A DNA stretch of 64,000 nt from positions 14,380 to 78,379 of the forward strand of contig JACRPU010000021.1 of the NCBI GenBank assembly GCA_016223025.1, in the 5' to 3' direction. The notes under the pieces were generated by a model. The model had not been told where the DNA came from. It ran no database searches and worked only from the letters and a program-made list of their open reading frames with translations. Origin of the DNA: Nitrosomonadales bacterium (GTDB lineage Bacteria > Pseudomonadota > Gammaproteobacteria > Burkholderiales > Gallionellaceae). Positions 1 through 64,000 of the stretch are shown piece after piece. The translations under genes were made by a program, and so were the position numbers. Positions within the stretch are counted from its first letter, which is position 1. The number at the start of each line of letters is the position of its first letter.

Positions 1-2
1 CG

Positions 3-317
3 ATGCACGAGGGAGTGGATTTTGTCGTGCCGGAAGGCACGCCCATCGTGGCGGCTGCCAGCGGCATCGTGGTGTACGCGGGTTACCACGAGCAATATGG
101 TAATATGCTGGAAGTGGATCACGGCCATGACATCGTCACGCGCTATGCGCACGCTTCCAGGCTGCTGGCCAAGGTCGGGCAAATCGTGCGGCGCGGGCAG
201 GAAATCGCCAAGGTCGGCAGCACGGGGCGCTCCACCGGCAACCACATGCATTTTGAAGTGAGATACAGGGGCGTCGCCCAAAACCCCGACCGTTTGTTGG
301 GCAGCGCAGCAGGCTGA
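3..317 (+). CDS. M23/LytM family metallopeptidase, C-terminal part (5' end outside window)
   Basis: ORF reads HEGVDF...DHGH...GNHMHFEV, the zinc-ligand motifs of M23 peptidases. Followed by a hairpin plus T-run. Confidence 0.8.
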   Translation: MHEGVDFVVPEGTPIVAAASGIVVYAGYHEQYGNMLEVDHGHDIVTRYAHASRLLAKVGQIVRRGQEIAKVGSTGRSTGNHMHFEVRYRGVAQNPDRLLGSAAG

Positions 318-349
318 TGGGTGATGGTTTAGAGCCTGTTTCAGTGCAA

Positions 350-379
350 GGGTGAGGTGTGGCATCTCACCCTTTTTTG
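350..379 (+). terminator. Rho-independent terminator after the M23 peptidase gene
   Basis: GGGTGAG-gtgtggcat-CTCACCC followed by TTTTTTG. Confidence 0.7.
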
Positions 380-393
380 TTTGTACCAGTTAA

Positions 394-553
394 GGGGTCG
401 AGAAACAATAACTTGAAAATCCTGGCCGCGCTGACGGGCGCGTTGCGGCGTTGCCAGCCGCTTGCATGGAATGGCCATGCGGCGCGCCTGGCGCCTTGCA
501 TCGCATCCCGCCAGCACACCCATAATTGTCCAAGTTATTGTTTCCCGGTCCCC
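394..553. mobile_element. MITE-like element, family A, copy 1 (no coding capacity)
   Basis: Bounded by inverted termini GGGGTCGAGAAACAATAACTTG / CAAGTTATTGTTTCCCGGTCCCC. The core is near-identical, in reverse orientation, to 27975-28112. Confidence 0.65.
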
Positions 554-588
554 AATAATCGCAAACCCAGAAAAAACCCGGATAAACA

Positions 589-3306
<2,718 letters not shown>

Positions 3307-3328
3307 TTCCTTTTTCCTGGAGAGAACC

Positions 3329-3829
3329 ATGACAACTGACGATTTGATTTTGCAGGCGCTGCGCAACTCCACCCTGACCGAGGAACTGCGCGATTCTGAA
3401 ATTGATGCGCTGGCGGGCATCATCACGGTGCGCGATTTCAAGGCCGGCGATGCCCTGGTGCAGCCGGGCGAGAATACCGGGATGAGGGATACGCTGCTGA
3501 TCCTGGGCAGCGGGGAAATCGAGGCCAACGCCGTGATCGGCGGCGAGAAAATGACGCTGCACCTGCTCAAGCCGGGCGACCTCGCGGGCATCATCGGCTT
3601 TGTCGGCGGCAGCGTGACGCAGGTGAGCGCGACCGTGGTCGCCAGGACCGACAGCAAGGTGCTGCTGCTCGACCGCGTGCGCTTCGAGTCGTTGCTGAAC
3701 ACCCAGCCGGCCATCGTGTATTACGTGATGCGCGGCATCGTGCGGCATGTGCATGGCATCGTGCGGCGCATGAACATGCAGTCGGTGGAAATGAGCAACT
3801 ACATTTACAAGCAGGGCGGGCGGTACTGA
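3329..3829 (+). CDS. Cyclic-nucleotide-binding-domain-like protein
   Basis: 166 aa with a beta-roll-like segment ([12 protein letters not shown]...[10 protein letters not shown]...[12 protein letters not shown]). The assignment is motif-level only. Confidence 0.55.
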
Positions 3830-3852
3830 CCTGCAACAAGGATCACAGCATC

Positions 3853-5082
3853 ATGCCGGTCAACCTCCAACCTCCCGCCGCCGGTGACCTGCTGCCCGTC
3901 CGCGGCGTGCTGCTGGGCACGGCGGAGGCATCCATCAAAAAACCCGGCCACAGGGACCTGCTGGTCATGCATTTAACCTCCCAGGCCGCGGTGGCTGGCG
4001 TTTTCACGCAGAACCGTTTCTGCGCCGCGCCGGTTACGGTGGCGCGCGAGCACCTGGCATCTGGCAAAGGCATCCGCGCCCTGGTGGTCAACACCGGCAA
4101 CGCCAATGCCGGCACCGGCGAGCCGGGGCTGGCGGCGGCGCGCGCCACCTGCGCCGAAATCGCCAACCTGCTGGATTGCGGGGCGGAACAGGTGCTGCCG
4201 TTTTCCACCGGCGTCATCATGGAGCCGCTGCCGCTGGCCCGCGTCCTCGCCGGATTGCCGCACTGCGTGGCGGGCCTGCGTGAAGACAACTGGCTCGATG
4301 CCGCGCACGCGATCATGACGACCGACATCGTCGCCAAGGGAACGTCCCGGCAACTCTCGCTGGCGGGCAAGACCGTCACTATCACCGGCATCGCCAAGGG
4401 CTCCGGCATGATCCACCCGGACATGGCGACCATGCTGGGCTACATCGCCACCGATGCGGCGGTGGCGCAACCCCTGCTGCAACAGATGGCGCGCCACGCT
4501 GCCGGCGCCTCGTTCAACTGCATCACCGTGGACGGCGACACCTCCACCAACGATGCGCTGATGCTGATCGCCACCGGATCAAGCGATGCGCCCGCCATCA
4601 CCGACGCAAACGGCGAAGCGTTCGCCAAATTGCAGGCGGCGGTGACCGGGGTGGCCGTTTTGCTGGCGCAGGCCATCGTGCGCGACGGCGAGGGCGCCAC
4701 CAAATTCATCACCGTCCGGGTGGAGGGCGGCAATACCGTGGCGGAGTGCAGGCAGATCGCCTATGCCGTGGCGCGCTCCCCGCTGGTCAAGACCGCATTC
4801 TTCGCCTCCGACCCCAACCTGGGGCGCATCCTTGCCGCCATCGGTTATGCCGGCGTGGCGGACCTCGATGTGCGGCGCATCAGGCTGCATCTCGATGACG
4901 TGCTGGTGGCCGAACACGGCGGGCGCGCCGCCGGCTACCGCGAGGAAGCGGGGCAGCGCGTCATGGAGCAGAGCGACATCACCGTGCGCGTGGCGCTGGA
5001 TCGCGGCGCGGCGGCGGCCACGGTGTGGACCTGCGATTTCTCCTACGATTACGTCAAGATCAACGCCGGCTACAGAAGCTGA
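3853..5082 (+). CDS. argJ: Bifunctional ornithine acetyltransferase / N-acetylglutamate synthase ArgJ
   Basis: 409 aa. Contains the autoprocessing region [11 protein letters not shown] and a C-terminus ...[15 protein letters not shown] typical of ArgJ. Confidence 0.95.
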
Positions 5083-5144
5083 TCCGCCGTTCCCGCCTGC
5101 GCGGAAATATCGAAAACAAGAGCACCTCTGAAGCTATTCCGGCG

Positions 5145-5468
5145 ATGAAAACCCCCATGCCCACAGAAGAGGGCGTCCGCTCCGCCCTGTGCGACGTCAT
5201 AGACCCCGAAGTCGGCATGAATATCGTTGATCTCGGCCTGGTATATGTCGTGGAAATCCGGGACGACATGCTGCGGGTTGATCTCACCATGACTACCCAG
5301 GCTTGCCCGATGTCCGACATGATCCTCAACGACGCGAGGATGGCGCTGGAATCGCTGGCGCCGGACAACGCCAGGATCGAACTCAATCTCGTCTGGGAGC
5401 CACCCTGGACTCCCGCCATGATGACGGCGTGCGCGCGCCGCCATTTCGGCTGGGATGAGCCTGCATGA
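5145..5468 (+). CDS. DUF59 / SufT-like Fe-S assembly domain protein
   Basis: An internal ATG at 5145 gives MKTPMPTEEGVRSALCDVIDPEVGMNIVDLGLVY, the DUF59 signature. The upstream part of the 5025 ORF overlaps the argJ end and looks non-coding. Confidence 0.75.
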   Translation: MKTPMPTEEGVRSALCDVIDPEVGMNIVDLGLVYVVEIRDDMLRVDLTMTTQACPMSDMILNDARMALESLAPDNARIELNLVWEPPWTPAMMTACARRHFGWDEPA

Positions 5469-6579
5469 CAACAATCTCATGAGCGGAAACACGGCCACGC
5501 GACCCGGCGATTTCGGCGTTCCCTTTCGTCTGCCCCTGCTGGTTCTGGGATTCCTCTCGCTGGCGACCGGCGTGGGCGCGGGGTTGTTGCGCATGGGCTG
5601 GGCCGCGCCGTTTCCCCCGGCGGAACTGGCGTTGCTGCATGGGCCGCTGATGTTGTCCGGTTTCCTCGGCACCGTCATCGGGCTGGAGCGCGCCGTCGCC
5701 CTGGGCCGCCGCTGGGCCTATGCGGGGCCGCTGCTGACTGGGGTGGGCGGCATTTGCATCTTGCTGGGATTGCCGCAGGCTGCCGGCGCGACAGCCATCT
5801 CGTGCGGCAGCATCGTGCTGCTTGCCGGTTCGGCGCTGATCGCGCAGCGCCAGCGCGAACTGTTCACGGCTACCCTGGCGCTCGGCGCGGCAAGCTGGCT
5901 GGCGGGCAACCTGCTGTGGCTGTCCGGCTTGCCGGTGGCCGCAGTGGTGGCGCTGTGGATCAACTTTCTGGTGCTGACCATCGCCGGGGAACGCCTGGAA
6001 CTGTCCCGCTTCCTGCCGCCTTCGCCTGTTGCCAGGCGAGTCTTTGTCGCCATTCTGGCAATGTTGCTGGCAGGCGGCGCGCTGATCCTGCTGTCCGCAG
6101 GAACCTGGCTGTATGCTTTCGGGCTGCTCGCCCTCGCGCTGTGGCTGCTGCGCCAGGACATCGCGCGCCGCACCGTGAAAGAGCGGGGGCTGACCCGCTT
6201 CATCGCCGTGTGCCTGCTCTCCGGCTATGCCTGGCTCGCCCTGGGCGGCTTCACCCTGCTTGCCGCCGGCAGCCTGGGCGGCCCGATGTACGATGCGGTG
6301 CTGCACGCCATCCTGATCGGTTTCGTGTTCTCGATGGTGTTCGGCCACGCGCCGGTCATATTTCCTTCGGTGGTGCGGGTCAGGATGCCCTACCACTGGA
6401 CGTTTTACCTGCCGCTGCTGGTGCTGCACGCATCGCTGGCCGCGCGTTTCTGCGGCGGCGCGCTCGATCTGCCGCAGTTGCGCAATCTGGGGGGCTTGCT
6501 GAACGCGGCAGCGCTGGCATTATTCGTTCTGGGCACCATCGCCAGCGTGATCCGGGGGCGTAGCGCAGCAAAAACCTGA
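5455..6579 (+). CDS. Polytopic integral membrane protein, function unknown
   Basis: 374 aa, about 10 or more hydrophobic segments, conserved-looking His residues (LLHGPLMLSGF, FGHAPVIFP). The start overlaps the previous stop. Confidence 0.5.
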   Translation: MSLHDNNLMSGNTATRPGDFGVPFRLPLLVLGFLSLATGVGAGLLRMGWAAPFPPAELALLHGPLMLSGFLGTVIGLERAVALGRRWAYAGPLLTGVGGICILLGLPQAAGATAISCGSIVLLAGSALIAQRQRELFTATLALGAASWLAGNLLWLSGLPVAAVVALWINFLVLTIAGERLELSRFLPPSPVARRVFVAILAMLLAGGALILLSAGTWLYAFGLLALALWLLRQDIARRTVKERGLTRFIAVCLLSGYAWLALGGFTLLAAGSLGGPMYDAVLHAILIGFVFSMVFGHAPVIFPSVVRVRMPYHWTFYLPLLVLHASLAARFCGGALDLPQLRNLGGLLNAAALALFVLGTIASVIRGRSAAKT

Positions 6580-6610
6580 TGAGCAATTGAATTGCCGGAT
6601 CAAACCGGCT

Positions 6611-7585
6611 TCAGGAAACCTTCCGGTAGTAATGGTTCTGCGGGTGGTTGGCCTCGGCGAAAAAGAACCAGCGCTCGGCCAGCAGCCCCGCATATTGCAA
6701 AATAAACGCGACCGGCAACAGGAAGGGAGCGGTCATTCCGCCAGCGAGCAACGCCAGCGGCACGAAAAATGCCAGGATCAAGAAGGCCGGTTTGATCGCC
6801 CGCATGAAGGCCGTGCTCCTGCCGTGAAAGAATTCGCGCGTGTTGAACGAGCCGCCCATTGCGCCCTGGGCTATCTGCGCGATGCGCGGGTGTTTGATGC
6901 CGATTGCCGTGCGTACGGACGACTTCGGCTTGAGGCGCGCATTGCGCAGCAGCGATGCGGTGCGCCCGGCAAGGGCGAGCAGGGTCAGAATCATCGCCCA
7001 TCCGGCATGGAAGCCCGATAGTTGCGGCGCTGCCAGGGCCGAGAAGGCGGCAGCCAGCACAAAACCGGAAGCGCCGCCGAGCAGGGTATAGTTGATCACC
7101 GTGAGCGGCGTGTGCCATTCCTGCAGAAAGCGCAGGCTGGCATAGACCATCGCCGTGCAGCCAAACAGCGCGAAACCCAGCAGCGTGGCCAGCGCGCCGA
7201 GTATCAGCGTGGGGTCAACGGCGCGCCCGCCGGGCAACTCGAACAGCGGCGCGTGCCAGCAGAACCAGTGCGCGCAGCCATACAGCAGCACCATCCCCAT
7301 GAATGCCGGCAGGGCGATTACCTCGCGCGACAGCCACGAGGCTCGCCACTGCGCGGCGGCGCGCCAGGCTCGTTCGGGGTGGCCGAGGTGAAAGAATGAG
7401 GCGATCAATCCGGCGCAGAGAAATGCCAGGGCGAGTACGCTGCCGGCAGCGTAATAGGAACGGCTGTCCTGCGCGGGCAGGAGATCGAAGAAGGCGTACA
7501 ACTGCCCGGTGTAGAGGGCGAGGAACAGCCCCTGGCCGGCGCCGATCAGGGTGGTGAGAAAGATAACCGAAAAAGCGGGGCGCAT
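6611..7585 (-). CDS. soeC: DmsC-type membrane anchor subunit, read as SoeC
   Basis: 324 aa polytopic protein directly downstream of the Fe-S subunit. Size and position fit the anchor of a three-subunit complex iron-sulfur molybdoenzyme. Confidence 0.6.
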   Translation of the reverse strand: MRPAFSVIFLTTLIGAGQGLFLALYTGQLYAFFDLLPAQDSRSYYAAGSVLALAFLCAGLIASFFHLGHPERAWRAAAQWRASWLSREVIALPAFMGMVLLYGCAHWFCWHAPLFELPGGRAVDPTLILGALATLLGFALFGCTAMVYASLRFLQEWHTPLTVINYTLLGGASGFVLAAAFSALAAPQLSGFHAGWAMILTLLALAGRTASLLRNARLKPKSSVRTAIGIKHPRIAQIAQGAMGGSFNTREFFHGRSTAFMRAIKPAFLILAFFVPLALLAGGMTAPFLLPVAFILQYAGLLAERWFFFAEANHPQNHYYRKVS

Positions 7586-7588
7586 ATT

Positions 7589-8299
7589 TTACCAACTGGT
7601 CACATCGTCGAGCGTGGGTTGCTGCCTGGACGGTTTGGGCAGCTTGCCGTCTATCTTGAGCGGGTTGTCGGCGCGCACCAGTTGATCCTCGTGTATTGTG
7701 ATCGTGGTTTTGCGCCGGGGCAGATAATGGTTGGCGGGTTGCGTGCCCCATTCCGGCATCAGGGTGTAGCCTGACACGACCGAGTCGGGATCGTGTATGT
7801 CGCCGAACAGGCGCGCGCCGGGCGGGCATGCCATCACGCAGGATGGCCTGCGATCCGCTTCGGGCAGGGTTGTGCTGTAAATGCGATCCACGCACAGCGT
7901 GCATTTCTTCATCACCTTCTGCTTCTCGTCCAGTTCGCGCGCGCCGTACGGGCATGCCCAGGAGCAATACTTGCAGCCGATGCACCTGTCGTAATCCACC
8001 AGCACGATGCCGTCTTCCTTGCGCTTGTAGGACGCGCCGGTCGGGCATACCGGCACGCAGGGCGGGTCTTCGCAGTGCAGGCACGACTTGGGGAAATGCA
8101 CCGTTTCGGTTTGCGGAAACTCGCCGACTTCAAAGGTCTGCACCCGGTTGAAGAAGGTGCCCGTCGGGTTGGCGTCGTAGGGGTTGCAATCGCTCAACGG
8201 GCCGGCAGCGCCGGAGGTGTTCCACTCCTTGCAACTGGTCACGCAGGCGCTGCAACCCACGCAGACGTTGAGGTCTATGACCAGGGCGAGTTGAGTCAT
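7589..8299 (-). CDS. soeB: 4Fe-4S ferredoxin-type electron-transfer subunit, read as SoeB
   Basis: 236 aa with several Cys clusters (CVGCSACVTSC, CLHCEDPPCVPVCP, CIGCKYCSWACP, CTLCVDR). Confidence 0.75.
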   Translation of the reverse strand: MTQLALVIDLNVCVGCSACVTSCKEWNTSGAAGPLSDCNPYDANPTGTFFNRVQTFEVGEFPQTETVHFPKSCLHCEDPPCVPVCPTGASYKRKEDGIVLVDYDRCIGCKYCSWACPYGARELDEKQKVMKKCTLCVDRIYSTTLPEADRRPSCVMACPPGARLFGDIHDPDSVVSGYTLMPEWGTQPANHYLPRRKTTITIHEDQLVRADNPLKIDGKLPKPSRQQPTLDDVTSW

Positions 8300-8874
8300 T
8301 TCGAGATCTCCGTCTCTTCTGGTGTTTCCGGGAAATCTGAAAGGCCGTAAATCCCCCCCAGCCCCCCTTTTTCAAAGGGGGGGGCATTCTTGCTTTCCCT
8401 TTTTGCAGAGGAGATATTCTCACTCCCACTCTCTTGCAAAGTTGAGGCATCTTCACTCCCCCCTTTGCAAAAGGGGGGCTGGGGGGGATTTGGTTTTTGA
8501 TTCTGATTTGGATTTACCCGCTCACCAACCACTCGTGCAACCTCGCCCAGCACCGCCTCCAGCTCGCGCAACACCTGCAAATTGTCGAATCGCAAAACCC
8601 GAAGTCCCACTCCTTGCAGATAGCCGTCTCGCACCGCATCTCTTTGTGCATGTTCCTGCTCGAAATGCTGCGAACCATCCAGCTCTATTACCAGCCTGGC
8701 TTTGGGCGCATAAAAATCCACGATATAGCACCCAAGAGGTTTCTGCCGGTAAAACTGCACACCGTGAATTTGCTTGCGCCGCAGCTTCGACCATAGGGTT
8801 TGCTCGGCATCGGTCATGCATTGGCGCAAAGCGCGGGCATGTGTTTTAAGACCACGGTTATATTTCACTATCAC
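8296..8874 (-). CDS. DUF559 (Vsr-like endonuclease fold) protein with a repeat-encoded low-complexity tail
   Basis: ARALRQCMTDAEQTLWSKLRRKQIHGVQFYRQKPLGCYIVDFYAPKARLVIELDGSQH matches the DUF559 pattern. The GTG start overlaps the soeA stop (GTGA) and the stop overlaps the soeB ATG (ATGA). Confidence 0.7.
   Translation of the reverse strand: MIVKYNRGLKTHARALRQCMTDAEQTLWSKLRRKQIHGVQFYRQKPLGCYIVDFYAPKARLVIELDGSQHFEQEHAQRDAVRDGYLQGVGLRVLRFDNLQVLRELEAVLGEVARVVGERVNPNQNQKPNPPQPPFCKGGSEDASTLQESGSENISSAKRESKNAPPFEKGGLGGIYGLSDFPETPEETEISK
8349..8491. repeat. Inverted pair of C/G-tract hairpin repeats
   Basis: AAATCCCCCCCAGCCCCCCTTTTTCAAAGGGGGGGGC at 8349-8385 and its near reverse complement at 8456-8491. 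Both lie inside the DUF559 ORF tail, where they are translated as PPFCKGG / PPFEKGGLGG. Confidence 0.8.
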
Positions 8875-11771
8875 TTCTTGCTCCCCGCAAAATACGCCAG
8901 CCAATCGCCGAGAAATGGCCTGGTTCCGGGATAGGGTTTCATGGGCTCGAATTGCGGCGACGTTTGCTCCGGCTCACCCGGCTTAACCGGGTAGATGCGC
9001 ACACGCACATCGAACCATGCCGCCTGGCCGGTGATGGGGTCGGAATTGGATTGTGTGCCACCGTTGCTTGCGGGCAGCTCTTCCGAGATGACAGGGTTGA
9101 GCAGGAAGCCAAGTTGCGATTCGTTGGCGTTTGGCGCCAGGTTCCATGCGCCGGCGGATTTCCCGATGGCATTCCAGGTCCATACCGTTTCCGGCTCCAC
9201 GGCCTCGGAGTAGCGGCACATGCAGCGCACCTTGCCCCATTGCGATTCGATCCACATCCAGCCGCCATCTGCTATGCCTGCCGCTTTTGCCGTGCCCGGA
9301 TTGACGAACAGGTAATTGTGCGCATGAATCTGCCGCAGCCAGGCGTTCTGCGAATCCCACGAGTGGTACATGGCCATCGGGCGCTGCGTGATGGCGGCAA
9401 GCGGGTACTTGTGCCGGTCGGTCGCCTGGGATTCCAGCGGCTCGTAGTAGAACGGCAAGGGGTCGAAAAAAGTCTCGACACGCTTCCTGAGATGCTCCGG
9501 TGGCTTGCGCGAAATACCCTTGCCTTGCGCCGCGAGGCGGAACGACTGCAACACTTCCGAATAGAGATGGATCTGGATCGGGTCGGCGTAGCGCGTGATG
9601 CGGTTGCGCTGCGACCATTCGAGGTAGCCCTTGTTCCAGTTGCGCATGTACTGGTAGGAAAGCGGCAATTCGTAGTGGTGGATGCAATTGTTGGCGGCAT
9701 ACATCTCCAGTTGGCGCGGGTTGGGCTCGCCACTCAGCGACTTTTCTCCATTCTTGCCGCGCCAGCCGGACAGGAAGCCGATGCCGGAACCGGGCTCGGT
9801 TTCGTAGTTGACGATGAAATCCGGATAGTCGCGGAATTTGCGCGTGCCGTCTTTTTTCACGAAGGCTGGCAGCTTGAGGCGCGAGCCGAGTTCCACCAGC
9901 ACTTCCTGAAACGGTTTGCATTCGCCTTTGGGGGGGAAGATCGGCACGCGTATCGCGTCCACCGGCCCGTCAAATTCTGAGATGGGGCGATCCAGCATGG
10001 ACATGACATCGTAACGTTCGAGGTAGGTGGTGTCGGGCAGGATGAGGTCGGCGAACGACGTCATTTCCGACTCGAAGGCGTCGCACACCACCAGGAACGG
10101 AATCTTGTGTGCGCCCTGCGCATCCTTGTCGTTCAGCATCTTGCGCACCTCCACCGTGTTCATGGTGGAATTCCAGGCCATGTTGGCCATGAAGATGAGC
10201 AGCGTATCTATCGGGTAAGGGTCGCCGCGCCAGGCGTTGGTGATGACGTTGTGCATCAGGCCATGCACCGCCAGCGGGTGCTCCCAGGAGAACGCCTTGT
10301 CTATCCGCACCGGCGAGCCATCCTCGTGTACGAAGAGATCGTCCGGTTCGGCGGGCCAGCCGAGCGGCATGCCGTCGAGCGGCGTGTTCGGCCTGATGGC
10401 CAGCGGCGTGTCGGGCGTCTTTGCGCACGGCGGAATGGGGCGCGGGAACGGCGCCTTGTGCCGGAAACCGCCGGGGCGATCAATGGTGCCAAGCAGCGAC
10501 ATCAGGATCGCCAGCGCGCGGATGGTGTGGAAACCGTTGGAGTGCGCGGCCAGCCCGCGCATCGCGTGAAAAGCCACGGGGTTGCCGGTGACGGTGTCGT
10601 GCTCCTTGCCCCAGGAATCGGTCCAGGAAATTGGCAGCACCACTTTCTGGTCGCGCGCCGTAACGCCCATTTCGTAGGCGAGGCGGTGAATGGTCGCGGC
10701 GGGGATGCCGGTGATTTCCGCAGCCCAATCGGGGGTGTAGTCCCGCACGCGCTCCTGCAACAACTGGAAAGCGGGCTTGACCGGCGTGCCGTCTGCCAGC
10801 TTGAACTCGCCGAACAAATACGGGTCGGCGCCCTCGGCGTGGGTGATCACCGGGCGATCGCTGACACGGTCCCACCACAGTTTGTTTTGCGGGTCGAAGC
10901 AGCCTTCTTCCTTGGGCACTTCGGAGCGCACGAACATGCCGAACTCGTCATGCACCGCATCGAGGTTGACCAGTTCTCCGGCATTGGTATAGCGCGCCAG
11001 GAATTCGCGGTCATACAGGCCCATGGCGATAATCTCGTGGATCAATGCGAGCAGCAGCGCGCCGTCGGTGCCGGGCTTGATCGGCACCCATTCGTCGGCG
11101 ATGGCCGAATAACCGGTGCGCACCGGGTTGATCGAGATGAACTTGCCGCCGTTGCGTTTGAATTTGGCAATGGCGATCTTGAGCGGGTTGGAATGATGAT
11201 CCTCGGCGGTGCCGATCATGATGAACATCCTGGCGCGCTCGAGATCCGGGCCGCCAAATTCCCAGAATGAGCCGCCGATGGTGTAGATCATGCCGGCGGC
11301 CATGTTCACCGAGCAGAAGCCGCCGTGCGCGGCATAGTTGGGTGTGCCGAACTGGCGCGCGAACAGGCCGGTCAGCGCCTGCATCTGGTCGCGCCCGGTG
11401 AACAGCGCAAATTTCTTCGGGTCGGTGGCGCGGATTTTTCCCAGCCGCTCGGCGAGCAGGGCGAATGCCTGCTCCCAACTGATCGCCTCGAAATCGCCCG
11501 CGCCGCGCTCCGCTCCCGGCTTGCGCAGCAGCGGCTGCGCAAGCCGCGCCGGCGAATATTGCTTCATGATGCCGGAGCTGCCCTTCGCGCAGATCACGCC
11601 CTTGTTGAGCGGGTGTGCGGGGTTGCCGTCAATGTAGCGCACCTCGCCATCGCGCAGATGCACGCGGATGCCGCAACGGCACGCGCACATGTAGCACGTG
11701 GTGGTGTACGTTTCGGTTTTTGCGCCCGAAACGGGCTCCGCCAGCGGATCGTGAAGTGGGGTTGATGACAT
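8871..11771 (-). CDS. soeA: Molybdopterin (bis-MGD) oxidoreductase catalytic subunit without Tat signal, read as SoeA (sulfite dehydrogenase, quinone)
   Basis: 966 aa. N-terminal Fe-S motif CYMCACRCG...VICAKG. No twin-arginine leader in the ORF. Followed by Fe-S and anchor subunits and sits in a dsr-containing genome. Confidence 0.7.
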   Translation of the reverse strand: MSSTPLHDPLAEPVSGAKTETYTTTCYMCACRCGIRVHLRDGEVRYIDGNPAHPLNKGVICAKGSSGIMKQYSPARLAQPLLRKPGAERGAGDFEAISWEQAFALLAERLGKIRATDPKKFALFTGRDQMQALTGLFARQFGTPNYAAHGGFCSVNMAAGMIYTIGGSFWEFGGPDLERARMFIMIGTAEDHHSNPLKIAIAKFKRNGGKFISINPVRTGYSAIADEWVPIKPGTDGALLLALIHEIIAMGLYDREFLARYTNAGELVNLDAVHDEFGMFVRSEVPKEEGCFDPQNKLWWDRVSDRPVITHAEGADPYLFGEFKLADGTPVKPAFQLLQERVRDYTPDWAAEITGIPAATIHRLAYEMGVTARDQKVVLPISWTDSWGKEHDTVTGNPVAFHAMRGLAAHSNGFHTIRALAILMSLLGTIDRPGGFRHKAPFPRPIPPCAKTPDTPLAIRPNTPLDGMPLGWPAEPDDLFVHEDGSPVRIDKAFSWEHPLAVHGLMHNVITNAWRGDPYPIDTLLIFMANMAWNSTMNTVEVRKMLNDKDAQGAHKIPFLVVCDAFESEMTSFADLILPDTTYLERYDVMSMLDRPISEFDGPVDAIRVPIFPPKGECKPFQEVLVELGSRLKLPAFVKKDGTRKFRDYPDFIVNYETEPGSGIGFLSGWRGKNGEKSLSGEPNPRQLEMYAANNCIHHYELPLSYQYMRNWNKGYLEWSQRNRITRYADPIQIHLYSEVLQSFRLAAQGKGISRKPPEHLRKRVETFFDPLPFYYEPLESQATDRHKYPLAAITQRPMAMYHSWDSQNAWLRQIHAHNYLFVNPGTAKAAGIADGGWMWIESQWGKVRCMCRYSEAVEPETVWTWNAIGKSAGAWNLAPNANESQLGFLLNPVISEELPASNGGTQSNSDPITGQAAWFDVRVRIYPVKPGEPEQTSPQFEPMKPYPGTRPFLGDWLAYFAGSKK

Positions 11772-11970
11772 GCGCCGCGATTATGCCGCTATTCCATCCA
11801 GCAAGAGCAGAAAATGTTGCAGATGCAACAAAGTACCAGTATGCGGAAGAGAGTGGTTTGTTAGCTATAGCCGTAATGAGGGGTGGTTATATAGCCCATA
11901 TGGGGGATTGCCGGGGGCATCTGCCAGTTGCGAGGCATTGCAACCGGACCTGAGGGGGATTTGTATATAG

Positions 11971-12783
11971 CTAAGGTTGCGGATAAAACAGAAACAGCCG
12001 GTACCCCGCCGGTTTCAGGTCGGTGGTGTCGAGGTGCAGCTTGACGCCGGTTTCGCGGTTGGGGGCCAGCCCTTGTTTTTCGTCTTCGCCGGAGCGGAGG
12101 TATTCCGCCGGGCGGAAGGTGCGGCGCGCCAGCGTCTTGTCCTGCACGTCGGTCAGCGTGAGTTCGAGGTCGGGAAAGGCTTGCGCGTAGGTGGCGCGGT
12201 TGCGCAGGGTGGCGTTGAGCGTGATGGCGCTGGATTGCGACGGGTCGGCTTCCATGTCGGATGACTCGATGCTCATCAGGTCTGCCTGTTGCGGCAGCGG
12301 GATGCTGCATTGGAGCAGGCTGCAATAGGCGGCGAGCGCGGGCTTGAGGCCGGGCAGATGCGCGGCGAGCTCGACGCGGAAGGTATATGCCGCCTGCGCC
12401 AGCAGAACTGTCAACAGCAGCAGGCTGCCGATGGTCCACGGCCAGCGGCGGTGCTTCGCGGCTGGTTTGCGGGGGACCTCCGGCGGTTCTTCCGCGATGG
12501 TGACCTGTTGTGCCAGCGTGAGAGGGGGAGATTCTTCCGTTGTGCGGGCCGCGCTGGAGGCGGGTTGTTCCTGCGCCGCTGGCGGGGTATGCCGGGGCGC
12601 CGGTTCTTCCGTCACGATGGGCAGGCTGAGTTGCGGGCTGGGCTCGTCGTCGTGTAAATTTTCGATGGCGTTGAACACTGCCTGGCAGCGCCCGCAGCGC
12701 ACCATGCCGCGATGCGCCTCAAGCTGCTCCTGGCTGGCTTTGAAACGGGTATTGCAGGTCGGGCATCGGGTTATGGCGCTCAT
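11971..12783 (-). CDS. Zinc-ribbon plus DUF3426 membrane protein
   Basis: MSAITRCPTCNTRFKASQEQL...VRCGRCQAVFNA zinc ribbon, one TM segment, C-terminal DUF3426-like domain. Its ATG overlaps the prmA stop (ATGA). Confidence 0.75.
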   Translation of the reverse strand: MSAITRCPTCNTRFKASQEQLEAHRGMVRCGRCQAVFNAIENLHDDEPSPQLSLPIVTEEPAPRHTPPAAQEQPASSAARTTEESPPLTLAQQVTIAEEPPEVPRKPAAKHRRWPWTIGSLLLLTVLLAQAAYTFRVELAAHLPGLKPALAAYCSLLQCSIPLPQQADLMSIESSDMEADPSQSSAITLNATLRNRATYAQAFPDLELTLTDVQDKTLARRTFRPAEYLRSGEDEKQGLAPNRETGVKLHLDTTDLKPAGYRLFLFYPQP

Positions 12784-13670
12784 CGTTTCACACCGGACAA
12801 ACAGGCCCATCCATCTTCCGTCACCGGCGGTTCCAGGTCAAACCAATGCGCATAGATTTTCATCACGTCTTCCGCCTGTTCGCCGAGTATGCCGGACAGC
12901 ACGATTTGTCCGCCCTGCCGGGTCGCGCCGGCGAGCAGCGGGGCGAGCATCTTGAGCGGGTTGGTGAGGATGTTGGCGACGACGATGTCAAACTGCCGTT
13001 GCGGGGTTTTATCCGGCAGGCAGAATTCTGCCGTTATACGGTTGGCCGCCGCGTTGTCGCGGCTTGCCTGCACCGCCTGCGCGTCCGCGTCCACGCCGGT
13101 GGCGCGGGAGGCGCCCAGCTTGAGCGCGGCGATGGCGAGAATGCCGGAGCCGCAGCCGTAATCCAGCACGCTTTCGCCGCCCGCGATGTTGGCGTCCAGC
13201 CAGCGCAGGCATAGGCGGGTGGTGGGGTGGCTGCCGGTGCCGAAAGCCAGGCCGGGGTCGAGCGTGATGTTGGTGGCGCCGGGATCGGATGGCGTGTGCC
13301 AGGTCGGCACGATCCACAGCCGCTGCGAGATGCGGATGGGGTCGAACTGCGCCTGGGTCAGGCGCACCCAGTCGTTGTCTTCCAGCGTTGCAATGCGGTA
13401 GGCGGGAGGGTGGGGCAGGCCGATGGCCTGCGCCGCTTCCGTCATGATGGCGGCTATCGGCGCATCTTCGGGAAACAGGGCGGTGATACGGTTATGCTGC
13501 CACAGGTGCGGGGCAGGCTCGCACGGCTCGCCGAAAACGGCTTGCTCGGCGGGGGTGCCGGCATCGGCATCGTGCAGGTCCACCGATAGTGCGCCGAGCG
13601 CCAGCAAGGCTTCGCTCAAACCATCGGCCTGGTGTTCGGGGACTGTGACCGTCAGCATCAGCCAGGCCAT
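12780..13670 (-). CDS. prmA: Ribosomal protein L11 methyltransferase
   Basis: 296 aa. SAM motif VLDYGCGSGILAIAA and the typical PrmA N-terminal domain. Confidence 0.92.
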   Translation of the reverse strand: MAWLMLTVTVPEHQADGLSEALLALGALSVDLHDADAGTPAEQAVFGEPCEPAPHLWQHNRITALFPEDAPIAAIMTEAAQAIGLPHPPAYRIATLEDNDWVRLTQAQFDPIRISQRLWIVPTWHTPSDPGATNITLDPGLAFGTGSHPTTRLCLRWLDANIAGGESVLDYGCGSGILAIAALKLGASRATGVDADAQAVQASRDNAAANRITAEFCLPDKTPQRQFDIVVANILTNPLKMLAPLLAGATRQGGQIVLSGILGEQAEDVMKIYAHWFDLEPPVTEDGWACLSGVKR

Positions 13671-13742
13671 GTTATCTTTGCGAACGCGGCCGATAGGGTT
13701 GCGGCAGCGGATTCACCTCGCGGAGGCAAGTCCGCATCTGCC

Positions 13743-15068
13743 TTACCCTTCCCGTCCGATGCCGTGATACTCGATGCCCAGCGCGGCGACGTTTGACGGT
13801 TCGAACAGGTTGCGGCCATCGAAGATGACGGGCTGCTTGAGGCGTGACTTGATCGCCCCGAAATCCGGGCTCTTGAAGGCCTTCCATTCGGTGACAATAA
13901 TCAGCGCATCCGCATCCTGCAGCGCATCCAGCGGAGTTTCGGCGTAGCGCAGGTCTTTGCGTTCGCCGTAAATATGGAGGGTTTCCTTCATCGCCACCGG
14001 GTCGTGCGCGGTGACGGTCGCGCCTTTTTCCCACAGCCCTTCCATCACCACGCGGCTGGTGGCGTCGCGCATGTCGTCGGTGCCCGGCTTGAAGGCCAGC
14101 CCCCAAAGCGCAAAATGCTTCCCCTTGAGGTCGCTGCCGAAGCGGGCGGTGATTTTTTGCAGCAGCACCCTCTTCTGCGCATGGTTCACCTCTTCCACCG
14201 CATTCAGGATTCTCAGCGGCAGACCGTGTTCTTCACCGGTGCGTTGCAGCGCGCGGATATCCTTGGGGAAGCAGGAGCCGCCATAGCCGCATCCGGCATA
14301 CAGGAAGTGATAGCCGATGCGCTGGTCCGAGCCGATGCCCTTGCGCACATGCTCGATGTCGGCACCGACCTCCTCGGCGAGGTTGGCCAGCTCGTTCATG
14401 AACGAGATGCGCGTGGCGAGCATGGCGTTGGCGGCGTACTTGGTCAGTTCCGCCGACTTGATGTCCATCACCATCAGGCGGTCGTGGTTGCGCTGGAACG
14501 GCGCGTACATCTCGCGCATGACATTGATCGCCCGCTCGTCCTCGGCGCCGATCACGATGCGGTCCGGGCGGTTGAAGTCATCTATTGCCGCGCCTTCCTT
14601 GAGGAATTCCGGGTTGGAAACCACGCTGAACCCGATTTCCATCCCGCGCTTGTCCATCTCTTCCTGCACCGCCTGTTTGACCTTGCCGGCGGTGCCGACC
14701 GGCACCGTGGATTTATCCACGATCACCTTGTATCCGGTCATGGCGCGACCGATGGCGCGCGCGGCGGCGACAACATACTGCAAATCCGCAGAACCGTCTT
14801 CGCCCGATGGCGTGCCCACCGCGATCATCTGCACCAGCCCGTGCGCCACGCTTGCGGCAACATCGGTGGTGAAACGCAGGCGACCGGCGGCGACATTGCT
14901 TTTGATGACTTCTTCCAGTCCCGGCTCGTAAATCGGCACACCGCCGCTGTTGAGGATAGCTATCTTGCGCGGGTCAACATCCAGGCAAATGACATCGTTG
15001 CCCAGCTCGGCCAGACATGCGCCGGACACCAGGCCCACATAGCCGGAACCGATTACAGTAATTTTCAT
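13743..15068 (-). CDS. ugd: UDP-glucose 6-dehydrogenase
   Basis: 441 aa. [20 protein letters not shown] Rossmann start and catalytic GGSCFPKD motif. Confidence 0.92.
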
Positions 15069-15264
15069 TTCACCGAACCTTCAAAAATCAAAGTGCGCAT
15101 TATGCCGTAGAATGGCCGGACTAGTCAGCGCCGCTGGCCAAATACCCTGTGAGACGGGGTTTCTTGTTGGGCAGAGAGATGGCAATCTTGTGATTGCCGC
15201 TACTGTATTTGTCTGGTGCGTTCGGCTAAACTGCGCGCCGATTAGCTCGGAGGGCGGGTGTGAT

Positions 15265-15381
15265 TTAACGTGAAACTCGCGCAACGAGGGCTTCGCCCTC
15301 TCTCCCTCTGGGAGAGAGTAGAGTGAGGGAACGGGCATGGCGAGTTTCATAATCAGGGGTGGCTACTCGCCATGCCCGTTA
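15265..15381 (+). mobile_element. MITE-like structured element, family B, full copy 1
   Basis: TTAACGTGAAACTCGCGCAACGAGGG, then an internal CTCTCCC...GGGAGAG hairpin, then GGGAACGGGCATGGCGAGT-loop-ACTCGCCATGCCCGTTA (perfect 16 bp stem). The same architecture occurs at 20280, 31012 and 61253. Confidence 0.8.
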
Positions 15382-15547
15382 GCGTGAAATACATTTACGA
15401 AAACAGCCGTATGTTGCATGGAATCAATCTGTTACTCTGTGGATAAGTTCAGGCCTCAAGGGCAAGATTGACCTTCGGTTATTGCGCCTTCAACCCGATA
15501 ACCCAGTCTCTTATGAGCCAACTCTTCACATTTTTTGAGCGGATTCC

Positions 15548-15607
15548 CGTAGGTGCGAATGTATTCGCACGATCATCAGGTTATGTGCGGATACATTCGC
15601 ACCTACG
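15548..15607. repeat. REP-like hairpin
   Basis: CGTAGGTGCGAATGTATTCGCAC ... GTGCGGATACATTCGCACCTACG, about a 22 bp stem with one mismatch. Confidence 0.7.
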
Positions 15608-15767
15608 TTCGTTTGGTTCCGGCTCGCCCGGCTTAGGGCGCGAGCGCAGGCTCGAAGAGCCACCTGATGGATTATCTGGGTTCAAATGTAATTTTTCTCA
15701 TGTGTGCTGTTGGCGGATGAGGTGGTGAAATGAAATCTGTTGGCAACTCTGGGGTGTTGCGCAAGCC

Positions 15768-16580
15768 ATGACCCAGGCCGATCTGCAACTCACGTCTGTC
15801 GCGCGTATCCACGGCGAACCGCTGCTGGAGATGCCGCAGGATTTGTATATCCCGCCGGATGCGCTGGAAGTGGTGCTGGAAGCCTTTCAGGGGCCGCTCG
15901 ACTTGCTGCTGTACCTGATCCGCAAGCACAATCTGGATGTGCTCGATATTCCGATGGCGCAGCTCACGCAGCAGTACATGGGCTACATCGAGATGATGCG
16001 GCGCAACCGCATGGAGCTTGCCGCCGAGTATCTGCTGATGGCGGCGGTGCTGATCGAGATCAAGTCGCGCATGTTGCTGCCGCGCCCGCCCAGGGCGAGC
16101 GAGGGGGAGGGCGCGGAAGATCCGCGCGCCGAGCTGATGCGCCGCCTGATCGAATACGAGCAGATGAAACGCGCCGCGCAGAAGCTGAACGAGCTGCCGC
16201 AGGCCGGGCGCGATTTCGAGCTGGTGCAGGTGCTGATCGAGCGCGCCGTGGAGCAGCGCCTGCCGGGCGTCGCCGTGGAGGATTTGCGCCACGCCTGGCT
16301 GGCCCTGCTGGCGCGCGCCAGGCTGAACGCGCACCACAAGGTGCGGCGCGAGGAGCTGTCGGTGCGCGAGCAGATGACCAAAGTGCTGCGCCGACTGCGC
16401 CACGGCGAATTCGAACCGTTCGAGAATCTGTTCGACGCGGGCGATGGCATCGCGCAACTGGTGGTGACATTTATTGCCATTCTGGAACTGGCCAAGGAGT
16501 CCTTGGTTGAAATCACGCAAACCGAAACGCTGGGGAACATTTATGTCCGAGCAAGCCGCAGCCTTACCGCAGCAGAGTAA
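15768..16580 (+). CDS. scpA: Segregation and condensation protein A
   Basis: 270 aa. FQGPLDLLLYLIRKHNLDVLDIPMAQLTQQY is the kleisin ScpA signature. Confidence 0.9.
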   Translation: MTQADLQLTSVARIHGEPLLEMPQDLYIPPDALEVVLEAFQGPLDLLLYLIRKHNLDVLDIPMAQLTQQYMGYIEMMRRNRMELAAEYLLMAAVLIEIKSRMLLPRPPRASEGEGAEDPRAELMRRLIEYEQMKRAAQKLNELPQAGRDFELVQVLIERAVEQRLPGVAVEDLRHAWLALLARARLNAHHKVRREELSVREQMTKVLRRLRHGEFEPFENLFDAGDGIAQLVVTFIAILELAKESLVEITQTETLGNIYVRASRSLTAAE

Positions 16581-16644
16581 TTTTCCCGCTTCTCCGGAAG
16601 GGGCCGGGGGTGGGGGAGCCAACGATGCAGAGACTGCCACCATC

Positions 16645-17280
16645 ATGAACTCCCTCACCCCAACCCTGATGGAACCACTAGCCATTCGACCAGGCTGCCC
16701 GGATGCCGCAGCCAAGCCGCCGGTTATCTCCCAAAGGGAGAGGGAGCAGATGTTGCGCGTGCTGGAAGCCGCGCTGCTGACCGCGCAGGAGCCGCTGTCG
16801 TTGGCCGAGCTGAAGAAGCTTGGCGATGTGCCGACAGACAGCGGGATTATCGGAGAACTGCTCGAACATCTGGCGCGGGGTTATTAGAACAGCGGCGTGG
16901 AGCTCAACCGCGTGGCGAACGGCTGGCGTTTCCGCGCCCGCCCGGAAATGCAGCCCTATCTGGATCGCCTCAATCCGCAGAAACCGCCGCGCTACTCGCG
17001 CGCGGTGATGGAGACGCTCGCCATCATCACTTACCGCCAGCCGGTGACACGCGGCGATATCGAGGAAATACGGGGGGTGGCGGTATCTTCTCAGATACTG
17101 AAAACACTGGAAGCCCGCGGCTGGATAGACGTGGTCGGCACGCGCGATGCGCCGGGCAAACCCGCGCTGTACGCCACCACCAAGCAGATGCTGGACGATC
17201 TCAACCTGTGTTCCTTGCAGGAGTTGCCGCCGCTGGAGGAGATCAGCGGCTTGCTGGAACAGGAGCCGGGCACGGCATGA
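16645..17280 (+). pseudogene. scpB: Segregation and condensation protein B interrupted by an in-frame TAG (16885-16887)
   Basis: ORFs 16474-16887 and 16897-17280 are in the same frame. The joined sequence ...[29 protein letters not shown]...[32 protein letters not shown] is a colinear ScpB. The start is uncertain (ATG at 16543 or 16645). Confidence 0.8.
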
Positions 17281-17284
17281 GCCG

Positions 17285-18241
17285 TCAACTGCCTTCCGGC
17301 GCAATCCACGATCGGCCGGTCGCCCGCAACCCCTGATCGAGCGAGAACGGTGGATGCCAATTCAGTTCGCGGCGGATCTTGCCGTCATCCACCTGCAACG
17401 AATCCAGCAAGCGCCCCATTTGTTGGGATTTCCCGGCCAGTTTTCCGGCAAGCCGCAGCAAGGCGGCAGGGCAAGGGAACAGGCGCGAAGGAACGCCCAT
17501 TCCGCCTGCCAGTTGCCGCAGCAGGCCTGAAGTCGAGATGTCTTCGCCATCGCATACCAGGTAGGTCTGTCCGGTAGCTGCAGGATGGGTTGCGCAGACG
17601 ATCAGCGCATCCGCCAGGTTGCCCACATAAATCAGGCTGCGGTAGTTGCATACCGAGGCGAAAGGCAAGGGGATGCGCCCGGCAACCACGTTGAGCATCT
17701 GCGCGAAATTACCTTTCACGCCGGGGCCGTACACCAGCGGAGGGCGCACGATAACCACTTCCAACCCGGTTTCCCGTGCAATGCGCCGCAATTCCTGCTC
17801 GGCTTCCCGCTTTGAGACGGCATAGGGGTCCTGCGGGGCAGGCGGGTCGGCCTCGGAGAATTTTTGCCCATTACGGGTTGCTTCGCCGTTCACCTTGATC
17901 GAGCTGACGTAGACCAACCGCTTCACGCCGGCACGCGCCGCCTGACGCGCGAGGTTTATCGTGCCATGCAGATTGACCTCGAGAAACTCTGCCAACGGGT
18001 CGGCGGCGGTATCGCTCATCACATGCACGCGGGCGGCGAGATGGATCACCGCGCCCACGCCGTGCAATGCAGTTGCCCAGTCCGTCGCACCGTCAATCCG
18101 ACCGACGGCCACCTGTTCGGTTTTACCGGTTGGCCCATCGGCGGCACGCACAGCCGCACGGACGGACTGCCCCCGCCGGAGCAGTTCGGCGCAGAGCGGT
18201 TTGCCGACAAAACCGCCGGGCCCGGTAACCAGATATTTCAT
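17285..18241 (-). CDS. NAD-dependent sugar-nucleotide epimerase/dehydratase (SDR family)
   Basis: The internal ATG gives MKYLVTGPGGFVGKPL (Rossmann GxxGxxG). YAVSK catalytic motif present. Confidence 0.8.
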   Translation of the reverse strand: MKYLVTGPGGFVGKPLCAELLRRGQSVRAAVRAADGPTGKTEQVAVGRIDGATDWATALHGVGAVIHLAARVHVMSDTAADPLAEFLEVNLHGTINLARQAARAGVKRLVYVSSIKVNGEATRNGQKFSEADPPAPQDPYAVSKREAEQELRRIARETGLEVVIVRPPLVYGPGVKGNFAQMLNVVAGRIPLPFASVCNYRSLIYVGNLADALIVCATHPAATGQTYLVCDGEDISTSGLLRQLAGGMGVPSRLFPCPAALLRLAGKLAGKSQQMGRLLDSLQVDDGKIRRELNWHPPFSLDQGLRATGRSWIAPEGS

Positions 18242-18498
18242 GTTTGTTCCGAAGCCCTTTGCATATTGCGTACTCCACGGCATTCGGCCACCTGCTCCAC
18301 GATGATCCGACCGGGTCAGTCGGAGCGAAGCGACGCAAGATTTTCAGGTTAAGTTGTTTGGTCGCCGCCTGTCAATTTTCCCATTTCTTTACGCATCAAT
18401 TTGCCGGTCAAATTGATCCGGTAGCTGATCGCGTTGGTGAGGTAAGCCCGGCATGCCGCTTCAACCCGGCTGTTATGTCGCGCGGTTTGCGGGGGCGT

Positions 18499-18649
18499 GC
18501 AGGCATGGCGAGTTTCATTTAGCCGCAAGCTCGAAACTTCGCTTCGCTCGTTTGGCCGCAAGCTCGAAACTTCGCTTCGCTCGTTTGGCCGCAAGCTCGA
18601 AACTTCGCTTCGCTCGTTTTCAGGGGTGGCTACTTTGCCATGCCCGTTA
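18499..18649 (+). mobile_element. Family B element, hairpin half only, loop expanded by a tandem repeat
   Basis: GGCATGGCGAGTTTCAT ... GGGGTGGCTACTTTGCCATGCCCGTTA. The terminal TTA is the complement of the dsrM TAA stop. Confidence 0.7.
18518..18616. repeat. Tandem repeat, 3 x 33 bp
   Basis: TTT(A/G)GCCGCAAGCTCGAAACTTCGCTTCGCTCG repeated three times head to tail. Confidence 0.95.
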
Positions 18650-19372
18650 TTCTCCCGTTTCCAGTTTGGCCGCCCACGCTGCCAGATGGCGCTTTTCGCG
18701 CGGGTTGTCGGCCTGGTTGCGGGAGGGCGAGAAGAACACCCCCGGCGCGTGCAGCAGCTTGCTGAAAGGGAAAATAACCAGCAGCAGCGCGACCAGCAAA
18801 AGGTGCAGATAGAGCGCGAAGTCGGAAGGCAGCGTCTGGAAATCGAAGCGCATGAGGCCGAGAATGAAGGCCTTGGCGCCGATGACATCGGTGTGGAAAA
18901 CAAACGCCATCAGCGCGCCGGAAAGAGCAATGAGAAGCAGCAGCACCAGCATCAGATGATCTGACGGGGTCGAAATGTAGCGGATGCGCTCGACAAAAAA
19001 ACGCCGCGCCAGCAGCCCGGCAAGCGCGAGAACCATGACCGGCGAGGCATAAAGGCCGAACGGCTGAGCAAGCGCAACCCAGAGCCAGACCGGTTCGGTA
19101 AAGTAGCGCAGATGCCGTATCAGAACCAGCACCAGGCTCAAGTGGAAAAGCCAGCCCAGCGCCCATGTCCAGAGGTTGGATTTGAACAGGCTTTCAAAAA
19201 ACACCACTTCCCTGCACATGCGCAATACGACGCCGCCGCCGGTGACGGGCGCCGGGGTGGTCGGGATTTTCAGCGGCGCCGGCGTGCGCGCAAAATCATA
19301 AATCTTGTACCCCACTCCCAGCACCAGTACCAGGAATGCGAGGTAGAACAAAATGGCGAAGAGCAAGCTCAT
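18647..19372 (-). CDS. dsrM: NarI-like dihaem membrane subunit, read as DsrM
   Basis: 241 aa with 5-6 TM segments and conserved His, positioned immediately after dsrC in a dsrABEFHC array. Confidence 0.7.
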   Translation of the reverse strand: MSLLFAILFYLAFLVLVLGVGYKIYDFARTPAPLKIPTTPAPVTGGGVVLRMCREVVFFESLFKSNLWTWALGWLFHLSLVLVLIRHLRYFTEPVWLWVALAQPFGLYASPVMVLALAGLLARRFFVERIRYISTPSDHLMLVLLLLIALSGALMAFVFHTDVIGAKAFILGLMRFDFQTLPSDFALYLHLLLVALLLVIFPFSKLLHAPGVFFSPSRNQADNPREKRHLAAWAAKLETGE

Positions 19373-19411
19373 TTTCGGTATGACGGGAGCCAGGGGTCAG
19401 GGGGCAAGGGC

Positions 19412-19470
19412 CAGGAATCGGGTATCAGAAATGGGGCCGGTGCCCGGCTTTTTCTGACCCCTGATTCCTG
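19412..19470 (-). promoter_or_regulatory. Long stem-loop in the dsrC-dsrM spacer (candidate mRNA stabiliser or processing site)
   Basis: On the transcript: CAGGAATCAGGGGTCAGAAAAAGCCGG-GCA-CCGGCCCCATTTCTGATACCCGATTCCTG. An outer 8 bp stem, a middle TCAGAAA/TTTCTGA stem and an inner GCCGG/CCGGC stem. No U-run follows. Confidence 0.4.
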
Positions 19471-19493
19471 TTACCCGATACCCGACACCCGGA

Positions 19494-19829
19494 TCAGATG
19501 CAGCCGGTCGGTTTGGGCAGCCCCGCAATCTTGCATGCCTGCTTCCCCGGCCCGTAGGGAAACAGCTCGTAGAGGTACTGGCTGTTGCCTTTGTCCGGCC
19601 CGAATTTCTTGCCGATAGCCTTGGTCAGCACGCGGACCGCCGGGGCGATCTGATATTCTTCATAGTACTCGCGCAGAAAGTTGACCACTTCCCAGTGGTT
19701 GTCGGTCATGTTCAGGCTTTCCTGCTGCGCTATGAAATTGGCGACATCGGTGTTCCAGTCGGCGAGATTGATGAGGTAACCTTCCTCGTCGGTTTCATAG
19801 GATTTACCGCTTACTTCGATGCTGGCCAT
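19494..19829 (-). CDS. dsrC: DsrC sulfur carrier, both C-terminal cysteines present
   Basis: 111 aa. C-terminus PGKQACKIAGLPKPTGCI carries the two conserved Cys. Confidence 0.92.
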   Translation of the reverse strand: MASIEVSGKSYETDEEGYLINLADWNTDVANFIAQQESLNMTDNHWEVVNFLREYYEEYQIAPAVRVLTKAIGKKFGPDKGNSQYLYELFPYGPGKQACKIAGLPKPTGCI

Positions 19830-19860
19830 GGTGATTCTCCTCTTTTAACTTTAACCGGGT

Positions 19861-20157
19861 TCAAAGCCAGGATTGGCAGTTTTTATTGGCGGCGACGAGA
19901 TCAACAAAACCGCCGTAATCTACTTTCGCAACTCCTTCGATGATGCGATCGGCAAGCCCGCGCGCTTCGAGGTCGGGCAGCAGGATATGTATCTTTAACC
20001 GGCTCATCGCTTCGCGCACTTTGCCCTCCATCGCGTTGCCTTTTGTTGCGGCATAAACCGCGTCTTCGATAAGCAGGATGTCGCCTGATGCGGCGACGCG
20101 CAGGCAGGCATCGAGCGAGTTGTTACCCAGCGGCGACTTGTTGATGATGTGCAGCAT
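19861..20157 (-). CDS. dsrH: DsrH (TusB-like)
   Basis: 98 aa. MLHIINKSP... DsrH/TusB pattern and position in the dsrEFH set. Confidence 0.85.
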   Translation of the reverse strand: MLHIINKSPLGNNSLDACLRVAASGDILLIEDAVYAATKGNAMEGKVREAMSRLKIHILLPDLEARGLADRIIEGVAKVDYGGFVDLVAANKNCQSWL

Positions 20158-20198
20158 TTTGATTCCTTACTTTTGTAGAGCTACTGAAACCCTTGGTC

Positions 20199-20268
20199 CG
20201 TCATTCCGGCGAAAGCCGGAATCCGGTGCTTTTGATCGAATGGACACCGGCCTTCGCCGGTGTGACGA
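20199..20268. repeat. Double-hairpin repeat, family C
   Basis: CGTCATTCCGGCGAAAGCCGGAATCCGGTG ... TGGACACCGGCCTTCGCCGGTGTGACGAC. A second copy is at 58073-58140. Confidence 0.8.
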
Positions 20269-20279
20269 CCATGTTCCTC

Positions 20280-20401
20280 TAACGGGCATGGCGAATAGCC
20301 ACCCCTGATTATGAAACTCGCCAAGCCCGTTTCCCTCACCCCAACCCTCTCCCGCTGGCGGGAGAGGGGGCGAACGAACCGCTGCGCGAGTTTCACGTTA
20401 A
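20280..20401 (-). mobile_element. Family B element, full copy 2 (reverse orientation) between dsrF and dsrH
   Basis: Its reverse complement aligns end to end with 15265-15381, with a variant central hairpin CTCTCCCGCTGGCGGGAGAG. The terminal TTAA contains the dsrF stop. Confidence 0.8.
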
Positions 20402-20763
20402 AAGCTCAGCACCACATCCTGCTCATCCATGAGCGCGCCCATTTCCCTGCTGCCCAGGACGGTCACATCCACCAGCAGGTCTTCTTCGGTCAGGCCGCGC
20501 GCGTCGAGCGATTCCTTTTCGACGTAGAGTTTTTCGACATCGTAACCATCCAGCGCGCGGTAGGTGGGGGAAAAATTCTTGGTTTCTATCCCCTTTGTCT
20601 GCTGGCCTTTCTTCAACTGATACACGCCGTCGTCAAGAAATGCCAGCGACACGTCCTGATCGAAAGCGGCGGTGATGAGCACCACCTCCAGCGATTCCAG
20701 CGCGTAAATCGTGCCGTAGGGCGCCTTGCGGTTGACGAACAGGAATTTTTTGACTTCGTTCAT
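20398..20763 (-). CDS. dsrF: DsrF (TusC-like)
   Basis: 121 aa, DsrE/F fold pattern, second gene of dsrEFH. Confidence 0.85.
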   Translation of the reverse strand: MNEVKKFLFVNRKAPYGTIYALESLEVVLITAAFDQDVSLAFLDDGVYQLKKGQQTKGIETKNFSPTYRALDGYDVEKLYVEKESLDARGLTEEDLLVDVTVLGSREMGALMDEQDVVLSF

Positions 20764-20771
20764 ATGTTTCC

Positions 20772-21131
20772 TCAGTCGCCGAATACCACTACGCGGTCGG
20801 TCTGGATGCCGGCCTCGACCAGTTGCCCGAGACCGGAAATGCGGAACCCGTGCGCCAGGTTCTCGTCCTGGATGCCGCGCCGCAGGGCTGCCGCGACGCA
20901 GACCACGAGGTCAATCTTGTGCTCTTCGGCCAGCTTGCTCCAGCGGATCACGATGTGGCGGTCATCCTGCGGCGGCTCAGTCAGCCGCGTGGCGTTGTTG
21001 ACGCCGTCGTGGTAGAAAAAGACGCGCCAGATTTCGTGCCCCTTTTCGACTGCGGCCTTGCAGAACAGATAGGCCGAGTCGCTTGCCTGGTGCTGGTAGG
21101 GACCCTCGTTGACGACGATGCCAAATTTCAT
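20772..21131 (-). CDS. dsrE: DsrE (TusD-like)
   Basis: 119 aa. MKFGIVVNEGPYQHQAS... with the conserved Cys in DLVVCVAAALRRG. Confidence 0.85.
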   Translation of the reverse strand: MKFGIVVNEGPYQHQASDSAYLFCKAAVEKGHEIWRVFFYHDGVNNATRLTEPPQDDRHIVIRWSKLAEEHKIDLVVCVAAALRRGIQDENLAHGFRISGLGQLVEAGIQTDRVVVFGD

Positions 21132-21146
21132 GTTGTCTGTTCCCGG

Positions 21147-22223
21147 TCAGAAACGGATATGCGTAGAAGCGTTCAGGTTGGCGCGCGAGCCTCTCCAGTC
21201 ATCAATCAGGTACTTGGTGAAAGGCAGGCCGGTCTTCTCGAAAAAGCGCGGCCAGCCGATCCGCTCGATCCAGTCGGACATGCGCTCCCACGGCCTCGCG
21301 TCGGCCTTGTACGTGTGCAGGATTTTCTTTACCACCGCGCTGACTTCTGGCCAGCGCGGGGGGTTGTTGGGCAGCCCGGACGCGACCATTTTCATGAAGG
21401 TCGGTTTGCTGCGCGCATTGGAATTTTTTCCGCCGACCCAGATAGCCAGCTTCGAGTATTCCGGGTCATTGATCTGCATCGGCGGGCAGGGCGGGTAGCA
21501 GGCCCCGCAACACATGCATTTGCTCTCGTCAATTTCCAGCGAGGGTTTGCCGTTCACCATCGCCGGGCGGATCGCCGCCACCGGGCAACGCGCCACCACC
21601 GAGGGGCGCTCGCAAATGTTGGCGACCAGGTCGTGGTTGATTTTTGGCGGTTTGGTGTGCTGGATGATGACGGCGAGATCGGCCTGTCCGCCGCAGTTGA
21701 TTTCGCAGCAGGAGGTGGAAAGGCGCACCCGGTTGGGCATCTCTTCGTGCCGGAACTCTTCGATGAGTTCGTCCATCAGCGCCTTGACCGCGCCCGATGC
21801 ATCGGTGCCCGGAATGTCGCAATGCAGCCAGCCCTGGGTGTGGGCGATCATGGACACCGAATTGCCGGTGCCTCCCACCGGGAAACCGCTCGCTTCGAGT
21901 TCGGCGACCAGGGGGGCGACCTTGGACGCGCTCGACACCATGAATTCGATGTTCGAGCGGATGGTGAAGCGGACATGACCTTCCGCGAATTTGTCGGCGA
22001 TGTCGCACAGCTTGCGGATGGTATGGACATCCATTTGCCGCTGCGTGCCGGCGCGCACCGACCATACTTCGTCGCCGCCGTGCGAGACATGGTGCAGCAC
22101 GCCGGGGCGGGGCCGGTCATGGTATTTCCAGTTGCCGTAGTTTTTCGCCAGCAGCGGATGCAGGTATGGCTTGTTGTCGGGAACGCCGCTTTCGGTGGGG
22201 CGGCGCATTTGCGGTTGGGCCAT
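21147..22223 (-). CDS. dsrB: Dissimilatory sulfite reductase beta subunit (reverse/oxidative-type context)
   Basis: Start at ATG 22223 (MAQPQMRRPTESG...), GGGAGAA RBS 14 nt after the dsrA stop. Siroheme/Fe-S Cys clusters (CCEINCGG, CPVAAI, CMCCGACYPPCP). Confidence 0.93.
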   Translation of the reverse strand: MAQPQMRRPTESGVPDNKPYLHPLLAKNYGNWKYHDRPRPGVLHHVSHGGDEVWSVRAGTQRQMDVHTIRKLCDIADKFAEGHVRFTIRSNIEFMVSSASKVAPLVAELEASGFPVGGTGNSVSMIAHTQGWLHCDIPGTDASGAVKALMDELIEEFRHEEMPNRVRLSTSCCEINCGGQADLAVIIQHTKPPKINHDLVANICERPSVVARCPVAAIRPAMVNGKPSLEIDESKCMCCGACYPPCPPMQINDPEYSKLAIWVGGKNSNARSKPTFMKMVASGLPNNPPRWPEVSAVVKKILHTYKADARPWERMSDWIERIGWPRFFEKTGLPFTKYLIDDWRGSRANLNASTHIRF

Positions 22224-22236
22224 TTCGTTCTCCCGG

Positions 22237-23544
22237 TTATCTGTTTTGCGCGCCAGCCTGTTTCCTGGCGTTGATTTTTGCCACTTCCTCGTCCCATCCG
22301 TCGGTGCGGACATAGGGGTTCATGCGCGGAGAGGAAACCATGTTCGGATCCACTTCGAGTTCCATCGCCTCAAGGAAATTGGCGAGACCGATGCGCTCGA
22401 TCATTTCCCCGGTGCGCTCGTGCTCCAGCGCGTTCTCGGCAAAGAAATCAATGGTGCGTTGCGCGAGGTCCACCAGCTTCTCCAGGTCTCCGTCGCTTTC
22501 GAGTTTCATGAAGGGAACCACCACCGTCCCCATCAGGTCGCCGATCTTGAGCGTCCGTTTGCCGCCCATCAGGATGGTGACCCCCTTGTCCCTGCCGGGA
22601 GCCAGCGCGCCGGTCATGACGTTGATGCAATGCATGCAGCGCACGCAATCCCTGTTGTCAATTTCGATGGCGTGGGTATCGTTGATCGCCACGCTGGAGA
22701 TGTGCTCGCCCTTCCTGACATCCTTGAGTTGTTTGAGCAGGAATGTCCTGGTCGGACAGCGGGCAACCACATCGTTCACCAGTTCGTCCATGCCGTGTTT
22801 CGCGAACCATTTTCTGGCCAGCGCCTCATCGGTGCGCATGTTGTCGCGCCAGGTGCCGATGACCGCCATGTCGGCGCGCTGGATCGAGTTCATGCAGTCG
22901 TTCGGGCAACCGGAAAACTTGAACTTGAATTTGTAGGGCAGGGAAGGGCGATGCATATCGTCGAGGAAGGTGTTCACTACGGCGCGGTGCGCCTTCGCTT
23001 CATCGAAGCAGGACTGCTCGCAGCGGGCTGCGCCGACGCAGGACATCGAGGTGCGCACCGCCGGGCCAGCGCCGCCCAGATCGAACCCCATTTCGTTGAG
23101 TTCATCGAACGCCTTTTGCACGTTTTCGGTCGTTGCGCCCTGGAACATGATGTCGCCGGATTGGCCGTGAAACGCGATCAACCCGGAACCGTGTTTCTCC
23201 CAGATGTCGCACATTTTGCGCAATACCCCGGTGGTGTAGTGCATACCCGCAGGGGGCATGATGCGCAGAGTGTGGAATTCCGCCGCATCCTTGAAAACGG
23301 GTTCGCCGTTTTCATCCTTCAGTTCGGTGAAGCGCGGGATGACGCCGCCGCCGTAACCGAACACGCCCACCGTGCCGCCCTTCCAGTAGCCCTTCCTGGT
23401 GCGGTACGAGGTTTCGAGTTGGCCGAGCAGGTCAACCGCCATGTTGTTGTCCTGCGCCAGGCGTTTGATCCCGGTGACAAAACTCGGCCACGGACCGCTT
23501 TCGAGCTGGTCCAGATTCGGTGTGTCATGCAGTTTCTTGGCCAT
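22237..23544 (-). CDS. dsrA: Dissimilatory sulfite reductase alpha subunit
   Basis: 435 aa. GYWKGGTVGVFGYGGGVIPRF, SCVGAARCEQSC, FSGCPNDC and CVRCMHCINV motifs. Confidence 0.95.
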   Translation of the reverse strand: MAKKLHDTPNLDQLESGPWPSFVTGIKRLAQDNNMAVDLLGQLETSYRTRKGYWKGGTVGVFGYGGGVIPRFTELKDENGEPVFKDAAEFHTLRIMPPAGMHYTTGVLRKMCDIWEKHGSGLIAFHGQSGDIMFQGATTENVQKAFDELNEMGFDLGGAGPAVRTSMSCVGAARCEQSCFDEAKAHRAVVNTFLDDMHRPSLPYKFKFKFSGCPNDCMNSIQRADMAVIGTWRDNMRTDEALARKWFAKHGMDELVNDVVARCPTRTFLLKQLKDVRKGEHISSVAINDTHAIEIDNRDCVRCMHCINVMTGALAPGRDKGVTILMGGKRTLKIGDLMGTVVVPFMKLESDGDLEKLVDLAQRTIDFFAENALEHERTGEMIERIGLANFLEAMELEVDPNMVSSPRMNPYVRTDGWDEEVAKINARKQAGAQNR

Positions 23545-23818
23545 GAATCTTCCTTTCCGTCATGATGCGGCACAAGCTGAAAACTCCTCCGCGCGAAGCA
23601 ATAGTGACGCATCTGTCAAGCACATTAAATAGCCCTGATGGGGGGGTGTGCCAATAATCCCTTGGTGTTACCTTGTCGCTCCCCCGTGATGGCTATAGAC
23701 GCTTTTGCCGGAATTTTGCTCAATATCGCTTGCAAAACAAGGCAAAACACAATGTTGGTGAAACCGGTATCGCTGCGGGGTAGTATATAAAAATTCCGGA
23801 AAAACAGATGGAGAAAAA

Positions 23819-24043
23819 ATGGCGCATGTCAGCGAGCTGGAGAAATTCAGGGTGCCGCTGGGCAACCAGCAAATCGAGTTGCAGCAGGTTGACCATGCCG
23901 GAGGCGGAATGAGCCTGCTGCGCATCCGCATACGCGAAGGGCGGCGCTTCACCATTTTTGATATTGACCCCGCGACAGCGCGGCGCTGGAGCGACGCGAT
24001 GCGGCACTGGGCGGACGCGCAGGAGGCGAAGGCAGTTGAATGA
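23819..24043 (+). CDS. Small hypothetical protein (74 aa), first gene of the operon divergent from dsrA
   Basis: GGAGA RBS upstream, tight spacing to the next gene. No recognisable motif. Confidence 0.5.
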   Translation: MAHVSELEKFRVPLGNQQIELQQVDHAGGGMSLLRIRIREGRRFTIFDIDPATARRWSDAMRHWADAQEAKAVE

Positions 24044-24053
24044 AGCGCCTGAC

Positions 24054-24629
24054 ATGACGGATGTCGCCTTCGGCTTGCGGGGCGAGCTCGTTCCGGCGGG
24101 CTATGCCTTCGCGTTGTGGGATGAAGTGGCGCGTTGCCTGCCGTGGCTGGAAGCCGACGAGTTTGCCGGGATAGTCCCCTTGCGCGCTGCGGCAAGCGGG
24201 GGCAACATGCTGTTGCCGCGTCGCGCGAAACTGGTGTTGCGCCTGAGATCGCAGTTTGCGCAGCGCGCAAGGTCGCTGACCGGGCGGGAGCTGGATGTTG
24301 GCGGCAGCATGTTGCGGGTGGGCGAAGCCGAGGAACGGTCGCTGAAACCGTACCCGACGCTCCACGCGCAACTGGTGGAGAGCGCCAGCGAAGAGGGGGC
24401 CTTTCTTGCCGGCATGGCCGCCCGCCTGCAAGAAATGGAGGTTGCCTGCAAGCTGGTCTGCGGCAAGCGGCTTGCGGTGGCGGGAGAAAAGCAGCAGGTT
24501 GCCGGATACAGCCTCGTGCTGCACGACCTCAAGCCGGAAGGCTCCTTGCAGGTGCAGCGGATGGGGCTGGGCGGCAGCCGCCGTTTCGGCTGCGGAATTT
24601 TTGTGCCATACAAAACCATTGTAACGTGA
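24054..24629 (+). CDS. Cas6/Cmx6-like RAMP-fold protein, orphan (no CRISPR or other cas genes in window)
   Basis: ATG at 24054. N-terminus MTDVAFGLRGELVPAGYAFALWDEVARCLPWL and C-terminal glycine-rich loop GLGGSRRFGCGIFVP match my recollection of the subtype MYXAN Cas6 (Cmx6) family pattern. Confidence 0.5.
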   Translation: MTDVAFGLRGELVPAGYAFALWDEVARCLPWLEADEFAGIVPLRAAASGGNMLLPRRAKLVLRLRSQFAQRARSLTGRELDVGGSMLRVGEAEERSLKPYPTLHAQLVESASEEGAFLAGMAARLQEMEVACKLVCGKRLAVAGEKQQVAGYSLVLHDLKPEGSLQVQRMGLGGSRRFGCGIFVPYKTIVT

Positions 24630-24661
24630 GCTCGCGCAACGGGCGCTTACAGGAGGCAAAA

Positions 24662-24991
24662 ATGTCATATGTCATTGCAGGCAGGGAACTGGAAACCGAC
24701 CCGGAGGGATATTTGCTGGAACCGGACTACGGCGATGAAATTGCCGGTGTGATCGCGGCGGCGGAGGGGATCGAACTGACTCCCGCGCACTGGCAGGTCA
24801 TCAGTTATTTGCGCGACCAATATCGCGAACACGGCCACACGCCGAACTTTCGCAATATGCTGAAGGGCGTCCAGGAATTCTGGCCGGAAGCGGACAGCAA
24901 GGCGCTTTATGATCTTTTTCCGCTGGGCCCGGCAAAGCAGGGCGCAAAAGTTGCCGGGTTAACACAGCCCCTCGGAAAAGGCGGATACTGA
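24662..24991 (+). CDS. DsrC/TusE-family protein lacking both conserved cysteines
   Basis: AGGAGG RBS. Colinear with DsrC (ETDPEGYL..., HWQVISYLRDQY..., LYDLFPLGPAKQGAKVAGLTQPLGKGGY). The protein has no Cys at all: Gly replaces the internal Cys, and no Cys is present in the slightly longer C-terminal tail. Confidence 0.82.
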   Translation: MSYVIAGRELETDPEGYLLEPDYGDEIAGVIAAAEGIELTPAHWQVISYLRDQYREHGHTPNFRNMLKGVQEFWPEADSKALYDLFPLGPAKQGAKVAGLTQPLGKGGY

Positions 24992-25026
24992 ACCGGCCAA
25001 TAACCACATACACGGGAACCTGAAAA

Positions 25027-25512
25027 ATGAGCACACACGACATTCACGCCAATATGGTTCTGGACATGAAGGGGTTGACCTGTCCCGCGCCGCTGCTGGG
25101 CGCCAAGAAACTGGTGGACGATTTGCGGGCGGGGCAGATATTGCTGCTGATATCCGACTGCAAGGGAACCCAGGACGACCTTTTCGCATGGGCCCGGCAA
25201 ACGGGCAACCAGGTGCTGAAAACCGCGCAGATGCCGGATGGCGGCACCGGCTATTACATCATGAAGGGCAAGGACAAGACGCTCCAGGCCCATGTGACGC
25301 TGGATATACGCGGGGTCGCCTGTCCGGGGCCGATTGTCGAGGCAAAGAAATTGCTGAACGGCATGAAGCCCGGAGAAGTGTTGAAACTCGTTAGCAACTG
25401 CCCCGGAACCCGTGACGACATCACCAGTTGGGCAGCCACGACCGGAATGAAGCTGCTCGATACGGTCAAGGTTGCCGCAGACGATTACGAGTTCTACATT
25501 CAAAAGGCGTGA
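25027..25512 (+). CDS. Tandem double TusA/SirA-domain sulfur carrier
   Basis: 161 aa with two TusA modules, each carrying the CPxP motif (MKGLTCPAPLL and IRGVACPGPIV). Confidence 0.85.
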   Translation: MSTHDIHANMVLDMKGLTCPAPLLGAKKLVDDLRAGQILLLISDCKGTQDDLFAWARQTGNQVLKTAQMPDGGTGYYIMKGKDKTLQAHVTLDIRGVACPGPIVEAKKLLNGMKPGEVLKLVSNCPGTRDDITSWAATTGMKLLDTVKVAADDYEFYIQKA

Positions 25513-25538
25513 CGCCAGCGATCCGGAGCATTCGCCCG

Positions 25539-26114
25539 ATGCGTGTCAAAAGCAAATGGTTCAAGAGCGGGCGGGTGAAAACGCCGCAGGAAATCGCGGG
25601 TGCGATGGCATTCATCGTCTGGCGCATCGGCCTGAATGCGCTCAAAAACACGCGCAAGGCCGATTTTGATGTCGCTGTCGGGCCGCAGTATTTTGCATTT
25701 CTTTCGGAGTTTCTGATTTTTCTGGTGCAGGTTGCGGACCGGATTGCCTATGGCCGGTTCGGCGCCGAAGACCGCACCTCCTTTACCACGGCGCTTGCCG
25801 TGCGGCTTGCCGAAATACTGGCCGAGAACCGGAGCGAATTGCTCGGCGGCACAACCGCCGAACACGAGAGCAGCTTCATCGCGCAGCTAAACCGGCGCGC
25901 CGGGGAATACGCGGAATTCGAATATGGCAGCGGCGGCCCGGAATTCTCGTTCATCCGTCATCTCGGTTACTGCATGCTCGACCTTGTCGCCGAGAAGGAT
26001 AAAAGCTGGGTGGTTGACCAGATGATGACCTTCGAGGCGCCGGAGGCCGTGGCAACGGCGGAAAAAGCCTTGCGGGGCTTGCTCGAAGATGCCCCCGCGC
26101 AACATGCCGCTTGA
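25539..26114 (+). CDS. Hypothetical protein (191 aa)
   Basis: The ATG at 25539 follows the double-TusA stop. Mostly helical-looking, with no motif I recognise. Confidence 0.5.
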   Translation: MRVKSKWFKSGRVKTPQEIAGAMAFIVWRIGLNALKNTRKADFDVAVGPQYFAFLSEFLIFLVQVADRIAYGRFGAEDRTSFTTALAVRLAEILAENRSELLGGTTAEHESSFIAQLNRRAGEYAEFEYGSGGPEFSFIRHLGYCMLDLVAEKDKSWVVDQMMTFEAPEAVATAEKALRGLLEDAPAQHAA

Positions 26115-26135
26115 CCGGGTTGAGGGATCATTGAA

Positions 26136-27068
26136 ATGATGATACCCCTCGCGCAAACATGCTCCAGCCCGGGCCCGTTCGGTTTCGGCGATGAAACCGC
26201 ATACCGGCGCTGGCGCGAGCGGAAACTGGAACAGGCTCCGCAGACGGTTGCCGAACTGATCGTCGAGGTCGGCGATGCGGAAAACCTGTCCGCCGCAGAA
26301 CATGCCGCGCTCCTGGCGCGCTGCCGCCGCGCCAACATGGCCATCTACGCCAACCGGAAGCGCGGTGCCGGCAAGGATGTCGCACGCATCGTCGGGCGGC
26401 AGTTCGGGCTGGAAAACCTGGATGCCAACTGGCTTGCCGACGAGGATGGGGTTTCGCAGATAACGGTATGCGGCGGCAGCGCGCGCCAGGATTTTATCCC
26501 CTACACCAACCGCCCGATCAAGTGGCATACCGACGGCTATTACAACCCGCCGGAACGGCAGATCCGCGCGATGGTGCTGCATTGCGCCCGGAGCGCGGCG
26601 GAAGGTGGTGAGAACTGCCTGATGGATCACGAAATGGCTTATCTGCTGCTGCGCGACGCCAACCCGGATTTGGCCCGCGCCCTGTTTGCGCCGGACGCGA
26701 TGACGATTCCGGAGCGCGTGGACGAAGGCGGCGTGGCGCGCGCCGCCCAGACCGGCCCGGTTTTTTCCATCGAAAAAAATGGCGCGCTGCACATGCGCTA
26801 TACCGCCAGAACCCGCAGCATAGAATGGAAGCGGGACGAAATGACGCTGGCGGCAACCTCCCTGCTGGAAAAACTGCTGGCTTCAGATTCGCCCCGCATT
26901 TACCGCGCCCGCCTTGAGCCCGGCATGGGGTTGCTGTGCAACAATGTGCTGCACGATCGCGCGGGCTTCCGCGACGACGCGGATCATCCCCGGTTGCTGC
27001 AACGCGCGCGGTTCTACGACCGCATAATGGCCCCGCGCAGCCAGCCCCGCGCAGCCGGCCTTGACTGA
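26136..27068 (+). CDS. TauD/TfdA-like Fe(II)/2-oxoglutarate dioxygenase superfamily protein
   Basis: 310 aa. WHTDGYY (HxD facial triad) and a distal His in CNNVLHDR. Overall length fits the family. Confidence 0.6.
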   Translation: MMIPLAQTCSSPGPFGFGDETAYRRWRERKLEQAPQTVAELIVEVGDAENLSAAEHAALLARCRRANMAIYANRKRGAGKDVARIVGRQFGLENLDANWLADEDGVSQITVCGGSARQDFIPYTNRPIKWHTDGYYNPPERQIRAMVLHCARSAAEGGENCLMDHEMAYLLLRDANPDLARALFAPDAMTIPERVDEGGVARAAQTGPVFSIEKNGALHMRYTARTRSIEWKRDEMTLAATSLLEKLLASDSPRIYRARLEPGMGLLCNNVLHDRAGFRDDADHPRLLQRARFYDRIMAPRSQPRAAGLD

Positions 27069-27091
27069 TGTGGCCGGGAAGCCTACGATGG

Positions 27092-27372
27092 ACGTGAAGC
27101 TCGCGTAGCGAGTCCGTGTCCCCTCGCCTGCGTGTGTTGTTGTGGCTTCATCGCAACTGCAGCGCACCTCCCGCGGAATGTTGCGGTATAAACGGCGATC
27201 AAGCCGGCGCCCTTTGCCGGCTTGGCCGAACGGCTATAACTTGATGGTTTGCCCGGCGGTTCTTGCCGGATAGCCGGTTGCTTCACCATCTGCTGCATCC
27301 AGAGAGCGGTGGTGAGGGAAGCGGACAGGGCGAGTTTCATTTCCAGGGGTGGTTTCTTTGCCATACCCGTTA
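27092..27372 (+). mobile_element. Family B element, degenerate copy with a large internal insertion
   Basis: Left end ACGTGAAGCTCGCGTAGCGAG and right end GGTGAGGGAAGCGGACAGGGCGAGTTTCATTTCCAGGGGTGGTTTCTTTGCCATACCCGTTA. Confidence 0.55.
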
Positions 27373-27452
27373 GACCGTGAGATATCCATTGGCTCACAGG
27401 CATAGAAGTCCACGTGTAGAAGTTGGTTCAATTTCTTATTCGGGAGACAGAC

Positions 27453-27683
27453 ATGACTGACCAAATCCAAATCTCCATTGACCGCGAAGTCTACGACCGG
27501 CTGAAAGTGCTTATGGTACCTCCCATCAGCGATGCCAACGCGGTAATCAGGGAACTGCTGTATCAGGATGGGCGCGCCAGCCCCGCCTCCGTTGCCGTGG
27601 GGGCCTCCGAGCAACATTTCACCATGGCGCAGGAGCTCGAACGCTCCAGGCAGGGCATCTACGATTCCGGAGGAAACACCTGA
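27453..27683 (+). CDS. Small ribbon-helix-helix-like protein (orphan)
   Basis: GGGAGA RBS. MTDQIQISIDREVYDRLKVL...ANAVIRELL resembles a strand-helix-helix DNA-binding fold. Weak call. Confidence 0.35.
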   Translation: MTDQIQISIDREVYDRLKVLMVPPISDANAVIRELLYQDGRASPASVAVGASEQHFTMAQELERSRQGIYDSGGNT

Positions 27684-27974
27684 TCCTGCGGTCGGAATCG
27701 CACTGGAAGCCCGGATGAAACGCAGTGCAACGGGGAAGCGGAAGCCCCCGGATTCTGCTGTCGCTGCATCCGGGCTACAGAGTTCTTGTTAACGCGCTGT
27801 TGTCGGCGCGGCTGGGCGGTTGCGTGATGCACATTAGATGGATGCGTGGGTGGCGGGGGTATGGCCCATGTTGCAAAGCGAGCGCCTTTATTGCACTTTT
27901 CACCATTTTTGTGTGCTCTTGCGCTGACTTGTTGGGCATTCGTGCTTATCTGGTTTACACCCACGACCTGCTTG

Positions 27975-28112
27975 GGGGTCGAGAAATAATAGCTTGGGCA
28001 ATTATGGGTGCGCTGGCGGGGTGCGATACAAGGCGCCAGGCGCGCCGCATGGCCATTCCATGCAAGCGGCTGGCAACGCCGCAACGCGCCCAGAATATTG
28101 TTTCTCGACCCC
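27975..28112. mobile_element. MITE-like element, family A, copy 2
   Basis: GGGGTCGAGAAATAATAGCTTG ... CAGAATATTGTTTCTCGACCCC. Its core is the reverse complement of 394-553. Confidence 0.65.
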
Positions 28113-28129
28113 TTGGTAATGGTTGCCCA

Positions 28130-29122
28130 TCATTTATATTCGATCAGGCGCGCCGTTTTTCCGGCCAGCCTGTTATGGAAAAATCTCAACTGGCCCGCTA
28201 CCTCCGGAAACTTGCACAGCACCAGAAACAGGGCGCGCCACCAGTTTTCGCTCGTGGATCGCGTGCCGCGCGAGGCGAGGCGGACGACTTGCGCGGGATA
28301 AATCAACAGTAGCGCCAGGCCCCAGGCTCCCATCCAGACAGACAGGGCCGCCGCGAGCGCCGGGATGCCAAGCCCCCACGCCCAGACGCGCCGGGATTCC
28401 TTTACGCGGTGCCGCTCCGGTGGCGAGCCGTGCAGATGCGCGCCCTCGGCATAGGCATATCCGCAACGCATGTTCCGCTTCCACCACTGCCCGAAACGGG
28501 TAATCGCGGCATCGTGCAGCGTCATTTCCTCGCCGAGCCTCCATATTTTCCAGCCTGCCGCCCTGAGCCGCACGCAGAGTTCCGGCTCCTCTCCGGCAAT
28601 CAGGCTGCCGCGATACCGCCCCGCACGCTCAAAAGCGCCAGCGCGCATCAATGCGTCGCCGCCGCAGGATTTCGCCTCGCCTACGGGAGTATCCCATTCG
28701 ATGTCACATAACATGTTGTACACGGAATGATCCGGAAAACGTTCGCGGCGGCGACCGCAAACTACGGCGACATCAGGGTGTTCATCGAGAAACCGGGTCG
28801 CTTTTTCCAGCCAGCCCGGCACAACCTCGCAGTCTCCGTCCACGAATTGCACATAGCCCAGTTCCGGCGCTATCTTGCACAGGCAAGCAAACCCCTCATT
28901 CCTTGCCCTGGCGGCCGTAAACGGAACGGACATATCCAGCCCGATCACCTCGACCCCGAGGGCGCGGGCCATCTCTACAGAGCCATCCGTGGAGCCGGAG
29001 TCCACATACACTATCTTGCCCGCCAGACCCACAACGGACAGGAGGCATTTGCGCAGGCGCTCGCCCTCGTTGCGGCCTATAGCCACGATTCCGACCGGTA
29101 AAATGGGGGCGCTTTCAATCAT
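28130..29122 (-). CDS. Glycosyltransferase family 2
   Basis: 330 aa. VAIGRNEGERLRKCLLSV...VYVDSGSTDGS and DGD motifs. Confidence 0.8.
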   Translation of the reverse strand: MIESAPILPVGIVAIGRNEGERLRKCLLSVVGLAGKIVYVDSGSTDGSVEMARALGVEVIGLDMSVPFTAARARNEGFACLCKIAPELGYVQFVDGDCEVVPGWLEKATRFLDEHPDVAVVCGRRRERFPDHSVYNMLCDIEWDTPVGEAKSCGGDALMRAGAFERAGRYRGSLIAGEEPELCVRLRAAGWKIWRLGEEMTLHDAAITRFGQWWKRNMRCGYAYAEGAHLHGSPPERHRVKESRRVWAWGLGIPALAAALSVWMGAWGLALLLIYPAQVVRLASRGTRSTSENWWRALFLVLCKFPEVAGQLRFFHNRLAGKTARLIEYK

Positions 29123-30008
29123 CCGGCAATGCCCATTCCAGTGATTTCGCCGCAGTTACCCGCTTGAAATTCCGGCAGTTCACGTCTGCGCCGAGCCATT
29201 TCCCCAACTGTGCCAGATCGCGGTCAAACTCCGCCTCCAACCGGCCGCGAGCCTCTTCGCCCAGGGCAGGGCGTTCCCGCATGCGCAATTTCATCTTGAT
29301 CGCATCGCGCAGGCTTTGCGGTATGAAGCGGCGGCGAAACCAGGTTGCCGGGGCGGAATCAACCAGCAGCCCGTACAGCGGAAATTTTCGGATACGCTCG
29401 CTGGAGACATTGTCCGGCTCCATATCCTTCACCCAGGCCGGCTGGCCCCGATAACCGATAAACCGGCAGATGCGCTCCAGCTCCGACTGGGGTTCATGAA
29501 CCAGGCGGTCGAAAAATACCGGCAACACGGCAGCGCGGCCAAAAGTGGCGAAATAGGGCTCAAGCTGCATGGCATAGCGGCCATAGGCGATCAACTCGGG
29601 ATATTGTTTTACCGCTTGCTCGATGCCGCAGTGATAAATTCCCGTGCTCCATTCATGCATGTAGTGAGAAACCAGGCGGTCCACCGGGTGGCGCATCACA
29701 TATACAAAGCGCGCATCGGGTAGATGTTCCTTCAAACGATCAACGGCATCGGGATGGGTGGGAAGCTTGGTGTAATGTGTGCTGGCCTCGCCCAGCAGGC
29801 TGCCTTGTGGCGCGCCGGCAAACAGGCCCGAATACCACGCCATGCCTCTGGCATACTGATCGGTGTCGCTGAAAAAGTTTGGCTCCTTCGGGATGCACAT
29901 GAATATGCCCGGCTGCACGGCCAGTTGCTTTTGCAGCGATGAAGTCGCCGACTTCATCGCACCGACGATGACGAAATCCGGCAAACGCAAACCAGGTTCT
30001 TTGTTCAT
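29115..30008 (-). CDS. Sulfotransferase family protein
   Basis: The ATG at 30008 overlaps the upstream stop (ATGA). PDFVIVGAMKSATSSL is the PAPS 5'-phosphosulfate binding loop, and a RHPVDRLVSHY region follows. Confidence 0.8.
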   Translation of the reverse strand: MNKEPGLRLPDFVIVGAMKSATSSLQKQLAVQPGIFMCIPKEPNFFSDTDQYARGMAWYSGLFAGAPQGSLLGEASTHYTKLPTHPDAVDRLKEHLPDARFVYVMRHPVDRLVSHYMHEWSTGIYHCGIEQAVKQYPELIAYGRYAMQLEPYFATFGRAAVLPVFFDRLVHEPQSELERICRFIGYRGQPAWVKDMEPDNVSSERIRKFPLYGLLVDSAPATWFRRRFIPQSLRDAIKMKLRMRERPALGEEARGRLEAEFDRDLAQLGKWLGADVNCRNFKRVTAAKSLEWALPDD

Positions 30009-30982
30009 GGGTTGGGCGGGGTATAGTGTTTTAGCGGATTGTGCCAGTTTGTCCAGATATCCAGCCATTGCCCTTCAATGGCCCCCTTGTCTGATCGCCC
30101 GAGCAATTGCCGGATCCCGGATACCGACCGCCCCGCCCACCACAGCAGGTTCGCGCTCATCATGCCAAACCAGCCGGAGGCCTGGTAATAGTATCGGGTG
30201 CGGGACTCGTAGAAATATCTGGGTACCCGTTTCTTTAATCGGGTCTGTTTTTTGACCGGCGAGCTTCCGCCGCGCAGATGCACGACCCGTGCATCGGGAT
30301 TATGCACGATCTCCCATCCGGCCTTGCGGGCGCGGCGGCAAAATTCCACATCCTCAAAATACATGAAATACCCCTCGTCCAGAAGGCCGACCTGCTGAAA
30401 CACTTCATCCGTCACCAGCACGCAGGCAAAACTGGTCCACTGGGGTCGCGCGATTTGTGTCTGCACCGGCAAGGCCACGATGTAACGGCTGAAACACCTG
30501 GAAATCAAGCCGGTTTGGGCGGCGGCGATCAGTTCGCTGAATGGGGTAGGGAACCGGAAACAGCTTTCCTGCCCGACGCCGTCCGGCCATTCGAGGCGCG
30601 GGCTGACCAGACCGGCCTCGGGGAAGCGCGTTGCGGTATCCAGAATGATCCGTATCGCTCCCGGGCGAATCAGGGTATCGCTGTTCAATAACAAATAATA
30701 ACGGGCATTGCAGGATTTGATCCCGATATTGTTGCCGGAAGCGAACCCGGAATTGTGTTCCGACTGAACAAAAAGAACTTTGTTGACAGCGTCATGCTGC
30801 GCCAGCCACGCTCGGATAATTTCGGGCGAGTTATCCGCCGAATGGTTATCCACGATGACGACCCGCGCATCCATGCCATCGAGTTCCGGCAGAAGCGTCG
30901 TCAGGCAGTCAATAACGAACGCCGGCGTGCGGAAATTCACTATGACAACGGATAACTGTGGCGACATCCGCATTGATTCCAT
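30005..30982 (-). CDS. Glycosyltransferase family 2 (rhamnosyltransferase-like)
   Basis: LSVVIVNFRTPAFVIDCL...VVIVDNHSADNS. Start ambiguous (30982, 30973 or 30967). Confidence 0.8.
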   Translation of the reverse strand: MESMRMSPQLSVVIVNFRTPAFVIDCLTTLLPELDGMDARVVIVDNHSADNSPEIIRAWLAQHDAVNKVLFVQSEHNSGFASGNNIGIKSCNARYYLLLNSDTLIRPGAIRIILDTATRFPEAGLVSPRLEWPDGVGQESCFRFPTPFSELIAAAQTGLISRCFSRYIVALPVQTQIARPQWTSFACVLVTDEVFQQVGLLDEGYFMYFEDVEFCRRARKAGWEIVHNPDARVVHLRGGSSPVKKQTRLKKRVPRYFYESRTRYYYQASGWFGMMSANLLWWAGRSVSGIRQLLGRSDKGAIEGQWLDIWTNWHNPLKHYTPPNP

Positions 30983-31011
30983 GCATATCCCGATATTTCA
31001 ACGACAGGCCC

Positions 31012-31180
31012 TAACGGGCATGTCGAGTAGCCACCCCTGATTATGAAACTCGCCATGCCCGTTTCCCTCACCCGTGCGTGGCTGTTGCCGCTTCAGCGGC
31101 TTTACAGCCACGGCCTGCCCCTTGCGGGTGCAACCCTCCCCCGCTGGCGGGAGAGGGGGCAAACGAATCGCTGCGCGAGA
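31012..31180 (-). mobile_element. Family B element, copy 3 with an extra nested hairpin insertion and an altered end
   Basis: TAACGGGCATGTCGAGTAGCCACCCCTGATTATGAAACTCGCCATGCCCGTTTCCCTCACCC, plus an inserted CGTGGCTGT...ACAGCCACG hairpin, then CCCGCTGGCGGGAGAGGGGGC...GCTGCGCGAG. Confidence 0.7.
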
Positions 31181-31231
31181 TTATGGTGGCATCACGCGCA
31201 ACGGTTTCTTGCGAGCATAGCTGTTCTAACG

Positions 31232-32563
31232 CTAAATCCGGGTAAGGGCGGGCCAGGCCTGCACCACGACCAACACCGAAACGGCAAGGAGTATCAGGTC
31301 GAGCTTGGGCTGCCATAATCCATTGCGGAACATCACGCAGGCATACAAAGGGTACACTACCCAGTTGGCCGCTGCCACACCCATCACGAGACCGCTTCCC
31401 CCGCCGAGGCGGTATCCGATAAACATCACGCTGAACTGGCATACGACCTGAATGGCGGTCAACAGCGTCGAGGTGGCAACCTTGCCCAGCGCCATCAATA
31501 CGCCCGCATAAGACCCCCACACACAAGCGGCGAGCAATCCGGCGGCGAGCTGCTCCAGCATGAGCCCCGAACCGTGATAACGCTCATCGTATAGTATTTC
31601 CATAACCTGAGAGCCAAAGAAGATGAATAGTACTGACAGGCTCAAACTGGGCAAAATCAGCAGCAACCGCGACTTGAACAGGACTGCCATGAAGTTTTTC
31701 GGGTTGCTGCGATAAGCCTCGGAATAGGCAGGAAAAAACACGCCCCACGCCAATTGCTGCATGGCCTGCCAGAACACGAGGTTCATGGTGCTCGCCAATG
31801 TAAACAGGGCCAGTTGGCGCATGTCAAGCAAAGCGCCGATTACCAGGCGCGCGCCCTCCAGCGACAGGAAAGTAAGGCCGGAACTTAACAGTATCCAGCG
31901 TCCAAACCCGATTAAATGATCGAGCGCACCGCGATCCCAGGCAAACTGATTCCTTATGCCACGCAGCAACAAATGGCTCGCAAACATTTTCAGGCTGGTT
32001 GTAATAACATGGCCCCAAACCAGCGCCCAAACTGAACGCTGTAGCCAGGCAAGATATACCGTGACGAGCAGCCCGATCGAGGAAGCGGCAACGTCAATCT
32101 GCGCAACCCGCGCCACCGCCAGATTGCGTTGCGCGCTGTACAGTTTGGTGGAGTTAAAGCCCTGGATAATTGCGCTCAATCCAACAACGGGGATCATGCC
32201 GGCAAGCAACGGCTCCCCATAAAGCTTGGCCAGGGGCAACGCCAGCGCGCAAAGCCCTCCCCAAACGAGAACGCCCCGCGCGATCTGGACGGTCCACGCC
32301 GTATTCAGGAAAACCGGATCGTTTCCCTGGTTCTTCTGGATAATCGAAGGGCCGATTCCCATATCGGTAAGCATATGCACGCCAAAGATCACGGCCTGAA
32401 CAACCGCCATCAAGCCAAACGCCTCCGGAAACAGCAGGCGCGTAAGAATGAGGTTCCCGCCCAGGCGCAAAGCCTGGTTTACGCCATATCCCGCCAGGGA
32501 CCAGGAACCGGACTGCAGGACACGCTGCTTGAGGGTGAGTGCGGGTTTTGATGAGGTTGGCAT
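31232..32563 (-). CDS. Polysaccharide/O-unit flippase (Wzx-like, MOP superfamily)
   Basis: 443 aa with about 12 or more TM segments. N-terminus ...SGSWSLAGYGVNQALRLGGNLILTRLLFPEAFG is typical of PST-family flippases. Confidence 0.75.
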   Translation of the reverse strand: MPTSSKPALTLKQRVLQSGSWSLAGYGVNQALRLGGNLILTRLLFPEAFGLMAVVQAVIFGVHMLTDMGIGPSIIQKNQGNDPVFLNTAWTVQIARGVLVWGGLCALALPLAKLYGEPLLAGMIPVVGLSAIIQGFNSTKLYSAQRNLAVARVAQIDVAASSIGLLVTVYLAWLQRSVWALVWGHVITTSLKMFASHLLLRGIRNQFAWDRGALDHLIGFGRWILLSSGLTFLSLEGARLVIGALLDMRQLALFTLASTMNLVFWQAMQQLAWGVFFPAYSEAYRSNPKNFMAVLFKSRLLLILPSLSLSVLFIFFGSQVMEILYDERYHGSGLMLEQLAAGLLAACVWGSYAGVLMALGKVATSTLLTAIQVVCQFSVMFIGYRLGGGSGLVMGVAAANWVVYPLYACVMFRNGLWQPKLDLILLAVSVLVVVQAWPALTRI

Positions 32564-32693
32564 TTATTTGAGGCGCTGGCGCGGCTAAGGTGCGGCCCTG
32601 TCACGGTCCGGCTGAATTTCGGGCAGGGCGCGCGAAGGATACGTTTTATAATGAAATACTATGCGAGCCACCTGAGACCACAGCAAATCTGAT

Positions 32694-34175
32694 ATGCCGC
32701 CATATATTGTTGTTCTCGTCCTTGCAATGGCCGTCTTTGTTACTGTTTACCGGCATGCCTTGGTTTTTACGGAGGCGGGGAATCTTACACGAAGACGGAA
32801 TCTTTGGCTCGCTTTGACGCTTTTGGCCTTCCTGGCGCCCAACTTCTGGGTGTACACATTCATCGCCATTCCGTTGCTGGTTTTCGCGAACAAACGCGAA
32901 CCTCATCCGGCTGCACTGTATTTCTTCATCCTGTTTGTGCTTCCCACAAGTGAAATTGTAGTCCCCGGAATGGGTGTGGTTGATTTTCTTTTCAGGCTTT
33001 CCCCTCCCAGACTGCTGGCGCTGTTCATTCTGTTTCCGGCATTTATTGCCCTGCGACGGCAAAGCGATTCCCTTCCCTTTGGGCGGACCGGGGCTGACAG
33101 GATGATTGCCGCCTATCTCTTTCTTGCAGTTGCACTGTTACTGCGCGATACCAATCCAACGAATGCCTTGCGCAATGCCTTTTACCTGTTCGTGGATGTA
33201 TTTCTGCCCTATTTTGTCTTTAGCCGCTCGCTGAAGAATATGCAAGCCTTCCGCGATGTGATATTGAGTTTCGTGGTGGCTGTCATGACCCTTGCCTTGA
33301 TCGCCGTTTTCGAGATATCCAAGCACTGGCTGCTCTACAGGGAACTGGATGGCAAACTTGGGCTGGAAGCAATTGGAGGGGGCTATCTTGAGCGCGAAGA
33401 AATGGCCAGGGCCGTTGCTTCAGCCTCCCAACCCCTCGCTTTGGGTTTTATCCTTGCGGTAGGAACGGGCTTTTATCTGTTCCTGCAACGATTCATCCAG
33501 CAAGCGCTCATCCGACAGCTTGGAATGGTGCTGCTGATTGCCGGATTAATTGCCCCTTTGTCGCGCGGCCCGTGGGTAGGTGCGGCGGTGTTACTGCTCG
33601 TTTTCTTTGCCACCGGACGCAACCCGGTACGCCGCGTGATGGCCTTTGCGCTTGCTGCGATGCTCACTTTTTCTTTGATAGCCGCGCTTCCCGGGGGCGA
33701 AAAGATAATTAACCTGTTGCCCTATATCGGTGAGACCGAAAAAGCAAACATCGAATACCGCGAGCAACTATTCACCAATTCGATGATCGTGATCCAGCGC
33801 TACCCGTGGTTCGGCTCCGACAATTACCTCGAAACACCAGAAATGGAGGCCATGCGCCAGGGCCAGGGCATCATAGACATCGTCAACAGTTACCTCCGCG
33901 TAACCCTGAGATCCGGGCTCGTGGGACTCGGCTTGTTTGTCGGGTTCTTTGCCCTGGTGCTCTCTGGCATATACCGGGCCATGCGCTCGATTCCGGACAG
34001 GGACAGCGAAGGATATCTGCTTGGCAGGGTGTTGCTGTCCACGTTGCTGGGTATTCTGGTAACCATCGCTACCGTGAGCAGCATTGGGTTTGTTCCGCTG
34101 GTGTACTGGCCCGTTGCAGGAATGGGGGCGGCATATGTCCAAATGGTGCGGAAGCAGATGGCAGCCGGGAATTAA
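32694..34175 (+). CDS. O-antigen ligase/polymerase-like membrane protein (Wzy_C-type)
   Basis: 493 aa polytopic protein. The LIAPLSRGPWVGAAV loop resembles the Wzy_C motif. Visibly lower GC. Confidence 0.6.
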   Translation: MPPYIVVLVLAMAVFVTVYRHALVFTEAGNLTRRRNLWLALTLLAFLAPNFWVYTFIAIPLLVFANKREPHPAALYFFILFVLPTSEIVVPGMGVVDFLFRLSPPRLLALFILFPAFIALRRQSDSLPFGRTGADRMIAAYLFLAVALLLRDTNPTNALRNAFYLFVDVFLPYFVFSRSLKNMQAFRDVILSFVVAVMTLALIAVFEISKHWLLYRELDGKLGLEAIGGGYLEREEMARAVASASQPLALGFILAVGTGFYLFLQRFIQQALIRQLGMVLLIAGLIAPLSRGPWVGAAVLLLVFFATGRNPVRRVMAFALAAMLTFSLIAALPGGEKIINLLPYIGETEKANIEYREQLFTNSMIVIQRYPWFGSDNYLETPEMEAMRQGQGIIDIVNSYLRVTLRSGLVGLGLFVGFFALVLSGIYRAMRSIPDRDSEGYLLGRVLLSTLLGILVTIATVSSIGFVPLVYWPVAGMGAAYVQMVRKQMAAGN

Positions 34176-34278
34176 GCGCCGCCCAGAAAATTTCTGCATT
34201 CGCAGAAGGGCCTTCATTTTACGTTGCGAGAACTTTGCTGCGCTGGTTTTGCCGCGAGTTCGTGTGCGCGGAAGCCAA

Positions 34279-35361
34279 TCAACGCGCTGCCCAGAAGAGC
34301 AGTTTACGCGGTGGCACAAAAAGCCATTTAAGGCCAAGTTTCGGCGCCAAAACTGCCACCAGTAACGGCACACCAACGCCAAAGAGCATCCCTAGCGCAA
34401 GATGCAGGCTAACATCGGTTATTCCAAAGAGTTTCTGCAGCACAATCCGGATACCGCCTGAGCATATGGTATGAACCAGATAGATTTCCATTGAGTGGCG
34501 GCCGAGAAATGCCAGCCACCGCATTTCAAATCTTGCCAGCAAGCGGCATGAGGCCATGACGAAAGCGATCCCGGAAAATGCGAGCAGCAGACGGAACTGC
34601 TCGCCACCGTTGCCCAAATTGTCGGGCAAGCCATGAAATAGGTATTGGCTTCCCACGAATACCAAAGCAGCCAACAAGAATATCAACAGCGCCCGATATT
34701 GGGCCGCATCGCCGCGAAACAGTAAGCTGCTGGCGCTGACACCGAGAGCAAAAAAGACAAAGCTCCTGCCGAATAAATTAATCGTGTGGTAATTGATGGA
34801 AGGCAAACCAGAAAAATACAGAATCACCGCCAAGGCCAGGATCGCCGTTGACCAGTAGATATCGTTTCGGCGATACAAAGCTGCTGAAGCCAGGTATATG
34901 AAGAACAGTGTGTAAAGAAACCAGAACTGGGCGCGAGGCAACCACAGCAATGACAGCACCTGCCCAAGCGTGGCAGCACCATTGGTAAAGTCCGCGAGCG
35001 CAACCTCTATCAACCCCTGGACCAATGACCAGATGATATAGGGGTAGAAAACCACTTCAAATTTGTTTTCGATCAGCTTGCGGCCACCGCGCCTCGCCAG
35101 CGACCCGGGGAATAACGCTCCTGAAAGAAAGAAAAACAGTGGCATGTGAAAGCTGTAAATGACACTTTCTATCAGCTCGTGCCATTCTCTGTCCATGGGA
35201 AGCTTTGCGCTTAGTAAGCCATGTGCCACATGACCATATACGACCAAGAGAATGCCGATTCCCTTGGCATAATCAAATACGATGTTTCGCTCAATGATCA
35301 AGTTCAGGTTTGCCCGTGGTGGGAAATAGGCTTTCTGTGAACTATCCCCAGTGTCACGCAT
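34279..35361 (-). CDS. Membrane acyltransferase family 3
   Basis: NIVFDYAKGIGILLVVYGHV start motif and about 10 TM segments. An alternative TTG start at 35301 would remove the overlap with the upstream gene. Confidence 0.7.
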   Translation of the reverse strand: MRDTGDSSQKAYFPPRANLNLIIERNIVFDYAKGIGILLVVYGHVAHGLLSAKLPMDREWHELIESVIYSFHMPLFFFLSGALFPGSLARRGGRKLIENKFEVVFYPYIIWSLVQGLIEVALADFTNGAATLGQVLSLLWLPRAQFWFLYTLFFIYLASAALYRRNDIYWSTAILALAVILYFSGLPSINYHTINLFGRSFVFFALGVSASSLLFRGDAAQYRALLIFLLAALVFVGSQYLFHGLPDNLGNGGEQFRLLLAFSGIAFVMASCRLLARFEMRWLAFLGRHSMEIYLVHTICSGGIRIVLQKLFGITDVSLHLALGMLFGVGVPLLVAVLAPKLGLKWLFVPPRKLLFWAAR

Positions 35362-36233
35362 TCGATATTTTTTTTATCCAGCCCCTCATATTTCTTGTTA
35401 ACTCTCACGCGGACTGGCTGGAACAGGGATTCTTCTTCCACCAATTCAAATCCTGCCTGGCTGAAAAGATTCAACCACTCTTCCCGCTGCACCCGGTTGA
35501 AATACTGGACATCGTTTTCAAAGCAGAGCTTCCACGCGGCATCCGAATATTTCAGGTAATTCTTTTTGCAAACGCTCTGATCGTAAATTTCGAGATGGTC
35601 TGTGAGGTCAATTGTTATGAAAGAGTAGCCGCCGGGTTTCAGCAAGCGATAAATATCCTTGATATATTCGGGAAGGATTGCCTGGTCAATGTGTTCAAAG
35701 ACATTGCAGCTGAAACAGGCGTCATAGGTTTCCGGTCCGAGTTTGCGAAGCGTTCCGGTCGGCTCGATCACATACCGAAACCCCAGCAAGTCGTATAAGC
35801 CGGCAAATGAATGCGCCGTTACAATTGCCTCCAGCAGTTTTCGCGCTTCCTTGTGCCTGGGTGAGGATATTCCTATTTCATTATCGAAAACATCGCAAAG
35901 CCCGGAAGCGTAGGCTTTGTACGCCTGGAATTGCCGGTTATCCCAAACGTCGAACAGCGTGAATTCTGCATTGTAGAATAGCCTCAATACCGTTGACTCC
36001 CAATGAACCCACCCTGTTCCCAGCTCGATTAGCTTGGCGCCTTCTTGCGGGATATTGTATTTCTCGAAAATGCTCAATATCCGCTTTGCGCGATATACAT
36101 AGCTTGCGGGAAGACCGGCTTTCGCACGGCTTCTTGCCCCGACGGTGTTCCCCAGAAAACGGTACATCTTTTTTGTCTGGGGCGACAACGAGAATATTTT
36201 CAGTGCACATGCGGTTGCGAGGTATTTGATCAT
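35304..36233 (-). CDS. Class I SAM-dependent methyltransferase
   Basis: 309 aa. LIELGTGWVHW (motif I-like) and LLKPGGYSFITID. Low GC. Confidence 0.65.
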   Translation of the reverse strand: MIKYLATACALKIFSLSPQTKKMYRFLGNTVGARSRAKAGLPASYVYRAKRILSIFEKYNIPQEGAKLIELGTGWVHWESTVLRLFYNAEFTLFDVWDNRQFQAYKAYASGLCDVFDNEIGISSPRHKEARKLLEAIVTAHSFAGLYDLLGFRYVIEPTGTLRKLGPETYDACFSCNVFEHIDQAILPEYIKDIYRLLKPGGYSFITIDLTDHLEIYDQSVCKKNYLKYSDAAWKLCFENDVQYFNRVQREEWLNLFSQAGFELVEEESLFQPVRVRVNKKYEGLDKKNIECVTLGIVHRKPISHHGQT

Positions 36234-36432
36234 TTAGCCTGAAACCCTATGGAATGCTGGAATGCGGCGCGCGCATGTTACCCGCGTCTGCCTCGTTCGG
36301 GCAAGCCCAAGCCTCTTCCAGGTTCATTTGCCCAGGTTCATTTGCGCCGGTTGCTATGTGAGGCAACGGGGGAGCCGGGCACTACGCAGAGATTTTATGT
36401 GGCAGACCGAACCATTCGGCGGAATGCTTCCG

Positions 36433-36948
36433 CTACGCCGGTTCTTGCGCGAGGCGCGCCCGATAAAGCGCGAGGTCGCTCGCCGAGAAACAGCAGAAAA
36501 TCACTTCCTGCAACGAGCGCGGCGTGCGCAGGAATTCCCGCACCGCCGCGACGGCCACGTCTGCGGCCTGCTCCGGCGGATAGCCGTAGACACCGGTGCT
36601 GATGCAGGGAAACGCGATGCTGGCGAGCTGGCGCGAGGCGGCGAGCGCCAGGCTTGCCCGGTAGCAGGAAGCCAGCAGCCCCGCTTCATTTTTCGTGCCG
36701 CCATGCCAGACCGGGCCGACGGTATGGATGACGAACTTCGCCGGCAGCCTGTAACCGTGCGTGAGCCTGGCCTGGCCGGTCGGGCAGCCTCCCAGGGAGC
36801 GGCATTCCTGCAACAGCTCCGGCCCGGCCGCGCGGTGGATGGCGCCATCCACGCCGCCGCCCCCCAGCAGGGAAGAATTCGCCGCGTTGACGATGGCGTC
36901 AACCTTCAGCCGGGTGATGTCGCCCTGGAGCGCTCGCAGCATGGTCAT
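36433..36948 (-). CDS. ymdB: Macro-domain O-acetyl-ADP-ribose deacetylase
   Basis: 171 aa. [30 protein letters not shown] and [12 protein letters not shown] motifs. Confidence 0.85.
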
Positions 36949-38381
36949 GGACAGCCCTCATGAAAAATTTCTCCGGCGCATTGTATTCCGCTCATCACCG
37001 CGCTTTCCAGCGTGGCCGGGTAATCGCCCGCCGTGTAGTCCCCTGCCAGCAAGACATTGCTCAGCGGCGTGGTGTGGGCGGGGCGCGCGAGGCCGGGTTC
37101 GCAGGAAAAAGTGGCGCGTTTTTCGGCGATGACCTGGTGCCATAGCGGCATTGCCGTGATGCCGAGTCGCTCGCGCAATTCCTGCACCACTTTCTGCGCG
37201 AGTTGCTCGTGTTCCAATTCCTGGTGCAATCCTTCCGCGCTGATGACGGCGGCAATCAGGCCATGCTGCCCGGCGATTCGCCCCTTGTCGAACAGCCATT
37301 GTGCGAAGCCGCGGTCCAGGCCCAGCATGGGGTGAGGCAAGCGCACGGCCTCGTGGTATTGCAGATAGACGGTGTAGATGGGCTGGAAGGCCAAGGCCGC
37401 AATCTGTGCTGCGACGGGCGCGAGCTGCGGCACGGCGCGGAACAGGCGCGCGGAAGAGGCGGGCGAGGCCGCGCAGATGGCGTGGCTGAACAAATTGGTG
37501 CGTAAAACGCACCCTGCATCCCGCGTGGCAGTTAATTCGATTGTATCGCCATGCGGAACAATGGCTTCCACGCTGCAAGAGGTATGCACCGTGCCGCCGT
37601 GTTGTTTGACATATTCCGCAGCCCTGTCCGGAAACAGTGCGGAAAAATTGACGCGCGGCAACAGGATGTCACTATCCGGGCGTGAACCGTTCAGGCTGTC
37701 ACGCAGCACGTTCAGCAACACTTGCGCGGACGCCTTGCGAACCGGGGTGTTGAGCGCGGCGATGCAGATCGGCTCCCACAGCAGGCGGGCCAGTTCTTCA
37801 TCCTGGTTGTGGGTGCGCAACAGGTCATGCGCAGTCGTGTCGCGCGGCAATATGAACCGTATGCGGCGCAGGGCGAGCATGAAGCGCGCGGCGCTGAACC
37901 GCTGCGCGAACGACAAGCCCTGCGCAGTCAGCAGTCCGGCCAGCATAACCAGCGAGCTGGCTGGCGTTGTTTGCCAGCCTGCTCGAATGGCTAGTTGTTC
38001 TATCAGGTGCAGCGGGGCGGGGAGGTGCGGCGCTTTCAGTTCAAATCGGTTGTGCAGGGTGAGTTGCAGCGGCAGGCGCAGGAAGTCATCTCCGATATTG
38101 CCGCCGACCTGCCCGATGAGTTTCAGCGTGTGGCGGTAGCAGCCGAGCAGGATGTGCTGGCCGTTGTCGAGCTGGGTGCCGTTGTGCCACACGCCGCGCG
38201 CGCGCCCGCCAAGCTGCTTTGCGCTCTCGAATACCGTGACGGGGATGTCCCTGGCGGAGAGCGCGACAGCGGCAGCCATGCCCGCATAGCCGCCGCCGAT
38301 AATGGCCAGATTCAATCCATGATTTTTACGATTGCCCCCTCTCCCTCCGGGGGAGGGTTGGGGATGGGGAGTCGTATTCAA
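36945..38381 (-). CDS. hpnE: Hydroxysqualene dehydroxylase HpnE (FAD amine-oxidase fold)
   Basis: [17 protein letters not shown] Rossmann motif. Follows hpnC and hpnD. The start is uncertain: the first 20 or so codons are a palindromic repeat ([13 protein letters not shown]), and a TTG just before NLAIIGGG is an alternative. Confidence 0.8.
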
Positions 38382-39211
38382 TTACTGACCCAGGTCTTCC
38401 ACGCCAGCCACAGCTTGCGCAGCGGAGTGAGCGAGATGCGCTCTTTTAGTACATGGCAACCGCTGGCAACGATCTCATCCAGCGTGGCGCGGTAGATCGC
38501 CGCCATGGCGAGGCCGGCGCGCTGCGCCTTGCGGTCTGCCGCAGGCAATTGCTCGAATGCTTGCCGGTAGTAGCTCTGCGCGCGCTCGATCTGGAACTGC
38601 ATCAGCTTCTGGAAGCCCTCGGTTTCGCGCCGGTTCAGGATATCGTCCGGGCTGACGCCGAACCGGTGCAGCTCGTCCAGAGGCAGATAAATGCGCCCGC
38701 GCCGCGCATCTTCGGCCACGTCGCGGATGATGTTGGTGAGCTGGAAAGCCAGCCCAAGATCGTGCGCGTACTGGAGCGTTTTGCGGTCGCCGTAGCCGAA
38801 TATTTCTGCGGCGAGCAGGCCGACCACCGAGGCGACGCGGTAGCAATACAGTTGCAGGGCTTTGAAGTCGTCATAGTGCCGTCGCTGCAAGTCCATTTCC
38901 ATGCCGTCTATGATCTCGATCAGTTGCTCCCCGGGCAGGTTGAATTGCCTGGCTACCGGCGCCAGGGCTTGAGCCACGGGATGCTGCGGCTTGCCTTCGT
39001 ATATCGCCGCCACTTCGCTGCGCCACCATGCCAGCGTGGCACGCGCCACATTTTCGTCCGAGCATTCGTCCACCACATCGTCCACTTCGCGGCAAAAGGC
39101 ATACAGCGCGGTGATGGCGCGGCGCTTGTCCGGCGTCAGAAAAAGGAAGCTGTAGTAGAAGCTGGAGCCGCTTTGGGCGGCTTTGCCCTGGCAGTACTGG
39201 TCGGGGGTCAT
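38378..39211 (-). CDS. hpnD: Presqualene diphosphate synthase HpnD
   Basis: 277 aa. SSFYYSFLFL...ALYAFCREVDDVVD squalene/phytoene synthase motifs. Confidence 0.85.
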   Translation of the reverse strand: MTPDQYCQGKAAQSGSSFYYSFLFLTPDKRRAITALYAFCREVDDVVDECSDENVARATLAWWRSEVAAIYEGKPQHPVAQALAPVARQFNLPGEQLIEIIDGMEMDLQRRHYDDFKALQLYCYRVASVVGLLAAEIFGYGDRKTLQYAHDLGLAFQLTNIIRDVAEDARRGRIYLPLDELHRFGVSPDDILNRRETEGFQKLMQFQIERAQSYYRQAFEQLPAADRKAQRAGLAMAAIYRATLDEIVASGCHVLKERISLTPLRKLWLAWKTWVSN

Positions 39212-39217
39212 TTTGAG

Positions 39218-40033
39218 TCAGAAAGAAAACGGCGCACTTTTTCCCAGCATGATAACCCAGTCGAGCGGGCGCAACACCGGGCGGTGGCGGAACATGTCGA
39301 ACCGCGCGCTTTCCAGCTTGTTGAGTATGCGGTTGCCGCCCGCGATGATGAGGCGCATTTCCAGCCCGATACGCCCGGTGAGTATGCTGCCGAGCGGCGC
39401 CCCGCTCTTCATCATGTCGCGCGCGCGCTGCACCTGGAACTGCATCAGCTCGCGCCAGGCCGCATCCGCGCGGCCTTCGGCAATGCGCCTTTCGGTCACG
39501 CCGAAGCGCGCCATTTCATCCTGCGGCAGGTAGATGCGCCCGATGGCGTAATCCCTGGCCACGTCCTGCCAGAAGTTGATGAGCTGCAAGCCGGTGCAGA
39601 TGGCGTCGGAATACGCCACGTTTGCTGGTGTGGCTTCTTCGTACAGATGCAGCAGCAACCGGCCCACCGGGTTGGCCGAGCGGCGGCAGTAATCCTGTAC
39701 CTCGTCAAAATTGGCGTAGCGTTTTTTGACTACATCCTGCGAGAAGGCATCGAGCAGGTCGTGGAAAAGTTGCAGCGGTAACTGGTGTTGCGCAACGACC
39801 CCGGCTATATCGTGGAACAAGGGAGTTTGCGGCGTTTCACCAGATGCAACGCGCTCCAGCTCGGCGCGAAAGCCATCCAGTTTCGCCAGGCGCTCTTCGT
39901 TGGAAATGTCGCCCTCATCGGCGAAGTCGTCGGCCTGGCGCGCAAAACGGTAGATAGTTTCCACCGGTCGCCGCAGGCGCCTGGGCAGCAGGATGGAGGC
40001 GACCGGGAAGTTTTCGTAATGGTCAACGGCCAT
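39218..40033 (-). CDS. hpnC: Hydroxysqualene synthase HpnC
   Basis: 271 aa. MAVDHYENFPVAS...IYRFARQADDFADEG. Confidence 0.85.
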   Translation of the reverse strand: MAVDHYENFPVASILLPRRLRRPVETIYRFARQADDFADEGDISNEERLAKLDGFRAELERVASGETPQTPLFHDIAGVVAQHQLPLQLFHDLLDAFSQDVVKKRYANFDEVQDYCRRSANPVGRLLLHLYEEATPANVAYSDAICTGLQLINFWQDVARDYAIGRIYLPQDEMARFGVTERRIAEGRADAAWRELMQFQVQRARDMMKSGAPLGSILTGRIGLEMRLIIAGGNRILNKLESARFDMFRHRPVLRPLDWVIMLGKSAPFSF

Positions 40034-40709
40034 TATTGGCGGCTAGCGAGCGTAGCTTGCTCGTCCATTCGCGGAAGTGTACGCACTCAGCTTCCATAAC
40101 GGGTAATGTTATGCGCTCTGCACCGAGTGGCCCATGGCGTGTTTTTTGATACTTTGGCCGCAACAAGCTTTCAAGCCTGCGCGACGGTTTGGTTTCAAGG
40201 TTGTCGTTGATATGTTCTGGTGTTTGGAAAGAGTTGCGGACAGCAGAAAGCTTGAGAAGATAGCTATGCCATGTTGGTTCAACGTCACATAAAGCTGCCA
40301 CATTTGAAAAAAGCAACCCTTCGAATTCATATGGCTGAATGTGTGGAATAAAGCGCTCAGGTCGGCAACCGGCATATTCAACAATTGCTTGGTGAAGTGC
40401 GCTTTCCAAGCAGGCTGTTCGCGTGTAGATGTCTGATTTATCTTTCGCATCCAGATAAGCAGGAAAGTTGGTCTCTAGTGCATAGAGATCAAGGAATGTG
40501 CTCAACACTGTGTTGGGATTTTGTCGCAATGTGTTGCGTGCATTGAATTTGAGCCGGTCAAAACTGACCGCCCCACCGTATGCATCCCGTGATGTTTTGA
40601 GCATTTGCGGCTTTACAAATACTTGCGCAGGCCGCAGCGATGGAGCAACAACACGCTTTATGAATTGTTCTTCGGTAGGTCCTTCAGCAAAGACAATGAC
40701 ATCTGCCAT
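40023..40709 (-). CDS. DUF4276-like protein (Toprim-like N-terminal motif)
   Basis: The ATG at 40709 is 1 nt after the ATPase stop. MADVIVFAEGPTEEQFIKRV resembles the hhhhEG-TE start of DUF4276 and OLD-type Toprim domains. Its last 11 nt overlap the hpnC start. Low GC. Confidence 0.65.
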   Translation of the reverse strand: MADVIVFAEGPTEEQFIKRVVAPSLRPAQVFVKPQMLKTSRDAYGGAVSFDRLKFNARNTLRQNPNTVLSTFLDLYALETNFPAYLDAKDKSDIYTRTACLESALHQAIVEYAGCRPERFIPHIQPYEFEGLLFSNVAALCDVEPTWHSYLLKLSAVRNSFQTPEHINDNLETKPSRRLESLLRPKYQKTRHGPLGAERITLPVMEAECVHFREWTSKLRSLAANNGR

Positions 40710-40710
40710 G

Positions 40711-41793
40711 CTACGGCCTCCCGCCCAAGACATTGCTTTTCCATAGCTCCCCCATGGAATACTGCTCCAGCCAGCCAGCCAGTTCATTTTGGGTAAAGCG
40801 TTTGAAGGTTGATGCACCATCTTGTTGATCTACCACAATCACGTCCTCTGGCGACAGCTCATTAATAAGCTCAACAGATTGCGTGGATACGATGAGCTGG
40901 CGATTCTCGGACACCTTCTTAAAGATTTCGGCGAGCACCGTGATGGCGTAGGGGTGTAGCCCTAACTCCGGCTCGTCAATGAGAATGGTGTGGGGCAAGA
41001 GGGCTGTTGGTTGTAGTAGCAAAGTTGCCAGGCAAATAAAGCGCAACGTACCGTCGGATAGCATGTGCGCTTTGAAGGGGATGTCGGGCTTACCTTTTTG
41101 TGTCCATTCCAATGCTATGAATTCAGTATCATCAGAACGATGCACGAAATCATCGAAAAATGGGGCGACCAGATGGATGGCATCAACAATACGTTGGTAT
41201 TCCTTAGGGTATTTAGCCTTCAGCATCCGCAGGTATGGAGCTAAATTCGCCGCATCTGGCAGTAAGCGCAGATTGAGATTGGAAGCCTGAGGTTGCTTGA
41301 CCTTGGCGTTCTCGCTGGTGTCATGGAAATGGTATACACGCCAATTGCTTACTGATGGGCGCACATAAGGCGAGTATTTGTCTTTTGCTTCTTTAAGCTT
41401 TGATTCGTCATGCCCCACCCCAAGTGTTGCACTTGGAGTGGTATCGAAAAATATGCCTCTAAACCAACTGATTTCTCTTTCAAATATTAATCGGTTGTCG
41501 TTGGTTGGTATGAGATCAAATTTGTAACCGTTGCGATCAAAATAAAATTCGGCATGTAATTTGTCTGTGGTTTGTCGTCCGAAATGTAGCAGCGCATCCG
41601 GCCCCCCTTGTTTTTGGATAAACACCTGCAATTGCTGCTCGTACATTTCGTTCAGCAGACGGAATAGGCCTATAAAATTACTTTTCCCTGCACCGTTGGC
41701 ACCAATCAACACATTGAGATCAGTTAATTTGAAATCTCGCAGCTCACGGATTGACTTATAGCCAGTTATTGTTAAGGAGAGAACGCCTGACAT
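40711..41793 (-). CDS. ABC/AAA_15-like ATPase (SMC-like, OLD/PARIS-type ATPase architecture)
   Basis: ATG at 41793 (AAGGAAA RBS). Walker A GANGAGKSN, signature-like LSDGTLRF, Walker B ILIDEPELGLHP. Low GC. Confidence 0.8.
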   Translation of the reverse strand: MSGVLSLTITGYKSIRELRDFKLTDLNVLIGANGAGKSNFIGLFRLLNEMYEQQLQVFIQKQGGPDALLHFGRQTTDKLHAEFYFDRNGYKFDLIPTNDNRLIFEREISWFRGIFFDTTPSATLGVGHDESKLKEAKDKYSPYVRPSVSNWRVYHFHDTSENAKVKQPQASNLNLRLLPDAANLAPYLRMLKAKYPKEYQRIVDAIHLVAPFFDDFVHRSDDTEFIALEWTQKGKPDIPFKAHMLSDGTLRFICLATLLLQPTALLPHTILIDEPELGLHPYAITVLAEIFKKVSENRQLIVSTQSVELINELSPEDVIVVDQQDGASTFKRFTQNELAGWLEQYSMGELWKSNVLGGRP

Positions 41794-41806
41794 GTTTTTC
41801 CTTACG

Positions 41807-42715
41807 CTAACAAAGAATGTCGCTGCGATGCAGCATAAACACAAATTCATCCCCCGCGCTGACCTCCAGCCAGGTGAACGGCAGCTCGGGGCAGGCGGCT
41901 TCCAGCGCGGCGCGGTTGTGGCCGACTTCCACGATCAGCACGCCATCTGGCGTCAGGTGTGCGGCGGCAAGCCTGAGAATCTCGCGCGTGGCATCCAGCC
42001 CGTCGGCCCCGCTGCCCAGCGCAAGCAAAGGCTCGTGCCGGTATTCCTGCGGCAGCGCGGACAGGGATTGCGCGTCCACATAAGGCGGGTTGCTTATGAT
42101 GATGTCATATTGCCTGCCACCCAGCCTGGCGAACAGATCGGATTCAATCAGGTGAACGCGGTCTTCCAGACCATAGTCGTCCACGTTGCGCTGCGCTACA
42201 TCCAGCGCGGCTGGGGATATATCCACCGCATCCACCTCGGCATGGGGGAAGGCGTGCGCGGCAAGGATGGCGAGGCAGCCGCTGCCGGTGCATAAATCCA
42301 GCACCCGCGTTACGTTTTCCGGGTTGTCCAGCCACGGAGCGAGTTGTTCGCGCAACAGTTCGGCGATGAAGGAGCGCGGCACGATCACGCGCTCGTCCAC
42401 ATAAAAGCGGAAATCGCCCAGCCAGGCTTCGTGCGTCAAATAGGCTGCCGGTATGCGGTTCCCGACCCGTTTTTCGATGATATTCAGCACTTCATCCAGC
42501 TCGGCTCGCGTGAGTCTGGCATCGAGGAAGGGGTCCAGGCGATCCGGCGGCAGGTGCAGGGTGTGCAGGATGAGGTAGGCGGCCTCATCGTAGGCCGTTT
42601 CGCTGCCGTGGCCGAAAAACAGCCCGTTCCGGTTGAACCGGCTGACCGCGAAGCGCAGGCAATCCCGCACCGTTACCAGCGCGTCGCGCGCGTCGGCAAG
42701 AAAGCTGGCATCCAT
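41807..42715 (-). CDS. prmB: Ribosomal protein L3 N5-glutamine methyltransferase
   Basis: 302 aa. VLDLCTGSGCLAI and ISNPPYV motifs with a PrmB-type N-terminus. Confidence 0.88.
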   Translation of the reverse strand: MDASFLADARDALVTVRDCLRFAVSRFNRNGLFFGHGSETAYDEAAYLILHTLHLPPDRLDPFLDARLTRAELDEVLNIIEKRVGNRIPAAYLTHEAWLGDFRFYVDERVIVPRSFIAELLREQLAPWLDNPENVTRVLDLCTGSGCLAILAAHAFPHAEVDAVDISPAALDVAQRNVDDYGLEDRVHLIESDLFARLGGRQYDIIISNPPYVDAQSLSALPQEYRHEPLLALGSGADGLDATREILRLAAAHLTPDGVLIVEVGHNRAALEAACPELPFTWLEVSAGDEFVFMLHRSDILC

Positions 42716-42812
42716 CAGTTCCCGCCTTTGCCGCTGCGGAGTTCCGGCGAGCGGAGCGCCGCCCGGAAAAGCTGGAGAAAGAAAGCCGGAAGAACCGGTT
42801 GTGGCAATGCGG

Positions 42813-43955
<1,143 letters not shown>

Positions 43956-44167
43956 TTATCGTTAAGTTATTGCCACGGGCGAGAGACTAAGCTATCGCAG
44001 TTGGGAGCGCAAATATCCTGTGAGTATTTTGGGGTAAATAGTTATCGCCATGCGGGCCGTTGGTTATAATCCTGCGCCAACGCACCCTTTCGCGTCAATA
44101 ACCGCGCCGGGTTGCCCGAAACGAAACCCCGTGAAGCGCTACGCAATTACCGGATATTTGCCCTCCC

Positions 44168-45988
44168 TTGAAAACGGACGACTTCGACCCCAAACCGTTC
44201 CTCGCCAGCCTGCCCCTGTTGCCCGGCGTGTACCGAATGCTGGATAAAGACGGCCAGGTGCTCTACGTCGGCAAGGCGGCGCAACTCAAGAAGCGCGTCG
44301 CGTCGTATTTCCGGAAAACCAATATCTCGCCGCGCATCCGGCTGATGGTGTCGCACACCGCCAGCGTCGAGGTGACGGTGACGCGCACCGAGGCCGAGGC
44401 GCTGCTGCTGGAAAACAATCTCATCAAGACACTGAAGCCGCGCTACAACATCCTGTTCCGCGACGACAAGTCTTATCCCTACATCGTGCTGACCGGGCAC
44501 AGGTTTCCGCGCCTGACCTATTACCGGGGCGCGACCGAGAAGCGGCACCAGTATTTCGGCCCCTATCCCAACGCCAGTGCGGCGAAGGAGAGCGTGCAGT
44601 TGTTGCAGAAGATTTTCCGCATCCGCACCTGCGAGGACAGTGTGTTCAACAACCGCGCGCGCCCTTGTCTGCTGCACCAGATTCACCGCTGCACCGCGCC
44701 ATGCGCCGGGCTGATTTCGGAAGAAGGTTACGCCGGCGACATCCGCAATGCCGCGCTGTTGCTGCGGGGCAAGCATTCCGAGGCGGAGGGCGCGCTACAG
44801 CAGGCGATGCGGGATGCGGCGGAGCAGCAGCATTACGAGCGGGCGGCGGCGCTGCGCGACCAGTTGGCCGCCTTGCACACGGTGCAGCAGAAGCAGTTCG
44901 TGGAAAACGCGCGCGCCGCCGATGCGGACATCGTCGCGGTGGCGGAACTGGACGGCATGATGTGCGTGAACCTCGCCATGGTGCGCGGGGGGAGGCATCT
45001 GGGCGACAAAAGCTTCTTTCCCCAGAATTTATATGGCGGGAACGCGGAAGGGCAGGCGCGCAGCGAGGTGCTGGAGGCTTTCCTCGCCCAGCATTATCTC
45101 AACCGCAGCGTGCCGCCGCTGATTATCACCAGTGAAGAGATCGCGGCCGGTGCGCTGGAGGAGTTGTTCGGCGCGCAGTCCGGCGGCAGGGTGCGCATCC
45201 TCGGCGGCGCTTCCGGCGAGCGCAGGGAATGGCTGGAAATGGCGGCGCAGAACGCTTCGCTCGCGCTGCGCCGCGAGGCGGAGAAAAAGCTGGGGCAGCG
45301 CGCGCGGCTTGATGCGCTGCGAGAGGCGCTCGATCTGCCGGAGCTCGCGCGCATCGAATGTTTCGACATCAGCCACACCTTGGGCGAGGCGACGGTGGCT
45401 TCGTGCGTGGTGTACGACAACTTGGCCACGCGCAATTCGGAATACCGACGCTACAACATTGCGGGTGTCACGGCGGGCGACGATTACGCCGCGATGCGCC
45501 AGGCGCTGGCGCGGCGCTACCAGAAGTTGCGGGAGGGCGAGGGCAAGCGGCCAGATTTGATCCTGGTAGACGGCGGGGCGGGGCAGCTCGGTGTGGCGGT
45601 AGAGGTGATGGCAGAACTCGGATTGGATATTCCTCTGCTCGGCGTGGCCAAGGGGGCGGAGCGCAAACCCGGCATGGAGCAATTGTTGCTTCCGCACCGG
45701 GAAAAGCCGCTACAATTGCCGCCGGACAGCCCCGCGCTGCATTTTGTCCAGCAGGTGCGCGATGAGGCGCACCGCTTTGCCATCAGCGGGCACCGCGCGC
45801 GGCGCGGCAAGGCGCGCACGGCGTCCGCGCTGGAGGAAATCGGCGGGGTAGGTGAGAAGCGCAGGCGCAGCCTGCTGGCCCGCTTCGGCGGCTTGCAAGG
45901 CGTTTGTCAGGCCAGCGTGGACGAACTGGCGCAGGTGGAAGGCGTCAGCCGCGCTCTGGCGGAAAAAATATACCAACAGTTGCATTGA
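44168..45988 (+). CDS. uvrC: Excinuclease ABC subunit C
   Basis: 606 aa. [25 protein letters not shown] domain, UVR domain, C-terminal HhH. TTG start. Confidence 0.95.
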
Positions 45989-46179
45989 GGGGTTGCAACT
46001 ACTAGTGTCGCAAACCAGAAATAACGAAACATGAAACGGCGTCTTTTCCCGCCATGCCGCGTTGCATCCACTTGCCGTATATCCCATACGGCTGCTGGTC
46101 TGCGCCTTGCCCGGCGAAAAAACCCATCGGTTTCATTACGTCAAGCCGTTTGCGAGGCGCTACACTAGCGCCCACCGTT

Positions 46180-46755
46180 ATGCCACTCAACATTCCCAAC
46201 TTGCTGACCTGGTTCCGGATAGTGATGATCCCGGTGTTTTTTGCCGTGTTTTACGTGTCCGACAATACGCTCAGCCTGCACCACAAGCATCAGGTCAGCA
46301 CCCTTGTTTTTGTGCTGGCAGCCGTCACCGACTGGCTGGACGGCTATCTGGCGCGCACGTTGAACCAGTCTTCGGCGTTCGGCGCGTTTCTTGATCCGGT
46401 CGCGGACAAGCTGATGGTGGCCGCCGCGCTGGTTGTCCTGGTCAACCTGGATTATGTGGATACCGCCATCGCCTTCATTATCATTGGCCGCGAAATCGCC
46501 ATCTCGGCCTTGCGCGAATGGATGGCGCAACTGGGCAACAGCAAGAGCGTGGCGGTTTCCCTGCTGGGGAAAATCAAGACCACCTTCCAGATGATCGCCA
46601 TTTCCCTGCTGCTTTATCACGAGCGCGTGCTGTTTATTTCCGCGCATGAAATCGGCACGCTGCTGATTTATGTCGCCGCTCTGCTCACCCTCTTCTCGAT
46701 GTTCTATTACCTGATGCTGGCAATGCCGCAAATCGCGCAAAAATCGCGCGAGTGA
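46180..46755 (+). CDS. pgsA: CDP-diacylglycerol--glycerol-3-phosphate 3-phosphatidyltransferase
   Basis: The ATG at 46180 gives MPLNIPNLLTWFRIVMIP. DWLDGYLAR...DPVADK CDP-alcohol transferase motif. Confidence 0.9.
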   Translation: MPLNIPNLLTWFRIVMIPVFFAVFYVSDNTLSLHHKHQVSTLVFVLAAVTDWLDGYLARTLNQSSAFGAFLDPVADKLMVAAALVVLVNLDYVDTAIAFIIIGREIAISALREWMAQLGNSKSVAVSLLGKIKTTFQMIAISLLLYHERVLFISAHEIGTLLIYVAALLTLFSMFYYLMLAMPQIAQKSRE

Positions 46756-46812
46756 GCGATGGAGAAATCCGGGGCGGCGCAAACCGCTGCGCCCTATAAC
46801 TGTGGGCGGCGG

Positions 46813-47406
46813 CTATTGGGCGCCGAGCCGGGCCTCGATTTTGGCGAAAGTCTGCGTAATGTCCCCCGCCTGAACCTCTATGCCCAACTGGCGCGCGATC
46901 TGCGTCGCGGAAAACAGGCCGCAAACGACTTCGCTGCCATCGCCGCTTTCTTCCACCACGATGGCGTGCTGGCGCCTGGCCTGTTTCAGGGTGGCCACGA
47001 TCTGGCCGACTTTGGCGCCAGCCACATCCGGCAGTTTCATTACCTCAAGCTCGCGTTGCGTGGTCATCACGTCGCGCACCAGGATGTCGGCATGGGCGCC
47101 GCCCATGTGCTGCAGAAACCGTATGGGTTTGTCTCCCAGAATATCGGTCGCCGTAATCAAGCCTGCAACCTTGTCGGCGTCATCGAGCACCAGCAACAGG
47201 CGCACGCCGTAGCGGATCATCCTGGCGTTGGCGCTCTCCATGGGTGCCTTGGCACGCACGTTGACCAGCGACACGACTTTCAGGTCGGTCATCACGTCGC
47301 GGGCGGGGTCATCCAGAGCTACCCGCTCCGGCAATTGCTGGGCGGGGCGGGCAAACGAGGTGTTGGCCTTGAGCGGGTGCGCCTTCAGGGGAGCGTATTT
47401 TTTCAT
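46813..47406 (-). CDS. CBS-domain pair protein
   Basis: ATG at 47406 (MKKYAPLKAH...). Two CBS-like repeats (ARDVMTDLKVVSL and VRDVMTTQRELEV). The longer upstream ORF extension is Arg/Ala-rich and looks non-coding. Confidence 0.8.
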   Translation of the reverse strand: MKKYAPLKAHPLKANTSFARPAQQLPERVALDDPARDVMTDLKVVSLVNVRAKAPMESANARMIRYGVRLLLVLDDADKVAGLITATDILGDKPIRFLQHMGGAHADILVRDVMTTQRELEVMKLPDVAGAKVGQIVATLKQARRQHAIVVEESGDGSEVVCGLFSATQIARQLGIEVQAGDITQTFAKIEARLGAQ

Positions 47407-47435
47407 TATTAAGGGCCTGTCGTGGAAATTAAAAA

Positions 47436-47957
47436 TCACCCGCCTGAAACCAGCCGGTGCGCCTCGTAGCGTTTCACCTGCTTGGTCGGCGGCAGATAGC
47501 GCACCAGTTCGTTCAGGGCCAGGCAATACACATCCCGCTTGAACTCGATCACGCTGTCCATCTCGATCCAGTAGTCCGCCCAGCGCCAGGCATCGAACTC
47601 GGGGTGGCCGGATGCGCGCAGGCAAACATCGCAGTCGCGCCCGACCAGGCGCAACAGGAACCATATCTGCTTCTGCCCCTTGTAGCTGCCGCGCCATTCG
47701 CGCTTGACCCAGTGTTGCGGCACTTCGTAACGCATCCAGTCGCGCGTGCGTCCCAGTATTTGCACGTGGCAAGGCTGCAAACCCGTTTCTTCCTGCAATT
47801 CGCGGTACATCGCCTGCTCCGGTGATTCGCCGTGCTGGATGCCGCCTTGCGGAAACTGCCACGAGTCCTGCCTGATGCGCTTGCCCCAAAATACCTGGTT
47901 TTTTGCGTTAGTGAGAATAATGCCGACATTGGGGCGGTAACCGTCACGGTCAACCAT
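47436..47957 (-). CDS. rppH: RNA pyrophosphohydrolase (Nudix)
   Basis: [15 protein letters not shown]... and Nudix box [23 protein letters not shown]. Confidence 0.88.
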
Positions 47958-48109
47958 CTTCGCCACCTGTTCGGTTAATTTCGATGGGCGGATTTTTTCA
48001 TATTTCACGACGGAAGAAAAGCTTTCTTGTCACAACCTTGTCACAACCGTTGCGGCATGAGCGTCTGGTTCGCTGTAGAATCGGCCTTCCTTGAGTTGAG
48101 TCAAACATC

Positions 48110-49816
48110 ATGCGCGTTTCGCAATTTTTCATTTCCACCCTGAAAGAAGCCCCTTCCGAAGCCGAACTGGTCAGCCATCGCCTGATGCTGCGCGCCGGTT
48201 ACATCAGAAAGCTGGCGAGCGGCCTGTATACCTGGATGCCGCTCGGCCTGCGCGTGCTGCGCAAGGTGGAAAACATCGTGCGCGAGGAAATGGACAGAAG
48301 CGGCGGTATCGAGTTGCTGATGCCCGCCGTGCAGCCCGCCGAATTGTGGCAGGAAACCGGGCGCTGGGAGGTGTTCGGCCCGCAGATGCTGAAAATCAGG
48401 GATCGCCACGAAAACCTTTTCTGCTTCGGGCCCACCCACGAGGAAGTCATAACCGACATCGCGCGCCGCGAAATCAAAAGCTACCGCCAGTTGCCGCTGA
48501 ACTTCTACCAGATCCAGACCAAGTTCCGCGACGAAGTGCGCCCCCGTTTCGGCGTAATGCGCGCGCGCGAGTTCGTGATGAAGGACGCTTATTCCTTTCA
48601 TGGCAGCTTCGAGAGCCTGGAGCAGACCTACCAGGTGATGCATGGTACTTACAGCCGCATCTTTGCACGCCTCGGCCTGCAATTTCGCGCCGTAGCGGCG
48701 GATACCGGCGCCATCGGCGGCAGCGGCTCGCACGAGTTCCATGTGCTGGCGGATTCCGGCGAGGATGCGCTGGCGTTCTGCCCGGGTTCCGATTACGCGG
48801 CGAATGTGGAGATGGCCGAGGCGGTCGCGCCACGGGTTGTTCCCCCCGCGCATCTGGAAACGATGGTGAAAACAATCACTCCCGGCCAGAAAACCATTGA
48901 GGAAGTTGCGGCTTTCCTGAATGTTGCGCCGCAAAAAGTGCTGAAATCCATCGCCGTGATGGATGGGGAAGGCCGCTTTGTATTGCTGCTGCTGCGCGGA
49001 GATCACACGCTGAACGAGCTCAAGGCCGGCAAGGTGCTGGGCGGATTCCGCTTTGCGAGCGACGAAGAAATCCAGCAAAACATGGGCTGCCGTCCCGGTT
49101 ACATCGGGCCGGTAATTATTGCCGTGCGCGTCCTGGCCGACCGTAGCGCCGCCGCGATGGATAATTTTGTCTGCGGCGCCAACGACGACGGCTTTCACTA
49201 TACGGGGGCAAACTTCGGGCGCGATATTTATCTGGATGAGGCAAACGTGCATGATTTGCGCAACGTCGTCAGCGGCGACCCCAGCCCGGACGGCAAGGGG
49301 AAGCTGGAACTGTGCCGCGGCATCGAGGTCGGCCACATCTTCCAGTTGCGCACCAAATACTCGGAAGCGCTCAAGGCCACTTTTTTGAACGAGAACGGCC
49401 AGGCGCAAGCGATGGAAATGGGCTGTTACGGCATCGGCGTATCGCGCATCGTCGCCGCCGCCATCGAGCAGAATTACGACGAGCGCGGCATCGCCTTGCC
49501 CGCCGCGATGGCCCCGTTCGCGGTCGCCATCGCCCCCATCGGGATCAAGAAAAGCCCGGCGGTGCGCGAGGCGGCTGAAAAGATTTACGCCGAGCTTGCC
49601 GCAGCGGGCATCGAAGTATTGCTGGATGACCGCGACGAGCGCCCCGGCGTGATGTTTGCCGACCTGGAACTGATCGGCATCCCGCACCGCATCGTAATCG
49701 GCGAGCGCGGCCTGAAAGAAGGCATGGTGGAATACAAGGGGCGGCGCGATTCAGAAGCGCAACCGATACCCTTGCAAGATATCGCCAGGCTCGTACAATC
49801 CAAACTATGCACCTGA
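48110..49816 (+). CDS. proS: Prolyl-tRNA synthetase
   Basis: 568 aa. [34 protein letters not shown] and class II motifs. Confidence 0.96.
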
Positions 49817-50463
49817 CCCAAAACCGGTATTCGCTCCGCTTCGCCCTGCCTTTGCTGGTGGGCGGACTGTTGTTCGCCCCTGCGGCGCAGGGCGGCGCAC
49901 AAAATTACCAGCCCCTTTCCGCCAGCGTGCGCGGAGTGCTGCACCGCGCCGTTTCAGATCGGGCCGCATCCGCATCCGTATTCGGCTCGCAACAGGAAGC
50001 CGACACCTGGCTGGGCAATATGTCGCACCGCATCGAGAAACGCATCCCGGATGCCGCCTCGCGCATGGATTTTCTCAGAACCGCGCATTACGAAGCCAAG
50101 CGCGCAGGGCTGGACCCGCAACTGGTGCTCGGGCTGATCGAAGTGGAAAGCGGTTTCAGGAAATATGCCGTTTCCAGCGCGGGAGCGCGCGGCTACATGC
50201 AGGTCATGCCGTTCTGGGTGAAAGAAATCGGCGCGAAAGGGCACAACCTGTTCCACCTGCGCACCAACCTGCGCTACGGATGCGCCATCCTGCGCCACTA
50301 TCTGGATATGGAAAACGGCGATCTCTACCGCGCGCTGGGCCGCTACAACGGCAGCCTGGGCAAGCCGGAATACCCCAACCTGGTGCGTGCCGCCTGGCAC
50401 AAATACGGGGACACCGCCCGCCGCACCGACATCCCAAAAGGGAAGCAATTCGCTGCCAGCTAA
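49807..50463 (+). CDS. Lytic transglycosylase (SLT domain) with signal peptide
   Basis: [28 protein letters not shown] catalytic Glu motif. Confidence 0.8.
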
Positions 50464-50698
50464 AAAAGCAAGGGTGTCGTTTATACCGGCAGGTCATGCC
50501 GGAGAGGCTGCGGATACGGAATTAGAGAGGTCACGCCCGACTTGGGCGATACTGCTGGCGGCACGGGCAAAAAACAAATCAAACGCGGCCCCTTTTCTCA
50601 TGCATGAATTCATCTGACGCCTATAACATGAAAAACAATGCGGGTGGCCCCTTTTATCCTACTTTTGTCCTTTCGATGCTGCCCCTTTAGATTACAAA

Positions 50699-50959
50699 TC
50701 AGGCCGCAGCCCGCTTGCGGGGCGCACGTTTGGCGTGCGTAATTGTTTGCGCTTCCTGAGTAAAAGCCAACATGCTGGCCAGCGCCTTGTTGACGGCCTC
50801 GGAGGTTGGAAACGCCTTCTGTATCTCGGGTTGCAAAACCACCACATTGCTGCCCTGCATAAACTGCTTGTGATACTTCCCGCGCACACCCACGCCAAGC
50901 TGTTCCCGCGTATATTCGGGAATGTCCTGGTCATCCTTGCTTGTAGATCGTTTTTTCAT
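50699..50959 (-). CDS. brnA: BrnA-like antitoxin
   Basis: The ATG at 50959 overlaps the restored brnT 3' end. ...GVGVRGKYHKQF motif typical of BrnT partners. AT-richer region. Confidence 0.55.
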   Translation of the reverse strand: MKKRSTSKDDQDIPEYTREQLGVGVRGKYHKQFMQGSNVVVLQPEIQKAFPTSEAVNKALASMLAFTQEAQTITHAKRAPRKRAAA

Positions 50960-51206
50960 ATCGAGTCGCCTTTCGCGCGCTAATGATTCTGGCATTGTTC
51001 CTTCATTCCGTGTGTACCACCACGAGCAGCCGCCCTTTGTTTGAAATGCCGTAGGTTCGGCTTCTGTCTTCCGCTTCAGAGTGGTCGCAATCCGAAAACG
51101 TCAGCGCCATCGCATTGGCAAACACGCTGACGGTCTCTTCAAACGAGACACTGTGCTTCTGCACATTGCTTTCTGCTTTCCGATAGTCCCACTCAAACTT
51201 GAACAC
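50931..51206 (-). pseudogene. brnT: BrnT (DUF497) toxin with in-frame TGA at 51003-51005
   Basis: MFKFEWDYRKAESNVQKHSVSFEE...GRLLVVVHTE*RNNARIISARKATRYEKTIYKQG. The sequence after the stop continues the conserved IRIISARKA block in the same frame. Confidence 0.7.
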
Positions 51207-51410
51207 GCCGCATGCCCCTTAACCTCAATGCCGACACATCCTAGCAAAAACAAAACGACTCCGGTACTTTGGGTCTTGCCGGTACTTTTGGTCTTGGGTG
51301 CGATTTATTAGTTGATCGGGAATTGGGATTTGAAAATACTGGCGGCTGATGCCGCCATGGAATCGTTTACTCGCTTGACGCAGGTCGGCTAATGGGTGAC
51401 CCCATTAGCT

Positions 51411-51896
51411 CTATGCGCCTATCTTATTTTCTTCAAAAAATTGAATCAGATTTAGATGTCTGACGCGAAGTTCTTTACATACTTCCCCTAAGCCATAATC
51501 AGCAAGTTTCTTGGTTTCGCCAGACACAACCGTACAACCATCTACATTTCTAGCGAGCGCAATAACCCAAGGATCGGCACCAATCATGAATCTGTCTCGC
51601 TGCTTATTAACGAGAAAAACATCATTCCTTGCTTCAATCTCACCCACTATAGAGCCATATTCATGCTCGACCTCCTCGCTCATACGAAACATTTTGTCCG
51701 CGCGCAAGATGAAATCTTTTCGCCAGTCGTCAGCTTTCTTTTCTAGCTCGATTTTTACAAAATCGACGGAGATTATTCCGTTGTGATCTATGCCTTGGTA
51801 CAAGTGATCCCAAATTGGGGCAAAGACTGGCAAGTGCGCTGGGTAATGTCGCTCCCCTAAACTAACCAATGCTGAAGTGTCGAGGCAATATTTCAT
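51411..51896 (-). CDS. DUF4411 (PIN-like nuclease) protein
   Basis: 161 aa. MKYCLDTSALVSL... and GADPWVIALA motifs as I recall for DUF4411. Its start overlaps the upstream stop. Confidence 0.7.
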   Translation of the reverse strand: MKYCLDTSALVSLGERHYPAHLPVFAPIWDHLYQGIDHNGIISVDFVKIELEKKADDWRKDFILRADKMFRMSEEVEHEYGSIVGEIEARNDVFLVNKQRDRFMIGADPWVIALARNVDGCTVVSGETKKLADYGLGEVCKELRVRHLNLIQFFEENKIGA

Positions 51897-53053
51897 TAGC
51901 GCATATTTGAAAGTAGCCTATCGATTTTCTTCACCCTCAAATTGAGGATGTTTGAAGCATCGAACACATTAAGTAATCCAGTGGAGTAGGCCTCCAAAAC
52001 TGTATTAAACATGGGACGCCCCAAGTCTATGCGCATCAATATTTCTCTGGGTATCTTTACTTCTACTTTCTGGGTTGTGTGAGTTCTCTCATTTGCATTT
52101 TTCCGTAGTTCCAGAAGATGAGCCAGTTCTTGTTGGTTAATTAAATTAATTCTCTTTAGACATACGGCGGCTGTCGAATAGGTGACCTTAAAGATTTTTG
52201 AAAGGGCCTCCATTTTTTCAACCAAGTTCATACCCTGATAGTCAGCAAAATTAATCTTTTCTGACGGGACCAATATCTCGGCTGCGATTCGGTTGCAGCT
52301 TACTTCCAGTTGAGTTTCGGGTGAATTGATTGCGTCAATGATTTGAGCGCGAGCGTCATTTATTGCAGATTGGCCGATAAGCAAATGAGCATACTCATGT
52401 AGTAGTGTGAACAATCTTCGCTCATTAAAGTACCCCCCTCTCTTCAGAAGGATGATCGGACAGGACTCGTAAAAAATCGCGGCACCTATGACACCTGAAG
52501 CATCAGGGATGTATTGAGACTCGTAAACAAGGACGCCATCATTTTCAATTTTTTCTTTCCAGAATGCATACGCCTCATCGTAAGTTAAAGCGTCAATTTC
52601 CGCATCTAGTATGCCGAGTCGTTTTCGTACGATACTTCCAATATTTTTTTCGAGCTCAGCCACGGGGAGTAATTGGAATAGTTTTATTGGGACATCAAGT
52701 CTAATTGCTAAATCAATGAATACTTCCCTGCGATCACGACACTTTTTAATTTCAAGGTTTAATCTGTAATGGTCGGCACCAGCCAAGCCCGGTTCAATAC
52801 GGAAATCCGGCATTGGGGTGTACGTTTTTTCGCGAGGTGGTTTTGATAAATAGAAATAACCAAAAGGGAAATCAAATTTCTCCGCTGCTTTTCGGAGCTG
52901 ATTCAACGTCAAGGGCTTCTCACCAGATTCTGCCGCTTGAAGTGTTTCGACAGACACTCCTATAGCTTCGGCTGCTTGCTCAAGCGTATAGCCGACCTCT
53001 TCACGTGCCCAAATAAGCATCTTTGAGTTATTGCTTGTTCTGATGGTGGACAT
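51896..53053 (-). CDS. XRE-HTH fused to ImmA/IrrE (COG2856) zinc metallopeptidase
   Basis: N-terminal HTH (GYTLEQAAEAIGVSVETLQAAESG) and HEYAHLL HExxH motif. Low GC. Confidence 0.8.
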   Translation of the reverse strand: MSTIRTSNNSKMLIWAREEVGYTLEQAAEAIGVSVETLQAAESGEKPLTLNQLRKAAEKFDFPFGYFYLSKPPREKTYTPMPDFRIEPGLAGADHYRLNLEIKKCRDRREVFIDLAIRLDVPIKLFQLLPVAELEKNIGSIVRKRLGILDAEIDALTYDEAYAFWKEKIENDGVLVYESQYIPDASGVIGAAIFYESCPIILLKRGGYFNERRLFTLLHEYAHLLIGQSAINDARAQIIDAINSPETQLEVSCNRIAAEILVPSEKINFADYQGMNLVEKMEALSKIFKVTYSTAAVCLKRINLINQQELAHLLELRKNANERTHTTQKVEVKIPREILMRIDLGRPMFNTVLEAYSTGLLNVFDASNILNLRVKKIDRLLSNMR

Positions 53054-53076
53054 CGTGCGTAATTAACTTGATTTAT

Positions 53077-53175
53077 CTATAGCAGCAAAAGAGCAAAAGG
53101 GGCCAGGTTCGGGTTAAATGCATTCAGCCAACTGGCGAAGCGCCGGGGAAGTTGCGCATCGACCAGGAATTTCAT
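53077..53175 (-). pseudogene. Remnant (about the first 17 codons conserved) of a DUF5615/Mut7-C-type toxin gene
   Basis: The ATG overlaps the DUF433 stop (ATGA). MKFLVDAQLPRRFASWL matches the usual DUF5615 start, then diverges and stops after 32 codons, exactly where the GC content drops. Confidence 0.5.
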
Positions 53176-53396
53176 GCTGCCAGGCGTTCAAGCCGTTTTA
53201 CATGGGTCAGTCGCGCGGCGTAGGAAAGCGCCGCCAGGATGTCTTCGCGTTCCAGGTCTTCATAGTCTTTCAGGATTTCTTCTGTGGTCATGCCGCTGGC
53301 CAGCCACTCCAGCACGTTTTCCACCGGATAGCGCAGGCCGCGTATGCAGGGTTTGCCGTGGCATACGCCGGGATCGATAGTGATGCGGTCGCTCAT
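53172..53396 (-). CDS. DUF433 antitoxin-like protein
   Basis: 74 aa. ITIDPGVCHGKPCIRGLRYPVENVLEWLASGMTTEEIL is the DUF433 signature. Confidence 0.8.
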   Translation of the reverse strand: MSDRITIDPGVCHGKPCIRGLRYPVENVLEWLASGMTTEEILKDYEDLEREDILAALSYAARLTHVKRLERLAA

Positions 53397-53459
53397 TGCT
53401 GCCTCCTGCTCGTAAATTTACGGAAGAATCTTACACCAGCTTGTATCTGAGGGAGTGGC

Positions 53460-53503
53460 TTTCCCCCTCTCCCCAGCCCTCTCCCGCGAGGGGAGAGGGG
53501 GTG
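53460..53503. repeat. Palindromic repeat, family B-type hairpin (stand-alone)
   Basis: CCCCCTCTCCCCAGCCCTCTCCCGCGAGGGGAGAGGGGGTG. The same CTCTCCC-loop-GGGAGAG core occurs inside the family B elements and at 38330-38372 and 59541-59588. Confidence 0.75.
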
Positions 53504-53511
53504 TGCAGAGG

Positions 53512-55176
<1,665 letters not shown>

Positions 55177-55287
55177 GGTTGTCTGGTTGGGTGCTATTAA
55201 AAGGGGCGCAAGCTTAACCTATAGCGCCGGACTTGGGGAGAGCGGGCCTTGTCCAATGCAGGGCTAATTTGTTCTTCAGAGAATTAT

Positions 55288-55428
55288 GGGCACCTCTAAA
55301 AATCCAAATTTCGTCGCAATACTGCGTTGCTCACAAAAAATTACTCCTTACATATCACACATATGCCGCGTCGTAATTTTTTGCTCGCGCCTTGTCTTGC
55401 TTAGAACTTTGAATTTTTAGAGGTACCC
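55288..55428. repeat. AT-rich element with about 23 bp terminal inverted repeats and an internal imperfect palindrome
   Basis: GGGCACCTCTAAAAATCCAAATT ... AACTTTGAATTTTTAGAGGTACCC. Inner pair CACAAAAAATTAC / GTAATTTTTTGCT. Confidence 0.5.
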
Positions 55429-55578
55429 TTATTAACAAAACCCAACAACGCGCCGCCTGGGCAACATCTCACAAATCACCTTCGTCCAGTGCTCATGTCC
55501 GGATTGGAAAATATTGAGCAAGCCGCCAACGCGCATGGCAAAAAGTCGCCCTGCCCGCGCATCAGCGGGGCTACCGGG

Positions 55579-55680
55579 TTATTTTCCTTCTTTCTTGGCT
55601 TTCTTTTCCGCCTTCTTTTCTTTCGCGGTCTTGACCGGTTGCTTTTTGGTTTCCTTCTTGGTGTCCTGGCTCTTACCCAT
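55579..55680 (-). CDS. Possible small lysine-rich protein (33 aa)
   Basis: AAGGAG RBS 7 nt before the ATG. MGKSQDTKKETKKQPVKTAKEKKAEKKAKKEGK. No homology check was possible. Confidence 0.3.
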   Translation of the reverse strand: MGKSQDTKKETKKQPVKTAKEKKAEKKAKKEGK

Positions 55681-56118
55681 AATTGCCGCTCCTTAAGATG
55701 TTGGTTTACAAAACTACCCCGACCCACGATTCAACGTTCAAACAACAACGTTGCAGGCAGGCATCCTACCCGCATGAATCGCGCTTTTCAATTCCCGCAA
55801 TGCACAGCCTCAATTGATGCGCCTCCTTCGTCGGCACATCCTACGCAACTACCGGCGCCCTTTCCTTCCGCCACAGCGGCGCACGCAACCGGATACCGCC
55901 AACCGGGCTGGCGCGCTCGCCGATATACACCACGCCGACACCCGCATCCAGCAGCGTCCTCAAATGGCGCACCGCCTGGTTTGCCGGAAAGCCGCCCTTC
56001 GCCCAGCGCCGGTTTCTGCGCATCGCATCCAGCCCCCGTAAGGCGAGATCGGTAGCGGGTAACCCGGATGTCAAGCAGTGAAATCCGGGAGCGCCCGGAC
56101 GGGCGCATGGGTTTATCC

Positions 56119-56280
56119 TAAAAACCTCAATTCAAGCCACAGAGAACACAGAGGTCACAGAGAAATCAGCGGTACTACACGTTTTTATGGCACACCAAAA
56201 AGGTGAATCAATTTCTTGGTTCAACCGTTTGTTTTTACTCTGTGATCTCTGTGTTCTCTGTGGCTGACAGAGTTTTTAAG
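56119..56280. mobile_element. 162 bp MITE with long TIRs, flanked by an 8 bp direct repeat GTTTATCC
   Basis: TIR core CCACAGAGAACACAGAGGTCACAGAG (56137-56162) versus its reverse complement at 56238-56263 with one mismatch. Outer ends TAAAAACCTC / GAGTTTTTAAG. GTTTATCC is present at 56111-56118 and 56281-56288. Confidence 0.7.
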
Positions 56281-57128
56281 GTTTATCCATATGCCAGGAA
56301 ATCCCCGGATTTCGCTGTGCTTCGCGTAAATTTCATAATCCCGGAATCCGCTGCGCTTCTTCCGGGCTACGCTGGCTTGCGGGCTTTTCACAACCGAAAC
56401 CGGGTTGAGCCAGAGCCAAAGTTTTCTGCGCCGCGCCGTAAAGCCCAGCACGCCCAGCCCGGCCAGCAGCATCGCAACCATTTCCGGTTCGGGAACGGCG
56501 GCGACAACGGATTGTCCGGGGCGCACAGCCCACGCGAACATATTGAAGTTCTTGTTGTACGCGTCCTGGTAACCGTAGCCCGTATAGAAGCCCCACGCGC
56601 TGTAGGTATTCGGCGCGTACTCCGTACCGGACCAGTAGGGGTAGGACTGAACGTTGCTGAAGGGGCCGGTGTTGGTCAGGCCCCAGCCTGCTTGCGGATA
56701 GGCGCCAGATGTACTGACATATCCCAAGTTGCCCAGATCACTGTACCACAGGTGAGCCATTTCTCCGGTCGAGGCAGTGTTATAGCCATGGTCACCCGTG
56801 CCATCATACCAACTACCCGAAATGCCCGGCGCGCCGGTATCGGTCACGGTGGGCAGGCGCCAGTCGTTAAAGCCCAGGTAGTTGGCGCTGTTCATCGCGC
56901 CGATCCAGTTTTGCGCGGTGTTCCAGTTCATGTAGCCAGCCGGGGTGATCCGCTCACGCCGAAGGTGTTGCTGGCGGCCAGGTTGGCGTTTTGCAGCCAG
57001 GTGAGGTTGAGGTCGGAATCGTACACGCCCTGGCCGCCGAGAGTCAGGGTCAGGGCGGCGTGGGCGGTGGCGGCAGAAAGCAGGCCGGCGCCGAGGGCAA
57101 TAGCAAGCAGAGTTTTCTTGGTTTTCAT
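56221..57128 (-). pseudogene. Secreted DUF1566-like protein with PEP-CTERM anchor, frameshifted near 56950 and with a read-through tail
   Basis: Signal peptide MKTKKTLLAIALGAGLLSAATAHA. ...NTFGVSG in one frame continues as ITPAGYMNWNTAQNWIGAMN...FNDWRLPT in another. VPEPEMVAMLLAGLGVLGFTARRRK is the PEP-CTERM motif, and about 60 extra codons run into repeats. Confidence 0.75.
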
Positions 57129-57347
57129 TTTTCCTCCGTGGTTGAGCGGGTCGGTTTCAAGTTGCATGGCATAGCAGGGCAAACCGGTGGCACCTGTTCG
57201 CGCGCTTTATACCAAGCTTTCCCGGCTTTGGATACTGTACTGTGGGACAGGTGGGCGGAATGCAAGAAGGGGCGCGGCTTTCGCCCATCAAATACCGTTA
57301 CAGCCACGAAAAACGCGGAACATGGCGGGGCAGGGTAGGGTGATTGC

Positions 57348-59978
57348 CTACGTGGATTGCAGCGCCCGCAATGGCGGCATTTGCTCCATGCGCCGCGTGG
57401 CCAGCCAGCCCGCCAGCGTCACGACTAGGATACCGCCGCCCACACCGGCCAGCCAGATCATTGCGCTGAAGCGATACGGGATTTCCAGCACATGATGCGC
57501 CAGCACCCAGCCCAGCGCCACTGCGCCCGCTGCCGCGAACAACCCGCTCAATGCGCCCAGCACGGCAAACTCGGCCAGATGCAGCCGCCGCAGGTAGCGG
57601 CTGTCCGCCCCCAGCGTGCGCAGGATGGCGGCCTGCTGGATGCGCTCGTCCTGCGTGGCAAGCAGCGCGGCATACAGCACCGCAAGGCCGCTCAACAAGG
57701 TGAACAGGAATATCACGCTGACGGCCTGCGCGATCTGCTCCATGATGCCGCGCACCTGCTCGATCATCGCGCCGGTGTCTATCACCAGCAGGTTGGGGAA
57801 TTCCCGCACCAACTGGTCGCCTGCGCGCACCCTGTCAGGCGGCAGGTAAAAACTGGTGATATAACTGGCCGGAAAATCCCTGAGCAACTCCGGCGTGGAG
57901 ATCACGAAAAAATTCACCCGCATCGAATCCCATTGCACCTTGCGCAGATTGGAAACGCGCGCGGTAAAGCGGTTGCCCGCCACGTCGTAGATGAGTTCAT
58001 CGCCCAGGCGGATACCGAGCCGGTCGGCGATACCTTCCTCGACGGAAAGCTCCTTGCGCTCGCTTGGGGTTTCGTCATTCCGGAGAAGGCCGGAATCCAG
58101 TGTTTGTAATGAACTGGACACCGGCCTTCGCCGGTGTGGCGATATATCTGTATCCGCACTTTGAGGTATCCACCAACTGCCGCTCACCAGCTCGTTCCAC
58201 TCCGGCATCTTTTCGGCATAAGACAGATTGAATTCGCGCTCCACCAGATCTCGCGCGTGCGGGTCGGCATAACTGTCGCCATTGATGGCCGCAGCATTGA
58301 TGGCGATCAATCGCCCGCGCACCATCGGCAGCAACTGCGGCTGCGGCATGGGCTGGCGCGCGAAAAAGTCCAGCAGCGGCTGCCGCTGATCCGGCTGGAT
58401 GTTCACGATGAAGCGGTTTGGCGTATCCGGCGGCAGCTTGCCCTGCCAGCTTTGCAGCAGATCGCCGCGCACCAGCGTCAGCAACAGCAGCGCCATGCCG
58501 CCCAAGCCGAGCGCCACCACTTGCAGGGCGGAGCCGCGCCCGTGCCGCACCAGGTTGTTGAGCGCATGTCGCACCTGCGCCGGAAAGCGGAACGAATAGC
58601 GCGCCAGCCCATGCAGCAGCAGCCAGGCCAGCAGGCCGAAGCACAACAGCCCCGCGAGCAGCCCGCCCAGCATCGCGAATCCCAGCCTGGCCGAGCCGGA
58701 ATGCCACAGGAACAATCCCGCCAGCACCAGCACGGCAAGGCCCCAGGCCAGTACGGCGTTTGGCTGCGGCGCACCCAGCTCACGGCGCAGCACGCGCAGC
58801 GGCGACACCCTGCGCAATTGCAGCAGCGGCAAAAAAGCAAAACCGAGCAGCAGCGCAAAGCCGCTGGCCGCGCTCTTGATCGCGGGCAGCACGGAAGGCT
58901 GCGGCAGCTCCGCATCGCGCACCGACTCGATGAATCCGGCCAGCAACGCCTGCGTGACATAGCCCAGCGCACAGCCGAGCAGAACCGCGACCGCGCCGAG
59001 CAGCAGGAACTGGTACAGGAACAGGCGCAACACCTGCCCCTGCTGCGCGCCGAGGCAGCGCATCACCGCGCAGGTATCCAGATGGCGCAGCACGAAACGC
59101 CGCGCCGCCAGCGCCAGCGCCGCACCCGCGAGGATCGCCGCGGTCAGCGCGGCCAGCCCGAGGAAATGCTCGGCACGTTCCAGTGCGCTGCGTATTTCGG
59201 GGCGCGCATCGCGCACGTCTTCCAGCTTCTCGCCATTTGAAAGTTCCGGCTTCAACTCGTCGTGCAACGCCTCGATCTGCCGCACTTCGCCCGCCACCAT
59301 CAGGCGGTAAACGATGCGGCTGCCTTCCTGCAGCAGGCCCGTCGCGGCGAGGTCGTCGCCGTGCATCAGCACGCGCGGCGCGAAGCTGTAGAAGCCGACT
59401 GCCCGGTCAATGTCGCGCACGATGCGCGCCGCCACCGTGAAGCGCTGCGTGCCGATGCCGACCTCGTCACCGACGCGCACATCCAGCCGGCGCAGCAGCC
59501 GCCCGTCCACCCACACCGTGCCGCGCAGGGGATTGCCCCCGCTTACTCCCTCCCCCTTGACGGGGGAGGGCTGGGGTAGGGGTGAAAGCGTTGAGTGCGC
59601 ATCCCCTCCTTTACCATCGTCAACCACTATTTTGCCGCGCAGCGGATAGCCCGCCTCGACCGCCTGAATCTCGGAGAGCAAGGTCTGCTCGCCATGCGCC
59701 ACCATGCTCAGAAATGCGCGGCTCTCCACCGTGCGCAGCCCGCGCGCCTGTGCCGCAGCACGGTATGCAGGCGGCAACGGGCGCGCCGAGACGATGCGCA
59801 AGTCTGCCCCGATCAGGCTGGTCGCCTCCTGTTGCAGCGCCTGCCGCACGCGGTCGGCGAACAGCCCGACAGTGGCGATACTGCCCACCGCCAGCACCAG
59901 CGCCACGAGCAGCACGCGCCACTCCCCGGCGCGCCAGTCGCGGCGCATAAGGCTGAGGGAGAGGCGGAAGAGGTTCAT
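57348..59978 (-). CDS. FtsX-family ABC transporter permease (YbbP-like, duplicated FtsX domains)
   Basis: 876 aa with 10 or so TM segments and two large periplasmic loops. No ATPase gene is adjacent. Confidence 0.85.
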   Translation of the reverse strand: MNLFRLSLSLMRRDWRAGEWRVLLVALVLAVGSIATVGLFADRVRQALQQEATSLIGADLRIVSARPLPPAYRAAAQARGLRTVESRAFLSMVAHGEQTLLSEIQAVEAGYPLRGKIVVDDGKGGDAHSTLSPLPQPSPVKGEGVSGGNPLRGTVWVDGRLLRRLDVRVGDEVGIGTQRFTVAARIVRDIDRAVGFYSFAPRVLMHGDDLAATGLLQEGSRIVYRLMVAGEVRQIEALHDELKPELSNGEKLEDVRDARPEIRSALERAEHFLGLAALTAAILAGAALALAARRFVLRHLDTCAVMRCLGAQQGQVLRLFLYQFLLLGAVAVLLGCALGYVTQALLAGFIESVRDAELPQPSVLPAIKSAASGFALLLGFAFLPLLQLRRVSPLRVLRRELGAPQPNAVLAWGLAVLVLAGLFLWHSGSARLGFAMLGGLLAGLLCFGLLAWLLLHGLARYSFRFPAQVRHALNNLVRHGRGSALQVVALGLGGMALLLLTLVRGDLLQSWQGKLPPDTPNRFIVNIQPDQRQPLLDFFARQPMPQPQLLPMVRGRLIAINAAAINGDSYADPHARDLVEREFNLSYAEKMPEWNELVSGSWWIPQSADTDISPHRRRPVSSSLQTLDSGLLRNDETPSERKELSVEEGIADRLGIRLGDELIYDVAGNRFTARVSNLRKVQWDSMRVNFFVISTPELLRDFPASYITSFYLPPDRVRAGDQLVREFPNLLVIDTGAMIEQVRGIMEQIAQAVSVIFLFTLLSGLAVLYAALLATQDERIQQAAILRTLGADSRYLRRLHLAEFAVLGALSGLFAAAGAVALGWVLAHHVLEIPYRFSAMIWLAGVGGGILVVTLAGWLATRRMEQMPPLRALQST
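58073..58140. repeat. Family C double hairpin, in-frame inside the permease ORF
   Basis: CGTCATTCCGGAGAAGGCCGGAATCCAGTG...TGGACACCGGCCTTCGCCGGTGTGGC, translated as SPHRRRPVSSSLQTLDSGLLRNDE. Confidence 0.8.
59541..59588. repeat. Family B-type palindrome, in-frame inside the permease ORF
   Basis: CTCCCTCCCCCTTGACGGGGGAGGGCTGGGGTAGGGGTGA, translated as SPLPQPSPVKGEGVSGG. Confidence 0.8.
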
Positions 59979-60265
59979 TTGAGCAGAACGATCATGGCGC
60001 AGGCCACCCCGAATGATGAGGAGAGGGGTGCGGTATGCCCTCGCTGCGCGAGGTTCACGTTACAACCCGGCCTCTACCACCGGTGGCGGCGGGGTTAAAA
60101 AGGCGCTTCTGATTTACAAAACGACCGTTCGCACCGAGGTTGCGGAGCGCGATTTACACATTTTTGAAATACCGCCCGAACCAGCTTGCCAACCCCCTCC
60201 GGCGCCCCCTGATGCGGAGCGCGGGAAGCCCGCGTAATTGCGCGGTTTTCCTGTTTCCTGCGCGG

Positions 60266-61159
60266 CTATCTCCTGCCCGCCATTACTGCTTCGTTGTGCG
60301 CCAGCATTTGCTCCATCAGCGCCAGCATCGCGTTCATGTGGCGGCCCGCCATACCCTTCATCGGTTGCCCTGCGCCGCTCATCTTGTGATCGCACTTCAT
60401 GCCGCTACCCATCCTGTGGCCGCACTTCGCGCCGTCACCGCCCATGCAGCAGCCCTTCATGCCGCCCATCCTGTGATCGCACCTCATGGGGTCTATCGTG
60501 GAACTCTGCCCGGAAGAAGAGGGCGCTTCCATCTGCTCCTTGTCCAGCAGATCCATGCCGCATTTCTGGCAGATACCCGGATGATCCTGGACAACATCGG
60601 GATGCATCGGGCATGTCCAGAGCTTCTTTGCAGAGCCGGCCGGGGCATCGCCGGAACCGGCTGCCTGATCGGGGTTGGATCGGGCAACAGCAGCGGCGTC
60701 AGCGTTGCCCTCATGCTGGCCGGACAGAGGCATCTTCATGTGGTCGCACTTCATGCCCGTCATATTTCCGCCCATCTTGCCGGCGCCCGCCCTGTTGCCG
60801 CTCATCATGCGGCCTGCCATGGGGCCGGACGGGGCTAGCCCCACCGCCATTTCAGCCATCATTTCGCGCAATATCCCGATGCTGTCGCGCATGCTTTTAT
60901 TGTGTTCCTGCAGGAGCTTCTGACGTTTCTTCTGATCCCTGGTCTGGTTGATCTGCGCCATTTGCGCGCGCATTTTCTGCAATGATTGCTGCAACATGTT
61001 CTCGTGGTCGCACATCATTTCAGCCGGTGCAGCCGTATCTTCCGGGGCTGCCTGTGCGGTGCTGCCGCTGTCGTGGGCATGCTCGGCAAAGGATGGTCGG
61101 GCAAACAGCACAACGGCAGCAAGGGCAAGCGCGGATAAAACAAGTTTCTTCATTTTCAT
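60266..61159 (-). CDS. Periplasmic Met/His/Cys-rich protein with a heavy-metal-binding (HMBD/YHS-like) motif
   Basis: Signal peptide MKMKKLVLSALALAAVVLFARPSFA. WTCPMHPDVVQDHPGICQKCGMDL. Five (M/K/R)C(D/G)H repeats (MMCDH, MKCDH, MRCDH, AKCGH, MKCDH) and many Met. Confidence 0.7.
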   Translation of the reverse strand: MKMKKLVLSALALAAVVLFARPSFAEHAHDSGSTAQAAPEDTAAPAEMMCDHENMLQQSLQKMRAQMAQINQTRDQKKRQKLLQEHNKSMRDSIGILREMMAEMAVGLAPSGPMAGRMMSGNRAGAGKMGGNMTGMKCDHMKMPLSGQHEGNADAAAVARSNPDQAAGSGDAPAGSAKKLWTCPMHPDVVQDHPGICQKCGMDLLDKEQMEAPSSSGQSSTIDPMRCDHRMGGMKGCCMGGDGAKCGHRMGSGMKCDHKMSGAGQPMKGMAGRHMNAMLALMEQMLAHNEAVMAGRR

Positions 61160-61252
61160 TTCTCCAGATTAACGAAGGGGTTTGTCGCCAATTGCAAGGT
61201 AAAGAAGGGGGTGCGGGTTTGCGGGAAGCGGGAGTTTACCGGATAAGGCCTG

Positions 61253-61378
61253 TTAACGTGAAGCTCGCGCAGCGAGGGCTTCGCCCTCGCTCCCTCTGGG
61301 AGAGAGTAGAGTGAGGGAACGGGCGTGCCGAGTTTCATAAGCAGGGGTGGCTACTCGCCATGCCCGTTCGGATTGCGC
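61253..61378 (+). mobile_element. Family B element, full copy 4
   Basis: TTAACGTGAAGCTCGCGCAGCGAGGGCTTCGCCCTCGCTCCCTCTGGGAGAGAGTAGAGTGAGGGAACGGGCGTGCCGAGTTTCATAAGCAGGGGTGGCTACTCGCCATGCCCGTT. Ends 3 nt from the msrB stop. Confidence 0.8.
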
Positions 61379-61381
61379 GAT

Positions 61382-61876
61382 TTACGCCCTGTCCGGAACA
61401 AACTTCAGCGCCACACCGTTGTTGCAGTATCTCAAGCCGGTCGGCGGCGGGCCATCCTTGAACACGTGCCCCTGGTGTCCGCCGCAACGCGCGCAGTGAT
61501 ATTCGGTTCGCGGCATAATCAGCTTGAAATCGGTCCGGGTTCCGACGTGGCCGGGCAGGACATCGGTAAAACTCGGCCAGCCGGTGCCGCTGTCGAACTT
61601 GAAGCGGGACGGAAACAGCGCCAGCTCGCAGGCGGCGCACACGAACACGCCGTTGCGGGATTCATGCTCCAGCGGGCTGGTGAAGGGAGGCTCGGTGCCT
61701 TCCTCGCGCAGCACGTGATATTGTTCCGCCGTGAGCAGTTTTTTCCATTCTGCGTTGGGCCTGCTGATTTTCTCGATAGGTTCTGCCGCCATAGCCTGCT
61801 CCGGTTCGACGAATTTCAATAATGCCAACACGCCGGCCCCGCCCGACGCCAGCCGGATGAATGAGCGCCTGTCCAT
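61382..61876 (-). CDS. msrB: Peptide-methionine (R)-S-oxide reductase MsrB with twin-arginine signal
   Basis: ATG at 61876 (AAGGAGG RBS). MDRRSFIRLASGGAGVLALL Tat leader, zinc CxxC pairs (CAAC, CARC) and catalytic RYCNNG. Confidence 0.88.
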   Translation of the reverse strand: MDRRSFIRLASGGAGVLALLKFVEPEQAMAAEPIEKISRPNAEWKKLLTAEQYHVLREEGTEPPFTSPLEHESRNGVFVCAACELALFPSRFKFDSGTGWPSFTDVLPGHVGTRTDFKLIMPRTEYHCARCGGHQGHVFKDGPPPTGLRYCNNGVALKFVPDRA

Positions 61877-62344
61877 GATTCCCCTCCTTCGTCCAAAGGA
61901 AATAGGCCCGTTTGACAGCAAGCCCGAAACAAAATTGCATCCGGCCAATTATTTTTTACGGGTTGATCTGCGCGAATAAATTCGCACCCGCAGAATCGCA
62001 TAGCCAGTTGAAATACCAGAATGTTGCTCATCAACTGTGGCGTTTAGAGTTTCATTGCATGTTGGTGCAGACCGGCTCGTTTCTCGCTGGAGATATGGCT
62101 CGCCTTCTGACTCATTATCATATTTGCCGGGAAAGTCTTGCGCGGTTGCGCGCACGAACGAAAGCCGCTATATTGCGGCCATGCATTTCTCCCGTTACAT
62201 CTCGCAATCGCATTCCACGTTCAGCCTGCTTGCCGCGCTGCTGCTGCGCCACGCGCGCTGACTTTGCACCCCCTCTCATTTCTTGAAACTGGCGGTATCC
62301 GGATGGATCGCCGCAGGTTGAAACAATTCGCAATGGAGCCTGGC

Positions 62345-63880
62345 ATGGCCGACAAACTCATAATATTCGACACCACTTTGCGCGATGGAGAGCAAAGCCC
62401 CGGCGCTTCCATGACCAGGGAAGAAAAAATCCGCATCGCGCGCCAACTGGAAAAGCTTGGTGCGGATGTCATCGAGGCAGGCTTTGCCGCCGCCAGCCCC
62501 GGCGATGCGGACGCGATAAAGAGCATCGCCAGAATCATCGAACGCTCCGCGGTCTGTTCGCTGGCCCGCGCCAACGAGCGCGACGTGCGCGCTGCCGGCG
62601 AGGCGATCGGCCCGGCCCGGTCCGGGCGCATCCACACCTTCATCGCCACTTCGCCCATCCACATGGAAAAGAAGCTGCGCATGACGCCCGACCAGGTCGT
62701 CGAGAACGCCGTCAAGGCGGTGAAGCTCGCGCTGGAATACACCGATGACGTGGAGTTCTCCGCCGAGGACGCGGTGCGCTCGGAAATGGATTTTCTGGTG
62801 CGCGTGTTCGATGCGGTGATCCTGGCCGGGGCAAAAACCCTCAATGTGCCGGATACCGTCGGCTACAGCATCCCGGCCCTGTGGGGCGAGCGCATCAGGC
62901 AGTTGATCGAGCGCGTGCCGGGCAGCGACAAGGTGGTGTGGTCCACCCATTGCCACAATGATCTCGGCATGGCGGTAGCCAACTCGCTGGCCGCCGTGAT
63001 GAACGGCGCGCGCCAGGTGGAATGCACCATCAACGGCCTGGGCGAACGCGCGGGCAACGCCTCGCTGGAGGAAATCGTGATGGCGGTGAAGACCCGCCGC
63101 GACGTGTTCCAGTGCGACTCGCGGATTGACACCACGCAGATCGTGCCGACTTCCAAGCTGGTATCCAGCATTACCGGCTATCCGGTGCAGCCGAACAAGG
63201 CCATTGTCGGCGCGAACGCTTTCGCGCACGAATCCGGCATCCACCAGGACGGCATGATCAAGCACCGCGAGACTTATGAAATCATGCGCGCCGAAGACGT
63301 GGGCTGGAGCACGAACAAGCTGACTTTGGGCAAGCTTTCCGGACGCAACGCTTTTCGCACGCGCTTGCAGGAACTCGGCATCGTGCTGGAAAGCGAGGAG
63401 GCGTTGAATACCGCCTTTGCGCATTTCAAGGATCTGGCCGACCGCAAGTCGGAAATTTTCGACGAGGACTTGCAGGCGCTGGTCACCGAGGAAGCCGCCG
63501 CGCATGTCAGCGAGCATTACCGCCTGGTGTCCATGCGCGCGCACTCCGAAACGGGCGAACCGCCGTCCGCCAGGGTGGTGCTCGGTATTGGCGGGCATGA
63601 GCACGTTGCGGAAGCGAAGGGCGGCGGCCCGGTGGACGCCACGCTCAAGGCCATAGATCAAATCGCGCAGAGCGGCACCGAATTATTGCTGTTCTCGGTG
63701 AACAACATCACCAGCGGCACCGACGCTCAAGGCGAGGTGACGGTGCGGTTGTCCAGGGGCGGGCGCATTGTCAACGGCCAGGGCGCGGACACCGATATTG
63801 TGGTGGCTTCCGCCAAAGCCTATCTCAACGCGTTGAACAAGCTTCATGCGGGGGCGGAGAGGGCGCATCCGCAGGTGTAG
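62345..63880 (+). CDS. leuA: 2-isopropylmalate synthase
   Basis: The ATG at 62345 gives [39 protein letters not shown] motif and C-terminal LeuA dimerisation domain. Confidence 0.95.
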
Positions 63881-64000
63881 GATGTGCGGGCGGGGCAGCC
63901 TGTTTACGGGCAAGCTCCCATAGCGGATTTTCTGGCAGGGAACTCGAATGACGACTCAAATCAAACGTGTAAACATGCGGCTGCTTTCGCTCGTTGAGAA

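Follow-up and report, generated by a model that had tools for sequence, protein, structure and literature searches.

A DUF559 nuclease cassette placed exactly into the soeA/soeB overlap of Gallionellaceae, with a reading frame probably kept open as a ribosome relay

Mycobacterial MIRUs are inserted at start codons and coupled at -4. As summarized from Supply et al. 1997 in PMC12548453, this repeat DNA lies within operons at the start codon, the ORF of the insert supplies a short peptide that ends at -4 (ATGA-type) on the next gene, and coupling is proposed to outlast the insertion, so that the operon stays expressed. BoxC/PIT/TM(ECO) repeats comprise a C-tract, a loop, a G-tract, N2-3 and a further G-tract, and occur as dispersed copies, often in inverted tandem pairs, at loci that vary among close relatives; the TMECO consensus is CCCTCNCCC N3-6 GGGNGAGGG N3 GGGNGAGGG, and the triplex-repeat copies of E. 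coli are described as always intergenic and free of any associated mobile element or enzyme, with no mention of a nuclease (Holder et al. 2015, PMC4666352). REP/REPIN-RAYT systems combine dispersed short palindromic repeats, commonly inverted doublets forming one long hairpin, with a low-copy, repeat-flanked gene for an HUH/Y1 (IS200/IS605-like) transposase. Homing endonucleases of the Vsr-like EDxHD group, such as I-Bth0305I (PDB 3R3P), which may be free-standing or carried by an intron or intein, occupy one precise site in a conserved locus, with a patchy phylogeny and intact empty sites between. The papers found to mention DUF559 describe no repeat-flanked cassette, and our search gave no published account of a cassette of gene plus repeats.

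Here we describe a cassette of this kind in a Nitrosomonadales bacterium (Gallionellaceae; GCA_016223025.1, contig JACRPU010000021.1). The window, i.e. the whole stretch of DNA analyzed, comprises 64,000 nt corresponding to positions 14,380-78,379 of the forward strand. The features discussed below are numbered from the first letter of the window and all lie on the minus strand.

6611-7585, minus strand: soeC-like DmsC-type membrane anchor, 324 aa
7589-8299, minus strand: soeB-like 4Fe-4S subunit, 236 aa
8296-8874, minus strand: DUF559 ORF, 579 nt including the stop codon, 192 aa, bridging the interval between the soeA stop and the soeB start
8296-8299, minus strand: right junction ATGA, where the DUF559 TGA (8298-8296) overlaps the soeB ATG (8299-8297); right copy of the proposed ancestral overlap
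8300-8348, minus strand: trailer of 16 codons, with GGAG at 8308-8311, 8 nt upstream of the soeB ATG
8349-8384, minus strand: repeat unit 2, an inverted copy, C8-TTTGAAAAA-G6-CT-G7-ATTT, encoding PPFEKGGLGGI
8385-8457, minus strand: variable spacer between the units, Ser/Glu-rich in translation
8458-8491, minus strand: repeat unit 1, AAATC7-AG-C6-TTTTGCAAA-G6, a C-tract followed by a C6/G6 hairpin, encoding NPPQPPFCKGG
8530-8850, minus strand: DUF559/Vsr-like nuclease core, aa 9-115, conserved positions intact
8871-8874, minus strand: left junction GTGA, where the soeA TGA (8873-8871) overlaps the DUF559 GTG (8874-8872); left copy of the proposed ancestral overlap
8871-11771, minus strand: soeA-like catalytic subunit, 966 aa, a molybdopterin oxidoreductase without a twin-arginine leader

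The gene order matches that of SoeABC, with a bis-MGD catalytic subunit, a 4Fe-4S subunit and an NrfD/DmsC-type anchor, and the Pfam domains along the operon run from Molybdopterin/Molybdop_Fe4S4/Molydop_binding through Fer4_11 to DmsC. The N-terminus of SoeA (MSSTPLHDPLAEPVSGAKTETYTTTCYMCACRCG) has no RR motif ahead of the Fe-S cysteines, and thus no Tat signal. Our use of the soe names rests on cluster-mates of SoeA at ≥90% identity, which carry the IMG/NCBI name 'sulfite dehydrogenase (quinone) subunit SoeA', rather than on comparison with SoeA of Allochromatium vinosum.

The first-pass annotation of this DNA had placed an extra ORF where soeA and soeB normally abut, overlapping both neighbors by four nucleotides, and each overlap is present at the level of single bases. 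The GTGA overlap is real because the GTG at 8874-8872 is in frame with the DUF559 ORF and shares its last bases with the soeA TGA; this start is kept in 6/6 carriers and is the sole available start in three of these. The last codons of soeA hold a GGGGAG Shine-Dalgarno sequence (8881-8886), which now lies ahead of the DUF559 GTG. In the source genome, the two overlap copies are separated by 575 nt, which is 2 mod 3, the remainder needed for a bridging frame. A consensus scan of the coding strand of the cassette gave no internal promoter or terminator.

Comparison of the soeA-soeB junction among relatives sets the boundaries of the insert at the 4-nt overlap. A bare ATGA/GTGA overlap is found in 12 of the 21 related soe operons; the cassette is thus an insertion, as had been suggested, and is far from universal in soe operons. 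The cassette with identical junctions also occurs in five more Gallionellaceae/Sulfuricella genomes from different studies (L026-L030), and sits at soe in 3 of the 201 sampled family genomes. All carriers are metagenome-assembled genomes, and they are spread over at least three well-supported SoeAB clades that include empty sites too. The junction also receives other inserts. A second DUF559 type with its own repeat type occupies it in G004, G009 and G001, with relay ORFs chained across the insert of G004, and plain REPs fill it in other relatives. In G001, a contig end falls within the junction.

The ORF contains a well-conserved nuclease core. The DUF559 assignment made from the letters alone is confirmed by Pfam (PF04480; E=4.3e-35 with a score of 120.3 bits where 20.6 is the cut-off, covering positions 3-107 of the 109 in the profile) and by NCBIfam (E=1.6e-18). 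The core motif D...ExDG..H...D..R is intact, and residues E24, W28, Q44, D53, F54, E64, D66, G67, H70, D79 and R82, which are invariant across 20-31 homologs, are all present. In the AF2 model the core reaches a pLDDT of 84-97, and the tail (aa 121-192) remains near 50, i.e. it is predicted to be disordered. Foldseek searches returned 3HRL (TM 0.87), I-Bth0305I (0.62-0.78) and Vsr (1VSR; 0.51). The first of these, the 'endonuclease-like protein' NGO0050 of Neisseria gonorrhoeae, belongs with E. coli YcjD (NF007294) to the same DUF559 family as the cassette protein (sequence E=1.4e-20, with the fold match above); unlike the cassette, neither has been described with a repeat tail or an operon-junction setting. 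Between carriers, the core shows a dN/dS of 0.085-0.156 at a dS of 0.46-1.9, and soeA shows approximately 0.06-0.19. The nuclease core is therefore under purifying selection of a strength like that on soeA, and the ORF is best explained as a genuine gene, kept by selection, for a Vsr-like PD-(D/E)XK protein with putative nuclease activity.

The remainder of the ORF obeys different rules. Its last 72 codons are, as the first-pass annotation noted, not protein-like; they cross two C6/G6 hairpin units in inverted orientation (8349-8491), and their translation would include the peptides NPPQPPFCK and GGLGGIYGLSDFPETPEETEISK. That description of the units as the end of the ORF stands as to their location in the tail, but they are also a separate, dispersed repeat element. 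Folded as RNA, the two units are predicted to form a single long hairpin (-87.8 kcal/mol, z = -7.4), and none of 200 shuffles was as stable; a search of Rfam returned no known RNA family for the cassette, the best matches being at chance level. The linker (pN/pS 0.95) and the trailer (0.70) evolve almost neutrally as protein. The hairpin units show constraint on the DNA itself, with a pS of 0.12-0.15 against 0.50 in the core, so that synonymous sites are 3-4 times better conserved in the units. Considering the source genome alone, an open tail is only mildly improbable (P = 0.025 by shuffling), and a second tail frame is likewise stop-free. Across the six carriers, the tail varies from 183 to 588 nt and the frame is open in 6/6; alignment gaps in the spacer and tail (30, 3, 15, 33, 30, 51, 9 and 33 nt) are all multiples of 3, as is a 27-nt tandem expansion.

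These data bear on the claim that the cassette settled in the operon without breaking it, which finds indirect support: soeA is under purifying selection in all carriers, as is soeB in those carriers that allowed its measurement; the stop of the ORF falls on the soeB ATGA in 6/6 carriers; and every tail indel preserves the frame. The conservation of the frame fits a translational relay as proposed for mycobacterial MIRUs. The cassette differs from MIRUs in sequence family and host group, in that it bridges the genes with a full 120-aa nuclease domain and hairpin repeats where the MIRU, as summarized in PMC12548453, does so with a short peptide, and in being overlapped at both ends with frame maintenance documented over six species.

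Sequence comparison across loci supports a cassette in which a DUF559 gene is combined with C-tract/hairpin repeats, paired as an inverted doublet, and with a trailer of approximately 50 nt. This cassette recurs at the soe junction and at further ATGA junctions. Other Gallionellaceae (G077, G109) have a gene, doublet and trailer of the same design in the hsdM-hsdS interval. The right junction reads ATGA in L122, L123, L037 and L033, an ending of the insert ORF at -4 is seen at hsdM/hsdS and AcrB-family junctions, and DUF559 genes also occur in frame within genes such as hrpA. Beyond this family, the hairpin unit flanks the DUF559 subfamily in Nitrospinota, Geobacteraceae, Omnitrophota, Thermodesulfovibrio and Gammaproteobacteria. 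The source genome holds approximately 10 more loci of the hairpin unit, mostly inverted doublets, several of which are present or absent between close relatives.

In these respects the repeats resemble BoxC/PIT/TM(ECO) elements, whose three-tract architecture they share (C6-8, TTTGAAAAA, G6, CT, G7), along with the dispersal, the inverted pairing and the variability between relatives. They do not match the TMECO consensus, being homopolymeric (C6/G6/G6-7) with an AAAT/ATTT end, and are thus better regarded as an analog of BoxC/TMECO than as a member; the type-B units of G004, G009 and C11 are close to the E. coli triplex-repeat consensus. Unlike the E. coli triplex repeats, the cassette units are translated, lie within genes and are accompanied by a DUF559 gene. 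The combination of dispersed palindromes in hairpin-forming doublets with a low-copy enzyme gene flanked by repeats also recalls REP/REPIN-RAYT systems; here, however, the enzyme is a Vsr-like PD-(D/E)XK protein rather than an HUH/Y1 transposase, and at the soe locus the repeats are confined to the 3' side of the gene.

With homing endonucleases, the cassette shares a related nuclease fold, a single precise site in a conserved locus, and a patchy phylogeny with intact empty sites between carriers. It differs in having repeat elements and in involving no intron or intein, the host genes being separated rather than interrupted. Cassette divergence is as deep as that of its flanks, and thus gives no sign of recent homing: cassette dS is comparable in magnitude to that of soeA and the flanks, with one discordant pair, the source genome against G002 (1.18 versus 0.46), in which G002 is a MAG of lower quality whose soeA is frameshifted. 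We therefore regard recent horizontal homing as unsupported and the cassette at soe as old; recent movement there lacks support in dS. The duplication at soe spans only about 4-7 nt. A longer target duplication, like the 55-nt one around the C11 cassette, was rejected at soe, where matches between the soeA 3' end and the trailer are weak and inconsistent (P = 0.02-1.0), and alignments for a long duplication at the type-B and hsdM/hsdS junctions were negative. Solo doublets show no clean target-site duplication, and the empty sites of relatives show replacement of a few bases instead. The patchy distribution could stem from many precise losses rather than from repeated gains.

Our analysis suggests that a maintained DUF559 gene was placed, within its cassette, exactly into the soeA/soeB ATGA overlap and that its frame has probably been kept as a ribosome relay, with coupling as the predicted mode of translation. 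The cassette would have entered an ancestral 4-nt ATGA stop/start overlap, which was duplicated in the process. The nuclease ORF would start at the left copy, which has become GTGA, with the aid of the former soeB Shine-Dalgarno sequence in the soeA 3' end, and would close at the right copy, ATGA, upon the soeB start. Ribosomes leaving soeA would then translate the cassette, terminate at the soeB ATG and reinitiate. Such ribosomes could traverse the cassette because the frame is kept open across repeats that are not protein-like. In passing, the relay would unfold the hairpin of -88 kcal/mol and keep the C-rich RNA covered, so that, we propose, expression of soeB and soeC continues. The GGAG 8 nt upstream of soeB is its own, and thus soeB might initiate independently and perhaps need no relay.

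The question of what the gene is for admits other readings. That the DUF559 protein is a passenger or host-useful nuclease (e.g. in Vsr-like mismatch or other repair), with the repeats and cassette moved by something else, is a real possibility, although we lean against it. Purifying selection equal to that on soeA over a dS of approximately 1 fits a cellular function, and a phenotype that is chromosomal and methylation-linked has been described for VsrA, a DUF559 protein of Caulobacter (PMC12907096); there are roughly 10 solo doublets for each copy of the gene, and empty sites lack a transposase-like target duplication. A housekeeping repair gene would, however, not be expected to appear patchily in unrelated operons and in frame within hrpA, nor does this reading account readily for the pairing of gene and repeat across phyla, with the gene between inward-facing G6ATTT/AAATC6 ends, or for two DUF559 types, each accompanied by a different type of repeat, at one junction. 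The 'selfish cassette' of the first-pass annotation divides along similar lines. The cassette is upheld by the same DUF559 subfamily and hairpins in other phyla and by the hsdM/hsdS copies, but the selfish part fared less well, given a core as constrained as soeA between carriers at a dS of 0.46-1.9. A broader reading, that DUF559 nucleases and BoxC-like repeats are the two parts of a widespread selfish system, REPIN-RAYT-like with a Vsr-type nuclease, whose cassettes prefer ATGA overlaps or ORFs and survive by being translated through and passing ribosomes on, is speculative, and we consider it rather unlikely.

It is very unlikely that the tail frame is kept as a functional, disordered C-terminal extension rather than for the delivery of ribosomes to soeB. 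Its openness in 6/6 carriers and the conservation of the Pro/Gly motifs NPPQPPFxKGG and PPFxKGGLGGI would suit such an extension, but the synonymous sites of these motifs are conserved too, which points to constraint on DNA, and the linker and trailer have a pN/pS of 0.7-0.95. Nor would a functional tail be expected to range from 60 to 195 codons, including the 27-nt expansion, to remain at a pLDDT of approximately 50, or to stop on the soeB ATG every time when homologs of other phyla end before or just past the first unit. We give next to no credence to the ORF being a conserved accessory Soe subunit or a dead, untranslated remnant. It is co-oriented with both neighbors, overlaps each, and is kept in six species, but a subunit is ruled out by the 12/21 bare overlaps and the absence of the cassette from soe in 198/201 family genomes, and the DUF559 family is found in unrelated contexts; a decaying pseudogene is ruled out by a core dN/dS of approximately 0.1 with every conserved core position intact.

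The relay reading matters since ATGA-coupled subunit genes offer insertions no room, yet a 575-nt cassette lies there with the operon intact in several species. Three layers of constraint coexist in one ORF, namely protein in the core, DNA in the repeats, and frame only in the linker and trailer. The pattern is sequence evidence, unusual in its clarity, that selection can keep a reading frame while the encoded amino acids drift, as expected if the frame delivers ribosomes, and it extends the MIRU idea to another bacterial group and to a gene-carrying element. There are practical consequences: such ORFs will be mislabeled as 190-350-aa "DUF559 proteins", and the repeats break assemblies, as in G001 at the soe junction. 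The locus is also a further, well-resolved example of how DUF559 and BoxC-like repeats recur together, and in the literature searched neither is assigned a role in the biology of the other. If the two do form a two-part selfish system, DUF559 nucleases would be the first candidate enzyme partner for BoxC/triplex repeats, and their cassettes would represent a general route for mobile DNA into the operons of multi-subunit enzymes.

The genes around the DUF559 ORF encode a 966-aa molybdopterin oxidoreductase without a Tat signal, a 4Fe-4S protein of 236 aa and an anchor of the DmsC type; IMG and NCBI apply the name SoeA to proteins sharing 90% identity or more with the oxidoreductase. The first-pass annotation had placed a DUF559-core ORF at 8296-8874, which a profile search bears out (Pfam DUF559, aa 9-115, E = 4.3e-35; score 120 bits, cut-off 20.6), and the ORF also matches the DUF559 structure 3HRL (E = 1.4e-20). 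In its AlphaFold model, aa 1-125 have pLDDT 84-97, and the predicted core resembles 3HRL (TM 0.87), I-Bth0305I, a homing endonuclease (0.62-0.78), and Vsr (0.51). The overlaps claimed at both ends, GTG 8874 with the soeA TGA and TGA 8298-8296 with the soeB ATG, were confirmed base by base; GGGGAG stands 6 nt upstream of this GTG and GGAG 8 nt upstream of the soeB ATG. The inverted pair of C/G-tract hairpins reported at 8349-8491, in a tail said not to be protein-like, was also recovered: as RNA, both units form a single hairpin (-87.8 kcal/mol, z = -7.4), and the modeled tail has pLDDT ~50 over most of its length, without secondary structure.

Features of the soeA/soeB junction in the window
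8871-11771, minus strand: soeA, stop TGA at 8873-8871
GTG 8874-8872 to TGA 8298-8296, minus strand: DUF559 ORF, 192 codons, its stop falling within the soeB ATG
8491-8458, minus strand: repeat unit 1, AAATC7-AG-C6TTTTGCAAAG6, in the last 72 codons of the DUF559 ORF
8384-8349, minus strand: repeat unit 2, inverted copy of unit 1, C8TTTGAAAAAG6-CT-G7ATTT, in the same 72 codons
8299-8297, minus strand: soeB start ATG, overlapping the DUF559 stop

The soeA/soeB junction was then compared in 21 related genomes, 22 with the own genome.

State of the soeA/soeB junction in 22 genomes
12 of 22: bare ATGA or GTGA overlap (e.g. ...AAG AAA TGA / ATG ACC CAA)
3 of 22: spacer of 43-59 nt
2 of 22 (G022, G013): plain REP-like palindromes only
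3 of 22 (G004, G009, G001): a different DUF559 type ("type B") with flanking BoxC-like units
2 of 22 (own genome, G002): type-A cassette, as in the window

The earlier reading as an insertion thus stands: judged from the junction sequences, the window cassette entered the 4-nt soeA/soeB overlap, which was duplicated. The left copy is GTGA and the right ATGA, 575 nt apart, and a bridging frame requires just such a distance of 2 mod 3. Only ~4-7 nt were duplicated, and tests for a longer target duplication were negative. The REP-like palindromes of G022 and G013 (loci L010 and L018; GTAGGTCGGGC...GCCCGAC and GTAGGGTGGATAAAGC...) carry no ORF, and the frame upstream of soeB is open through them. 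Spacers of 43-56 nt in G005 (L021) and G039 (L019) hold a relic second 'ATGAC...' start, translating MTQLVIVK versus MTQLALVI for soeB, which may have been left behind by an insert since lost or may have arisen when the junction was tandemly duplicated.

The type-B junctions differ in layout. In G004, soeA-ATGA is followed by an 18-codon ORF across the 5' unit, a 5-nt spacer, the type-B DUF559 and TAA-ATG of soeB; in G009, a 33-codon ORF terminates on TAG-ATG of soeB. The assembly of G001, from the same genus as the window genome, breaks within the soe insert: soeA-TGA, a doublet and the first part of a type-B ORF close one contig, and the other opens with a type-B unit and ...CATAAATGACC. An in-frame TAG lies in this type-B DUF559 (L079, G001:C20:1889-2111; ARN*RREMTDAE), both contigs stopping inside the insert; either the gene is a pseudogene or the repeat was misassembled.

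Scanning a single genome per species brought up type-A DUF559 genes, 77-85% identical, in five more MAGs that stem from separate studies, namely Gallionellales RIFCSPLOWO2_02_FULL_59_110 (L026), two Gallionella sp. MAGs, Gallionellaceae X1_MetaBAT.29 (G002) and Sulfuricella sp. STA_57, and in all five soeA and soeB enclose the cassette. The six carriers have homologous junctions on both sides of the cassette, and all keep the GTG of GTGA, the sole available start codon in three; a second candidate start (GTG 8868 in the window) is ATG in two carriers and a non-start codon in three. In L030, one of the carriers, the soeA stop is mutated to TGG and soeA extends 9 nt to a TGA within ATGTTGA. The cassette occurs at soe in only 3 of 201 sampled family genomes, and in a tree of SoeB with the SoeA C-terminus the carriers are spread over three or more well-supported clades that include empty-site genomes as well. 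This patchiness fits a single old insertion with many precise losses afterwards, and it fits repeated site-specific gains. Synonymous divergence is comparable in magnitude for the cassette (dS 0.46-1.9) and for soeA (0.46-1.18), and therefore nothing in this comparison among carriers indicates recent transfer.

The cassette is retained under selection, the form of which varies along the ORF. The nuclease core is under protein-level constraint (dN/dS 0.085-0.156 versus ~0.06-0.19 in soeA; pooled pS 0.50 and pN 0.086), and the linker (pN/pS 0.95) and trailer (0.70) are nearly neutral at the protein level. In the two repeat units pS is just 0.12-0.15; synonymous sites are thus also conserved, so constraint there acts on the nucleic acid. 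The frame is conserved as well, remaining open as far as the soeB ATGA in 6/6 carriers across tails of 183-588 nt, whose alignment gaps (30, 3, 15, 33, 30, 51, 9 and 33 nt) are all multiples of 3. The L026 tail (3355-3945) even accommodates ~16 in-frame tandem 27-nt repeats (GSEDVSNLE) between both hairpin units. Shuffled tails stay open with a probability of 0.025 in the own genome and of ~0 to 0.064 across the six carriers. From these patterns we infer that selection acts on the frame itself, i.e. on termination at the soeB start codon. Ribosomes terminating on soeA would reinitiate at GTG 8874 via the old soeB signals, translate through the cassette, opening the long hairpin and shielding the C-rich RNA on the way, then terminate on ATGA and reinitiate at soeB.

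The type-A unit recurs at ~10 further loci in the own genome, mainly as inverted doublets ([AAATC6-hairpin]-spacer-[hairpin-G6ATTT]). Several are in frame within long ORFs (mpl-like, AddA-like and others), and one sits within a prepilin leader, immediately following ATGAGT.

Solo inverted doublets in the own genome
C48:16528-16631
C55:5803-5895
C74:6786-6839
C81:~5462-5620
C8:17145-17202

Close relatives hold both filled and empty states of such solo sites, a comparison that revealed no clean target duplication. Type-A-like DUF559 genes flanked by the same unit occur in Nitrospinota, Geobacteraceae, Omnitrophota, Thermodesulfovibrio and Gammaproteobacteria, with hairpin-G6ATTT 4-10 nt upstream of the ATG and AAATC6-hairpin at or past the stop. 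Sequence associations therefore identify the hairpin unit as a dispersed repeat that appears to travel with the type-A subfamily. BoxC-like units of another type (e.g. CCCCCTTGACGGGGGAGGGCTGGGGTAGGGG) lie at 31138, 38335 and 59552 in the window (C2:45517, 52714, 73931). Outside the window, a second, type-B-like cassette (C11:21700-22480) is flanked by inverted BoxC-like units and by a ~55-nt direct duplication of the ATGAGTAA stop/start junction; its neighbors are DUF1016/YhcG-like and helicase-like genes, both named from translations alone, and the upstream gene and DUF559 ORF both terminate in ...DRADE*.

Coupled cassettes recur at other gene junctions. In G077 (L113, C33) and G109 (L114, C1), a DUF559 of 61-64% identity with 3' doublet and trailer lies between hsdM and hsdS, with TGATG at the left junction and ATGA at the right. 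ATGA right junctions also precede hsdS in two more genomes, lie between two AcrB-family genes in L037 and occur in L033. The frame of the L034 cassette continues into a downstream methyltransferase gene, prmC-like on inspection of its translation. About 20 of the 27 DUF559 copies in the family are uncoupled, and coupling is therefore a feature of copies within operons. The ATGA placement of coupled copies may reflect survivorship or true ATGA targeting. A DUF559 domain also lies in frame within hrpA (Helicase_C, HA2, OB_NTP_bind, DUF3418) in L070 (G001:C86:5637-8954) and ~16 other family genomes, with open frames of 1416-1629 aa in many Gallionellaceae.

The cassette shares traits with several known elements. 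Its proposed relay behavior resembles that of mycobacterial interspersed repetitive units, and its unit has three tracts arranged as in the BoxC/PIT/TMECO "intrastrand triplex" repeats, a class that likewise forms inverted pairs and tags loci that vary (PMC4666352). The sequence of the unit falls outside the TMECO consensus, and that paper mentions no nuclease. REPIN-RAYT systems likewise pair a gene with a repeat, but the enzyme here is unrelated, and Vsr-like homing endonucleases share the fold and site-specific patchiness, whereas the window cassette has no intron or intein. A full-text literature search for DUF559 found no description of a repeat-flanked DUF559 cassette of this kind. Nuclease activity and mobility of the cassette are putative; the case for an insertion whose bridging frame is conserved is strong.

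Follow-up and report, generated by a model that had tools for sequence, protein, structure and literature searches.

The only mini-element associated with the IS110 family that our literature search found described is MITEPpu9 of Pseudomonas putida KT2440, which exists in eight copies, harbors the sRNA gene ssr9 and is located in REP sequences, as is its insertion sequence (IS), ISPpu9 (PMC12288879). MITEPpu9 is short and transposase-less, is bounded by sequences resembling the left and right ends of IS110-family elements with a short AG core at both junctions, and is proposed to be mobilized in trans via circular intermediates (PMC12288879). The bridge-RNA recombinases of the IS621/IS110 group are described as using RNA to recognize a target about 11-14 nt long (Durrant et al. 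2024, PMC11208160, as reported in PMC12288879), and REPs are preferred insertion targets of IS621 or ISPpu9 (PMC12288879). The REP/REPIN sequences mobilized by RAYT enzymes are built on a palindrome of 20-40 bp with a GTAG/CGTC tag; they are high-copy, intergenic, palindromic and, within bacterial families, vertically persistent, and they form mosaics and tandems (PMC3116915, PMC2817692, PMC3733652). The same search found nothing on repeats of the Gallionellaceae. The Correia (NEMIS) elements of Neisseria possess 26-bp terminal inverted repeats and a true TA duplication, and they follow a DDE-type mechanism.

Here we describe a repeat family, family B, from a window of 64,000 nucleotides (C2:14380-78379) in the draft genome of a member of the Gallionellaceae (2.75 Mb in 137 contigs, 60% G+C). 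Our analysis indicates that family B is probably a MITE-like, non-autonomous derivative of an IS110-family IS, the group with a DEDD recombinase and a bridge RNA. It resembles MITEPpu9 in being short and transposase-less, in its IS110-like ends, in a short core at both junctions (TAA in family B) and in a mobilization in trans via circular intermediates, which we infer for family B as well. In contrast to MITEPpu9, it reaches about 100-200 copies per genome in many genera, has no recognizable RNA gene, and its flanks share only TTAG. With REP/REPIN it shares the high copy number, the intergenic and palindromic character, the vertical persistence and the mosaics and tandems; however, its tag is CTAAC, each 117-bp unit combines two unlike ends, its copies do not flank any RAYT gene, and its ends match those of an IS110-type IS. 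With the Correia elements and other TA-targeting MITEs it has in common a length of 100-150 bp, a betaproteobacterial host, hundreds of copies, a short A/T site and frequent co-transcription with the neighbors, but neither the 26-bp terminal inverted repeats nor the TA duplication of the Correia elements is present. The kind of element is thus known from MITEPpu9, whereas the family-wide radiation into hundreds of copies, the 4-nt target that includes stop codons, the mosaic modules and the asymmetric inheritance of the core appear to be undescribed.

The full copies have sharp ends and read (t)TTA-ACGTGAA[A/T]CTCGCG[C/T]AGCG ... CCATGnnCGTTA-G(g), where hyphens mark the element boundaries and the hairpin end is CCCGTTA-G. 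On the opposite strand the unit runs from C-TAA-CGGGCATGG..CCACCCCTGATnATGAAA... to ...TTTCACGT-TAA; in the orientation of the transposase it is C-TAA-CGGGCATGGCGAGTAGCCACCCCTGATTATGAAACTCGCCATGCCCG...GCGAGTTTCACGT-TAA, the exact tips being TAA-CGGGCATGG... and ...GAGTTTCACGT-TAA. The flanks of the 96 full copies diverge exactly at TTA. The unit measures 117-130 bp, has no ORF and encodes no protein. Terminal inverted repeats were not found in it, as the two tips have only TAACG in common, and for this reason we call the family MITE-like, as expected of IS110 derivatives. Three hairpins lie between the tips: a small one (GAGGGCttcGCCCTC), the variable CTCTCCC/GGGAGAG hairpin and a terminal one of 16 bp that reaches into the terminal TTA. 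Folding of the consensus as single-stranded DNA (-34.8 kcal/mol, z = -6.95) confirmed the 16-bp terminal stem seen in the preliminary description. Subfamilies of 117, 122, 129 and 170-180 bp exist, and their stems differ by compensatory changes, for example from GGGCATGGCGAGT/ACTCGCCATGCCC to CGCACATGGCGCAG/CTGCGCCATGTGCG; when 30 sequences were aligned, 7 of the 20 pairs predicted showed double changes. Four copies (C101:2500, C134:4654, C120:12342 and C26:16278) have the loop of the terminal hairpin reverse-complemented and the stem unchanged, the inversion being located between the hairpin arms.

All eight copies named in the preliminary description, four as full and four as partial, were located in the window. 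The copy at 15265-15381 (plus strand) is a full one of 117 bp: the element-derived core TTA at 15265-15267 is followed by the right-end (RE) type tip ACGTGAAACTCGCG and the small hairpin, the central CTCTCCC/GGGAGAG hairpin at 15298-15318 and the 16-bp terminal hairpin at 15330-15380, with the terminal TTA at 15379-15381 and then G. The first 74 nt (GCGTGAAATACATTTACGA...) of a truncated sister mini-element, A1, occupy 15382-15455 on the same strand and are inserted exactly at the TTA that ends this B copy. A second 117-bp copy, between the gene of an HMBD protein and msrB, was correctly named as full, but it ends at 61369 and not at 61378, thus spanning 61253-61369 (plus strand) and being 9 nt shorter than described. 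The copy on the minus strand that had been given as full at 31012-31180 does exist and extends to 31183; however, the outer ~7 nt of its RE-type tip (TTAACGTGAA) are missing and it carries an internal insertion of ~50 nt. The partial copies comprise a weak, degenerate fragment of an RE-type tip (GTAACGTGAGCTCGCGCAACG) at 24622-24650 (plus strand), a degenerate composite at 27092-27372 (plus strand) in which the tip-like GACGTGAAGCTCGCGTAGCGAG and ~170 nt of other DNA precede a hairpin module (27282-27372) ending CCCGTTA-G, and a left (RE-type) module only, GTAACGTGAACCTCGCGCAGCGAGGGCATACC..., at 60020-60062 (minus strand). The fourth partial copy, at 18499-18649 (plus strand), consists of the left-end (LE) type hairpin module only, and its loop carries a 3 x 33 bp tandem insert. 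Related loop inserts (~30-36 nt) occur at C108:18858, C15:795 and C2:81776, which suggests that the 33-nt unit, tripled at 18518-18616, is a subfamily insert that expanded locally.

Two of the copies touch stop codons of the dsr genes just as had been noticed. The terminal TTA of the 18499-18649 copy is the TAA stop of a dsrM-like gene on the minus strand (18647-18649), and the stop of dsrF (TAA, 20398-20400), which overlaps the TTAA tip of the full 122-bp copy at 20280-20401 (minus strand, between dsrF and dsrH), is formed by the TA of the core and the first base of the element. The contact reported for the third gene did not hold: the msrB stop (61382-61384), placed 3 nt away, is 12 nt from the true element end. 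The 20280-20401 site is empty in two genomes of the same genus (G001 and G002), where the stop region has diverged (CTGA) and the exact pre-insertion sequence is unreadable. A B-like copy of another genus (L176, G013:C9 ~59.4 kb), ~70% identical, occupies the same dsrF stop in the same orientation. Either this site was hit recurrently, or the insertion is old and has been precisely lost elsewhere. A different repeat (GTCATTCCGGCGAAAGCCGGAATCC...CACCGGCCTTCGCCGGTG) adjoins the B copy between dsrF and dsrH at 20199-20268, and dozens of its copies are found in G001, G002, G003 and G008. On contig C127 (6664-8193) a dsrK-like gene with a CCG domain (509 aa) is followed by a gene of 653 aa, so that dsr genes missing after dsrM in the window are located elsewhere. 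A break of the operon after dsrM by recombination between B copies was considered and rejected, as no B copy lies near the dsrK-like gene.

The genome-wide search of the unit by iterated nhmmer gave 222 hits, 96 of them full length and about 120 partial; the non-full hits are single modules, split copies and copies cut by contig ends. Similarity extends over the whole 117 bp and is not limited to the palindrome. The window contains 8 nhmmer hits, the number that had been taken as a high density, yet about 5 are expected per 64 kb and the enrichment is modest only; two diagnostic motifs of the family have 6 and 4 matches in the window compared to 0.03 and 0.00 expected by chance. The modules behave as a mosaic: the left one occurs ~149 times, the right one ~105 times, and each is also joined to other partners. 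Among 41 relatives, family B is present in 14, all from the same taxonomic family, a family of iron and sulfur oxidizers, and it is absent from 16 of 16 genomes of other families of the order. The exact left tip was found at more than 106 loci, nearly all from MAGs of Gallionella, Gallionellaceae or Nitrosomonadales, the rest being a few labelled Sulfuricellaceae, Thiobacillaceae or Hydrogenophilales. Copies of other genera are 73-86% identical to those described here, and each genome has its own young variants. The earlier view of a mobile, still diversifying family with site-directed insertion is supported.

The insertion site was deduced from empty sites, for which the two flanks of a copy were joined with one TTA and sought uninterrupted in the genome. 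The sequence ..GCCAGC TTA GTCAG.. was present in five places and ..TCCA TTA GGCCG.. in two; the single TTA in these uninterrupted sites means that the empty site is one TTA before G. At the dsrF and msrB loci, orthologous sites of G001 and G002 are empty, which reveals presence/absence polymorphism. G follows the right TTA in 79 of the 96 full copies and T precedes the left TTA in 47; outside the boundaries only these two positions are biased, and the conserved target is (t)TTA-G(g). A target conservation of ~11-14 nt was not found over the 96 flanks. The preliminary description was right in suggesting directed insertion, but the site is TTA before G (TTAG/CTAA) and not TA or TTAA.

The two trinucleotides that flank a copy do not have the same origin. 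TTA is found at the left junction in 85 of the 96 copies and at the right one in 63, and non-canonical sites harbor one element-type and one target-type trinucleotide, with the second and third bases of the target at the hairpin side. Copy C94_10592 (target TCA) has TTA at the left junction and TCA at the right, and copy C20_23035 (target CTA) has CTA at the left and TTA at the right. The copy at 61253 in the window has TTA at the left and TTC at the right, and since the orthologous empty site of G001 reads ...GA TTC GAG..., its TTC is derived from the target. In the youngest subfamily (27 copies) the mismatch at the last base is 22%, compared to a mean of 3.8% per position. One element and one target trinucleotide argue against a fill-in duplication, which would give two target copies. 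Therefore the TA/TTAA duplications sought at these sites are no true duplications, as the flanking trinucleotides differ at non-canonical sites (TTA/TCA, CTA/TTA, TTA/TTC). Such asymmetric inheritance is in line with conservative, short-core recombination of the IS110 kind, and TAA stands at both junctions in the ISs described below as it does in family B.

A search for a cognate transposase, for which a RAYT or an IS with matching ends had been suggested, led to ISs of the IS110 family with a DEDD recombinase and not to a RAYT. A complete IS was found in genome G263 (locus L153) when 301 genomes of the family were searched with a Comamonas protein as query. Its ORF of 406 aa contains the domains PF01548 (DEDD_Tnp_IS110, 1.6e-32) and PF02371 (Transposase_20, 9.7e-21), its flanks are C-TAA- ... 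-TAA-A, and its left end CGGGCATTGCAGTTGCAGCCACCCCTGATGATGAAAG and right end ...TTCTTTCACGT (also read ...GAATTCTTTCACGT)-TAA are the tips of family B. An IS110 element of genome G146 (L154) reads TAA-CGCGCATGGCAATGATGTTGCCCCGATGAT... / ...GGGCTTTCACGG-TAA and is abutted by a B-like partial copy that begins with the same 33 nt as the IS left end. Both ISs share with family B the first 33-45 nt of the left end and the right tip TTTCACG. B copies with the ends of the G263 IS number at least 43 in genome G263 itself and at least 24 in its congener G274.

The genome under study contains other repeats that start with TTA-RCGTGAA: A1 (25 copies, ~130 bp), A3 (13 copies, ~127 bp) and A2 (14 copies). 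The sister families A1 and A3 have the same tips as family B. A1 (GCGTGAAATACATTTACGA...CTGCATGAAAGTTA) shares its ends with A2, and its 25 practically identical copies (e.g. C1:41724 and C19:1886) imply a very recent burst. The 13-14 copies of A2 all run off contig ends (e.g. C83:1-226 and C117:1-140) and the interior is absent from the assembly, which indicates a long element that broke the assembly; no hit to the interior was obtained among relatives or metagenome contigs. One end of A2, ...GGTGTCTTTCACGC-TAA, is found at 14 contig ends. The other end, TAA-CTTTCATGCAG..CCCCCGATAATGAAAGACAC (...GTGTCTTTCATTATCGGGGGCGCTGCGCTACTGCTGCATGAAAGTTA-G on the other strand), is found at 13 contig ends and is built like the right ends of A1, A3 and B; the flanks of A2 diverge exactly at TTA. 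Read inward from the tip on the other strand, A2 gives 41 C-terminal residues that are 70.7% identical to the product of a frameshifted gene on a Comamonas plasmid, the pieces of which carry the IS110 recombinase domains PF01548 and PF02371. The Comamonas IS ends in ...GGTGTCTTCCACAT-TAA and begins with C-TAA-CTGTCATG...CACCCTGGATGATGGAAGACAC, an end architecture as in A2. These 41 aa and the end architecture indicate that A2 is an IS110-type IS. Its left tip CTTTCATG differs from CGGGCATG of family B. An IS with exactly the tips of family B was not found in this assembly, where A2 is the only related IS.

Domain searches of the genome miss A2 entirely, a concrete case of drafts hiding active ISs. 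IS110 genes of the B-tip lineage were detected in few B-bearing drafts, which under-report them, and no IS110 gene was detected in the B-bearing drafts G001, G003, G006, G007, G008 and G016; these absences are weak evidence because the same search missed the 13-14 copies of A2. The IS110 copies of G002, G004, G013, G015, G018, G021 and G022 were scanned as well, none had B-type tips, and we assigned them to other IS110 lineages. The sole PF02371 hit in the genome (C24:51200-52700) was also discarded as a different, frameshifted IS110-family gene. Another IS, which ends in ...CCGTAATTACGTGAATACCCCA, occurs in two variants and breaks the assembly at ~27 places (e.g. C2:1-140); except for a chance ACGTGAA it is unrelated to family B.

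When the left ends of three ISs were aligned with those of B and A1, the first ~45 nt proved common to all five, whereas a downstream block of ~100 nt, AGAGGTCG..TTTTTG..CTAAC..GACCCGC, is common to the ISs only and is lacking in the mini-elements. The block (L153:1290-1420, L021:1160-1260 and the A2 left end) contains CTAAC, matching the left junction, and it presumably represents a non-coding bridge RNA; an Rfam scan of the G263 IS gave no match and the block has no Rfam model. In each lineage read, an internal segment of the left end is the complement of the element's own right-end tip: TGAAACTCGC / GCGAGTTTCA in B, TGAAAGACAC / GTGTCTTTCA in A2, TGGAAGACAC / GTGTCTTCCA in the Comamonas IS and TGAAAGAAAATTC / GAATTCTTTCA in the G263 IS, with a shorter match in G146 and A1. 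This covarying subterminal repeat is a candidate DNA site or RNA guide. The autonomous partners thus resemble the IS621 group in their DEDD and Transposase_20 domains, the lack of terminal inverted repeats, a short core at both junctions and unequal ends, the left one long, non-coding and upstream of the gene, the right one very short. The B lineage differs from that group in a target conservation of only 4-5 nt, and the conserved left-end block makes its bridge RNA a putative one.

From these comparisons the following route can be proposed. A B copy would consist of C-TAA-, ~45 nt of an IS left end (tip CGGGCATGG, with the motif CCACCCCTGATnATGAAA extended into the 16-bp hairpin), a variable G+C-rich hairpin filler, ~20 nt of an IS right end (...GCGAGTTTCACGT) and -TAA. 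The recombinase and the presumed bridge RNA would be supplied in trans by a resident IS of the same group. The element would be excised as a circle with the RE-TAA-LE junction ...GCGAGTTTCACGT TAA CGGGCATGGCGAG..., and its TAA/TTA core would undergo conservative recombination with a chromosomal TTA followed by G. In the inserted copy, the RE-side trinucleotide would come from the element and the LE-side one from the target.

One would argue that a single-strand pathway explains the same ends. Y1 enzymes use subterminal hairpins and place an element 3' of a short target that is not duplicated. If a tyrosine (Y1) transposase of the IS200/IS605 or RAYT type moved family B in single-stranded form, as with REP/REPIN or palindrome-associated elements, this would agree with its asymmetric ends without terminal inverted repeats and with the hairpin abutting one end; insertion 3' of (C)TAA by an element with its own terminal TAA is formally the Y1 pattern, and the genome has three PF01797 hits. 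However, two of the three Y1 genes lie on contigs without any B copy (C13 and C121) and the third is separated by 7 kb or more from the copies on C136, the presence of Y1 genes is uncorrelated with family B across the 41 relatives, and the conserved tag is CTAAC instead of GTAG or CGTC. No Y1 transposase partner with the ends of family B was found, and the only autonomous elements found with the exact tips encode IS110-type recombinases. Thus we rank a Y1 mechanism below an IS110 one and consider it unlikely.

The preference for intergenic sites can be understood in part from the target itself. Genes were called with a crude, self-trained dicodon gene caller (2242 genes), which replaced a poor GC3-based calling, and by this caller 94 of the 96 full copies are intergenic. 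A junction shares a stop codon with 14 of 79 adjacent gene ends, so the contact with stop codons is systematic, as the preliminary description had supposed; it is due to the stop codons within the site, TAG in TTAG and TAA in the complementary CTAA. Genes have 0.36 TTAG/CTAA sites per kb and the DNA between them 3.2, so that the site is ~9-fold rarer in genes. A site that has a stop codon on either strand and is rare in genes would direct insertions between genes, often on stop codons, which would be regenerated: a gene ending ...C TAA would retain this stop when an element inserts behind it with the left end adjacent, as in the dsrM-like gene, and a gene presumably ending ...T TAG would, on the other strand, become ...T TAA CGTG, as in dsrF. 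Outside the B copies, 813 TTAG/CTAA sites are genic and 1521 intergenic; genic sites thus make up 35% of the total but genic copies only 2 of 96 (P about 2e-15), which implies that purifying selection adds to target availability.

The same intergenic position could reflect maintenance of the family mainly as a host RNA structure, i.e. a terminator, a stabilizer of mRNA in 3' UTRs or operons, or a small RNA, and the very stable fold (z = -6.95), the compensatory changes in both hairpins and the copies inside the dsr operon are consistent with such a role. Copies inside operons (between dsrF and dsrH, and after dsrM) must be transcribed and may affect the mRNA. However, selection of 3' UTR structures or terminators, which had been put forward as a reason for the family, does not agree with the unbiased orientation relative to co-directional genes (31 same, 26 opposite) and with the 14 copies between divergent gene starts. 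There is no U-tract after the B hairpin, a terminator scan of 15000-21000 calls no copy, and an Rfam scan of the window gave 0 matches at gathering score. Additionally, sites are polymorphic among genomes of the same genus, the near identity of young copies and the ends in common with ISs suggest that the family spread by transposition, and covariation of the hairpins is equally expected if the recombination machinery needs them. A host RNA role as the main reason for the family is therefore improbable. A sigma-70 promoter across the RE-LE junction was also considered and was dropped, as no convincing -35/-10 pair was seen by eye.

The least probable explanation, that family B is a preferred target of IS110 elements, in which case the sequences in common would be a B copy split in two around each IS, can refer to the known entry of IS110-family elements into REPs (PMC12288879) and to ~10 of 25 A1 and 5 of 14 A2 copies that sit exactly at the TTA ending a B hairpin (A1 at 15382-15455 among them), but 13-14 A2 copies and the G263 IS have unrelated DNA immediately outside TTA, the sequences in common with B are located inside the IS boundary, the two IS ends total only ~45-55 nt of B and lack the 3' hairpin arm, the central hairpin and the CGCTGCGCGAG segment, which speaks against a split copy, B copies occupy about 96 different flanks, and in-silico removal of the IS (L153, A2 ends) restores no complete B sequence. 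The unrelated flanks, the position of the shared sequence inside the IS and its limited length instead indicate that family B is an internally replaced mini-IS. Further insertions are nevertheless drawn to element boundaries, and the junction formed by A1 or A2 at a B hairpin has the sequence that would be expected for a circle junction.

Derivation from an IS110 element leaves one unusual property to be accounted for: a target of only TTA and G, with a weak T before and a G after, is atypical for IS110. It is possible, though we put it forward tentatively, that an IS110 lineage has reduced its target choice to a core of 3-4 nt (TTA before G), that stop codons and intergenic TTAG serve as safe harbors, and that mini-elements devoid of protein and guide (~45 nt from the left end and 20 nt from the right) have thereby reached hundreds of copies across a bacterial family. 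The covarying left-end segment and right-end tip would then act as a donor-recognition code. IS110 recombinases are under study as programmable, RNA-guided genome-writing enzymes. Natural mini-donors would define, by comparison, the minimum of a donor (~45 nt from the left end, ~20 nt from the right, and the covarying internal segment that pairs with the tip), and the lineage would reveal which core mismatches are tolerated; it also raises the question of how target recognition was shortened.

For the Gallionellaceae, family B explains a large share of the intergenic DNA and the places where draft assemblies break, as well as the structured inserts of 120-240 bp in operons such as dsr that are absent from related genomes. 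Insertion on stop codons with regeneration of the stop would be a neat route to harmlessness for a mobile element.

Follow-up and report, generated by a model that had tools for sequence, protein, structure and literature searches.

What do the six genes that diverge from dsrA in this Nitrosomonadales genome do, and are they part of the sulfur-oxidation pathway beside which they lie? The question was raised by an earlier sequence-only reading of a 64-kb stretch of DNA (the window), which described six tightly packed genes transcribed on one strand away from dsrA. An ORF check of the window bore out this layout. Six ORFs (p1 to p6) occur exactly where they had been placed, all on the + strand between 23819 and 27068, and are separated by gaps of 10, 35, 35, 26 and 21 nt when p2 is counted from the ATG at 24054. 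The operon points away from dsrA, which is carried by the - strand, and the two are separated by a 274-nt intergenic region. The genes are listed below, and are labelled core or accessory according to their conservation in related loci.

p1, 23819-24043, + strand: DUF6967 small protein of 74 aa (Pfam PF22295, E 2.5e-31); core
p2, 24036-24629 (alternative ATG start at 24054), + strand: orphan protein of predicted Cas6/Cmx6 fold (PF09559, TIGR02807); core
p3, 24665-24991, + strand: Cys-less DsrC/TusE homolog of 108 aa, of putative RspA type (PF04358, E 2.7e-31); accessory
p4, 25027-25512, + strand: tandem TusA sulfur carrier of 161 aa (two PF01206 domains); accessory
p5, 25539-26114, + strand: orphan protein of 191 aa, all-helical in the AF2 model; core
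p6, 26136-27068, + strand: TauD/TfdA-family Fe(II)/2OG dioxygenase of 310 aa, as classified by profile (PF02668, E 9.4e-15); core
dsrABEFHCM, 18647-23544, - strand: linkage partner, from the ORFs of the window
dsrA, 22237-23544, - strand
dsrB, about 21147-22223, - strand
dsrE, 20772-21131, - strand
dsrF, 20398-20763, - strand
dsrH, 19861-20157, - strand
dsrC, 19494-19829, - strand: genuine, both Cys present
dsrM, 18647-19372, - strand

The dsr cluster of the window ends after dsrM, and dsr orthologs in related loci show 80-98% identity. The TTG codon at 24036 appears a more likely start of p2 than the ATG at 24054. It creates an 8-nt overlap with the p1 stop, NCBI calls a 197-aa p2 from it, and the PDM/PEM residues preceding the ATG are kept in homologs. 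In most loci p1 runs up to or into p2, and p5 likewise meets or overlaps p6 in related loci. NCBI labels p1 as a "hypothetical protein".

The association with dsr extends well beyond the source genome, as a survey of gene neighbourhoods confirmed. Relatives of the Cas6-like gene p2 were found in 223 species genomes and, for a distant clade, in 316 metagenome loci. A divergent dsrA is present in 114 of the 115 loci with an upstream flank (70/70, 7/8 and 37/37 by clade), and the same genes, identically ordered and pointing away from dsrA, recur throughout the nearest Cas6-like clade (all 70 genome loci) and the distant one (all 37 metagenome loci). Such recurrence is far beyond chance. dsrA is also divergent in the intermediate clades L085, L086, L087, L089 and L090, and the Cas6-like gene has p1 as a neighbour in 70/70, 7/8 and 35/37 loci.

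Not all genes are equally constant. The L090 operon is reduced to DUF6967, the Cas6-like protein, the helical protein and TauD; p3 is absent from L086, L087 and L090, and p4 from six Gallionellaceae loci, L085 and L090. DUF6967, the Cas6-fold protein, the helical protein and the TauD-type dioxygenase thus make up a four-gene core, while p3 and p4 are frequent and usually inserted in the operon, yet dispensable. The neighbours of the operon are sulfur-trafficking genes. For instance, L085 and L089 have SQR-like genes within the operon, TauD is followed in L086 by a YeeE-type transporter and in L090 by DsrE2 and TusA, and FadL, DsrE2-TusA, TauE and SoeABC are found on the far side of the locus in Sideroxydans. 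L174, L173 and L088 have no dsrAB, yet the small protein and the Cas6-like protein are still found with TauD or a DsrC-like protein. More remote Cas6-like loci feature neither dsr nor the palindrome described below.

The assignment of p2 as an orphan protein of the Cas6/Cmx6 type holds. p2 matches PF09559 (167.9 bits against a cutoff of 26.7, E 3.4e-49), TIGR02807 cas6_cmx6 (137.7 bits, cutoff 98.85) and the PADLOC Cas6 profile (5.8e-50), and its family profile retrieves the Cas6 chain 8fcj_B from PDB (E 1e-25). The AF2 model (pLDDT 94.5), in which the ORF retains the fold that had been proposed for it, superposes in Foldseek on the type I-B Cas6 8fcu_B (TM 0.90, rmsd 1.8 A). At E <= 0.001 the search gave 31 matches, every one a Cas6 or Cse3 and some of them Cas6e chains of Cascade complexes. 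p2 also carries the GLGGSRRFGCGIFVPYK motif, corresponding to the C-terminal glycine-rich loop of the double ferredoxin-like RRM Cas6 fold. Structural modelling thus indicates a true Cas6 fold. The His of the GIHP motif, by analogy the putative catalytic residue of Cas6, has become Val41 in p2 of the window, and 73 of the 80 clade members carry L, I or V at this place; sister clades linked to dsr, like 8fcj_B, retain the His. Neither a CRISPR array nor cas genes were detected in the 64-kb window, and the 10 related loci that were annotated showed no cas Pfam family in the surrounding 8-10 kb. As a positive control, a bona fide Cmx6 gene was found beside cas3-cmx8-cas5-cas4/1-cas2 and a 12-repeat array. 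p2 belongs to no CRISPR system, and is 22-28% identical to bona fide Cmx6 members.

Both sulfur-relay homologs have the atypical features ascribed to them. p3 is recognised by PF04358 (108.6 bits) and TIGR03342 (88.4 bits), scores 84 bits against the TusE equivalog profile, below the cutoff of 191, and in the window contains zero cysteines. Among 134 orthologs, the penultimate CysA is missing in all, CysB is retained in 24, and the C-terminal tail GK[G/A]GY is invariant. Identity within Gallionellaceae (73-92%) is the highest of all operon members. A functional DsrC, the redox-active sulfur carrier of DsrAB, has two conserved Cys residues in its C-terminal arm, CysA and CysB, and p3 of the window has neither; its match to the DsrC-family profile and the absence of both C-terminal cysteines place it, at the level of sequence, in the RspA type. 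DsrC/TusE homologs of this type are defined by the lack of both C-terminal cysteines in PMC8477390. p4 is a fused double TusA, with CPAP in one domain and CPGP in the other, and both CPxP cysteines are kept in 139/139 orthologs.

p5 has no match in Pfam, NCBIfam or PADLOC. Its homologs form 1181 clusters, and all of the 120 listed are "hypothetical protein" or unnamed. The AF2 model consists of six helices (pLDDT 82.9) and retrieved nothing from PDB at E<0.001 in Foldseek. p5 is always directly upstream of p6, for which the proposed similarity to Fe(II)/2OG dioxygenases was upheld. p6 matches PF02668 (55.7 bits, cutoff 27), and its orthologs conserve WHTD (104/105) and NNVLHxR (103/105); profile match and HxD...H iron-binding triad together identify p6 as a predicted TauD/TfdA protein. 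p6 weakly matches TmpA (PDB 6npb), and betaine or phosphonate hydroxylases (TmpA, BBOX, TMLH) rank first for it in NCBIfam and PDB, all far below family cutoffs. One TauD, 53% identical, stands by itself on a dsr-less plasmid of Thiothrix.

Lenk et al. (2012, ISME J 6:2178), as cited in Loffler et al. 2020 (PMC7596348), gave the name dsrQ to a tauD-like gene that runs opposite to dsrA; bioRxiv 197269 assigns it no function. Besides the window, 97 of the 107 loci with a downstream flank have a tauD-like gene opposite to dsrAB, and p6, matched by position and description, is probably this dsrQ. The claim that no described pathway has this composition therefore stands in part: the last gene of the operon had already been noticed and is the only one previously named, but full-text searches of the literature yielded nothing on Cas6-like, DUF6967, helical, Cys-less DsrC or double TusA proteins in a dsr context, that is, on the other five genes.

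The region shared by dsrA and the operon contains the following elements:

Shared dsrA/operon intergenic control region, 23545-23818, no strand assigned: 274 nt, with conserved blocks mid-region
Palindromic element AGCCCTGATGGGGG, 23631-23644, no strand assigned: candidate operator or mini-hairpin, family consensus [A/T]ACCC-N4-5-GGGT
Candidate sigma-70-like promoter for the operon, 23604-23631, + strand: GTGACG, 16-nt spacer, TAAATA

The dsrA-p1 intergenic region measures 170-460 nt in most related loci. Among 147 such regions, the palindrome was found in 81 with the strict motif and in 115 with the relaxed one, at a median of 158 nt from the start codon of dsrA and 127 nt from that of p1. 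Its density of 1.86/kb in intergenic regions, against 0.029/kb in the rest of the loci, corresponds to an approximately 65-fold enrichment, and it is found in all sampled Cas6-like clades. The ACCC-N4-5-GGGT element is the only candidate hairpin RNA target for p2, and it resembles the short G+C stem and tetraloop (GCC-GUAA-GGC) of the CRISPR repeat cognate to the bona fide Cmx6. Since the stem is invariant, an operator acting as DNA is an equally good reading of the palindrome. No consensus RNA structure emerged from RNAalifold for the dsrA-p1 intergenic region on either strand, and no conserved hairpin was found in p2-p3 spacers. GTGACG/TAAATA is a possible promoter of the six-gene operon, and relatives with the intergenic type of the window have TTGACG at -35; the evidence is weak, as the site scored under the promoter-scan threshold. 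In this intergenic type the promoter-like site abuts the palindrome, so that a + strand transcript may miss part of the element.

We favour, with moderate confidence, the view that these genes form a conserved accessory operon of oxidative (reverse) Dsr sulfur oxidation, an extended dsrQ operon co-regulated with dsr. Expression of both would be governed from the shared control region. DsrQ, with its iron-binding triad kept, would act with p5, at the expense of O2 and 2-oxoglutarate, on a sulfur compound or on an intermediate bound to a carrier; TusA/DsrC-type proteins that feed the Dsr pathway would handle this intermediate. Only sulfur oxidizers exposed to oxygen would require such a step. 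DUF6967 and the Cas6-like protein, coupled in translation, would form a nucleic-acid-binding unit, most plausibly binding the ACCC-N4-GGGU mini-hairpin of the leader transcript, and we propose that dsr and operon expression would therefore be tuned post-transcriptionally. The transcriptome paper on S. lithotrophicus ES-1 describes induction of dsr on thiosulfate and does not report on the divergent genes. Loss of the GIHP His, the solitary Thiothrix TauD, the remote dsr-less Cas6-like loci and a dsr cluster ending at dsrM count against this explanation.

A possible, if rather unlikely, alternative, close to the second idea of the sequence-only reading, is that the operon is purely a regulatory or sensor module for dsr and catalyses no metabolic step. 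DsrQ would then be an O2-sensing hydroxylase, TusA would report sulfane-sulfur availability, the Cas6-like protein would act on mRNA, and the palindromic operator would be bound by DUF6967 or by the Cys-less DsrC, whose DsrC fold includes an HTH-like motif. Regulator-target pairs typically show such a divergent arrangement and a shared intergenic region with a strongly enriched palindrome, and p3 is the most conserved member of the operon in Gallionellaceae. A. vinosum DsrC reportedly binds the dsr promoter, and dsr is said to be under post-transcriptional control, in work by Grimm and colleagues. No classical DNA-binding domain occurs among the Pfam matches of genes within 8-10 kb in six annotated loci; L090 alone has LysR- and IclR-type genes, located downstream of its Cas6-like gene at about 5 and 9 kb. 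However, no DNA-binding domain was detected by Pfam or NCBIfam profiles in any of the six proteins either, p3, on which this reading relies, is missing in three clades and p4 is dispensable too, and the genes inserted in or appended to the operon serve sulfur trafficking and transport rather than regulation. The strict retention of the catalytic triad in p6 argues for catalysis, but would fit a sensor as well.

We consider it improbable that the module cleaves sulfonates or S-sulfonates, with DsrQ freeing sulfite from intracellular or ambient organosulfonates and the other proteins handling substrate or product. p6 belongs to the TauD family and shares the WHTD motif with taurine dioxygenase, Sideroxydans loci have a TauE-type sulfite exporter and SoeABC nearby, and a role of the tauD-like gene in sulfonate cleavage is speculated on in Loffler 2020 (PMC7596348) and in the Methylovirgula paper. 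Yet the best matches of p6 are not TauD or AtsK, no sulfonate transporter or regulator was seen in the loci, and the obligate Cas6-like, DUF6967 and helical partners are left unexplained. An RNA-directed module, with TusA and the TusE-like protein as sulfur donors, the Cas6-like protein as holder of a structured RNA (e.g., a tRNA stem-loop) and the dioxygenase as nucleoside modifier, is more doubtful still, with very little probability. The Cas6 fold is an RNA-hairpin binder, E. coli TusA and TusE homologs serve tRNA thiolation, and the link of Cas6-like, TauD and DsrC-like proteins persists in the three loci without dsrAB. Against this, 114 of 115 loci are dsrAB-linked, no mnmA or other tRNA-modification gene occurs among the Pfam-annotated genes of related loci, the sulfur-accepting cysteine of TusE is missing from p3 in 134/134 orthologs, the carriers p3 and p4 are dispensable, and we know of no TauD-family enzyme that modifies RNA. 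The sequence-only reading had put this idea forward; the dsrAB linkage, the absence of tRNA genes from the annotated loci and the lack of conserved RNA structure in the dsrA-p1 intergenic region and the p2-p3 spacers give it no support. Lastly, NCBI annotation and TIGR02807 name p2 a type I-MYXAN Cas6/Cmx6, as if a decaying type I CRISPR-Cas remnant with a functionless Cas6-like gene lay near dsr by chance. This is extremely improbable: there are no cas genes or arrays nearby, bona fide Cmx6 proteins are only distantly related (22-28% identity), and p2 is kept full-length, with invariant motifs and without exception in this one operon, among clades that share just 35-50% identity, a conservation pattern that effectively rules the remnant out.

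Compared with known systems, p2 has a fold in common (TM 0.87-0.90) with Cas6/Cmx6 of type I-B, I-D and I-MYXAN systems (8fcj/8fcu chain B; Synechocystis PCC 6714 pSYLB cas6), features the same C-terminal G-rich GCGIFVP(H/Y)K and scores above the curated family cutoff. Unlike these enzymes, it is not accompanied by a CRISPR array, cas3, cas5, cas7, cas8, cas1 or cas2 and pairs with DUF6967 inside a sulfur-oxidation locus; unlike in 8fcj_B, the GIHP His is replaced in the clade of the window. Judged by its genes, the operon would not be a tRNA 2-thiouridine relay (TusA-TusBCD-TusE-MnmA), as the TusE cysteine and linkage to mnmA are missing. p3 and RspA-type homologs have in common the DsrC fold signature and the loss of catalytic cysteines, but p3 differs in the strictly kept arm ending in GK[G/A]GY (134/134) and in its fixed place in the dsrQ operon, features of which no description was found in the literature. 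The cytoplasmic sulfur relay of sulfur oxidizers consists of TusA, DsrE2, DsrEFH and DsrC (Stockdreher et al. 2014, as cited in PMC7596348 and PMC8477390). p4, located near dsrEFHC, has the CPxP cysteine of relay TusA in both domains; unlike canonical TusA, it is a fused double protein, additional to the single-domain tusA-dsrE2 pairs found near related loci, and dispensable in some clades. The closest counterpart is dsrQ, which like p6 belongs to the TauD/TfdA family and is linked, in the opposite direction, to dsrAB of aerobic or microaerophilic chemotrophic sulfur oxidizers. The obligate partners of p6 (DUF6967, the Cas6-like protein and the helical protein) are absent from the accessible dsrQ literature, and, unlike dsrQ as described there, p6 closes a four-to-six-gene operon, 2.3 kb from dsrA.

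The window derives from a Nitrosomonadales metagenome-assembled genome, and NCBI entries from a genome of this kind match its p2 and p5 proteins at 100% identity. All six ORFs that a sequence-only reading had placed divergent from dsrA were recovered on the + strand, the first of them beginning 274 nt from the dsrA start codon.

Gene layout around the dsrA-p1 intergenic region (window coordinates)
22237-23544, - strand, dsrA, followed by dsrB, dsrE, dsrF, dsrH, dsrC and dsrM, all on the - strand
23631-23644, AGCCCTGATGGGGG, copy of the intergenic palindrome
23819-24043, + strand, p1, Pfam DUF6967 (E 2.5e-31)
24054-24629, + strand, p2, Pfam Cas6 PF09559 (E 3.4e-49), NCBIfam TIGR02807 cas6_cmx6 (137.7 bits, cutoff 98.85)
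24665-24991, + strand, p3, DsrC/TusE family, cysteine-free
25027-25512, + strand, p4, two TusA domains, CPxP in each
25539-26114, + strand, p5, no match in Pfam, NCBIfam or PADLOC
26136-27068, + strand, p6, TauD/TfdA family (55.7 bits, cutoff 27), probably the DsrQ of the literature

Translation of p2 probably begins from a TTG at 24036, so that the gene overlaps the p1 stop; the NCBI product has 197 aa, and the residues preceding the internal Met are kept in homologs.

The six genes form a real, widely conserved operon genetically tied to dsrAB. Relatives of p2 occur in 223 genomes in a scan of one genome per species, and the best 80 of the 223 are mostly Gallionellaceae, Sideroxydans and Sideroxyarcus. 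Tblastn searches with the six proteins and the Dsr proteins revealed the full set, in the same order and opposite dsrAB, in essentially every sufficiently flanked locus. The p2 family comprises 1612 members among 1.84 billion representative proteins, and the best 150 of these 1612 split into several clades. Clades at 39-45% identity, sampled in five related loci (L085, L086, L087, L089 and L090), are likewise divergent from dsrA. Scanning metagenomes with the two largest of the remaining clades as seeds yielded 316 loci; all those with flank are dsr-linked, and in metagenome loci the order of the TusA and DsrC-like genes is swapped. The proposed co-occurrence with dsrAB thus extends beyond this genome, as shown by the neighbourhood survey over genomes and metagenomes.

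Presence of module genes in genome loci, in annotated loci of the window's and intermediate clades, and in metagenome loci, counted only over loci with enough flank
Divergent dsrA: genome 70/70; annotated 7/8; metagenome 37/37
p1: genome 70/70; annotated 7/8; metagenome 35/37
p5: genome 60/63; annotated 7/7; metagenome 37/37
p6: genome 58/63; annotated 7/7; metagenome 32/37
p3: genome 63/63; annotated 4/7; metagenome 33/37
p4: genome 57/63; annotated 5/7; metagenome 36/37

Locus L090 features only the DUF6967, Cas6-like, helical (p5) and TauD genes, which therefore constitute a four-gene core, and the sulfur-relay type genes p3 and p4 are frequent accessories. In most loci p1 and p2, as well as p5 and p6, overlap or abut, suggesting two protein pairs. 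The genes recruited to the operon all serve sulfur uptake or trafficking. Sideroxydans-type loci carry FadL-like, SQR-like, DsrE2-TusA, Usp, TauE and SoeABC genes on the operon's far side, the operon begins with an SQR-like gene in L085 and L089, and the TauD gene is followed by a YeeE-type transporter gene in L086 and by DsrE2-TusA in L090.

The module association reaches deeper than dsr. Three remote Cas6/Cmx6 members (L088, 8810-9681; L173, 3727-5091; L174, 448-2215), which are 226-234 aa long, 29-34% identical to p2 and non-CRISPR, have no dsrAB in view. At these loci an ORF of 62-63 aa precedes the Cas6-like gene, and a gene for a DsrQ-like TauD (42% identical to p6) or a DsrC-like protein lies beside it; the DsrC-like protein of L088 ends in RKGGY. 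Homology of the 62-63-aa proteins to DUF6967 is only suggestive, the hhalign probability against p1 being 23%. A TauD/TfdA gene 53% identical to p6 is found on the Thiothrix fructosivorans plasmid pTfr153 (L171, 12034-12939), where it is solitary: serC, a radical SAM gene and nrdD surround it, and dsr, Cas6-like and p5 genes are absent from its vicinity.

The identification of the ORF at 24054 as Cas6-like, also made from sequence, was upheld by profile and structure comparisons. A profile of p2 and 24 homologs matched over its full length the solved type I-B Cas6 8fcj_B (E 1e-25), which comes from a CRISPR-associated transposon. The AlphaFold model of p2 (pLDDT 94.5, pTM 0.88) retrieved 8fcu_B and 8fcj_B as top Foldseek matches (TM 0.90 and 0.87, rmsd 1.8-2.3 A), and the 31 matches at E <= 0.001 consist entirely of Cas6 or Cse3 proteins, including Cas6e chains within Cascade complexes. 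Nevertheless, p2 belongs to no CRISPR system. The 64-kb window holds no CRISPR array, and ten Pfam-annotated related loci hold no cas genes within 8-10 kb. As a control, bona fide Cas6/Cmx6 members from cyanobacterial plasmids share only 22-28% identity with p2, and their genes open a cas3-cmx8-cas5-cas4/1-cas2 operon that is complete and has a 12-repeat array. The dsr-linked, non-CRISPR proteins exceed the trusted cutoff of the TIGR02807 equivalog ("type I-MYXAN CRISPR-associated protein Cas6/Cmx6"), and NCBI records therefore systematically give them a CRISPR product name.

The His of the GIHP motif is kept in the solved Cas6 and in sister dsr-linked clades; at this position (His41) the window has Val, and 73/80 members of its clade have L, I or V. 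If this His is catalytic, as analogy with other Cas6 enzymes may suggest, its loss means that proteins of the window's clade would bind RNA rather than cleave it. Two further functions were considered and rejected: a sulfur carrier, as p2 residues Cys136 and Cys180 are conserved family-wide, in members with and without dsr linkage, yet replaceable, and an anti-phage defence system, as a PADLOC search of the module matched the Cas6 model alone.

The dsrA-p1 intergenic regions share a common core holding the palindrome [A/T]ACCC-N4-5-GGGT, present in strict form in 81/147 regions and in relaxed form in 115/147. Its density is 1.86 per kb in intergenic regions versus 0.029 per kb elsewhere (2.1 Mb of loci), and it occurs in all Cas6-like clades sampled. 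The palindrome could either act as a DNA operator or fold into a tetraloop hairpin of four base pairs and, as its stem is invariant, covariation cannot tell the two apart. The RNA reading was retained because the repeat served by a bona fide Cmx6 forms a G+C stem of similarly small size, capped by a tetraloop (GCC-GUAA-GGC).

Folding of the conserved intergenic core with RNAalifold gave no consensus on the + strand and just a 3-bp stem on the - strand. For Gallionella-type sequences alone the structure was weak (-5.3 kcal), with partial covariation at one pair; an RNA target defined in this way is unconvincing, no robust structure having emerged. Among the 54 sequences, six types were tallied at that pair, namely U-A (17), G-C (14), A-U (2) and G-U (5), and the pair is broken in 14 sequences (7 U-C, 7 A-A). 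Most Gallionellaceae loci (the Gallionella-type L014-L079) carry a second ACCC...GGGT copy ~25 nt upstream, and the two copies make up a roughly 40-nt inverted repeat, CACCCnTAGCGG-N-CCCTnAnGGGTG; window-type regions have a TTGACG -35-like box in place of the left copy. A processing hairpin between p2 and p3 was rejected, since these spacers hold no conserved hairpin, only Shine-Dalgarno sequences. An Rfam scan of window 18-30 kb gave no real match to known RNA families.

The iron-binding motifs of p6 are nearly invariant (WHTD in 104/105 orthologs, NNVLHxR in 103/105), and p6 is in all likelihood an active Fe(II)/2OG oxygenase. Among curated families and solved structures, betaine or phosphonate hydroxylases come nearest to p6, all scoring far below family cutoffs. 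Both p4 cysteines are present in 139/139 orthologs. The penultimate DsrC cysteine is never present in p3, whose C-terminal arm ends GK[G/A]GY in 134/134 orthologs; the arm has not decayed and is therefore selected for a role other than the binding of sulfur. The p5 model is confident (pLDDT 82.9) and has six helices. Foldseek found no PDB relative of p5 at E<0.001 (top E 0.26), and sequence searches gave neither a PDB match nor a weak Pfam match consistent across 40 members.

The dsr cluster of the window ends after dsrM, and dsrK, L, J, O and P are missing from the 64 kb. Most other loci are dsrABEFHCMKLJOP, and the closest relative (L001) likewise has no dsrKLJ beside dsrM. The dsrM-p6 block sits between polysaccharide-type genes. 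On one flank an NAD-dependent epimerase gene follows dsrM, with ORFs without assignment and a UDP-glucose dehydrogenase gene beyond; on the other, two glycosyltransferases, a sulfotransferase-like and a flippase-like ORF were read by eye from the sequence. In related genomes these flanks hold sulfur genes, which suggests a rearrangement around the block in the window's lineage. Low-G+C stretches (0.43-0.49 versus about 0.60 elsewhere) may be acquired islands.

Other features of the window
6611-11771, SoeABC-like sulfite dehydrogenase operon: DmsC-type anchor 6611-7585, Fer4_11 subunit 7589-8299, molybdopterin subunit 8871-11771
8296-8904, DUF559 endonuclease-like ORF between the SoeABC-like A and B subunit genes
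13743-18283 and 28130-32563, polysaccharide-type genes, including the epimerase (17285-18283)
18515-18619, just downstream of dsrM, three head-to-tail copies of a 33-nt unit (GCCGCAAGCTCGAAACTTCGCTTCGCTCGTTT...), with strong predicted folding of the RNA (-45 kcal/mol for 140 nt); found in no fetched locus
15264-15382, 20199-20402, 31010-31182, 58073-58142 and 61253-61371, copies of a dispersed REP- or MITE-like family (core CAGGGGTGGCTACTCGCCATGCCCGTT, both orientations)
about 18620-18650 and 27330-27370, further copies of this family, by eye
436-555 and 27972-28091, 120-nt inverted repeat pair, 93% complementary, 27 kb apart, right arm about 900 nt downstream of p6
35001-36000, 40001-42000 and 51001-53000, low-G+C stretches

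One composite REP- or MITE-like copy fills the dsrH-dsrF spacer, and partial copies appear to flank the dsrM-p6 block.

That this is a Dsr-linked accessory operon we consider highly probable. The best explanation overall, to which we give an even chance, is that the operon serves the oxidative Dsr pathway as an accessory and is co-regulated with it. The specific division of labour among its proteins is tentative and less likely than not: DsrQ and p5 would catalyse an O2-dependent reaction, acting on a sulfur intermediate or on a substrate bound to a carrier, and the DUF6967 and Cas6-like pair would act as a nucleic-acid-binding unit on the palindromic element. The operon combines intact dioxygenase and TusA motifs with a Cas6 fold outside CRISPR, and the shared control region contains a specific cis element. 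A purely regulatory sensor module, also put forward from sequence, we regard as possible, if rather doubtful. Sulfonate cleavage draws on the TauD-type oxygenase, whose nearest matches are hydroxylases of other compounds, and seems decidedly unlikely. RNA modification, which would pair that oxygenase with an RNA-binding fold, appears highly improbable. A CRISPR remnant, which the NCBI product name would suggest, can hardly be entertained.

A bolder form of the accessory operon is conceivable, albeit unlikely. The entire Cas6/Cmx6 branch, that is, most or all of the best 150 family representatives in the search of 1.84 billion proteins, may have been domesticated outside CRISPR as a DUF6967-paired factor that binds or processes, with sequence specificity, an ACCC-N4-GGGU RNA hairpin. 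It would recognise this conserved element in the leader of dsrA or of the operon and control dsr post-transcriptionally, acting alongside the O2-dependent DsrQ and a DsrC-like protein that has a swinging arm but no redox role. If true, this would be the first Cas6-derived regulator of core energy metabolism.

The oxidative Dsr pathway is a major sulfur-oxidation route, and little is known of how it is regulated and which accessory factors it uses in aerobic chemolithotrophs. The operon's linkage to dsrA is as tight as that of the dsr genes to one another, yet only the last gene of the operon has been named; dsrQ now gains a defined partner set. Hundreds of proteins carry the name "type I-MYXAN CRISPR-associated Cas6/Cmx6" without belonging to CRISPR, which matters for annotation and for surveys of CRISPR distribution, and they provide a concrete example of a Cas6 fold taken into metabolism. 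In Sideroxydans lithotrophicus ES-1 the six genes should, by position, be Slit_1687-1692, as dsrA is Slit_1686; if this placement holds, the question is directly testable in a culturable organism. The ES-1 transcriptome study reports induction of dsr (Slit_1686-1673) on thiosulfate, and neither the paper nor its supplement lists the genes divergent from dsrA.

Parts of this arrangement have been reported. A gene annotated tauD opposite dsrA was noted by Lenk et al. 2012 and named dsrQ, as relayed by Loffler et al. 2020 (PMC7596348), who also mention speculation on sulfite release from sulfonates by the tauD-like DsrQ and a "hyp-dsrQ" pair in a Verrucomicrobiales cluster; "hyp" may be p5. The dsrQ naming recurs for Methylovirgula thiovorans, and Hausmann et al. 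list DsrQ without known function. A full-text literature search, which did not reach Lenk et al. 2012, found no paper tying Cas6/Cmx6, DUF6967 or other module genes to dsr. The claim that no described pathway has this composition therefore holds in part: p6 already bears a name and the Dsr context is classical, but three features appear undescribed, namely dsrQ having a domesticated Cas6 fold and two orphan proteins as obligate partners, the GKGGY arm that is invariant in the cysteine-free DsrC, and the intergenic element.

Follow-up and report, generated by a model that had tools for sequence, protein, structure and literature searches.

How does a gene of the Cas6 family come to stand beside reverse-type dsr genes, with no CRISPR array or further cas gene near it, and what might its product do there? 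The question arises from a 64-kb stretch of DNA, referred to throughout as the window, for which a preliminary description made from sequence alone had claimed an open reading frame on the forward strand at 24054–24629, about 190 residues long, matching the MYXAN Cas6 family, set in a sulfur-carrier operon without CRISPR companions, and possibly exapted to a role outside CRISPR.

Family membership and the search for CRISPR partners

The open reading frame exists, its translation is exactly as first quoted, and the length claimed for it holds as well: 191 aa from ATG 24054, or 197 aa from an alternative start at TTG 24036, the form given by the protein database gene call (P0001). A GGAGG at 24021–24025 precedes TTG 24036, which overlaps the stop of the upstream DUF6967 gene, and we consider this TTG, rather than ATG 24054, likely to be the true start. 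We list the gene, here called Cas6L, as 24036–24629 on the forward strand, encoding a Cmx6/MYXAN-type double-RRM protein. The MYXAN Cas6 assignment passed the profile check with both Pfam PF09559 (Cas6; E = 3.4e-49, 167.9 bits, gathering score 26.7, residues 3–187 of 191) and NCBIfam TIGR02807 (cas6_cmx6; 137.7 bits, cut-off 98.85); the lack of a match to any Cas6 or RAMP model, which would have refuted the preliminary description, did not occur. The AF2 model (pLDDT 94.2) consists of two beta-alpha-beta-beta-alpha-beta units and matches the Cas6 of a type I-B Cascade (8fcu_B) in Foldseek with TM 0.90 and rmsd 1.8 Å, and at E <= 0.001 Foldseek returned 35 matches, every one of them to a RAMP entry such as Cas6 or Cse3. 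The glycine-rich loop before the last strand is conserved (G171, G173, R176, G179, C180 and G181). Cas6L is a member of the Cas6/Cmx6 family, with a double-RRM fold that is intact in the predicted model.

The claim that no array or other cas gene lies in the 64 kb also held. No CRISPR-like array was found in the window by TRF, by a direct-repeat search or by a spaced-repeat scan, the last of which did detect the array of a positive control (locus L080); with these three independent repeat scans negative, we rejected the idea of an array hidden in the window. Among all 86 ORFs of ≥200 aa in six frames, Cas6 was the sole Cas family reported by PADLOC or Pfam among their strongest matches (down to E ~1e-25 for PADLOC), and additional cas genes in the window were likewise rejected, PADLOC and Pfam having returned Cas6 only. 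Across 160 related loci, the sole real array belongs to L080, the one non-dsr locus, which has a complete I-B system; the other 159 contain neither an array nor another cas gene. Sideroxydans lithotrophicus ES-1 carries Cas6L within the same module, and its complete genome reportedly contains neither CRISPR sequences nor CRISPR-related genes. Since ES-1 has the module and reportedly no CRISPR, an array elsewhere in the genome is argued against, and with it the second outcome that would have refuted the preliminary description, a type I system encoded elsewhere.

The dsr-associated module

The sulfur-carrier setting proposed for the gene was confirmed, with a DsrC-like gene and a tandem TusA gene downstream and dsrABEFHCM divergent. 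The reverse-type dsr genes occupy 18647–23544 on the reverse strand, as dsrA (22237–23544), dsrB (21147–22313), dsrE (20772–21131), dsrF (20398–20763), dsrH (19861–20157), dsrC (19494–19829) and dsrM (18647–19372), identified from ORFs, from tblastn orthology and synteny in 160 loci, and from the Pfam labels of the ES-1 orthologues. Divergent from them, and all within the window, stand six genes in the order DUF6967, Cas6L, a Cys-less DsrC-like gene, TusA, hyp191 and a TauD-like gene.

This arrangement is not peculiar to the window. Divergence from dsrA recurs in 107 of the 108 related loci with enough flank, spread over many genera, and in 134 of 140 loci the gene immediately before Cas6L is DUF6967. 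The DsrC-like gene is present in 101/108 loci and TusA in 70/108, Cas6L being kept where TusA is missing; hyp191 (downstream in 106/108) and the TauD-like gene (98/108) are the most constant downstream partners. We define the module by DUF6967 before Cas6L, divergent from dsrA, followed by hyp191 and the TauD-like gene, with DsrC-like and TusA optional. It lies next to reverse dsr in well over a hundred betaproteobacterial lineages; the query of the metagenome scan was a 10-sequence alignment. Cas6L is a fixed member of an rDsr-associated accessory module in betaproteobacterial sulfur/iron oxidisers, and here the preliminary description fell short in scope, what it described being a widespread conserved module and not a one-off. 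The ES-1 neighbourhood also has a glutaredoxin, a DsrE-like protein, a YeeE-like transporter and sox genes. We found no publication describing the Cas6L–dsr module in the literature searched, and its genes are not listed in the supplements of the Sideroxydans transcriptome and proteome papers examined.

Examination of the partner proteins began immediately upstream, with the DUF6967 gene (23819–24043, forward strand; 74 aa; PF22295, E = 2.5e-31). In ES-1, as in the window, its stop and the start of Cas6L overlap, and from this overlap we infer that the two are translationally coupled. The AF2 model of DUF6967 (pLDDT 91.7) has a beta-beta-beta-beta-alpha, PUR/Whirly-like fold whose best PDB matches are Pur-alpha repeats (TM 0.6–0.74), but these matches are statistically weak (E = 0.2–2) and sequence and profile searches lend no support to PUR similarity; the fold search found no resemblance to any Cas protein, and Pfam, NCBIfam, PHROGs and PDB profile searches returned nothing informative on its function. 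Following Cas6L on the forward strand is the DsrC/TusE-family gene (24662–24991; PF04358, E = 2.8e-31), the product of which ends ...GLTQPLGKGGY and lacks both C-terminal cysteines; true DsrC ends in ACKIAGLPKPTGCI, and the DsrC-like protein is Cys-less in 134 of 140 loci. The tandem TusA sulfur-carrier protein (25027–25512, forward; PF01206 in two stretches, E = 1.8e-37) has a CPxP active-site motif in both domains, and two such motifs are present in 89 of 89 orthologues. The core member hyp191 (25539–26114, forward), recognized by its conservation in the loci, is a ~190-aa protein of unknown function with no match in Pfam, NCBIfam, PHROG or PDB profiles. The last gene (26136–27068, forward; PF02668, E = 9.4e-15) encodes a protein like the TauD/TfdA-family Fe(II)/2-oxoglutarate dioxygenases; nucleotide homology to the closest relative, L001, stops inside it, at 27013.

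Divergence from CRISPR-linked Cas6

That the dsr-linked homologues might form a separate, non-CRISPR clade, as had been raised at the outset, also held: dsr-linked proteins and Cmx6 proteins with context-verified CRISPR linkage split with 100/100 bootstrap support, at a median identity between the groups of 29% (range 22–41%). Among the closest known CRISPR-linked relatives are chain B of 8fcj/8fcu (type I-B CAST Cascade) and the cas6 of Synechocystis PCC 6714 pSYLB and of the Gloeothece PCC 7424 and S. elongatus UTEX 3055 plasmids. A first NJ tree, built with unverified representatives, was comb-like and uninformative, and was replaced by this context-verified, bootstrapped comparison.

We compared residues between 157 dsr-linked and five context-verified CRISPR-linked proteins. 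At position 17, four of the five CRISPR-linked proteins have H and the fifth N, and the dsr-linked proteins have Y (89), H (57) or N (7); at position 33 the CRISPR-linked set again has H in four proteins, with E in the fifth, and the dsr-linked set has A, E or G. Position 175, K or R in all five CRISPR-linked proteins, is D, E or G in the dsr clade. Makarova et al. (2011) place the catalytic His of Cas6 directly after the first beta strand, in the N-terminal RRM; for the Cmx6 subfamily, we know of no experimental mapping of the catalytic residues. The window protein has Tyr at position 17 and Glu at 33 in place of His, the answer to the catalytic-residue check that the preliminary description had proposed, and it has probably lost the catalytic histidine, an inference from sequence that must be set beside the 57 of 157 clade members that keep H17. 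His-containing and His-less lineages share the same context, and therefore offer a clean natural experiment. His41, considered as a CRISPR-specific residue, was discarded as variable among the verified CRISPR-linked members.

Other features of the clade are retained or new. The loop core G-x-G-x-x-R-x-x-G-C-G-x-F-x-P and R63 are kept throughout. R57, E114 and K187 are invariant in 157/157 dsr-linked proteins and unconserved in the CRISPR-linked ones; H157 is found in 147 and C136 in 129 of the 157, with Pro or Thr replacing C136 in ~13%, and at E114, H157 and C136 the CRISPR-linked residues differ. In many dsr-linked members the glycine-rich loop contains acidic residues, and the clade has a median pI of 7.0 and a net charge of 0, compared with 9.5 and +6 for the CRISPR-linked proteins; the window protein itself has a pI of 9.0 and the loop G-S-R-R. 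The dN/dS of Cas6L, at 0.07–0.30 the highest in the cluster, indicates purifying selection and therefore a gene that is still functional.

Function, rivals and precedents

The proposal of a Cas6 exapted outside CRISPR is supported, with the evidence from fold, clade, synteny, histidine and ES-1 all favourable, and we consider it very likely that Cas6L is a non-CRISPR, dsr-dedicated exaptation of a Cas6 of the Cmx6/type I-B MYXAN lineage. With its CRISPR partners and probably its catalytic His lost, and its membership of the dsr operon fixed, a CRISPR part has apparently been recruited into energy metabolism. We infer, without biochemical data on cleavage or binding, that crRNA cutting has been lost and that Cas6L is now a binding subunit.

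PUR repeats bind single-stranded nucleic acid, and DUF6967, with its putative PUR-like fold, would be made together with Cas6L through translational coupling; the two may associate in a small complex with affinity for RNA or some other single-stranded nucleic acid, a complex that sets the expression of rDsr and sulfur-relay genes after transcription. Information on how the sulfur relay stands would come from TusA and the Cys-less DsrC-like protein. In the absence of expression or binding data, this role for a nuclease-dead Cas6L with DUF6967 in RNA-level control of rDsr is the mechanism we prefer, but only as a best guess that is less likely than not. On its side stand the retained loop core and R63, the PUR/Whirly-like model of DUF6967 and the coupling of the two genes; against it stand the lack of any RNA partner found, an intergenic palindrome that looks like an operator, the loss of positive charge in the clade, new residues (E114, H157 and C136) that resemble a ligand or catalytic site more than an RNA surface, and the weakness of the PUR similarity (E = 0.2–2), which is without sequence support. 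A bolder reading, in which Cas6 was domesticated once into rDsr as a sequence- or structure-specific RNA-binding regulator with a PUR-like partner, is possible, as is its further suggestion that lineages keeping His17 might process RNA enzymatically. Were it true, a housekeeping role in bioenergetics would be met for the first time in a protein derived from Cas, and Cas6L would be a natural instance of the synthetic-biology idea of Cas6 as a programmable RNA-binding switch.

The search for an RNA target included the divergent intergenic control region (23545–23818, no strand assigned), delineated by aligning 72 intergenic regions. It contains a conserved palindrome of consensus AACCC-N4-GGGTAGT (23629–23645 in the window) and a second conserved block (23660–23672 in the window). 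A perfect palindrome of >=4 bp occurs in 48 of the 72 regions, 37 of these 48 having ACCC/GGGT arms, the median distance being 201 nt to the start of dsrA and 133 nt to that of DUF6967. The window copy can form 3 base pairs at most, and the arms are nearly invariant across loci, so no covariation test is possible. We rejected the palindrome as a Cas6-type hairpin substrate in cis, its mid-way position and invariant arms resembling a DNA operator. No consensus sigma-70 promoter was seen in the intergenic region of the window, Rfam at gathering thresholds gave no RNA family in the window, and six intergenic regions and two leaders across ~45 loci showed no excess structure (median z -1.2 to +0.3); no repeat-like or conserved hairpin substrate was found in cis.

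Other explanations of the same data must be weighed. It is possible that the Cas6 fold serves as a protein adaptor, binding the Cys-less DsrC-like protein, TusA, DsrEFH or DsrAB and no nucleic acid, so that Cas6L would aid or gate the step in which persulfide sulfur passes to rDsrAB; there are no interaction data. Such a role fits operon partners that are sulfur carriers, with TusA keeping both Cys motifs in 89/89 orthologues, and the glutaredoxin, DsrE-like protein, YeeE-like transporter and sox genes added in the vicinity of ES-1; it fits, too, the clade's loss of net positive charge and of one basic loop residue, the failure of Rfam and folding z-scores to reveal an RNA element, and the new invariant residues R57, E114 and K187, which are of surface type. 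Against the adaptor reading stand the clade-wide invariance of the glycine-rich loop core, which is not known to have a protein-binding role, the persistence of Cas6L where TusA, present in only 70 of 108 loci, is missing, and a coupled partner, DUF6967, that weakly resembles a nucleic-acid-binding fold. Less convincing, and in our view unlikely, is a new enzyme or small-molecule binder in which E114, H157, C136 and C180, whose spatial clustering this reading presumes, make up a metal, cofactor or catalytic site, and in which Cas6L would act with hyp191 and the TauD-like protein on a low-molecular-weight (organo)sulfur compound in sulfite or sulfur handling. Its support lies in the conservation of E114 (157/157), H157 (147) and C136 (129) in dsr-linked proteins, where CRISPR-linked residues differ, and in the steadiness of hyp191 (106/108) and the TauD-like gene (98/108) as downstream partners; RRM and ferredoxin-like folds of other families do bind small ligands. 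Yet ~13% of members have Pro or Thr instead of C136, no enzyme family is known to combine the Cas6L fold with this motif, and a dN/dS that is the highest in the cluster would be unusual for a core catalytic subunit.

Finally, Cas6L could still be at work in CRISPR, as the Cas6 of an array or type I-B system elsewhere, and adjoin dsr by chance. The protein does pass the NCBIfam 'equivalog' model for Cas6/Cmx6, its fold and glycine-rich loop are intact, His17 is found in 57 of 157 dsr-linked proteins, and the array search was limited to the window and did not reach the rest of its genome. We regard this possibility as all but excluded, given dsr synteny in 107/108 loci from many genera, the presence of the gene in the reportedly CRISPR-free ES-1, a separate clade (bootstrap 100/100), the absence of the conserved histidines from the window protein, and the fact that genuine I-MYXAN systems have their own cas6 as first gene of the operon.

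As a dsr-dedicated exaptation, Cas6L shares with type I-B MYXAN Cas6 the PF09559/TIGR02807 profiles, the double-RRM fold (TM 0.90), the loop core and R63. By contrast with it, Cas6L adjoins dsr genes and never cas3, cas8, cas7, cas5, cas1, cas2 or an array; His17 and His33 are gone in the window protein, Lys/Arg175 is gone, the clade is near-neutral, and R57, E114 and K187 are new. Koonin and Makarova (2022; PMC8730458) describe several CRISPR derivatives: the Streptomyces I-E cas5-6-7-8 with a STAND NTPase, the haloarchaeal HRAMP, and CASTs. Cas6L resembles these in that a Cas RAMP persists where arrays, adaptation genes or Cas3 have been lost, presumably in a new role. Whereas HRAMP, the Streptomyces I-E derivative and CAST keep several effector subunits (Cas5/Cas7/Cas8) and are read as having defence or mobile-element functions, Cas6L is a lone Cas6 in an energy-metabolism locus, with no other Cas-derived gene detected. 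Another precedent is solo-Cas4, the Cas4-family nucleases encoded outside CRISPR-cas loci (PMC5704561), likewise a single cas family with many members outside CRISPR loci; unlike Cas6L, solo-Cas4 is a PD-(D/E)xK nuclease with another fold and chemistry, and it is not known to have a fixed linkage to one metabolic pathway. Known Cas exaptations stay in defence or mobile elements and are usually multi-subunit, and a lone, fixed Cas6L widens the range of such reuse.

Small accessory proteins are familiar from dsr clusters themselves. DsrR and DsrS of Allochromatium vinosum have been implicated in post-transcriptional dsr control, and DsrR is IscA-like. Like Cas6L, they are encoded with dsr and lie outside its catalytic core, but they have no sequence or fold relation to DUF6967–Cas6L. 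The dsr cluster of ES-1 as listed, dsrABEFHCMKLJOPN, includes neither dsrR nor dsrS; since clusters of this type lack both, DUF6967–Cas6L could conceivably fill a comparable niche, a speculation by analogy. As far as the literature searched goes, there is no discussion of the conserved six-gene accessory operon that accompanies the rDsr pathway in Gallionellaceae, Sideroxydans and Hydrogenophilales-type organisms. Its products, the Cys-less DsrC and tandem TusA among them, are candidates for missing steps of regulation or sulfur delivery, and lend themselves to testing in culture, for instance in S. lithotrophicus ES-1.

The clade also bears on annotation. TIGR02807 and PF09559 name all of it 'type I-MYXAN CRISPR-associated Cas6/Cmx6', for instance in S. 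lithotrophicus and Sideroxyarcus emersonii, a name that is misleading for the dsr-linked clade. Applied clade-wide, the Cas6/Cmx6 label makes CRISPR-free genomes appear, wrongly, to hold an 'orphan cas gene'; a model built for the clade, for example one demanding R57, E114 and K187, would mend this.

A Cas6-family protein beside the dsr genes

The open reading frame at 24054–24629 (+) is real, and its translation matches the sequence quoted in a preliminary description that had taken it for a stand-alone Cas6/Cmx6-like protein. That identification held against Cas6 models: the product, Cas6L, scores above the cut-offs of both Pfam PF09559 (Cas6; E = 3.4e-49, 167.9 bits where the gathering score is 26.7, nearly full length) and the NCBIfam 'equivalog' model TIGR02807 (cas6_cmx6; 137.7 bits, cut-off 98.85). 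A GGAGG at 24021–24025 is followed by a TTG at 24036, and because a start there yields 197 aa, the length of the database gene call (P0001), and overlaps the preceding gene's stop codon, we consider 24036 a more probable start than 24054. An AlphaFold2 model (71 homologs as input; mean pLDDT 94.2) predicts a structurally intact Cas6: its top Foldseek match in the PDB is 8fcu_B, the Cas6 subunit of a type I-B CAST Cascade (query-normalised TM 0.90, r.m.s.d. 1.8 Å, 22% identity), all 35 matches at E ≤ 0.001 are Cas6, Cse3/Cas6e or other RAMP entries, and the sole sequence-level PDB match is the same CAST chain (E = 1.2e-10). A protein search returned 595 close homologs at 90% clustering, and an exhaustive search of the whole family 1,091 representatives at 50% clustering, 543 of them with E ≤ 1e-10.

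Cas6L sits in a compact, same-strand operon of six genes, preceded by a DUF6967 (PF22295) gene (23819–24043, +) and followed by genes for a wholly cysteine-free DsrC/TusE-family protein (24662–24991, +), a tandem TusA carrying two CPxP active-site motifs (25027–25512, +), a protein with no family match, hyp191 (25539–26114, +), and a TauD/TfdA-family dioxygenase-like protein (26136–27068, +). On the opposite strand, beginning 274 nt upstream of DUF6967, runs dsrA, B, E, F, H, C and M, from 22237–23544 (dsrA) down to 18647–19372 (dsrM). The claim of a sulfur-carrier operon thus held as well, with DsrC-like and TusA genes downstream and dsr genes divergent.

We examined this arrangement in 80 loci from species-representative genomes and 80 from metagenomes, the latter set purposely built around the family member nearest to the CRISPR-linked branch, searching by tblastn with the window's 13 proteins and counting only loci with enough flank. 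A divergent dsrA lies within 3.5 kb of Cas6L in 107 of 108 loci and DUF6967 immediately upstream in 134 of 140; downstream are found hyp191 (106/108), the DsrC-like gene (101/108), TauD (98/108) and TusA (70/108). Record titles name, among others, Gallionellaceae, Gallionella, Sideroxydans, Sideroxyarcus, Nitrosomonadales, Hydrogenophilales, Hydrogenophilus, Parasulfuritortus, Burkholderiales and Ideonella. One locus alone has no dsr genes: L080, from a Nitrososphaerota MAG (31% identity), where Cas6, Cas3, Cas8, Cas7, Cas5, Cas4-Cas1, Cas2 and a 6-repeat array make up a complete type I-B/MYXAN system. A metagenome scan confirmed at least 590 of 600 candidate stretches, which indicates that the module is abundant in the environment.

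In two divergent loci, L076 (CAWKAE010000011.1) and L147 (a TARA scaffold), the module is rearranged: TauD precedes Cas6L, DUF6967 gives no match and DsrA shares only about 61% identity. Although its label reads 'uncultured Halobacteria archaeon', L076 has a bacterial-type dsrABEFHCM cluster, and may therefore be mis-binned.

A Cas6 lineage departed from CRISPR

The preliminary description had found no CRISPR array or other cas gene in the 64 kb, and this stands: three repeat searches, including a spaced-repeat scan that recovers the array of the positive control L080, detected no CRISPR-like array in the window, and scans of all 86 six-frame ORFs 200 aa or longer with PADLOC and Pfam gave no other Cas family among the top 25 families of each (to about E = 1e-25 for PADLOC). 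The case that would have refuted an exapted Cas6, an array elsewhere in the genome, is answered by Sideroxydans lithotrophicus ES-1. A Sideroxydans-type query recovered its homolog on a 3,003,656-bp contig, where the same module lies between the dsr and sox clusters (CP001965.1:1696002–1714604), the DUF6967 stop and Cas6L start overlapping by 4 nt; the complete ES-1 genome is reported to have zero CRISPR-related genes and no CRISPR sequences (Emerson et al. 2013; PMC3770913). On the strength of that report, at least one carrier has no array for Cas6L to serve; the window's own genome was seen only for 64 kb.

The exact ES-1 protein also occurs in fifteen further public sequencing-run assemblies, on contigs up to 20–50 kb; we fetched two, of 17.5 and 14.1 kb (Logan assemblies of SRR15376039 and SRR15376032). 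Their run numbers would be compatible with the 2021 ES-1 RNA-seq project (PRJNA753090), which is only a possible origin; if these runs are RNA-seq, the module is transcribed.

Phylogenetically, 157 context-verified dsr-linked proteins separate from five context-verified CRISPR-linked ones (L080, 8fcj_B and three cyanobacterial plasmid cas6 genes heading complete I-MYXAN operons) in 100 of 100 bootstrap neighbour-joining trees; identity runs at 22–41% between the groups (median 29%), against a median of 40% among the dsr-linked proteins themselves. Invariant or nearly so in both are R63, G171, G173, R176, G179, C180, G181, F183 and P185, a set that takes in the core of the glycine-rich loop. 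The D-H-G-Y motif directly past strand β1, by contrast, is kept in the CRISPR-linked group and altered in the dsr group. Position 17, which falls where Makarova et al. (2011) place the Cas6 catalytic His, directly past the first β strand, is His in four of the five CRISPR-linked proteins (Asn in 8fcj_B) and Tyr (89), His (57) or Asn (7) in the dsr group; position 33 is His in four of five, Glu in the fifth, and Ala, Glu or Gly in the dsr group; loop position 175 is Lys or Arg in all five and mostly Asp, Glu or Gly in the dsr group. The window protein has Tyr, Glu and Ser at these sites. The histidines of bona fide relatives have thus been replaced in it and in most Gallionellaceae-type members. 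Since the catalytic residues of the Cmx6 subfamily are not, to our knowledge, mapped experimentally, 'nuclease-dead' remains an inference.

A new set of invariant residues has arisen in the dsr-linked clade, R57, E114 and K187 (each 157/157); also gained, though not invariant, are H157 (147), T102 (138), C136 (129) and R95 (135, plus 19 Lys). These positions vary among the five CRISPR-linked proteins, where, one Arg57 and one Lys95 excepted, the dsr residue never occurs. Median net charge falls from +6 (pI 9.5) in six CRISPR-branch sequences, only two of them context-verified, to 0 (pI 7.0) in dsr-linked proteins; the window protein itself has pI 9.0 and net charge +4. The gene is under purifying selection, with dN/dS of 0.07–0.30, always below 1, in five close pairs, values that few if any other genes of the cluster exceed (dsr genes, 0.01–0.16).

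Cas6L is thus a Cmx6-lineage Cas6 that has departed from CRISPR and been retained under selection within a dsr-linked operon in many lineages, which supports the proposal of an exapted Cas6 and makes the phenomenon broader than one window could reveal. It belongs to the Cas6/Cmx6 family by sequence and fold but lacks what defines a functional CRISPR Cas6, namely association with cas genes or an array and the conserved histidine. As the clade scores above the TIGR02807 'equivalog' cut-off, public annotation calls it Cas6/Cmx6, a systematic over-annotation that recognition of the exaptation corrects. NCBI names the ES-1 protein 'type I-MYXAN CRISPR-associated protein Cas6/Cmx6', and likewise that of Sideroxyarcus emersonii.

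The derived CRISPR modules listed in one review keep several effector subunits and have defence or mobile-element roles (Koonin and Makarova 2022; PMC8730458), and we did not find a lone Cas6 in a metabolic locus in the text of that review. A precedent for cas family members away from CRISPR loci is solo-Cas4, many members of which lie outside them (PMC5704561). No link of Cas6/Cmx6, 'I-MYXAN' or DUF6967 to dsr genes or sulfur oxidisers appeared in the full-text literature searched, which mostly did not cover subscription journals, and the Sideroxydans papers examined treat the dsr genes without mentioning the divergent operon in their text. What is new, provisionally on the literature, is a known protein family in a conserved, non-CRISPR setting; the exaptation, itself solid and apparently unreported, touches two fields.

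Partners, and possible targets and mechanisms

DUF6967 (1,088 homologs) shows much stronger conservation than Cas6L: mean column identity is 63% across 45 diverse sequences. In its model (pLDDT 91.7) a long helix follows an antiparallel sheet of four strands, and the best PDB matches are Pur-alpha PUR repeats (TM 0.60–0.66 on the query, up to 0.74 on the 62-residue PUR repeat III), with Whirly proteins ranked much lower at a poor TM of about 0.35–0.45. Single-stranded nucleic acids are the ligands of both the PUR and the Whirly fold. All of these fold matches are weak (E = 0.2–2) and a profile search of PDB sequences gave no match; a PUR-like nature should be taken only as a lead. In 134 of 140 loci neither C-terminal cysteine is present in the DsrC-like protein, whereas DsrC proper, encoded in the divergent operon, ends in ACKIAGLPKPTGCI; both CPxP motifs are kept in all 89 tandem TusA proteins. 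No match to hyp191 emerged from Pfam, NCBIfam, PHROG or PDB-profile searches.

Aligning 72 dsrA/DUF6967 intergenic regions from Gallionellaceae-type loci revealed a strongly conserved palindrome, consensus AACCC-N4-GGGTAGT, mid-way between the divergent start codons (median 201 nt from dsrA, 133 nt from DUF6967). A perfect palindrome of at least 4 bp occurs in 48 of the 72, with ACCC/GGGT arms in 37 of these 48; the arms are almost invariant, so no covariation test is possible. The window's copy (23629–23645) reads AGCCC-TGAT-GGGGGG and allows only three base pairs; about 25 nt past it lies a second conserved block, the GTAGTAT-containing CCCCnGTAGTAT (23660–23672). We rejected the palindrome as a Cas6-type hairpin: it looks like a DNA operator, and probably is one for the divergent promoter, although there are no binding data and the regulator is unidentified. 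In A. vinosum, binding of DsrC to dsr promoter DNA has been reported, which makes the Cys-less DsrC-like protein a possible operator binder. No Rfam family was found in the window, and folding z-scores gave no excess RNA structure in six intergenic regions and both leaders across ~45 loci (medians −1.2 to +0.3). Nothing here points positively to an RNA target in cis; one in trans is not excluded.

We infer that Cas6L no longer processes crRNA and works by binding something. The mechanism we rank first is RNA-level control, in which Cas6L and the translationally coupled, putatively PUR-like DUF6967 would form a complex binding RNA or single-stranded nucleic acid and controlling expression of the reverse dissimilatory sulfite reductase system post-transcriptionally. 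Several points speak for it: the glycine-rich loop keeps its core, the partner's fold is weakly PUR-like, the two genes are coupled, and the ES-1-type cluster, as listed, has neither dsrR nor dsrS. Even so, on balance we would not expect it to prove correct. Ranked close behind, Cas6L may be a protein adaptor in the TusA/DsrEFH/DsrC sulfur relay, a possibility favoured by its operon partners, the loss of charge in the dsr-linked clade and the failure to find an RNA element. A ligand- or metal-binding or catalytic role alongside hyp191 and the TauD-like enzyme would suit the conserved E114, H157 and C136, and seems unlikely. The remaining probability falls to mechanisms not considered. We consider it all but excluded that Cas6L is a working CRISPR Cas6 serving an array elsewhere. 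RNA-level control and its rivals can be tested directly in cultured strains.

Other features of the window

Three 28-nt direct-repeat copies at 60374–60488 (71–89% identity, spacing 30 and 57 nt) were rejected as a CRISPR array, being too short and irregular, and probably lie within a coding region. A candidate two-gene anti-phage system unrelated to Cas6L, HEC-01, occupies 40026–41850 (−), comprising HEC-01A, an AAA ATPase (40714–41850, −; E = 3e-147), and HEC-01B (40026–40820, −; E = 3.1e-69). Two adjoining ORFs at 51899–55176 (−) have weaker defence-type matches, one to mad3, mad8 and AriA-like ABC-ATPase models (53515–55176, −; E = 1.4e-55) and one to RmrA/capP-like models (51899–53053, −; E about 1e-10), which may reflect generic ATPase/peptidase similarity.

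The window's dsr operon ends at dsrM. In 77 of 82 related loci dsrK follows; it is missing there in the window, its closest relative L001, L071, L020 and L053, and no homolog of DsrK, DsrJ or a real DsrL was found anywhere in the window. Exactly at the break (region 17285–19372) lies a near-perfect tandem repeat of 33 nt × 3.1 (18518–18619), and beyond the break what we take, from its ORF translation, to be an epimerase-like gene; nucleotide homology with L001 also stops at 18647. Between dsrF and dsrH the window carries ~240 nt extra (20160–20401), where L001 has only about 30 nt. This extra sequence is built from REP-like palindromes; one of them, CCCTCTCCCGC-TG-GCGGGAGAGGG, is found again at 31134–31157, with 0 such matches expected by chance.
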